Virus record (IMG/VR): IMGVR_UViG_2974624538_000001 | Coordinates: 110,771-128,338 of that record | Direction: 5' to 3' (one strand) | Length of the DNA: 17,568 nucleotides | DNA from: a virus | Taxonomy: Duplodnaviria; Heunggongvirae; Uroviricota; Caudoviricetes | In this document: positions 1 to 17,568 of the stretch, piece after piece | Layout: every line of letters starts with the position of its first letter | Position numbering within the stretch: the first letter of the stretch is position 1 | The notes under the pieces: model-generated | The model's input: only the letters and a program-made list of their open reading frames with translations | What the model was told of the DNA's origin: nothing | Database searches by the model: none | Translations under genes and position numbers: made by a program

Positions 1-426
1 ATTTCGACAAATGCTGAGGCTGCAACTATCAGGAGTAAGGCGTATAGCGTAGCCAAGGCTCAGCTTGGGGACCGATATTGTGGAGGCAATAAGAAGTCCT
101 GTGGTGGAAGTGTTGGACCGAATAGTTTTGATTGTTCTGGTCTTGTCCAGTATTCATACAAGAAGGCTGGAAAGTACGTTCCACGCACAACTCAAAGCCA
201 GTTCAAGGCTTCAAAGGATATCACGGTAAATCAGCGCCAACTCGGTGATGTGATTTACTTCAGTCACAAGGGCACTCGTGACCACTTTCATGTCGGCATC
301 TATGCTGGCAGCGGGTATATGATTCATGCGAATGCAGGGTCCTACTACGGCAAGAAGGTAATCAAGGAAAAGATTTCTTCTTACTGGGGAAAGAACTATA
401 ACGCAGATTATCGTAGGCTCGGTTGA
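1..426 (+). CDS. NlpC/P60 family cell-wall peptidase, 5' end outside the window
   Basis: Frame 1 is open from base 1 to TGA 424-426: ...AEAATIRSKAYSVAKAQLGDRY...GPNSFDCSGLVQYSY...VPRTT...GDVIYF...HVGIYAGSGYMIHA. It has the catalytic DCSG, HVGIY and distal His. Absent from the ORF track because no start lies in the window. Confidence 0.92.
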   Translation: MSTNAEAATIRSKAYSVAKAQLGDRYCGGNKKSCGGSVGPNSFDCSGLVQYSYKKAGKYVPRTTQSQFKASKDITVNQRQLGDVIYFSHKGTRDHFHVGIYAGSGYMIHANAGSYYGKKVIKEKISSYWGKNYNADYRRLG

Positions 427-486
427 TGGTGGCAGGGTGCCAATTTTGCTTTAAGGCACCCTGCAAGCTTGTAACAAAGGAGTGGC

Positions 487-660
487 ATGACAATCAAGTT
501 CGGTGTAGTATTCCTGGCAATTGCAGTATTGTTCACCATTCTGTCTATGTGGCATGATTGGTTGTCTGGACCCTGTGTGTTCTTCTGGGGATGTGCCGCA
601 GCGTGCATCATCATGGGAAAGGTTCCCGAAGAGGTTGACACAGACCAGCCAGTCAGGTAA
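487..660 (+). CDS. Small membrane protein, 57 aa (MTIKFGVVFLAIAVLFTILSMWHDWLSGPCVFFWGCAAACIIMGKVPEEVDTDQPVR)
   Basis: AAAGGAG SD after the hairpin-AAGCTT element; two hydrophobic stretches; below the ORF-track size cut-off. Confidence 0.75.
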   Translation: MTIKFGVVFLAIAVLFTILSMWHDWLSGPCVFFWGCAAACIIMGKVPEEVDTDQPVR

Positions 661-663
661 GTT
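635..663 (+). promoter_or_regulatory. Sigma70/HrdB-type promoter TTGACA-17-TAAGTT
   Basis: Exact -35 with 17-bp spacer, lying inside the last codons of the upstream gene; hairpin element at 677-701. Confidence 0.7.
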
Positions 664-717
664 AGTTGTTGTGAGGGCGGGCCAACCACCCGCTAGCTTC
701 CTACAAAAGGAGAGAAC

Positions 718-1017
718 ATGCCGAAGGTTCGTGCGAAGAACGAGCGTAGTGGGATTGTCAGCCTTGGTGCTCATCACCTTTACAAGGCTCCGCGCTTTCC
801 CAACCCCCGCACCAGCACTGAAGACTTCTGCCCGGCGTACCACAGGCTTCAGCTTAGCTTGAAGAACAGTGAATCTAACCTTAAGGTTGCCGGAAAGGCT
901 GTGCTTAAGAAGCAGACTCAGGAGAACATTGAAAAGCTGAAGGCTGCCAAGGATAACATTCGGTACACCAAGGAACTGATTTTCTCGCATCTTGGCGAGT
1001 GCGACGACTGTAAGTGA
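718..1017 (+). CDS. Hypothetical protein, 99 aa (coiled-coil, C-terminal H...CxxC)
   Basis: AAAAGGAG SD and cassette context; no recognised family. Confidence 0.8.
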   Translation: MPKVRAKNERSGIVSLGAHHLYKAPRFPNPRTSTEDFCPAYHRLQLSLKNSESNLKVAGKAVLKKQTQENIEKLKAAKDNIRYTKELIFSHLGECDDCK

Positions 1018-1065
1018 TGTACCGCCCCCGAAAGGGGGCAAGCTTCCTCAACAAAGGAGAAGGAA

Positions 1066-1248
1066 ATGGAAGACTTCGGACTGGGAATGTTTCTTGGTGC
1101 CATGATTGGCGTCTTTATCTCGACCCTGATTTTCCTCGGAGTGTCTGAGGATATCAAGAATGATTCCAAGAATGAACAGAAGCGTTTCGAGCTGTGTCTC
1201 AAGCGGGATATGCAGTGGGTTGACCAGAACTGCATTGGCAACAAGTAA
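1066..1248 (+). CDS. Small single-pass membrane protein with C-terminal Cys pair, 60 aa
   Basis: AAAGGAG SD; hydrophobic N-terminus; CLKRDMQWVDQNC. Confidence 0.82.
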   Translation: MEDFGLGMFLGAMIGVFISTLIFLGVSEDIKNDSKNEQKRFELCLKRDMQWVDQNCIGNK

Positions 1249-1296
1249 TACCGGGCGGACTTAGGTCCGCCAAGCTTCCCAATATAAGGAGAAATA

Positions 1297-1482
1297 ATGA
1301 AGCGACACTTCAGCGATTGGTGGCCAGGATATGTCATGGGCACCTTTCTTGTGGCAATCGTAATTTTTGCGGGAATGGGAATTGCTTATGACGCCAAGCA
1401 GGAAAAGCGGTGTCTGAAGGCAGGATATCAGTACATTGATGGAACTTGTTTCAAGAAGGCAATCTTTGCTGAGTGGGAATAA
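1297..1482 (+). CDS. Small single-pass membrane protein with C-terminal Cys pair, 61 aa
   Basis: AAGGAG SD; transmembrane segment; CLKAGYQYIDGTC. Confidence 0.82.
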   Translation: MKRHFSDWWPGYVMGTFLVAIVIFAGMGIAYDAKQEKRCLKAGYQYIDGTCFKKAIFAEWE

Positions 1483-1529
1483 TCCCACTGCCCACGAAAG
1501 TGGGCAAGCTTCCTATCTAAGGAGATAAA

Positions 1530-1748
1530 ATGTTTATTGATGACCCTAGCATCTTCCTGAAGGATGCTGAAGACGAAACGTATGTCGGTCTTGATTCGTA
1601 TTCTGGTGGATATCCTTACAGGGCCACCACATTGAAGGAAGTTCATTTCTTTAGTACGGTGGAAGAAGCTGAAGAATATGCAAATCATTGGCCCGGCAGA
1701 TTTACAATTCACAGGCTCACTTCAATGAATTCTGAGAGGATTTCATGA
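1530..1748 (+). CDS. Hypothetical acidic protein, 72 aa
   Basis: AAGGAG SD after hairpin-AAGCTT; stop overlaps the next start (ATGA). Confidence 0.82.
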   Translation: MFIDDPSIFLKDAEDETYVGLDSYSGGYPYRATTLKEVHFFSTVEEAEEYANHWPGRFTIHRLTSMNSERIS

Positions 1749-2020
1749 GTATTCATGGCGGGATTGAAAGAGAGATGACTCTTCTTTCATTTAGATGGAA
1801 GAAGAACATTGACGAATACGACGGAACGCTTGACGAGACATGGCATCTTACCATCACAACTGCTTGGTGGGATATCACAATCGAGCGAATTCCGAATCGT
1901 AAGCACTTCAGTCTGAAGTATGGTATCTGTGGATTTGGATACTGGCTCAGTGCTAACCGGAACTACGAAACAATGGAAAAGCGCACATTCGGAGATGCAA
2001 GCGAAAGGTTGCTGAAGTAA
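1745..2020 (+). CDS. Hypothetical protein, 91 aa
   Basis: ATGA coupling upstream and TAATG coupling downstream. Confidence 0.78.
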   Translation: MSIHGGIEREMTLLSFRWKKNIDEYDGTLDETWHLTITTAWWDITIERIPNRKHFSLKYGICGFGYWLSANRNYETMEKRTFGDASERLLK

Positions 2021-2112
2021 TGGGTGAAGATAGCGATTTCTGGTCGGGTTGTTTGTGGATTGTCACTATCATTATGTTGGTGGCAGTAGGAATCTGGGCC
2101 TTTTTCAACTAA
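2020..2112 (+). CDS. Membrane micropeptide, 30 aa (MGEDSDFWSGCLWIVTIIMLVAVGIWAFFN)
   Basis: TAATG overlap with the upstream stop; one hydrophobic helix; its stop overlaps the AAGGAG SD of the next gene. Confidence 0.65.
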   Translation: MGEDSDFWSGCLWIVTIIMLVAVGIWAFFN

Positions 2113-2120
2113 GGAGAAGC

Positions 2121-2336
2121 ATGGAAATCATCGATATGATTGAGCGCTGTCTTGATGGTGAAGGGAGCTTTCATGAACTGACTCTCTCTAAGGCTTTCCT
2201 TCAGGATATGCGAACTGGTATGCTGGTGACTGAAAACGGCAAGGTTTATCCGGTTCTTGAGAGTTCCACTCTCGATTCTCAGGATGGTGAGATTTCCTGG
2301 GAGCTTTACACTGGTGAGGAATACGACTGTTCGTAA
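2121..2336 (+). CDS. Hypothetical acidic protein, 71 aa (MEIIDMIERC...)
   Basis: AAGGAG SD before ATG 2121; the track start at 2049 lies inside the preceding micropeptide gene. Confidence 0.78.
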   Translation: MEIIDMIERCLDGEGSFHELTLSKAFLQDMRTGMLVTENGKVYPVLESSTLDSQDGEISWELYTGEEYDCS

Positions 2337-2407
2337 TCCAATCCCGCCCGGATTTCCGGGCAAGCTTTCCTTCTAGACTATAAGGGTATAGAAACTAGGA
2401 GGATATA

Positions 2408-2554
2408 ATGAAGGTCTGGATTGTAAGCGAAGGCAATTGTGATTGCTGTATGTACGTCTCTGGTGTGTATTCAACAGAGGAAAAGGCAAACGCTTACGAA
2501 ACTGATAGCAAGTACGTAGAAATTGACTGGTTTATCGTAGACGAAGAGGATTAA
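2408..2554 (+). CDS. Hypothetical protein, 48 aa (MKVWIVSEGNCDCCMYVSGVYSTEEKANAYETDSKYVEIDWFIVDEED)
   Basis: AGGAGG SD; the VWIV...GVYSTEEKA pattern is typical of small phage proteins. Confidence 0.75.
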   Translation: MKVWIVSEGNCDCCMYVSGVYSTEEKANAYETDSKYVEIDWFIVDEED

Positions 2555-2555
2555 A

Positions 2556-2873
2556 ATGCGAGTAAAGATTATTGAGGAAGATGGCTCTGTAATCTTCCTC
2601 AATGTCGAGTCAAAGCAGGACGTCATCAATTTGAATTACCTTTCTGGTAAGACGTTCTCTGTGGTTGAAAAGTCAGAGGATAAGCCTGCTGACACAATTA
2701 AGAGGTTCCGCCCATCGCGTGACGAACACAGCATTCAAAAGCTGGTTGTGACGTTTTGGAATAACGGGGTAAAGGACCGTAACAAGTTGGCTGCTTCCAT
2801 TAGTTCCCTGAAGGGTTATGAGGTTACAGTAGCCACTGTTAATCGTTCTCTTTCCCGTGCGGGTCTTGTTTGA
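2556..2873 (+). CDS. Hypothetical protein, possible C-terminal helix-turn-helix, 105 aa
   Basis: GAGGA SD; C-terminal helical pattern (RNKLAASISSLKGYEVTVATVNRSLSRAG) resembles an HTH (inference). Confidence 0.78.
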   Translation: MRVKIIEEDGSVIFLNVESKQDVINLNYLSGKTFSVVEKSEDKPADTIKRFRPSRDEHSIQKLVVTFWNNGVKDRNKLAASISSLKGYEVTVATVNRSLSRAGLV

Positions 2874-2898
2874 CTTTGGCCTACAAAACCTCTAGAAT
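2870..2898 (+). promoter_or_regulatory. Promoter TTGACT-17-TAGAAT, predicted leaderless transcript for the HNH gene
   Basis: The -35 overlaps the upstream TGA; ATG 2905 lies 6 nt after the -10 and has no SD. Confidence 0.72.
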
Positions 2899-2904
2899 GG
2901 ACAC

Positions 2905-3318
2905 ATGGAGAAAAGAAGATATTCAAAATACTCCGATGAGGAAATTCTAGAGGCTATTAGGTCAACGCCAAACTTTACTCAGGCTGCCATACTTCTAGGC
3001 ATCAATCGGAAGACGGTTCAAAGGGTTGCCCATTCAAATGGAATTGAGAGTGACAAGCGAAGGATTCCAGACCATGATAAGGTTCTCGTAATCAAAGACG
3101 GTCGAGATGGCAATATCAAAACCTACATTCGCAAGCATAAGCTAATCGAAGAGGTTTGCATTATGTGTGGCAACGATGGCACTTGGCAAGGCAAGAAGCT
3201 TGTGCTACAGTTGGACCACATCAACGGAAATCCGGGGGATAACAGGATTGAAAACCTCCGGTGGCTATGTCCAAACTGTCATAGCCAAACGCCAACTTTC
3301 ACGAATAGGAAAAGATAA
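2905..3318 (+). CDS. Free-standing HNH endonuclease with N-terminal HTH, 137 aa
   Basis: CIMCG zinc knuckle and QLDHINGNPGDNRIENLRWLCPNCHSQT HNH motif; N-terminal FTQAAILLGINRKTVQR HTH. Confidence 0.92.
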   Translation: MEKRRYSKYSDEEILEAIRSTPNFTQAAILLGINRKTVQRVAHSNGIESDKRRIPDHDKVLVIKDGRDGNIKTYIRKHKLIEEVCIMCGNDGTWQGKKLVLQLDHINGNPGDNRIENLRWLCPNCHSQTPTFTNRKR

Positions 3319-3887
3319 TGGCAACGTTTTTTACTTCAGATACCCATTTCGGACATGAGCGCATCATTTCTCTCTGCGAGCGACCTTTCGATTCTGTTGA
3401 TGAAATGAATGAGACGATGATTGAGCGTTGGAATGAGACCGTAAAGCAGAGTGACACCGTTTACCATCTTGGTGACGTGGCACTCGGTAAGATTGCCGAG
3501 TCTCTTCCCCTTGTTGGTCGGCTCAACGGCTACAAGATTCTCGTTCCGGGAAACCATGACCGCATCTTTTCTGGCGAGAAGGAAAAGCAGCGTCTCAGGT
3601 TTGGTCCGGAGTACGATAAGGTCTTTCAGTACACGCTCCCTGAGAGCTTCCGTACGTCCCTGGGAGGCTTTGACGTGATGCTGAGCCACTTCCCCTACGT
3701 CGGGGACTCTCACGGGGCAGACAGGCACGCTGACAAGCGTCCTAAGGATGAGGGTCTGCCTATCATTCACGGTCACGTGCATGACGAGTGGGCAGAAAAC
3801 GGCCGGATGTTCAATGCAGGTGTTGACGTGCGAGATTTCCGACCGGTTCATGAGGATGTTGTGGTTGACTGGCTGAAGAGTCTGTAG
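3318..3887 (+). CDS. Calcineurin-like metallophosphoesterase, 189 aa
   Basis: All five motifs are present: SDTHFGH, HLGDV, PGNHD, SHFP, HGHVH. Confidence 0.93.
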   Translation: MATFFTSDTHFGHERIISLCERPFDSVDEMNETMIERWNETVKQSDTVYHLGDVALGKIAESLPLVGRLNGYKILVPGNHDRIFSGEKEKQRLRFGPEYDKVFQYTLPESFRTSLGGFDVMLSHFPYVGDSHGADRHADKRPKDEGLPIIHGHVHDEWAENGRMFNAGVDVRDFRPVHEDVVVDWLKSL

Positions 3888-3893
3888 TAAGGT
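3865..3893 (+). promoter_or_regulatory. Promoter TTGACT-17-TAAGGT
   Basis: Lies across the end of the phosphoesterase gene; the hairpin element starts at 3894. Confidence 0.65.
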
Positions 3894-3947
3894 GGGAACC
3901 GTTCGAAAGGGGCGGTTCCCAAGCTTCCCTGATATAGGAGAATAAAA

Positions 3948-4253
3948 ATGGAATGGTTTCATTTCAGTCCGTTTGATGTAATCGGTGTGGGCATCATGAT
4001 ATACGGTTTCTGGAAGGCTTTCTATCGTTGTCCAGTGGGAATGAATTCCAGCAGGATTCTCTACTGGTACTGCGCTTGGGCATGGGTTTTCCTTGGCGTG
4101 GTTCGAATTGCTGAGGGACGGTATGCAAACGCTGTTCTTGATGCTGGATTTGCAGCTTATGATTTCTACCGCTGGTGGAATTCTGGTGGTGATGAGGGTG
4201 TGAAGAACTTCCTTCAGAGCCTTGTCATGAAGCCTGCTCATGCTGTAAGGTAG
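3948..4253 (+). CDS. Multi-pass membrane protein, 101 aa
   Basis: AGGAG SD; two to three hydrophobic, aromatic-rich segments. Confidence 0.8.
   Translation: MEWFHFSPFDVIGVGIMIYGFWKAFYRCPVGMNSSRILYWYCAWAWVFLGVVRIAEGRYANAVLDAGFAAYDFYRWWNSGGDEGVKNFLQSLVMKPAHAVR
4222..4251 (+). promoter_or_regulatory. Promoter TTGTCA-18-TAAGGT
   Basis: Same TAAGGTAGTA -10 context as 5851; hairpin element at 4262-4287. Confidence 0.62.
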
Positions 4254-4308
4254 TACCACAAGCGGGGGCGAGAGTCCCCGCAAGCTTCCTCCCTAGACCT
4301 TAAGGAGA

Positions 4309-4767
4309 ATGATGGACCTGTTTAACGCAGAACGTCAAGCAAAGCTGCTCATGGCTGCTCATGGGCTGATTGACAAGGGTTGGCGTTTCGAGTGGGACAA
4401 TGCCGCCCGGCGATTCGGTCAGTGCCGTTATAGCACTAAGACTATTTCGATGTCTCGTCAGTTGACCGTTCAGCGTAGTGCTGACGCTGTTCGCAATACG
4501 ATGCTGCACGAGATTGCTCATGCTCTTACTCCTGGTAGTGGGCATAATGCGGTGTGGCGGGCAAAGGCTATTTCCATTGGTTGTGATGGAAAGCGTTGTT
4601 CGGATGACAAGGTTGAGGTTGATTACAAGTACGTGGCCAAGTGCCCTAACGGGCATGTCTCTAAGAAGTACCTTCGAAAGCCTCGTGCTTCTGCTAGGCC
4701 CCGTTCTTGTGGTACTTGCAGTCCGGTTTACAATGCCAAGTACGCAATTAGGGTGGTGGCTATTTAA
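4309..4767 (+). CDS. SprT-like zinc metalloprotease, ~152 aa
   Basis: RRFGQC, HEIAHAL (HExxH), GHNAVWR and a C-terminal CxxxH...CxxC zinc ribbon; ATG 4312 is better spaced from the SD than 4309. Confidence 0.88.
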   Translation: MMDLFNAERQAKLLMAAHGLIDKGWRFEWDNAARRFGQCRYSTKTISMSRQLTVQRSADAVRNTMLHEIAHALTPGSGHNAVWRAKAISIGCDGKRCSDDKVEVDYKYVAKCPNGHVSKKYLRKPRASARPRSCGTCSPVYNAKYAIRVVAI

Positions 4768-4946
4768 TGAGGGATACTGTCCCTTTCAACATTTACAAGG
4801 AACACGCCAAGATGGGGCATCAGTGGAGAGATAAGACTGATGACAATGAAAGGCGTAATATTGACACAGTTAACAAGAGGCTTTACATTTGCTCTTGTGG
4901 TTGGCTAGGCTGGTTTGCCAAGGCTGACCTAAATACTGTGAATTAA
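4767..4946 (+). CDS. Hypothetical protein, 59 aa, possible Zn-binding (HAKMGH...CSCGW)
   Basis: TAATG coupling to the SprT gene; TAA at 4944 just before the next hairpin element; not in the ORF track. Confidence 0.72.
   Translation: MRDTVPFNIYKEHAKMGHQWRDKTDDNERRNIDTVNKRLYICSCGWLGWFAKADLNTVN
4861..4911 (+). promoter_or_regulatory. Overlapping promoters TTGACA-17-TACATT (4861-4889) and TTTACA-18-TAGGCT (4882-4911)
   Basis: Consensus matches inside the 59-aa gene, upstream of hairpin 4951-4981. Confidence 0.5.
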
Positions 4947-4993
4947 TTCGGGCGGGGAGAGAAAATCTCCCCGCCAAGCTTGCCCCAAGAGGG

Positions 4994-5022
4994 TTGACAG
5001 ATGGGGCCAGGAGGGATAGGGT
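4994..5022 (+). promoter_or_regulatory. Promoter TTGACA-17-TAGGGT, predicted leaderless start at ATG 5029
   Basis: ATG lies 6 nt after the -10; an AGGAGG inside the spacer could serve read-through transcripts. Confidence 0.72.
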
Positions 5023-5028
5023 AACACC

Positions 5029-5259
5029 ATGAGAAACGTTAAGGTGAATGACTTGTTCGCTCCAATCTTCTGGAAGTCTGTAGCAACTCGGCAGGCTAAT
5101 GGAGAGAGGTATGGGCAGGCTGTATTTAACTCTGCCTATGGACTCTTTCCCAACGAAGTTGGCGAGATGGTTGCGACAGAGCTTGACCCGTTCTACAATG
5201 ATAGTGCTGTGAAGCACTTTCTGGCAGCACTGACTAACAAGATTGAGGATGTACAGTGA
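5029..5259 (+). CDS. Hypothetical protein, 76 aa
   Basis: Own promoter; R.GQA.FN...DPFY.D pattern; GTGA overlap with the next gene. Confidence 0.82.
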   Translation: MRNVKVNDLFAPIFWKSVATRQANGERYGQAVFNSAYGLFPNEVGEMVATELDPFYNDSAVKHFLAALTNKIEDVQ

Positions 5260-5615
5260 GTCACTACAAGGAACTGTGTAAGTGTGGTACGATACTCAAG
5301 CAATGTAGGTGTCCAGGACCGAAGGAGATTCGCGTGACTGACAAGTGTGACCACAATTGGGCCAAGGCTCTTGAGGACGAGCTTGATGAGCAGTACGATA
5401 TTGCTGCAAATGCCGGGCGAAATGTTGTTGAGATTGAGCTTCCGGCAACTCGCCATTGGCTTGAGGTTGCTCTGACGAATGTGTATGGCTTTGTCATCAC
5501 CCTTAACATTGCTGACGAAACGGGCGGGTTGATGAAGGATGTTGACCTGTATTCTTGTGTTAAGCGAGAGGACTTGGCTGACACTATTCACAGCCTTTAC
5601 AATTCCTACGAGTGA
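5256..5615 (+). CDS. Hypothetical protein, 119 aa, N-terminal Cys/His cluster
   Basis: GAGGA SD, GTG start; HYKELCKCG...QCRC...CDH. Confidence 0.78.
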   Translation: MSHYKELCKCGTILKQCRCPGPKEIRVTDKCDHNWAKALEDELDEQYDIAANAGRNVVEIELPATRHWLEVALTNVYGFVITLNIADETGGLMKDVDLYSCVKREDLADTIHSLYNSYE

Positions 5616-5621
5616 GGTGTA

Positions 5622-5813
5622 ATGGGAATTAGAAAGTGGACGGACCTAACTCCATCTGAAAAGATGCAGTGGTTCGACAATTCAATAAGGATTCATGAAG
5701 ACCTTCCTATTCAAAAGAAGCGCAAGATTTGGGCGCGGATTGAAAAGGAAAGGAAGAAGGCAGAACAGAGAGCTAGAAGGCGTAAGCCTAAGTGGTGGCA
5801 GCGCAAGAAGTGA
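5622..5813 (+). CDS. Small basic protein, 63 aa
   Basis: GAGGT SD; K/R/W-rich C-terminus. Confidence 0.75.
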   Translation: MGIRKWTDLTPSEKMQWFDNSIRIHEDLPIQKKRKIWARIEKERKKAEQRARRRKPKWWQRKK

Positions 5814-5827
5814 ACGTGTGGGGAAGG

Positions 5828-5856
5828 TTGACAGACCTTCCCCAAGCTTGTAAGGT
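5828..5856 (+). promoter_or_regulatory. Promoter TTGACA-17-TAAGGT with the -35 in the hairpin loop and AAGCTT in the spacer
   Basis: GGGGAAGGT-TGACAG-ACCTTCCCC-AAGCTT-G-TAAGGT. Confidence 0.78.
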
Positions 5857-5878
5857 AGTAGGCAACCAAAGGAGAGAG

Positions 5879-6076
5879 ATGAAGAAGTCAACGCTCTTTA
5901 CGACCGAAGCTGTACTGTCATTCTTTATGTTCTTCCCCAATGCCATTGTGTCTGTTCGATACATGGTTGAAAGGGATGTTGTTGATGCAAGCAGTACCGC
6001 TTTTGCTGGTGTCGGTCTGTTCTTCCTTGTTCTGTTTGGTCTTCTGGCGATTGATGCTAAGAACGCTGGACAGTGA
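5879..6076 (+). CDS. Small two-pass membrane protein, 65 aa (MKKSTLFTTE...)
   Basis: AAAGGAG SD before ATG 5879, within track ORF 5792-6076. Confidence 0.75.
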   Translation: MKKSTLFTTEAVLSFFMFFPNAIVSVRYMVERDVVDASSTAFAGVGLFFLVLFGLLAIDAKNAGQ

Positions 6077-6131
6077 TTTGACAGGCAGGCGAGAGTCTGC
6101 CAAGCTTGTAACACAACGAAGGGATGGCAAT

Positions 6132-6263
6132 ATGAGGATGCTCGGTAAGCGTGGTCAGCCGTTCTGTGGTAGCAAGTGCTGTGGTGAGAAGCGGGCAAAG
6201 AAGGCTCATACCCGCCGCATGAAGCGCAGGGAGCGCGGTTCCCGCGCGTGGCGTAGCTTCTAG
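6132..6263 (+). CDS. Very basic 43-aa peptide with CxxxCC (MRMLGKRGQPFCGSKCCGEKRAKKAHTRRMKRRERGSRAWRSF)
   Basis: Follows hairpin-AAGCTT 6084-6107 and a GAAGGGA SD; 3' part of track ORF 5940-6263. Confidence 0.68.
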   Translation: MRMLGKRGQPFCGSKCCGEKRAKKAHTRRMKRRERGSRAWRSF

Positions 6264-6274
6264 AAAATCGGGGG

Positions 6275-6303
6275 TTGACAGAAAAACCTCCTAGCTGTAA
6301 GGT
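6275..6303 (+). promoter_or_regulatory. Promoter TTGACA-17-TAAGGT driving the non-coding locus
   Basis: Exact -35; the downstream CCAACGCAAG is shared with the promoter at 7120-7148. Confidence 0.8.
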
Positions 6304-6309
6304 AATACC

Positions 6310-6665
6310 AACGCAAGACGGTGAGGGAAGGCGCACTAAGTCTCCCGACCCTCACCAAGCTTGGAACGAAAGTTCCTCCCAAGACGCCTGATGACCCCCG
6401 GATTACGGCTCTTTGTTTCTAGAGCTTAGATGACCGTAACATCGGTTGCAAACGATAAAGGGGTGAGGGGTGCGCTATAGTGAAAATGGCAAACACACTC
6501 GGAAGAGGGGTTCCGGTTCGAATCCGGATAGCGTACTGGTGTGGGATACCATAAAATCCCAATAATCAATAAAATATAGGTCGAATTGCCTCTTGGTAAT
6601 GAGTCCGTGGGTAAGAGTCCGTTGCGAGCGGAACGAATGGCAACCTACTGCGGCTAACCTATATA
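6310..6665 (+). ncRNA. Candidate multi-domain structured non-coding transcript
   Basis: No SD-led + strand ORF for ~390 nt after a strong promoter. Nested stems at 6320-6356, 6363-6376, 6395-6463 and 6574-6663 flank a tRNA-like unit. Confidence 0.55.
6470..6536 (+). tRNA. tRNA-like RNA lacking a normal anticodon arm (pseudo-tRNA, no anticodon)
   Basis: Acceptor (G)TGCGCTA/TAGCGTA(C); U8-A9; D arm GTG-AAAATGGCAAA-CAC; CTC-GGAA-GAG in place of the anticodon arm; T arm TCCGG-TTCGAAT-CCGGA; no encoded CCA. Confidence 0.75.
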
Positions 6666-6693
6666 CAATATCAATCAAACTACAGGGGTTGAA

Positions 6694-6948
6694 ATGTTCA
6701 GAAAGAAGCCTTGGCAAGACACTGACATTACTGGATGGAGATATTCCATCAAGCCTGGTGATAGTAAGAATTCCTGGCGGGTTTGGATTACCGACCCGGA
6801 AGGAAATCAGTACGGAAGTCACTTCGGCCTTCTGAGCTACTGCACGTATAATTCACGAACCCTTGAAAAGGCTGAAGCCAAGGTAGTAGATTCAATTAAG
6901 AAGACTGCGTATGAGCAGACGACGCTTGTTTCCGTAACCATTCTCTGA
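6694..6948 (+). CDS. Hypothetical protein, 84 aa
   Basis: AGGGG SD; compact ORF with plausible composition. Confidence 0.75.
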   Translation: MFRKKPWQDTDITGWRYSIKPGDSKNSWRVWITDPEGNQYGSHFGLLSYCTYNSRTLEKAEAKVVDSIKKTAYEQTTLVSVTIL

Positions 6949-6962
6949 AAGGACTACCAACC

Positions 6963-7145
6963 ATGATGATGATTCCCGCTCCCCGTGTCGAGTCGTTCCC
7001 GTGCCGTGAGACGGGCTGTGATGGCTTCTACGTGCCTTACAGCGATGGTCTGATGGTTTGCTACGACGGACACGTTTCTAGCCTCTCTGTGGACGACGTA
7101 GACCTTCCGGTCGGTGCTCTTGTGCCTGTCCTGGAAGAGTGCTAA
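6963..7145 (+). CDS. Hypothetical protein, 60 aa, possible Zn ribbon (CxxxxC...CxxxH)
   Basis: AAAGGA SD; CRETGC and CYDGH. Confidence 0.72.
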   Translation: MMMIPAPRVESFPCRETGCDGFYVPYSDGLMVCYDGHVSSLSVDDVDLPVGALVPVLEEC

Positions 7146-7148
7146 GGT
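7120..7148 (+). promoter_or_regulatory. Promoter TTGTGC-17-TAAGGT
   Basis: Weak -35, but the -10 and downstream CCAACGCAAG match the promoter at 6275-6303. Confidence 0.55.
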
Positions 7149-7208
7149 TGTTCCAACGCAAGGGGCTGCGGTCGGCCCCTTGCAAGCTTCCCTAAGGATG
7201 GAGTTGTA

Positions 7209-7424
7209 ATGACTGAGCCTTCAGAGAATCGTATCATTACCTTTCTCATTGGACTGGGTTTGCTTATTGCCTCTGTGGCTGTAATCTGGTTCACGGTTTG
7301 GCTGATTATCGATACAGAAAATCAGTGGGAACTGGAGCAAAAGAAGCAGGATGCTTGTCTTAAGACTGGTGGACTGTGGATTGACAATCGGAACACAGAT
7401 GGATATTGTTACCACAACAAGTAA
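7209..7424 (+). CDS. Small single-pass membrane protein with C-terminal Cys pair, 71 aa
   Basis: Transmembrane segment; CLKTGGLWID...GYC. Confidence 0.82.
   Translation: MTEPSENRIITFLIGLGLLIASVAVIWFTVWLIIDTENQWELEQKKQDACLKTGGLWIDNRNTDGYCYHNK
7381..7409 (+). promoter_or_regulatory. Promoter TTGACA-17-TATTGT
   Basis: Exact -35 inside the upstream gene; hairpin element at 7431-7453. Confidence 0.6.
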
Positions 7425-7474
7425 GAAACCGCCCGGCTATGCTGGGCAAGCTTCCCTAACTAAGGAGATTAGGA

Positions 7475-7726
7475 ATGATTGACCCTACGCAATTTGAGCG
7501 CATTGAGGTTCGCTGTGCACGTCGGCATCCTATGGGTGGCGAGTATGGTCCATTTCGTGTAGTTGGAATCACCAATAGTGGAGATTCCATCTTTGAGGGT
7601 GATGGTGATTCTGAAACTGTTCTTTACGAGGACATTCCCACTAAGCAAATTGCCAACAAGGTCCTTGATGTCTACCTGACTGATTATGTCAAGGATAGGT
7701 ATTTCAGTGGATATATGGACTGCTGA
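7475..7726 (+). CDS. Hypothetical protein, 83 aa
   Basis: AAGGAG SD in cassette context. Confidence 0.8.
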   Translation: MIDPTQFERIEVRCARRHPMGGEYGPFRVVGITNSGDSIFEGDGDSETVLYEDIPTKQIANKVLDVYLTDYVKDRYFSGYMDC

Positions 7727-7787
7727 AATCCGGCCGGGCTCGCAATAACCCGGCAAGCTTCCCAACTGTCTAATCAAAGGAAAAATC

Positions 7788-8288
7788 ATGGTTGGAAATG
7801 AAGAGGAAGCTCGTATCATTGCCCTCTGGGAATTCGATGAGGTGGATGAATATGAGTATCAGCCTCCCGATGGGTTTGAGTACATCGGTGAGGGAGCCAG
7901 CAGGATTGCATTCCGTAGTTTTGCTACTGGAGTGGTGTACAAGCGACATTACTACTCAGATGATGACACCAACGAATTCGAATACAAGGCGATTGAGAGG
8001 ATTAAGCAAATCCCTCTCAAGGGCTGGAGAGTTCCAGATGCTACTCTGTATGTGGTTGAAGAGCAGCAAATCATAGCAATGGAATATGTTGAGGGTGGAA
8101 TGGATGTTCACTGTCAGCGTTCCTACTCATTCTGGAACAAGCCGTGTAATTGCGGAAAGCCTCTGGGAACGTGCAGTGCTGAAGCGTGGGAGCAGCCTCA
8201 AGGAAAGTGGCGGGTTTCAGATTTGCATGTAGGCAATATCGTAATTGATGACAATGGAATCAGAGTGCTTATCGACCTAGGCGCTTGA
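7788..8288 (+). CDS. Minimal protein-kinase-like (RIO/APH-type fold) protein, copy 1, 166 aa
   Basis: YIGEGASR loop, VVYK lysine, EYK, IAMEYV hinge, DLHVGN catalytic loop and LIDLG; ends one residue later. Confidence 0.85.
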   Translation: MVGNEEEARIIALWEFDEVDEYEYQPPDGFEYIGEGASRIAFRSFATGVVYKRHYYSDDDTNEFEYKAIERIKQIPLKGWRVPDATLYVVEEQQIIAMEYVEGGMDVHCQRSYSFWNKPCNCGKPLGTCSAEAWEQPQGKWRVSDLHVGNIVIDDNGIRVLIDLGA

Positions 8289-8314
8289 CTCCAACTGCTC
8301 AGTCATGCTAGGCT
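8285..8314 (+). promoter_or_regulatory. Promoter TTGACT-18-TAGGCT overlapping the kinase stop and the hairpin element
   Basis: Consensus-type -10; hairpin 8297-8318 followed by AAGCTT. Confidence 0.72.
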
Positions 8315-8342
8315 GAGCAAGCTTCGGAACAAAGGAGAAAGA

Positions 8343-8483
8343 ATGCCTAAGCGTCAGATGCCCAAGCCTCGTAACCCTCGTATGAACAAGACGATGGAAT
8401 ATCGTAAGGGCTCTGGTGATTTTCCGACAATGAGTAAGCCTCGCTACTCTCGTAAGGTCAAGTACATTCGAAAGGAATCGTAA
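8343..8483 (+). CDS. Very basic 46-aa protein (MPKRQMPKPRNPRMNKTMEYRKGSGDFPTMSKPRYSRKVKYIRKES)
   Basis: AAAGGAG SD; not in the ORF track. Confidence 0.78.
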   Translation: MPKRQMPKPRNPRMNKTMEYRKGSGDFPTMSKPRYSRKVKYIRKES

Positions 8484-8533
8484 TGAACGGTCATTGCTGG
8501 TGTGGTGCTGAGTATCCCTGCCTCAAGCACTGA
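8483..8533 (+). CDS. Candidate 16-aa Cys/His micropeptide (MNGHCWCGAEYPCLKH)
   Basis: TAATG coupling, AAAGGA SD, and it exactly fills the gap to the next promoter. Confidence 0.45.
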   Translation: MNGHCWCGAEYPCLKH

Positions 8534-8536
8534 GGG

Positions 8537-8566
8537 TTGACAGCCTGGAGTCTGGTAGGGTAGGGT
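8537..8566 (+). promoter_or_regulatory. Promoter TTGACA-18-TAGGGT
   Basis: Exact -35; hairpin element at 8579-8610. Confidence 0.72.
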
Positions 8567-8654
8567 TGTAGTCACAAGGGCGGGGGAGGAAAACCAAACC
8601 CGCCAAGCTAGGAGGCACCAACGGGTCCTCCGAAATATTCTAGGGAGAAAAGAT

Positions 8655-9044
8655 ATGCGTAAGCTGCACTTCACTGACCCTGAGCTTAAGAACTTTGCTC
8701 TTCGCGGCACGAATGCAATTCGCGGCGGTATGGAGCTGCTTCATGTGCACATCAAGACTGGTTACAATTCTTTCGGTTCCTTCGCTACTCGAATGGACAG
8801 TCTTACTCAGGCTTATGAGCTTCCGACCCATGTGATTCACAAGATGATTACTGGTGGAGATTCCGAGCGAACGGAAATGCAGTGGGTCTACTTTATCAAC
8901 AAGTACGGGAGTGTCCGCCCCACTTTTCTTGCTGACTCTGGTGTGATTCCTTATGTCGGCTCTGGTGGCTCTGTTCTCAACGACAGCAATTTCCTTCTTG
9001 ACCTTGGTGCCCTTCGTAAGTTCGGCATTGAGGTTGACTACTGA
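8655..9044 (+). CDS. Hypothetical protein, 129 aa
   Basis: AGGGAG SD; cassette context. Confidence 0.8.
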   Translation: MRKLHFTDPELKNFALRGTNAIRGGMELLHVHIKTGYNSFGSFATRMDSLTQAYELPTHVIHKMITGGDSERTEMQWVYFINKYGSVRPTFLADSGVIPYVGSGGSVLNDSNFLLDLGALRKFGIEVDY

Positions 9045-9063
9045 GGTAGTCATGGGCTACAGT
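9034..9063 (+). promoter_or_regulatory. Promoter TTGACT-18-TACAGT overlapping hairpin 9054-9076
   Basis: The -35 is encoded by the last codons (EVDY) of the upstream gene. Confidence 0.55.
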
Positions 9064-9116
9064 AGAAGCGTAGCCCAAGCTTGCAACACCCCATCGTAAA
9101 CCAACACTAAGGATGA

Positions 9117-9521
9117 ATGATGAACAAGGGTCTCAAGGTCGCTGGTCTCGCTGTTGCTGGTGTGGTTGCTCTGACTGCCTGTGAGGGTGGTTCGGGAACC
9201 GTTCACTACAAGAGTGGCAAGGCTGGGACTGTTGTTGGGAAGTCTACCAAGGGTGGAACGTACAAGCTGACCACCAAGAGCGGCGGTAAGAAGAAGACGT
9301 TTGAGGTCTTCTCTTCGGTCTACTTCGACTGTGGAATGTTCAGCTACTACCCCACGTGCGTAAAGTCGCCTAAGCCGGTTTCTACTCCTACCAAGAATGG
9401 CGGGGGTAAGAACACGACTCCCAAGAACAACAAGACTTCCCCCAAGAAGGACACCACCAAGAAGAGCAACGGATTTGGTGGATTCAAGAGTGGCGGATTT
9501 TCTTCCAGCAAGAAGCGGTAA
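9117..9521 (+). CDS. Lipoprotein with low-complexity K/T/P/N/G-rich tail, 134 aa
   Basis: Basic N-terminus, hydrophobic core and lipobox LTA-C; small beta-rich domain, then a disordered basic tail. Confidence 0.85.
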   Translation: MMNKGLKVAGLAVAGVVALTACEGGSGTVHYKSGKAGTVVGKSTKGGTYKLTTKSGGKKKTFEVFSSVYFDCGMFSYYPTCVKSPKPVSTPTKNGGGKNTTPKNNKTSPKKDTTKKSNGFGGFKSGGFSSSKKR

Positions 9522-9569
9522 TCCGGCAAAAAAGTTCCTTATCGTAAAAGAATAATTCATTGAGCAATC

Positions 9570-9599
9570 ATCCCCCTGGCTTCGGCCAGGGGGATTTTT
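9570..9599 (+). terminator. Strong intrinsic terminator
   Basis: ATCCCCCTGGC-TTCG-GCCAGGGGGAT followed by a T-rich tract. Confidence 0.9.
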
Positions 9600-9621
9600 G
9601 TGTTTTCATTTTCAATTTTCA

Positions 9622-9702
9622 AAATTTGTGGCAAAATTTTGAACCATCGTAAAGGGGAATTCTGAAATTTTTGTGGCATTTTTTTCGACCATCGTAAAGG
9701 GG
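9622..9702. repeat. Two imperfect ~45-bp tandem repeats ending in CCATCGTAAAGGGG
   Basis: TTTGTGGCA...CCATCGTAAAGGGG, with cores at 9644-9657 and 9689-9702; ATCGTAAA also occurs at 9093 and 9541. Confidence 0.85.
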
Positions 9703-9762
9703 CTTCTGCCGGAATCGGACATGTCGGGCTCGCCCCGCTTCGCGGGGCTTCGCCCTCCTTTA

Positions 9763-9785
9763 TACCAAATTGTACCAATTTGGTA
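9763..9785. repeat. Perfect 10-bp inverted repeat TACCAAATTG-TAC-CAATTTGGTA
   Basis: Read directly; preceded by a GC hairpin at 9726-9754. Confidence 0.8.
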
Positions 9786-10060
9786 GTGTTTGTCCTGGTA
9801 TGTACCCGAATGTCCGATTTTCCCGAATCTCCAGTCGGCACGGAAGATTTTACCCTCAAGAGGGTTGACTAATTGCCAGGGCATAGAGTACGCGCATGAA
9901 TTCCGGGCCTGCCTGGTTTCGAGCGTCCGGCCGTGCCGTGCCGACACGTCCCGAGCCGACGAGCGACCGGATAGTTTAACCCTAAACTATTAGGCCGGCA
10001 AATCATTTCATTAGCTAACTAAATAGTTAGCCTGCCTAAGCTGTTACAGTCCGGCCGGAA

Positions 10061-10197
10061 GATTGTAGCAATCAATGTAGCAATACAAATGTTGCTACAA
10101 TCTGGGATTGTTGAACGTTCAATAGTCAGAATCTAAGAGGTTGAACGTTCAACGAAAATTTGTGTTGTGGATTGTAGCAATACATAGCGTGCTACAA
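10061..10197. repeat. Array of TGTAGCA inverted repeats flanking two TTGAACGTTCAA palindromes
   Basis: GATTGTAGCAA 10061 and TTGCTACAATC 10092; palindromes at 10111-10122 and 10141-10152; TTGTAGCA 10172 and TGCTACAA 10190. Confidence 0.85.
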
Positions 10198-10239
10198 CGT
10201 CAGTCGGCGGGATTAGTTGAAATCTGTACTTCCACAGGC

Positions 10240-10515
10240 TGTGGATAAATCTGTGGATAAGTTCGTTACTCTGTGCAATGTTACTTCACAGTATGTGAGA
10301 AAAGCTCTGTACGCCTTTCTAAGAGCCTTTCAGCGGGTGGCACGTCCAACCACCCTAGGACACCCGCGAAAGGCCGTTAGACGCGAATTTCACGCTGTGT
10401 AGTATCTGACGGACCGTTGGGAAACCATAGAAAACCGCAGGTCAGACAGCGTTTCGGCATTTATGAAGGGTTGTTGAATAACTCCGCACTGTCACTCTCT
10501 GCTGACTGTGGATAA
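10240..10515 (-). promoter_or_regulatory. Three perfect DnaA boxes (TTATCCACA on the minus strand)
   Basis: TGTGGATAA at 10240-10248, 10252-10260 and 10507-10515. Confidence 0.75.
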
Positions 10516-10718
10516 CTTTTCTTTACCAAGTCTTTACCGAAAAGGGCTTGACAAAGTGACAAAAATTTGCCTACCCAGGGTGGCCGGCCACTTAGGTAAA
10601 ATTTTGGTAACGAATCTCAGAAACGCTTGACAATGAGCCGACCGGAAGCTATTTACGCGCAGCGTGCACGCTCCGGGTGTGATGGGAGCGGCTAGGTTAC
10701 TCGCCGGTTAACTAACTG

Positions 10719-10734
10719 TGTGACGCACGTCACA
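10719..10734. promoter_or_regulatory. Perfect CRP/GlxR-type site TGTGA-N6-TCACA
   Basis: TGTGA-CGCACG-TCACA, within the longer inverted repeat 10718-10735. Confidence 0.6.
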
Positions 10735-10746
10735 CGAACAATGGAC

Positions 10747-10935
10747 TTGCAATCCGGGCCGGTTTCCTGGAGAGTCTTCCTTGTCAGAACGGAACGGCGG
10801 AACGGGAAACCGGGAAGTCGGGAAGGGAAGACAAAGCGGGACCGACTCTGATAGAGTCGGAGACGCACCGGAGGAAAGGCCCGAAAGGGCCGAGTACAAA
10901 GGAATGCGCGGTTGCTTGAGAACTCAATAGTGGAT
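10747..10935 (+). promoter_or_regulatory. rRNA-operon-like promoter and antitermination leader (boxB-like hairpin, boxA/CL2-like motif)
   Basis: CTGATAGAGTCGG (-10 TAGAGT 10852-10857), CCGGAGGAAAG, GGCCC-GAAA-GGGCC, GAGTACAAAGGAA, GTTGCTTGAGAACTCAATAGTG. The order and words match actinobacterial rrn leaders as I recall them; not database-checked. Confidence 0.75.
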
Positions 10936-10941
10936 ACAGAA

Positions 10942-11250
10942 ACACATTACGCACCATAGAGCGCTAAAGCGTCCCTAGTCCGTGAATTCTGCGGGGAATA
11001 CGCCAATACATTGTTAGCGCGAATCGGTATTCTCGGCACTTTGCCAGAATTAGCGAAAAGACATTCTCTCCCTGCGCAGTGTGAGCGCATATCGAATGTG
11101 GCGGATATCCGGGCGGTAGACCGGGTGTGAATATCCAATCCGAGTAGCGAAATTCAGCGGGTGTTTTGTTTATTGGTCAATGGTGTGCCGTGTCCCGATT
11201 ATCTAGGGACTGTGGCTTTAGACGCTTACCCTTTCGAGCGTCTAGTGTCC
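10942..11250 (+). ncRNA. Candidate structured leader/ncRNA
   Basis: No credible ORF; many nested stems, e.g. 10950-57/11180-87, 10985-91/11045-51, 10994-11001/11027-34, 11061-66/11094-99, 11073-77/11085-89 and 11103-08/11131-36. Confidence 0.5.
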
Positions 11251-11282
11251 ACATGTGATTAGGGGAAGAAAGCTGAGGAATC

Positions 11283-11588
11283 ATGACCACTGCCAAGAGC
11301 ACTGCCAAGCGTCCGGCGCGCAAGCCTGCCGAGACTGCCGACAGTGACCCTCAGAACGTCGCAGGATGGACGTTCAAGGCTCCGCGCAAGCCGCGCGGGT
11401 GGAAGAGTGCCGGTACCGTCTCTCTGGCCCGTCAGACGCCGGATGAGCCGTCCGGCGGGTGGCACAAGGTGTGCCGTGCCCTGTGGAACATGGGTGAGGC
11501 GGCCGAAACCGCAACGGGCGGGAATGCGTATTACGCCCGTCGCCGTGACGCGATTGTCTCGCGTCTGGAATCCTTCCTTTCCAAGTAG
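11283..11588 (+). CDS. Hypothetical basic protein, 101 aa; first gene of the second operon
   Basis: GAGGA SD; followed by intergenic hairpins. Confidence 0.78.
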   Translation: MTTAKSTAKRPARKPAETADSDPQNVAGWTFKAPRKPRGWKSAGTVSLARQTPDEPSGGWHKVCRALWNMGEAAETATGGNAYYARRRDAIVSRLESFLSK

Positions 11589-11716
11589 CTAAACCGTCTC
11601 TTCCGGTTTTGGCGCTTATCTCCCGTAGGTAGGCGCACAATGCCGGATTGAGGCAAAGGAAAGTCAACCAACTAAACTCCCCTAATCGCTTGCGGACACT
11701 AGAAAGGAAAAAGGAA

Positions 11717-12115
11717 ATGGACGCAATTACCCGCAAGATTGCTCTTGCCGAGTTGCGGAAGCTGAAAGCGCGGGAAGCGGAATACCGCGCGGAAGTTGAC
11801 GAATGGTACCGGGCGGGGGACGGACGTTCCCCGCGCTGGATTACCCGCCCGAACGGGCGACGCGTCAACGTCGGTGGGAAGGGTTACGCCTTTCCCTACT
11901 GCGAGCATGGTTCTTCCCTGTGGACGGACTATGACAACATTTGCGGCGGGTGTGAGGACGGATATTCCGTTTATCAACTCGCCCTTTGGTCGGCACAGGA
12001 AAAGGTGTCGGAATACAACAAGCGCGCGGATTGGTTGCTTTCCGCTCCGGACGCTTTCCGACACTCGGACATGTACCGGGATTTGATTGATTGGGTGGTC
12101 GCACCTATTCAGTAG
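11717..12115 (+). CDS. Hypothetical protein, 132 aa, with CEHG...DYDNICGGCE metal-binding motif
   Basis: GAAAGGA SD before ATG 11717 (track start 11648 has none). Confidence 0.82.
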   Translation: MDAITRKIALAELRKLKAREAEYRAEVDEWYRAGDGRSPRWITRPNGRRVNVGGKGYAFPYCEHGSSLWTDYDNICGGCEDGYSVYQLALWSAQEKVSEYNKRADWLLSAPDAFRHSDMYRDLIDWVVAPIQ

Positions 12116-12202
12116 TTCAGTCGGTCGGATTGGGGCGGGAAGGGGAAACCCTTCCCGCCACTCTCCCAATCAACTGAAATACAGTTGGTTAGAAAGGCAA
12201 TC

Positions 12203-12397
12203 ATGATTGTTGTTGCATTGCTCGGAGCAATTGCGCTTTGGGTAGGGGCTGCAATGGCGGTTGCCGTTATTCCGGCGTGGCTTGCAATGCTGGCACTCGG
12301 CATGATGGGTCATCCGGTGAGTTTCGCCCTGTGCTTTGTGGTGGGAACGCTTTTGTTTCTGCCTTTCTGTCGGGCGAATGTGACCGTTCGGAACTAA
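12203..12397 (+). CDS. Small membrane protein, 64 aa
   Basis: GAAAGG SD before ATG 12203; almost entirely hydrophobic. Confidence 0.75.
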   Translation: MIVVALLGAIALWVGAAMAVAVIPAWLAMLALGMMGHPVSFALCFVVGTLLFLPFCRANVTVRN

Positions 12398-12489
12398 CGG
12401 TTTGGGGGTCTGCCTTTTCTCCGGAAGGGGGAAAGGCATTCCACCCCAATCCGCTAGACGAAAAGCGGTGTCCTGAAAGGGTAAAACGA

Positions 12490-13209
12490 ATGTCGGAAAA
12501 GCTCGGTTCTCAGAGTGAGGCAGACGAGATTTTCGGTTTCGTGGTCAAGTGGCTTTCCTGGAAGGAAATGGAAAACAACAACTACTATGCCCGGCGCGCG
12601 TTCGAGTGGCACGCGGAAGAAATGGCGGCATGGGAGGATGAGCAAAAGCGCATTGCGGCCGGTGAATATGTTTACTGGCCGATGGAAAAGCCGCACCGTT
12701 TGGTGGTGAGCTACCCCTACGGTCCGAATGTGGAAGAGCCGCAAATGCCGGAAGGGTGGAAGTACCTTGCGGCGGGCGTCTCGCGTCGTGCCTACCTTTC
12801 CCCCACGGGAGTTGTTTACAAGGTTCAGAAGGACCCTGGGAGCGACTATCAGGGGAACAAGGGTGAGCACGAAACGGCGGAGCGCGTGCGGAAGTCTGGC
12901 AGCGTCCGGGGGGCTTACATTCCCCGCACGTCGCTTTACAAGGTTCCGGGGTCATGGGTTATCGCCCTGGAATACATGCCGGGTATTCGCGGTGACCACC
13001 ACTGGGATTCCTGCCGTAGCACTTCCTATTACGGGGAGGACACCGGACGGAAGTGCACTTGCATGTTCCCCGGTGCGGTCCGTTGTTCGGCCCGTATCAA
13101 GTCTGAGTTGCGAAACAAGTTGGGACTTTCCGACTTGCACTCAGAAAACGTTCTGTGGGTTCCCTCTCAGCGCGTTTGGGCGGTAGTCGATTTGGGATTG
13201 GCCAACTAA
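12490..13209 (+). CDS. Minimal protein-kinase-like protein, copy 2, ~239 aa with N-terminal extension
   Basis: YLAAGVSR, VVYK, EHE, IALEYM, DLHSEN and VVDLG; GAAAGGG SD before ATG 12490 (ATG 12568 is an alternative). Confidence 0.85.
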   Translation: MSEKLGSQSEADEIFGFVVKWLSWKEMENNNYYARRAFEWHAEEMAAWEDEQKRIAAGEYVYWPMEKPHRLVVSYPYGPNVEEPQMPEGWKYLAAGVSRRAYLSPTGVVYKVQKDPGSDYQGNKGEHETAERVRKSGSVRGAYIPRTSLYKVPGSWVIALEYMPGIRGDHHWDSCRSTSYYGEDTGRKCTCMFPGAVRCSARIKSELRNKLGLSDLHSENVLWVPSQRVWAVVDLGLAN

Positions 13210-13279
13210 GCCATTCTGTGGCTTTAGGGGTGCTCACTCGAAAGGGTGAGCACACCCTATGGACTCACAGAAAGGATGA

Positions 13280-13744
13280 ATGACAGTGAGTTTCAATCCG
13301 GCTGAGAAAGTCAGTCTGTGGAATTACGCCGTGGAAATCGAGTATTCGGAAGGGACTAACCCTCTCATCCGTTCGGCTTTCTTCGGTACGGCAAAGGATG
13401 CGGCTGCATTCCTTGACGGTTTCGACTACTCGAACGGTGACGTTTTCGGGTGGTCGGGAGATTCCGCAACGCTGGAAGCAATCCAGAGTTACCGAAAGGG
13501 TGACGACGTGCGAGCAATTCCGGAATTCATCACGGAATACGACGTGAACGACGAAACCGATTCGGGCCGTGCAATCGGGGCGGACGAATTCAATCGTCTG
13601 TTTCGGATGTTCCACCGAAAGAACGGTTTCACCGTTCGTCGGTGGGCAGTGCCGGACGGACACGTTTACGCCGTGATGTTCAACGGTGAGTTGTCCGGCG
13701 CAATGTGGCACGTGCCGGAAAGCGCGGATTGCATCATCATGTAA
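13280..13744 (+). CDS. Hypothetical protein, 154 aa
   Basis: GAAAGGA SD; bounded by intergenic hairpins. Confidence 0.82.
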   Translation: MTVSFNPAEKVSLWNYAVEIEYSEGTNPLIRSAFFGTAKDAAAFLDGFDYSNGDVFGWSGDSATLEAIQSYRKGDDVRAIPEFITEYDVNDETDSGRAIGADEFNRLFRMFHRKNGFTVRRWAVPDGHVYAVMFNGELSGAMWHVPESADCIIM

Positions 13745-13832
13745 GAGCCTTTCAGTCTCGATAGGGAAAGGGGGTGGTTACCTTGCGACGTAGGCGCAAG
13801 CGCAAATTACCCAACGACTGAAAGGAAAAGGA

Positions 13833-14069
13833 ATGCGGGAATATCTCGTCTGGAATGAATCCGGCGACTTGCTTTCGGGACCACACCGGAAGCGAGAAAC
13901 GGCGGAAAGGATGGAAGCTAAGTTCATTGCGGAATGTGCGGCGGAATGCGGCACTGACGGAATGGACGAAAACGGAAACGGTAATTTCGCGTGCGGGGTG
14001 CTTTCTCCGCACGGAATCCACATTCAAGTGACGGAAGGTGGATACGACATTACCGGGCACGATTACTGA
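13833..14069 (+). CDS. Hypothetical acidic protein, 78 aa
   Basis: GAAAGGA SD; bounded by hairpins. Confidence 0.78.
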   Translation: MREYLVWNESGDLLSGPHRKRETAERMEAKFIAECAAECGTDGMDENGNGNFACGVLSPHGIHIQVTEGGYDITGHDY

Positions 14070-14150
14070 CGCTAGGGCGTCCGGGCATTCGCAACTGTCG
14101 TTGTGAGTGTCCGAATGTCCTAAGGGTTAGGGCATTGAAAGGGGTATGAC

Positions 14151-14324
14151 ATGCGTACGGTTACGGTTGACGGTCGGTCCGGCATCATCACGGGGCGCGG
14201 CATGGGTCCGAACGATGGCAAGGTGTTCGTTCTGTTCGATGGGGACGACACGGCCGAATCGTCGGCCCGTTGGGTGTCTGTTGAGTCGGTCATGGTGACC
14301 GGAACCCTTCCGGCATCGTTCTAG
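14151..14324 (+). CDS. Hypothetical 57-aa protein, possibly an SH3-like barrel (MRTVTVDGRSGIITGRGMGPNDGKVFVLFDGDDTAESSARWVSVESV...)
   Basis: GAAAGGGG SD; fills the gap between two hairpins; not in the ORF track. Confidence 0.72.
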   Translation: MRTVTVDGRSGIITGRGMGPNDGKVFVLFDGDDTAESSARWVSVESVMVTGTLPASF

Positions 14325-14424
14325 GCCCGTGGGGACCGTTCTAAGCGACTCGGAACGGTCCCCCGGTCCATCGGTCCAACCAACCCACGTTAGGCGCTCA
14401 CAGGGGCGCACAGGAGGTTTCAGG

Positions 14425-14670
14425 GTGTCCAGCACTCCCAACGGTCACGTTGTCCGTTTCGAGATTCCGGGATTCGGAGTGACTAAGTTCCGGCCGGAAG
14501 TATTCGAAAAGCTTTACCGAAAGCTCATGAACAATCCGGTTTCAATGACCGTGGAAAATCTGCGTTTCCACGGTTTCGACCTTGCGGTTATGAATCGACC
14601 GCATGACGAACTGTCCAAGCTCGAATGGATTGCTATTTGGGGCGAATGCTCCGGTAAGGGTTTGGATTGA
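14425..14670 (+). CDS. Hypothetical protein, 81 aa
   Basis: AGGAGG SD before GTG 14425; the track start at 14329 lies in the hairpin. Confidence 0.75.
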   Translation: MSSTPNGHVVRFEIPGFGVTKFRPEVFEKLYRKLMNNPVSMTVENLRFHGFDLAVMNRPHDELSKLEWIAIWGECSGKGLD

Positions 14671-14760
14671 GCGTTTAGCCGCTCTAGTCATTCTCGGGAT
14701 TCCCGAGTTTGGCTAAATCGGCTGAAAGCAAAGCCGAGAATTCCACGAAAGGGAATTACT

Positions 14761-15318
14761 GTGATTGGCAACGCACGTGACGCGGAAATGATTCGCAACT
14801 ACGTTGTTAACTCGCGGATTGTGCGGGAAGAGCGCTCGAATTACGAATGTGGCTATTTCATCGGCCCCGTTCGCAAGCGTCCTTCCCGCCCGGAAGGATG
14901 GAAGCGCGTAGGCGGCGGGTGTTTCCGTTCTGCGTGGCTTTCCCCGGACGGCGTGATTTACAAGGTGGAACACGCTTACGGTGGTTACGGGCAGTCGAAT
15001 TCGGAGGAATACGAAAACGTCGTCCGAATCCTCACGGGGAACAAGTCACACCCTTACGTGTCCATTCCGCGAGTGACCTATTACGCCCTTGACGGGCGGG
15101 GGGTTATCGCAATGGAGTACGTGAACGGGGAAGAGCCCGGATACTGCCACGGGTGCGGAAGTGGTTACCGCCACTGCACCACTAAGGTTCGGGGCAAGTG
15201 CATTAATCAGATTTACGCGGAAATCGAAAAGGAATTCGGCCTTTTCGACATGCATTCCGGAAACATCATGTTCATTCCGGAACAAGAGCGTTTCGTCGTT
15301 ATCGACATTGGCGCTTAG
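14761..15318 (+). CDS. Minimal protein-kinase-like protein, copy 3, 185 aa
   Basis: RVGGGCFR, VIYK, EYE, IAMEYV, DMHSGN and VIDIG; GAAAGGG SD. Confidence 0.85.
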   Translation: MIGNARDAEMIRNYVVNSRIVREERSNYECGYFIGPVRKRPSRPEGWKRVGGGCFRSAWLSPDGVIYKVEHAYGGYGQSNSEEYENVVRILTGNKSHPYVSIPRVTYYALDGRGVIAMEYVNGEEPGYCHGCGSGYRHCTTKVRGKCINQIYAEIEKEFGLFDMHSGNIMFIPEQERFVVIDIGA

Positions 15319-15397
15319 ACGTCTAGTGATTGGCAGGCTTGTTTAGCTGCCTTTCGCTAAATGCCTAAGGGTTAGGCAGGAAAAGGGGAAATGAAGA

Positions 15398-15733
15398 ATG
15401 ACGGTAAAGCTTGGTATGTACGGCAAGGGTCGCACTTCCTGGATTGACTTCCGGGATGTGATTCTGTCGGGTGAGGCTTTCACCATTTCTTCCGGCACGT
15501 TCTACGGCGGTCCGTGCAAGGATGCGTCCCATTTGGAAATGGGACGGATGCCGCAGGATGAGCGGGAAAACTTCCGCGCACTCGGCCCGGAAATCAGTTA
15601 CGTGATTTACAGCTATGCGACTCCGATTGCATGGCACGTGCGCAATGTCGGATGGTTCCGCACGAATGCGGGACACAGCAACACGACAAAGCGTCACATG
15701 GGGAAGCTGTGCGGAATTGAGTTCGTCGGCTAA
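15398..15733 (+). CDS. Conserved-looking phage hypothetical protein, 111 aa (YSYATPIAW...W...SNTTKRH)
   Basis: The motif resembles a family of unknown function common in actinophages (from memory); purine-rich SD. Confidence 0.8.
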   Translation: MTVKLGMYGKGRTSWIDFRDVILSGEAFTISSGTFYGGPCKDASHLEMGRMPQDERENFRALGPEISYVIYSYATPIAWHVRNVGWFRTNAGHSNTTKRHMGKLCGIEFVG

Positions 15734-15822
15734 ACGGTTCGGGTTACGGTATTCCGGGCGGGTGTTCGGAATACCGTTTTCCCAATCCGCTTAGAGTGAG
15801 TGGATTAGAGAGGGATAAAGCT

Positions 15823-16203
15823 ATGGGACACATTTTCGCTTTCATGACCGGGACTGCCGTTTCTCTTGACGGTGGGGAGGATGAGAGGGAAGAGCGTCAC
15901 GGCTGGATTGACAAGGAATGGAGCATGACCGTTCTGCACGAATCCCGGAACGACGTTGCTCCGCTGGTTTCCGTTGACGAGTCGGACACGGAAACTCTCA
16001 CGGATGAAATCCGGGATGTGTTGGGGGATGGTTCCCTGTGGGATGACAACGGGGACGGCTCTTTCTATTCACAGGGTGAGTCCGTGGAAGACGGCTACGC
16101 ATGGACGTACGCCGTGCATTTCAAGCGCAAGGGTGGCGCGTCTGAGGGATTCGCGGAGACGGATTGGCACCCTGAGACGGACGGCGGTATTTCTCTCGTC
16201 TGA
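15823..16203 (+). CDS. Highly acidic hypothetical protein, 126 aa
   Basis: GAGGGA SD before ATG 15823; about 29 D/E versus 8 K/R by hand count. Confidence 0.8.
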   Translation: MGHIFAFMTGTAVSLDGGEDEREERHGWIDKEWSMTVLHESRNDVAPLVSVDESDTETLTDEIRDVLGDGSLWDDNGDGSFYSQGESVEDGYAWTYAVHFKRKGGASEGFAETDWHPETDGGISLV

Positions 16204-16321
16204 GAGGCATACAGCCGCTAGGCAGTAGGTTGGTACATAGGTCGCTACAAAAAGGGCCTGTGTGCCTTCCTACGGCACCCGGAAACCGTTCCGGGTGTCT
16301 GGCCTAGGGAAGGGGTTAAAC

Positions 16322-16738
16322 GTGGCTCTCACGGGCGTACACGCGTGCTCGAACGGCTACCCGCACCGGAACGGGGAGTGTGGTTTCACTCCGCTGTCTG
16401 TGCGGGGGGTGAGTATGTGTCAGTGCGGCGGATATCCGGCGACTACCGTGCAAGGTGACTGCACGGTGTGCGGTGCGGGATATTACGAAACAATGGAAGA
16501 ATACCGGGCCGCTATTCCCCCGGTAGATTCCGGGCGGGTGGAAAAGGAATTCCCCATTACCATTACCGCCTATAGGGGAAACAAGGAAGTAAAGGTAAGC
16601 GGTATTCGGGAAGACTCGGTAAGGGCAAAGGTGGATAGGGACGGTAATTGCAATCTGTCCTTTGAGTTTGCCGATAACCCGGACCGAATCGGTTACCTTC
16701 CTTGCGTGGATTGGTACGAAACCGAATGTGAGTGGTAG
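16322..16738 (+). CDS. Cys-rich hypothetical protein, ~138 aa
   Basis: GGAAGGGG SD before GTG 16322 (ATG 16415 is an alternative); CQCG and CTVC. Confidence 0.72.
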   Translation: MALTGVHACSNGYPHRNGECGFTPLSVRGVSMCQCGGYPATTVQGDCTVCGAGYYETMEEYRAAIPPVDSGRVEKEFPITITAYRGNKEVKVSGIREDSVRAKVDRDGNCNLSFEFADNPDRIGYLPCVDWYETECEW

Positions 16739-16802
16739 AAAAGCACTACACACTAGAGAGAAAGGACAGCCTATCGAATATCGATAGATTGAGAGGGTAA
16801 TA

Positions 16803-16877
16803 GTGCGGCAATTCAAAAGGCCGCATTTAATAGGTAATTCGGCTAAAAAGCCTGCAAATGCAAGGGAAAAGGCATGA
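16803..16877 (+). CDS. Possible 24-aa basic peptide (MRQFKRPHLIGNSAKKPANAREKA)
   Basis: GAGAGGG SD, GTG start, ATGA coupling to the next ORF; the short length makes it uncertain. Confidence 0.35.
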   Translation: MRQFKRPHLIGNSAKKPANAREKA

Positions 16878-16963
16878 AAACGGCTGCATTTCTCGCAATT
16901 CTCGGGGTTTCTCTGTGCATCCTGTATATCAGGGGTGCATATACGGTAATTACAGGAGGGTAG
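16874..16963 (+). CDS. Membrane micropeptide, 29 aa (MKTAAFLAILGVSLCILYIRGAYTVITGG)
   Basis: AAGGGA SD; hydrophobic; its end carries the AGGAGG SD of the next gene. Confidence 0.55.
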   Translation: MKTAAFLAILGVSLCILYIRGAYTVITGG

Positions 16964-16967
16964 ATAT

Positions 16968-17249
16968 ATGGGGTGTGCTATTCAGTGGGTATCAAGGAAG
17001 GGGAATGGGGGTGTTATCTATGGGGGATATGTAGTCAATGACGGTACTCACATTGTCTTTGTGGATACCCGGTCTAAGGGGAATACCCGCCCGCTTTATC
17101 TATATCTAGGTAAGGGGGATGACCTAAAGGGTATGGCTGTATATAGGGAATCGGCATTCATCATGCCGGATGTTCTCTTGAATGCAGCCCAATACAATAC
17201 CCTTGTTGCCTCTATGGATGACAGTAAGACTAGGTCATTCAAAGGGTAA
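16968..17249 (+). CDS. Hypothetical protein, 93 aa
   Basis: AGGAGG SD; locally more AT-rich codon usage. Confidence 0.68.
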   Translation: MGCAIQWVSRKGNGGVIYGGYVVNDGTHIVFVDTRSKGNTRPLYLYLGKGDDLKGMAVYRESAFIMPDVLLNAAQYNTLVASMDDSKTRSFKG

Positions 17250-17442
17250 TGAGTCTGAAGAAAACCCGCGAGAAATCCGGGCAGAAAAGATTCAGCATTA
17301 TGGGGAGGTTGCATCCTTTGCGGGTAGGGGTGTGCTTTTCGTTGGCACAATGGGAATCGCTGCAATTTCGGCAATAGCTATCATCATTGCTGGATTGCTT
17401 TTCATCCTGGGAATTGTGTTCCAAGCTTTCTCGGCATTCTAG
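17218..17442 (+). CDS. Small membrane protein, start uncertain (17182 or 17218)
   Basis: Long C-terminal hydrophobic helix; no clear SD; overlaps the previous ORF. Confidence 0.55.
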   Translation: MTVRLGHSKGNESEENPREIRAEKIQHYGEVASFAGRGVLFVGTMGIAAISAIAIIIAGLLFILGIVFQAFSAF

Positions 17443-17443
17443 A

Positions 17444-17547
17444 GAGGAATTCTTTTAGGGGACCCGGCGATAAATTCAATGGGTCCCCCGGAATTCTTTT
17501 TCAATTGCGAATGCAATTGTTTATGGGCGCACTAATTGCGAATGCAA
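17444..17547. repeat. Inverted repeat (GGGACCC/GGGTCCC flanked by GAATTC) and two copies of AATTGCGAATGCAA
   Basis: 14-mers at 17503-17516 and 17534-17547; the first sits within CAATTGC/GCAATTG. Confidence 0.7.
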
Positions 17548-17568
17548 ATTCGAATTGCCGGCCTATAT

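Follow-up and report, generated by a model that had tools for sequence, protein, structure and literature searches.

What would a phage keep a tRNA-shaped RNA for, if that RNA has no anticodon? The question is raised by a locus in the 17,568-nt stretch of DNA analysed here (the window), which is the right arm of a 128-kb Gilsonvirus-like genome of a large lytic Streptomyces phage. The genome also encodes 35 normal tRNAs, with canonical tRNA-Cys and tRNA-His among these, plus a tmRNA. A few systems are known to have non-decoding look-alikes of tRNAs, among them mascRNA, Y RNAs, tmRNA and the ends of plant viruses.

Structure of the tRNA-like element

The original prediction had described a tRNA-like fold in which a 10-nt hairpin takes the place of the anticodon arm, and each of the features it described is indeed present in the sequence (Table 1). 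The acceptor stem, the UUCGAAU T loop and the GG of the D loop (elbow) agree with the tRNA model RF00005. Where this model has a 5-bp anticodon stem, a 7-nt loop, U33 and an anticodon, the element has a 3-bp stem and a GGAA tetraloop. As threshold for membership in the tRNA family we took the Rfam gathering score of 29 bits or an ARAGORN call. ARAGORN called no tRNA gene in the window, where an undetermined or pseudo call had been expected, and the Rfam search of the window returned nothing at gathering score and no RF00005 match even at E<=10. The element is non-decoding. As a 68-nt sequence it folds with z = -2.5, and only 3 out of 200 shuffles folded equally well.

The register of the acceptor stem is ambiguous from the sequence: G6470:C6536 is either a G-1:C73 pair above a stem of 7 bp or the outermost pair of a stem of 8 bp, in which case U6537 is the discriminator; ARAGORN draws the relatives in the latter way. 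The former would suit a chargeable RNA that decodes nothing, namely a substrate of HisRS through G-1:C73 (or of CysRS with U73) carrying an amino acid for non-ribosomal use; HisRS can charge minihelices that lack an anticodon. The top pair is G:C in all 13 aligned homologues (Gilsonvirus, Faust, Wilnyevirus, Wakandavirus and Ankus type), and the extra C at the RNA joint described below suggests access of a CCA-adding enzyme. However, G-1:C73 as an identity of the tRNA-His type is not conserved across the family: C:G with A:U below it is found in Sham, TunaTartare, Blueeyedbeauty and one UViG (Annadreamyvirus/TunaTartare type). Moreover, the phage's own tRNA-His gene has a U at -1, so that G-1 is not encoded, a joined or leader-bearing RNA would be without the usual free acceptor end, and neither a synthetase nor a transferase gene was found among the neighbouring annotated genes. 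In view of the C:G pair and the tRNA-His gene, the HisRS reading raised at the outset is not supported, and we regard a chargeable RNA as a most improbable explanation.

Table 1. Features of the locus and variants of its middle arm; positions refer to the window.
Feature	Position	Strand	Remarks
Promoter-like site (inferred)	6275..6303	+	TTGACA (6275-6280), 17-nt spacer, TAAGGT (6298-6303)
5' leader hairpin GGUGAGGG/CCCUCACC	6320-27/6349-56, within 6320..6376	+	stem covaries between genera
AAGCUU	6357-62	+	directly after the 5' leader hairpin
Small hairpin GGAAC-GAAA-GUUCC	6363-76	+	after AAGCUU
Leader domain	6385..6469	+	Pa, K-turn-like motif, Pb, three-way junction
Helix Pa	6387-89 with 6467-69	+	continues into the acceptor 5' strand without single-stranded gap
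K-turn-like motif	bulge 6390-92; G6393.A6466, A6394.G6465, C6395.U6464	+	
Helix Pb	6396-99 with 6460-63	+	
P2	6403-08/6434-39	+	arm of the three-way junction, bears the variable P3 hairpin
P4	6441-44/6453-56	+	arm of the three-way junction, loop GUUGCAAA
tRNA-like module	6470..6536	+	8-bp acceptor, D arm, 10-nt GNRA-capped mini-hairpin replacing the anticodon arm, 4-nt variable region, canonical T arm
Acceptor stem	6470-6477 with 6529-6536	+	8 bp: G6470:C6536, then UGCGCUA/UAGCGUA, one G.U
U6478, A6479	directly 3' of the acceptor 5' strand	+	
D stem	GUG 6480-82 with CAC 6494-96	+	D loop with GG at 6488-89
Mini-hairpin CUC-GGAA-GAG	6498..6507 (CUC 6498-6500, GGAA 6501-04, GAG 6505-07)	+	hypervariable 'anticodon arm' position
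Arm with GUAA loop	6498..6507		Karp, Comrade, Stigma, Kenrey, UViG
Arm of 5 bp + UAUUUU	6498..6507		MeganTheeKilla, Forrest
Arm of 6 bp + 8-nt loop	6498..6507		Faust
Arm of ~29 nt	6498..6507		Moab, Patelgo
Arm of 15 nt	6498..6507		a UViG
Arm of 15 nt with GCA or GUA	6498..6507		Wilnyevirus, Wakandavirus, Ankus
Arm absent	6498..6507		TunaTartare, a UViG
Variable region GGGU	6508-11	+	
T arm	UCCGG 6512-16, UUCGAAU 6517-23, CCGGA 6524-28	+	
Downstream hairpin UGGGAU-ACCAUAAA-AUCCCA	6542..6561	+	outside the contig RNA species
83-nt structured module	6578..6660	+	downstream of the unit in the window, upstream of it in Karp-type phages

Conservation of the unit and turnover of the middle arm

The allele of the window is neither a private deletion nor an assembly error, since relatives and a metagenome UViG share it. 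The same 10-nt arm is present in Phredrick, Karp, Comrade, Stigma, Kenrey and this UViG as well as, judged by 96% identity, in SparkleGoddess and Belfort; with a GGAA or GUAA loop, the allele was found in at least eight Gilsonvirus phages and one metagenome contig, which also establishes its conservation in related phages. Throughout the Loccivirinae, compensatory changes preserve the acceptor, T and D parts, and the arm ranges from absent to about 29 nt. Among 13 distinct homologues compared over 30 pairs, 99.2% of the cells are paired and 6 pairs have changed on both sides; none of 500 shuffles reached the level of the homologues, and slid controls were paired at 31-44%. Changes in the 30-nt leader, the acceptor and the T part are either absent or compensated, the middle has been exchanged in each lineage, and no part of the locus is better conserved than the leader. 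That the element is under selection rather than decaying, as had been suspected, is borne out by these compensatory changes next to an anticodon arm that turns over freely. On the other hand, the GNRA cap from which selection had been deduced is not supported as the selected feature itself, because other lineages have UAUUUU, ACUUAAGC or CGCAA-type loops or miss the arm altogether.

Reduced homologues (46-54 bits) occur in Sham, TunaTartare, Blueeyedbeauty and one UViG, in which only the K-turn hairpin and the tRNA-like part are kept. According to our own sequence comparison, four of the eight pairs of their acceptor differ on both sides and all are still paired. An IMG/VR pattern search for the reduced form added one new member only, and a metagenome scan with a 15-nt leader word was discarded, as every one of its 120 loci was a chance match. 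The unit is present once per genome according to the covariance model, and BLAST located it at a single place per record in 25 of 25 Streptomyces phage records.

In several relatives the homologous locus is annotated in GenBank, as 'tRNA-OTHER' in Karp (gene 245) and Belfort (246), both of which have the allele of the window, and in MeganTheeKilla (250), and as 'tRNA-Cys' in BillNye, Circinus, Wakanda and Muntaha. The RF00005 scores of relatives lie between 44.5 bits (Circinus) and 23.3 bits (MeganTheeKilla), Faust and Ankus giving no tRNA match; in an Rfam tRNA search of the genomes of five relatives, the locus was absent from the best 150 matches listed. The window copy shares locus and common descent with annotated tRNAs (RF00005), but is without an anticodon loop. 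Even the relatives that were called tRNAs are unusual: the copies of BillNye, called tRNA-Cys(GCA), and Ankus, called tRNA-Tyr(GUA), have C33, G.A at 27:43 and an 8-bp acceptor, and both genomes also have canonical Cys and Tyr tRNAs. In tallies of decoding tRNAs, GenBank entries labelled 'tRNA-Cys' or 'tRNA-OTHER' at this locus should be left out.

This raises the question if the locus could be a decaying pseudogene, i.e. a second tRNA-Cys-like gene that lost its anticodon arm and drifts without function. The fuller copies of sister genera, called tRNA-Cys or tRNA-Tyr by ARAGORN with 32-44 bits in Rfam, belong to a graded series that ends in no Rfam match in the window, and the T stem of one UViG contains a C.A mismatch. 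However, the stem substitutions are compensatory, T loop, GG and leader have stayed constant, and the arm is swapped for new hairpins rather than eroding; furthermore, the unit persists in at least five genera and has a conserved promoter-like site of its own, joined in some genera by a terminator. A pseudogene is very unlikely on these grounds. The 31-codon frame that opens at GTG 6470 and the ORF at 6475-6822 on the minus strand were both rejected as coding sequences, since the arm differs between relatives by lengths not divisible by 3 and none of the annotations has a CDS at this place. An attP or integration site was likewise rejected, given that both tRNA halves are present and the phage family is lytic.

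A K-turn-like leader domain

The helices of the leader domain covary and are 96-100% paired. The GA/GA pairs do not vary in any of the 13 aligned homologues nor, as judged by eye, in the four reduced ones, and the sequence pattern of a K-turn (stem, 3-nt bulge, tandem G.A/A.G, non-Watson-Crick 3b.3n, second stem) was found in 17 of 17 homologues. Within this frame the bulge varies (GAU, GGU, GUU, UUU or AAU) and the 4b-4n pair covaries between C-G and A-U. From this pattern we infer that the motif is a K-turn. An L7Ae-family gene was looked for in the phage genome and none was found. The 153-nt unit as a whole folds no more stably than its shuffles (z = -0.9). Two things are retained by selection: the top half of a tRNA, made up of the acceptor, the T arm and the D-loop GG that forms the elbow, and the K-turn-like motif, the helix of which is stacked directly on the acceptor 5' strand.

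The hexamers of the promoter-like site upstream are kept in Moab, Faust, Wakanda and Muntaha (TTGACA/TTGACT and TAAGGT/TAAAGT/TAATAT), with a diverging spacer. A sigma-70 consensus scan did not call this site, because its -10 element matches TATAAT at 3 of 6 positions only.

Other readings of the leader were rejected. The CUGAUGA at 6388-94, reminiscent of a hammerhead, occurs only in the Gilsonvirus/Annadreamyvirus type (GGUGA, GUUGA or UUUGA in others); UGA or CGA stands where GAA is due, and there is no GAAA box, no stem I and no Rfam match. For the P4 loop UUGCAA, a pairing with the loop of the D arm or of the mini-hairpin showed no covariation and is broken by the GGAA of the window. A leader-trailer duplex as RNase III site did not pair consistently in the window and Karp, and the word TTYCTCYYARGAC at the 5' end, considered as a repeated promoter or processing word, is unique in the genome.

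RNA contigs from soil and the proposed processing

In two soil metatranscriptome runs of a single study we found a 183-nt contig (153 + 30) forming a closed cycle at k = 31, in which 6536 is followed by one untemplated C and then by 6385. Its depth is 17 and 34, compared with 7-10 in the flanking contigs, such assembled contigs giving no ends, strand or abundance. No contig continues beyond 6536, and the upstream contig ends 7 nt inside the unit. A third run of this study contains the core, whereas RNA runs X17 and X6 do not cover 6433-6514; X6 resembles DNA and has a linear Faust-type allele. Neither IMG/VR nor a collection of 50,697 phage genomes contains the 6536-C-6385 junction. A contig cycle whose junction is missing from both points to a stable RNA that includes the leader and ends at tRNA position 73; a joint at C6536 fits a cut after this position. 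Going by its assembled sequence this RNA species may be circular, the contigs of the one study hinting that its two ends are joined.

The closed cycle could also have arisen without circular RNA, through a tandem DNA duplication in a soil phage or a template switch at the ends of an abundant linear RNA. Two sightings of a junction are enough to close a de Bruijn graph, and a junction in a few percent of molecules, be it a minor circle or a reverse-transcriptase template switch, would close it just as a tandem DNA copy would; both runs come from one study, and RNA libraries can carry DNA contamination. On the other hand, no sequenced relative has two copies, neither DNA collection contains the junction, and the linear contigs do not connect into the cycle. 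Furthermore, the joint lies exactly at tRNA position 73 and 2 nt before Pa, which are neighbours in the fold. We consider such an origin of the cycle quite possible, if short of an even chance. Two RNA ends are still defined even where the cycle is read as an artefact.

A processing tag had been proposed as well, from which host RNase P and RNase Z would excise a 67-70-nt CCA-tailed mini-RNA, comparable to mascRNA and plant t-elements, and thereby set the ends of the flanking RNA. The acceptor/T minihelix and the elbow, which are the features measured by RNase P and RNase Z, are intact, and the 3' side of the RNA joint is exactly at position 73. In vivo, RNase P cleaves the YrlA of M. smegmatis, which also acquires CCA (Chen et al. 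2014, PMC4201824). In the phage RNA, however, the only species seen, which has the highest depth, retains an 85-nt leader joined to the tRNA-like part, and helix Pa extends the acceptor 5' strand without a single-stranded gap. The degree of conservation of this leader is also unlike that of ordinary pre-tRNA leaders. These observations argue against the expected short RNase P product, and a processing tag appears clearly improbable.

In the reading that we favour, the element forms the tRNA-shaped 3' part of a Loccivirinae ncRNA of about 150 nt, which has a promoter of its own and would be trimmed by the host, C-tailed and, in some molecules, joined at its ends, to act as a tRNA-mimic decoy or adaptor; our estimate for this is roughly 0.45, i.e. 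slightly less than even. Enabled by the tRNA-like top half, host tRNA 3'-end enzymes would cut after position 73 (C6536; RNase Z-type) and add C or CC, and the stacked leader helix would prevent leader removal by RNase P. The product would be a discrete RNA of 6385-6536 plus the added C, the ends of which would be adjacent at the helix junction and could be joined in at least some molecules. A candidate for the sealing enzyme is the 215-aa RNA ligase encoded by the phage (PF09414, PHROG 548; Rnl2 family). RtcB and a CCA-adding enzyme were looked for among the phage genes and neither is encoded, so the host would have to supply both. The finished RNA might then be an exonuclease-resistant tRNA mimic that serves as decoy or adaptor for a tRNA-binding factor. 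The strictest form of this proposal is a covalently closed tRNA mimic of about 153 nt, produced by an RNase Z cut, addition of one or two C and sealing to the 5' end at the K-turn/acceptor junction, possibly by the phage Rnl2-family ligase, and acting as exonuclease-proof decoy or adaptor for a tRNA-binding host factor; we put it forward tentatively, as its odds are well below even.

Relation to known RNAs

The mascRNA of MALAT1 and the MEN-beta element, each located 3'-terminally in a longer ncRNA, fold into a cloverleaf whose acceptor/T/D top half is normal and whose anticodon arm is shrunken. Elements of this type are eukaryotic, released by RNase P and handled by tRNA end-processing enzymes and the CCA-adding enzyme. 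The phage RNA shares with mascRNA (RF01684) the tRNA top half, the reduced arm and the 3' position in a longer ncRNA, but its leader is retained in the sole RNA species seen and a K-turn-like helix adjoins the acceptor. RF01684 gave no match on the window, and three relatives scored 20-23 bits against a gathering score of 42.5 bits.

The YrlA-class Y RNAs (RF02553), which occur in bacteria and phages and are ligands of Ro60/Rsr, are likewise non-decoding, with tRNA-like T arm, D arm and acceptor, and this phage encodes Ro60 (at 68.9-70.5 kb of the genome; the element is at 117.2 kb). Unlike YrlA, the phage element has an open acceptor and an anticodon position closed by a short hairpin. RF02553 gave no match at the locus at E<=10, weak YrlA-like matches being situated about 48 kb away beside Ro60, and no Ro-binding helix or GNCGAA motif was recognised in the element.

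Ligated 5' and 3' ends are known from the circles of permuted tRNA genes (Cyanidioschyzon), from tRNA-intron circles and from engineered ribozyme/RtcB circles. The permuted-tRNA and intron circles are eukaryotic or archaeal, and ends are generated by splicing endonuclease or ribozymes. The phage RNA resembles these as a tRNA-related RNA with possibly ligated ends; it differs in that its gene is not permuted and that joining is hinted at by contigs only. Rfam identified no ribozyme in the window. The best Rfam match was the Streptococcus sRNA SpF41 (RF02435). In its consensus, too, an acceptor-like stem encloses a short hairpin in the middle and a GGUUCGAAUCC T arm, with another hairpin on the 3' side; the score of 23.6 bits (E = 0.25) is below the gathering score of 52, and the element does not belong to this family. 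Our searches of the literature on phage tRNA-like RNAs, circular RNA and RNA ligases, cluster BE and SpF41 turned up no account of the phage RNA.

A tRNA look-alike, fused to a K-turn-like domain, is kept under clear structural selection by an entire subfamily of large Streptomyces phages. If our proposal is correct, these phages would borrow the tRNA-trimming and CCA-adding enzymes of the host to make a stable, perhaps circular, RNA. A closed RNA would represent a natural route of a bacterial virus to circular RNA through the tRNA end-processing machinery. As Comrade and Karp are culturable SEA-PHAGES isolates (S. griseus, S. viridochromogenes), the system would then offer a tractable model for tRNA-shaped decoys in infection and counter-defence.

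Flanking structures

The hairpin region at 6320..6376 is upstream of the 5' end of the contig RNA species. On the other side of the unit, the stem of the downstream hairpin covaries (GGGAU/AUCCC, GAGGU/ACCUC, GAGAU/AUCUC) and its loop does not vary in Gilsonvirus and Faust. The place of this hairpin is taken by a GC-rich terminator hairpin in Wilnyevirus and Wakandavirus. Exact matches to 6578-6660 were found with differing flanks in contigs of three studies, and this stretch is probably a separate RNA module.

tRNA-like element and its versions in related phages

The right arm studied here (110,771-128,338) belongs to a phage genome of 128,338 bp bounded by short terminal repeats, 86-96% identical to the Streptomyces phages Comrade, Karp and Stigma (Stanwilliamsviridae, Loccivirinae, Gilsonvirus). 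The original prediction of a tRNA-like RNA with a mini-hairpin in place of the anticodon arm described the structure accurately: every arm is present in the window sequence (see table), and the 68-nt fold is better than those of 197 out of 200 shuffles (z = -2.5). ARAGORN, proposed then as a check, called no tRNA in the whole window. Rfam gave no match there at gathering score and, at E<=10, none to the tRNA model; the sole match was a weak one to the Streptococcus sRNA SpF41 (23.6 bits, with 52 needed). Without an ARAGORN call or an Rfam tRNA match, membership of the tRNAs was rejected. The element is dispensable for decoding, because the genome carries 35 ordinary tRNA genes, including canonical tRNA-Cys(GCA) and tRNA-His, plus a tmRNA.

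BLAST with window 6440-6580 found one place per record in 25 Streptomyces phage records. The 10-nt arm of the window recurs, with the same GGAA loop in Phredrick and with a GUAA loop in Karp, Comrade, Stigma, Kenrey and one metagenome virus record (UViG). The anticodon position holds 5 bp and UAUUUU in MeganTheeKilla, Forrest and Jada (ARAGORN call 'tRNA-?(tt)'), 6 bp with an 8-nt loop in Faust, about 29 nt in Moab and Patelgo, 15 nt in a second UViG, and a 15-nt arm called tRNA-Cys(GCA) in BillNye, Circinus, Wakanda and Muntaha. Ankus and Byblos share the latter arm with GUA: at their loci (L012/L013, about 660-670) the pseudo-anticodon is GUA versus GCA in Circinus and Muntaha, the rest of the arm being identical, and this single difference flips the ARAGORN call from Cys to Tyr. 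Both versions are atypical (8-bp acceptor, C33 instead of U33, G.A at 27:43), and the phages concerned also have canonical tRNA-Cys and tRNA-Tyr in their main array. True phage tRNAs score 53-59 bits against the Rfam tRNA model, the homologues 44.5, 44.0, 39.8, 37.6, 32.5, 29.7 and 23.3 bits; Faust and Ankus, like the window, give no match to it. A literature search found no published description of this RNA, only GenBank labels, which at the homologous locus read tRNA-OTHER (e.g. the 10-nt-arm copies of Karp and Belfort) or tRNA-Cys.

In Phredrick (L017, 694-1133) an HNH endonuclease gene begins 2 nt past the element, in place of the downstream hairpin, and the last acceptor bases have changed from UAC to CGC with pairing kept. 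The element's 3' edge resembles a hot spot for insertions.

Covariation

In an alignment of 13 distinct units (A2), 30 pairs in six helices were tested. Pairing was found in 99.2% of cells, and six pairs had changed on both sides; none of 500 shuffles reached the observed values, and sliding the partners by 1-3 columns lowered pairing to 31-44%. For example, acceptor pair 5 is G-C or A-U, acceptor pair 8 A-U, G-C or G-U, T-stem pair 1 U-A, C-G or G-U, and T-stem pair 3 C-G, G-C or A-U; the only mismatch occurs in one UViG. T loop and D-loop GG persist throughout. The family thus maintains its elbow and its acceptor/T stack, and the anticodon position turns over in length and sequence. With compensatory stem changes of this kind, the element is under selection rather than decaying, as had been proposed; that it is a pseudogene is highly improbable in view of the covariation.

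Leader domain and gene layout

The entire intergenic region aligns as one unit among the relatives, and the 30 nt preceding G6470 vary little or not at all from genus to genus, with neighbouring DNA only 73-80% identical. The consensus promoter tool made no call at the promoter-like site. The 128-kb genome has 90 copies of AAGCTT; the one listed below follows a covarying hairpin, and the next feature is an RNA gene, not a coding gene.

Features of the RNA gene in the window
Feature	Position	Remarks
Promoter-like TTGACA-17-TAAGGT	6275-6303	hexamers conserved, spacer diverged
Covarying hairpin, then AAGCUU	6357-6362 (AAGCUU)	upstream of leader domain
Leader domain	6385-6469	between AAGCUU hairpin and tRNA-like part
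Helix Pa	6387-89 with 6467-69	
Asymmetric loop		between Pa and Pb
Helix Pb	6396-99 with 6460-63	
Three-way junction with P2/P3 and P4		beyond Pb
tRNA-like part	6470-6536	
Acceptor helix, 8 bp	G6470:C6536 (top pair)	atop UGCGCUA/UAGCGUA
U8-A9 equivalents	U6478, A6479	after acceptor 5' strand
D stem, 3 bp	6488-89 (GG)	GG in loop
A26		between D arm and mini-hairpin
Mini-hairpin CUC-GGAA-GAG	6498-6507	anticodon-arm position
Variable region, 4 bases		after mini-hairpin
T arm UCCGG-UUCGAAU-CCGGA		perfect
Covarying hairpin, downstream	6542-61	Gilsonvirus and Faust
GC-rich terminator hairpin		downstream of tRNA-like part, in place of 6542-61 hairpin; Wilnyevirus and Wakandavirus

Judging from its sequence pattern, the asymmetric loop probably forms a K-turn. 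It carries the corresponding signature: a variable 3-nt bulge (GAU, GGU, GUU, UUU), invariant G.A and A.G pairs (G6393.A6466 and A6394.G6465), a non-Watson-Crick 3b.3n pair (C.U, C.C or U.G) and a following helix whose first pair covaries C-G/A-U. Since the 3' strand of Pa runs directly into the 5' strand of the acceptor, stacking of the two helices is expected. In all 13 aligned sequences the P4 loop reads GUUGCAAA; DekoNeimoidia has AUUGCAAG there.

RNA contigs

Contigs of four RNA-type runs were compared with window 5900-7100. Two soil metatranscriptome runs, both from one study, each contain a 183-nt contig of the Karp-type allele that spans 6385-6536 and then returns to 6385 with one extra C. 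Its first and last 30 nt are identical, so that it represents a closed 153-nt cycle in the k = 31 graph; its depth is 17 and 34 versus 7-10 for flanking contigs, although contigs give no certain abundance or strand. In both runs no contig passes from 6536 into the conserved downstream hairpin, and the upstream contig ends 7 nt into the unit. A third run of this study also contains the core. In a probable DNA run, the Faust allele continues linearly through the 3' end, as expected of DNA.

The contigs show that molecules with 6536(+C) joined to 6385 exist, and they suggest a discrete RNA with these ends that retains the leader. Excision of the element from a transcript as a processing tag, as first envisaged, is possible but disfavoured by this retention, and we consider it unlikely. 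The cycle is no proof of a circle: a minor joined fraction, a template switch at the ends of an abundant linear RNA or a tandem DNA copy in the soil phage concerned would produce an identical graph. That the joined form is something other than a true circle has roughly one chance in three. The junction was found neither in IMG/VR (exact 20-mer; pattern with a 0-12-nt linker) nor among 50,697 phage genomes, and the unit is single-copy in every sequenced relative.

Measured from the elbow, the 3' side of the joint lies exactly at tRNA position 73, and the extra C is untemplated (U6537 in all relatives). RNase Z cleavage with subsequent partial CCA addition would give this pattern. The 5' side is 2 nt ahead of helix Pa; in the folded RNA the two ends are therefore opposite one another at the Pa/acceptor junction.

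A structured 83-nt module (GGUCGAAUUGCC...GGCUAACC; 6578-6660) lies downstream of the unit in the window; Karp-type phages have it upstream of the unit, and in a UViG it follows the unit by 7 nt. Three different studies yielded contigs that match exactly this stretch but have unrelated flanks. Its behaviour is that of an independent RNA module subject to shuffling.

Reduced homologues

With a covariance model built from the unit (R1), we found one copy in the phage's own genome and diverged copies in Sham, TunaTartare and Blueeyedbeauty (46-54 bits); a pattern scan added one further UViG copy. These reduced copies are missing the three-way junction, and a GAAA-type loop sits directly on their K-turn-like motif. 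Their acceptor differs (a C:G top pair, then AGCCCCA/UGGGGUU) with all its pairs intact. As 'anticodon arm', Sham has a pseudo-Phe(AAA) hairpin and Blueeyedbeauty an 8-nt loop; TunaTartare and the UViG have no such arm. Because only these parts are retained, the family comes down to a constant core of K-turn-like motif and tRNA top half.

Across the family, the top pair does not stay G:C. The original prediction had read G6470-C6536 as a mimic of the G-1:C73 identity element of HisRS; this was not supported, since some members of the family have C:G there and the phage's own tRNA-His(GUG) gene (G000:C1:75508-75582 of its full genome) has U, not G, at -1 opposite C73. Charging with His or Cys is accordingly highly improbable.

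Proposed maturation and phage-encoded proteins

The locus is a conserved, structured, single-copy RNA gene whose tRNA-like half is unable to decode and whose anticodon position is free to vary. We take it to encode a functional, non-decoding tRNA-like RNA module (probability about 0.85). The data point to an RNA product of some 153 nt in which the leader is retained, the 3' end falls at position 73 plus C, and the two ends can be joined. In a fuller scheme, RNase Z and the CCA-adding enzyme would set the 3' end, the stacked leader helix would block RNase P, a ligase would seal the two ends, and the finished ~153-nt RNA would serve as a stable tRNA mimic towards some tRNA-binding partner; this scheme as a whole is tentative, at slightly less than even odds.

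The phage encodes a 215-aa Rnl2-family RNA ligase (G000:C1:102455-103102; L142:1396-2043) that comprises the RNA-ligase nucleotidyltransferase domain only (PF09414; PHROG 548 'RNA ligase'), and a Ro60/TROVE gene (539-aa frame, 68.9-70.5 kb, within G000:C1:66850-70500). The ligase is a candidate for the sealing step. Two weak YrlA-like matches, at 30.8 and 27.4 bits and so under the gathering score, lie inside the tRNA array, immediately upstream of Ro60 and ~48 kb from the element. RtcB, a CCA-adding enzyme and L7Ae are not encoded in the phage genome.

In its working the element is closest to mascRNA, likewise a tRNA-like module at the 3' end whose anticodon arm has shrunk, and to the YrlA Y RNAs with their tRNA-like domains. 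Membership of mascRNA, YrlA, SpF41 or hammerhead failed in each test (Rfam scores/matches). So far as could be judged, fusion to a K-turn-like motif and joined ends are peculiar to this family.

As to the ordinary phage tRNAs, the base after the discriminator is C in all 35 ARAGORN calls, and full CCA is encoded in only two genes. Several genes abut directly (e.g. 74546-74768), so that cleavage at the 5' end of the following tRNA would yield N73-C74. The tRNA-His gene ends in CCC immediately before tRNA-Cys, and in its D stem, GCAU/AUGC, it is similar to the Wilnyevirus-type tRNA-like copies.

Follow-up and report, generated by a model that had tools for sequence, protein, structure and literature searches.

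A Diverged Homologue of the Streptomyces rrn Promoter–Leader Region Precedes Gene Blocks in Streptomyces Phages

The nutL and nutR sites of phage lambda have the order boxA–spacer–boxB, and boxB binds the phage N protein. In the rrn operons of Escherichia coli, the boxB, boxA, and boxC elements nucleate a termination-resistant complex of NusA, NusB, NusE, and NusG with S4 and SuhB (PMC2724277, PMC3177189, PMC6614797), and boxA binds NusB–NusE (PMC2724277, PMC3177189). The boxC element of Mycobacterium tuberculosis is summarized as binding NusA specifically, with an AUA trinucleotide being critical (PMC2724277, citing Arnvig 2004 and Beuth 2005), and the mycobacterial CL2 motif is a putative BoxA (PMC10218544). 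In Streptomyces coelicolor, all six rrn clusters are targets of the sigma factor HrdB (PMC6344877). A phage precedent is provided by T7, in which, according to the summary in PMC3709561 (citing Savalia 2010), boxA lies behind the early host-RNA-polymerase promoters A0–A3 and has a genetic phenotype.

The window analyzed here (the whole stretch of 17,568 nucleotides) is the right-hand 17.6 kb (positions 110771–128338) of a 128,338-bp phage record, the ends of which are 766-bp direct terminal repeats (right copy, window positions 16803–17568). Across 800 tested bases, the record is 99.5% identical to Streptomyces phage Phredrick, a cluster BK1 siphovirus of the genus Gilsonvirus with the host S. 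griseus, which is reported to be lytic and to have a 765-bp terminal repeat (PMC10793280). Every annotated gene of the window is carried on the + strand. A 1.76-kb gene-free gap (about 9522–11282) is flanked upstream by the orthologue of Phredrick gene 260 and downstream by gene 261 at 11283. Within this gap, positions 10747–10930 are, on firm alignment evidence, homologous to the promoter-proximal segment of Streptomyces rrn operons, though diverged from it (Table 1). The initial annotation had described a phage copy of a host rrn promoter and antitermination leader at 10747–10935; the sequence it quoted is present there, and its extent is right, as the likeness to the host ends at 10930.

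Table 1. Coordinates of the rrn-like module and of the features around it, numbered from the first letter of the window.
Position	Strand	Feature	Basis or remark
9570–9595	+	Intrinsic terminator, 11-bp G+C stem followed by a U tract	Just 3′ of the gene 260 orthologue
10747–10775	+	Upstream putative promoter, TTGCAA-17 nt-GAGAGT (weak −10)	Read from the sequence
10790–10825	+	GA-rich segment, homologous to the transcribed inter-promoter spacer of the host	About 83% identity over 36 nt
10828–10857	+	Proximal promoter, AAGACA-18 nt-extended −10 TG-a-TAGAGT	−10 region identical to host rrn
10863–10865	+	Predicted transcription start, 6–8 nt past the −10	Promoter geometry alone
10868–10876	+	CCGGAGGAA, Shine-Dalgarno-like block	Near-invariant in host and phage (two copies vary)
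10878–10891	+	Hairpin at the boxB position, GGCCC-GAAA-GGGCC	Folds in every copy
10893–10902	+	Conserved block AGTACAAAGG	Alignments of host and phage copies
10910–10922	+	boxA homologue GGTTGCTTGAGAA	11/13 identical to host CGTTCCTTGAGAA
10920–10930	+	GAACTCAATAG, at the position of the M. tuberculosis rrn boxC/NusA-binding stretch	Sequence; contains AUA
10931–11282	+	Conserved, apparently structured 350-nt leader	Alignment across 9 phages
11283–17442	+	Right-end block of about 14 small genes, two of them kinase-like	Enters the 766-bp terminal repeat

The module consists, in order, of two tandem promoter units, CCGGAGGAA, a GNRA-capped hairpin, AGTACAAAGG, boxA, and GAACTCAATAG. In the multiple alignment, the upstream promoter occupies the same position as the upstream tandem rrn promoter of the host, and its CCGGTTTCCTGGA(G/T)AGT block is conserved in relatives. 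The GA-rich segment between the promoters aligns locally with seven hosts at z scores of 4.8–8.9 against 500 shuffles and, being of low complexity, is the weakest part of the homology. The proximal promoter, with its −10 hexamer at 10852–10857 and an extended TG, provides the window's sole exact match to TGATAGAGT, and the TGATAGAGTCGGA −10 region is common to the phage and nearly all host copies. The boxA homologue begins about 46 nt past the predicted start, and the 11-mer GAACTCAATAG that follows is what we take to be the crystallized RNA. Host rrn leaders and phage copies alike show high conservation of CCGGAGGAA, as judged in two alignments (of 19 and 13 rows), and of AGTACAAAGG, with few copies varying. 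A 7-bp inverted repeat, CCGACTC-TGATA-GAGTCGG, is centered on the rrn-like −10 (10842–10860). A 6-bp form of it (CCGACT/AGTCGG) is kept in phages Blueeyedbeauty and Annadreamy despite a different −10 hexamer (TACAGT); the repeat is absent in Faust and partial in hosts, and could be an operator that shuts the promoter off.

Similarity to Streptomyces rrn leaders, on which the initial annotation depended, is significant. In BLAST comparisons with 25 host leaders, positions 10868–10930 align with 86% identity over 64 nt, the −10 region (10847–10867) forms a separate stretch of 19–21 nt with 95–100% identity, and with some hosts a single 172-nt alignment (71%) extends back to 10790; the E values of 1e-12 to 4e-14 refer to this small set of 25 leaders. 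A covariance model finds the module in the window at 10860–10935 with 77.8 bits (E 1e-15). In the multiple alignment, the host layout starts with two tandem units, each containing CTGATAGAGTCGGAA and then a GA-rich transcribed stretch, and continues with CCCGGAGGAAA, a short hairpin, GAGTACAAAGGAA, a variable stretch, and CGTTCCTTGAGAACTCAACAGCG.

The specificity of this arrangement is indicated by a scan of one genome per species from 185,579 prokaryote species with the pattern GAGTACAAAGGAA, 5–25 nt, TTGAGAACTCAA (25 specified bases). It occurs at at least 120 loci, many of them at contig ends; all are from Streptomyces among the matches listed, and the 5′ end of 16S rRNA lies 160–215 nt downstream wherever the sequence continues. 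The Streptomyces leader string given in the initial annotation is the commonest host form, accounting for 92 of 120 among the matches listed. The 17-mer core is present in 6–7 copies in each of three complete Streptomyces genomes (reversed control, 0) and at low copy number in 68 of 81 evenly sampled Actinomycetes genomes, or 64 of 77 when four unpublished genomes (G009, G032, G038, and G045) are left aside. The variant found in the window, CAATAGTG, occurs in some of the sampled Actinomycetes genomes. The same variant lies about 165 nt before 16S rRNA in a mycobacterial-type leader. The motif is accordingly that of rrn leaders, as the initial annotation had claimed.

The phage copies also depart from their host counterparts. 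About 20 nt located just after the host start site are absent in the phage, and the phage leader, unlike that of a host rrn operon, is followed by no rRNA and has no leader–trailer partner. The window contains no rRNA, in line with the initial annotation, and no other Rfam family: none is detected at gathering thresholds, and a search of 9500–11400 at E up to 5 returns chance-level matches only. Since there is no rRNA in the window and open reading frames begin at 11283, the module is a copy of the leader and not an rrn operon. An AAGGAA/TTCCTT helix able to sequester boxA is a feature of the host that is not kept in the phages. This helix was considered as a part of the phage module and dropped, as it is 69% paired with no compensation in the phage copies, in most of which boxA is consequently not enclosed by it. 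Directly after the core, 15 of 16 phage copies have AGTG (TunaTartare, AGCG), whereas AGCG is found in 110 of 110 Streptomyces; all 110 Streptomyces leaders with sequence there have CAGCGTGC, compared with CAGTG in the phages, a form that occurs in other Actinomycetes. The phage copies with AGTG (window equivalent, 10928–10933) come from three unrelated groups, and the shared form may reflect either common descent or exchange, or convergence as release from the constraints on pre-16S RNA favors U.

The module is present once in the 128-kb genome (nhmmer E 8e-17; next best, E 6). It is found at the same place in the related large phages Kenrey, Blueeyedbeauty, Annadreamy, Sham, TunaTartare, Faust, and Beuffert, and in a degenerate form in Wakanda; these eight phages span four genera. 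It is also carried by phage Ibantik and by Likavirus phages of about 50 kb (Hydra, Caliburn, Lannister, Zemlya, Triste, RedBear, and dozens more), and neither Ibantik nor the Likavirus phages share anything else with the source phage. When a host leader was used as the query against 50,697 phage records, 83 records matched, all of them Streptomyces phages; a single mycobacterial-type leader of 201 nt used as the query gave no match among GenBank phages. In IMG/VR, 94 contigs contain the 17-mer followed by AGTG, and 46 of these (47 matches, in many flank-sequence groups) are also detected by a profile of the whole module. For one IMG/VR copy (L182), no phage relative was found in GenBank. The module always lies ahead of genes on the same strand and in no case before 16S rRNA; none of the IMG/VR copies has a 16S rRNA start within 500 nt.

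Location relative to the genome end varies between the groups. The source phage has the module 6.6 kb from its right end, directed outward. The Likavirus copies are directed inward at a distance of about 0.65 kb from the right end, and 90–230 nt separate them from an acetyltransferase gene that is followed by further small genes. The earlier suggestion that the arrangement suits first-injected DNA is unsupported and does not generalize, because both end distance and orientation differ.

An alignment of 19 copies (15 from phages and 4 from hosts) has 26 invariant columns, which cluster in CCGGA, AG.AC.AA, and TTGAGAA.T.AA.AG.G, and the stretches between these blocks diverge freely; the TTGAGAAC..AA.AG.G core is invariant across copies. 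The 3′ half of boxA (TTGAGAA) is unchanged in all 19 copies, and the 5′ half varies among phages. The hairpin is conserved as a structure. Six kinds of stem are found (GCCC/GGGU, GGCCC/GGGCC, CCCG/CGGG, GCCU/AGGU, GGCGGG/CCCGCU, and GGGGGG/UCCCCC), mostly with GNRA loops. In a structure-aware alignment of 39 distinct copies, itself fitted to the model, 97% of hairpin cells pair, changes on both sides occur in three of the four pairs (16 cells), and the covariation score exceeds that of 500 of 500 shuffles and of all slid controls. The promoters differ among lineages, with a separate TTGACA −35 in Likavirus and another promoter unit in Sham and TunaTartare. Compensatory change in the hairpin and invariance of the core argue for selection on the transcribed RNA. 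Hitch-hiking with the promoter is hard to reconcile with these data, because the hairpin and core persist in lineages with diverged or replaced promoters, spacers, and flanks. Likewise, maintenance of the module in several phage lineages argues for its being functional.

For certain phages of the same or a near genus (Stigma, SparkleGoddess, Belfort, Comrade, Karp, Moab, and Patelgo), BLAST matches end before the module. In the two that were inspected, Stigma and Moab, the rrn-like promoter is kept (in Stigma, TTGACA-N18-TAGAGTCGG followed by a GA-rich start), and the hairpin, boxA, and boxC are absent. The first gene of the Moab block has 82% amino-acid identity to the first gene after the module in the window. 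The leader is thus exchangeable rather than obligatory, because Stigma and Moab keep the same operon without hairpin, boxA, and boxC. A different conserved non-coding leader of about 370–400 nt stands in place of the hairpin/boxA leader and the 350-nt RNA in both phages (Stigma, L131 1760–2260; Moab, L132 1880–2400), and the Moab sequence has no match in Rfam.

The 350-nt stretch between the module and the first gene shows compensatory change in 31 of 75 predicted pairs across the nine phages; its single-sequence fold is unexceptional (z −0.8), and it has no match in Rfam. It may be merely a structured 5′ untranslated region. The downstream block is bounded, as the next left-end genes past the terminal repeat lie on the other strand. 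Two of its proteins, encoded at 12490–13209 and 14761–15318, are paralogous and share phrog_28435; the second barely reaches the Pfam cut-off for the ABC1 atypical-kinase family (23.1 versus 22.9 bits).

The block had been described as having no obvious internal TTGACA promoters, and scanning agrees. On the + strand, TTGACA (up to one mismatch)-N16–19-TANNNT occurs 17 times in 1–9.1 kb compared with 0 times after 9063, and TGNTANNNT occurs eight times before about 9.1–9.5 kb, four times in the gene-free gap, and 0 times in 11283–17568, counts that are to be read with the TANNNT rules of these scans in mind, an E. coli-like −10 rule missing the module promoters. The last of the four TGNTANNNT sites in the gap is the rrn-like promoter. 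The left 9 kb (1–9100, + strand) has many promoter-like sites of the form TTGACA-17 nt-TA(A/G)GGT, roughly one per one or two genes, in sharp contrast to the promoter-less right-hand block.

The same initial annotation had the operon full of terminator-like hairpins, which holds in a loose sense, for strong intergenic hairpins. Intergenic gaps fold strongly, with stems of 10–15 bp and z scores of −1.2 to −7.4 against shuffles (10 of 11 at or below −2), but hairpins followed by a U tract are not enriched (12 observed, 9.3 expected in shuffled sequence). A second, degenerate boxA-like copy that had been suggested at 11159–11187 is not supported, as the nhmmer core model gives no match there even at E 100.

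Upstream of the module, the terminator at 9570–9595 is strong and clean, and closes the preceding transcription unit. The gene-free region beyond it contains three exact TGTGGATAA sites (DnaA-box consensus) at 10239–10258 and 10508–10516, two of which are separated by 2 nt, in addition to AT-rich direct repeats (about 9626–9703) and several palindromes (10060–10200), and has the look of an origin or a regulatory region. Among relatives, conservation within the gap is highest at 10500–10675, which is 86% identical even in Moab. The sigma-70 region 2 domain (Sigma70_r2) was not found in the phage genome, and a host-type promoter is therefore expected at the module; a search of the genome for T7-type RNA polymerase was blank, as were its controls.

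On balance, the reading that we consider probable is that the locus is a host-derived rrn promoter–leader module, kept by selection, that loads Nus factors for read-through of the gene block. The module would reproduce the final two of the tandem promoters in a Streptomyces rrn operon, along with a nut-like leader comprising the hairpin, boxA, and the stretch with the NusA site. Transcription by host RNA polymerase carrying HrdB, the principal sigma factor, would start near 10864, and the emerging leader would bind host NusB–NusE at boxA and NusA at GAACUCAAUAG, with NusG also joining. These factors may convert the polymerase into the termination-resistant form of rRNA operons, and the modified enzyme would continue through the 350-nt leader and on to the end of the genome, across a 6.3-kb block rich in hairpins and devoid of recognizable promoters, so that a phage antiterminator could be dispensable. 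In E. coli, NusB contacts the 5′ half of boxA. The variability of this half in several phage copies counts against the reading and suggests that NusA on the 3′ stretch may outweigh NusB–NusE, if Nus factors are recruited there. Further evidence against it comes from Stigma and Moab, which have an operon with the same first gene but neither hairpin nor boxA nor boxC, and from the lack of enrichment of U-tract hairpins downstream. Beyond homology and conservation, this account of the module is what we infer: the start site, Nus binding, and read-through are predicted from sequence features, and antitermination, independence of phage protein, rRNA-level output, and ppGpp sensitivity would follow by analogy with boxA and boxC of E. 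coli and M. tuberculosis.

Part of the evidence suits a promoter-only explanation, in which a strong, growth-linked host rRNA promoter was captured and the leader persists as a 5′ untranslated region that does not influence elongation. Of the matches to the host, that over the −10 region is the best conserved, and in Stigma and Moab the promoter part alone is kept, serving the same operon. Against this, the hairpin covaries and the boxA/boxC core stays invariant even between lineages that differ in promoter, spacers, and flanks through divergence or replacement, and we assign the explanation a small but appreciable probability. At the RNA level, the module could instead have a role other than antitermination, as a 5′ stabilizer or processing signal (for RNase III, E, or J) or as a platform guiding the co-transcriptional folding of the 350-nt RNA, as the rrn complex does for 16S rRNA. 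A conserved, apparently folded RNA does sit in the pre-16S position, the CCGGAGGAA and AGTACAAAGG blocks are kept in phages as in hosts, and the E. coli rrn complex is described in PMC10250234 as an RNA chaperone. However, the Likavirus copies precede a different, shorter leader and then a gene, so that no common downstream RNA accompanies the module, and the single-sequence fold of the 350-nt RNA is not exceptional; such a role seems quite unlikely.

The sequence features expected of antitermination would be the same if an abundant leader RNA acted as a decoy that soaks up NusB–NusE, NusA, or another rrn-leader-binding factor, with the result that host rRNA synthesis falls or polymerase is freed. 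A precedent is the competition of lambda boxA for a host factor (Friedman et al., 1990, as cited in PMC2724277). The module is nevertheless single-copy per genome and always placed in cis, immediately upstream of a same-strand operon, for which reason a role in cis is simpler, and titration is distinctly improbable. An artefact, whether a host–phage assembly chimera, as the initial annotation had envisaged, or chance similarity, has next to no probability, and no evidence in its favor was found. Sixteen phage records that cover at least 80% of the query, from separate isolations and sequencing efforts, have the module in an identical location, and its identity to host copies does not exceed 86%, which together exclude a host–phage chimera; the module also lacks about 20 host nt, and the 25-base pattern is found solely in Streptomyces rrn leaders among the matches listed.

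A wider form of the preferred reading of Nus-factor loading is that phages copy the whole rrn front end, such that the host rRNA transcription complex makes and folds the 350-nt RNA, which would have a role of its own in the pre-16S place, and/or that Nus factors are drained from host rRNA synthesis. This is rather unlikely, but if true it would represent a take-over strategy of general reach, shared by many lineages of actinophages and so far undescribed. Should the leader work as proposed, many Streptomyces phages would obtain long, termination-resistant early transcription of rRNA strength with no antiterminator of their own. To our knowledge, the actinobacterial rrn antitermination complex is poorly characterized, and the module, again if it works as proposed, would be a natural and compact object on which to test it. 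Taken together, the phage copies resemble a mutational scan already carried out by nature, in which the invariant positions and the hairpin conserved only in its pairing mark the features kept by selection. The module could also serve as a portable part for Streptomyces engineering, combining a strong promoter with read-through.

The arrangement had been put forward as undescribed, a claim that needs to be divided. The principle of boxA behind early promoters is in print for T7 (PMC3709561), and for the actinophage module, the literature searched yielded no description of rrn-leader copies in actinophages. The module resembles T7 in that a lytic phage has an rrn-type boxA placed shortly after promoters for the host polymerase, and neither is known to require an N-type protein. 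In the window, boxA is within about 100 nt downstream of host-type promoters and heads a gene block, and relatives are lytic (PMC10793280). The difference is that T7, as described there, has a short boxA and is a proteobacterial phage, whereas here the whole promoter–hairpin–boxA–boxC unit is homologous to the host, occurs in actinophages, and is known from sequence. The lambda nut sites are similar in that a phage RNA with boxA and a hairpin recruits host Nus factors for processive antitermination, as is proposed here, and differ in the order of elements: the hairpin precedes boxA in the module, which has the rrn order hairpin–boxA–boxC. The closest likeness in layout is to the rrn leaders of Streptomyces and other Actinomycetes, which have the same element order, −10 region, and hairpin place, and the TTGAGAACTCAA core of which is identical in the phage. 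The boxA principle was thus already known, and the new part is the wholesale, host-homologous copy of promoter, hairpin, boxA, and boxC in many actinophage lineages.
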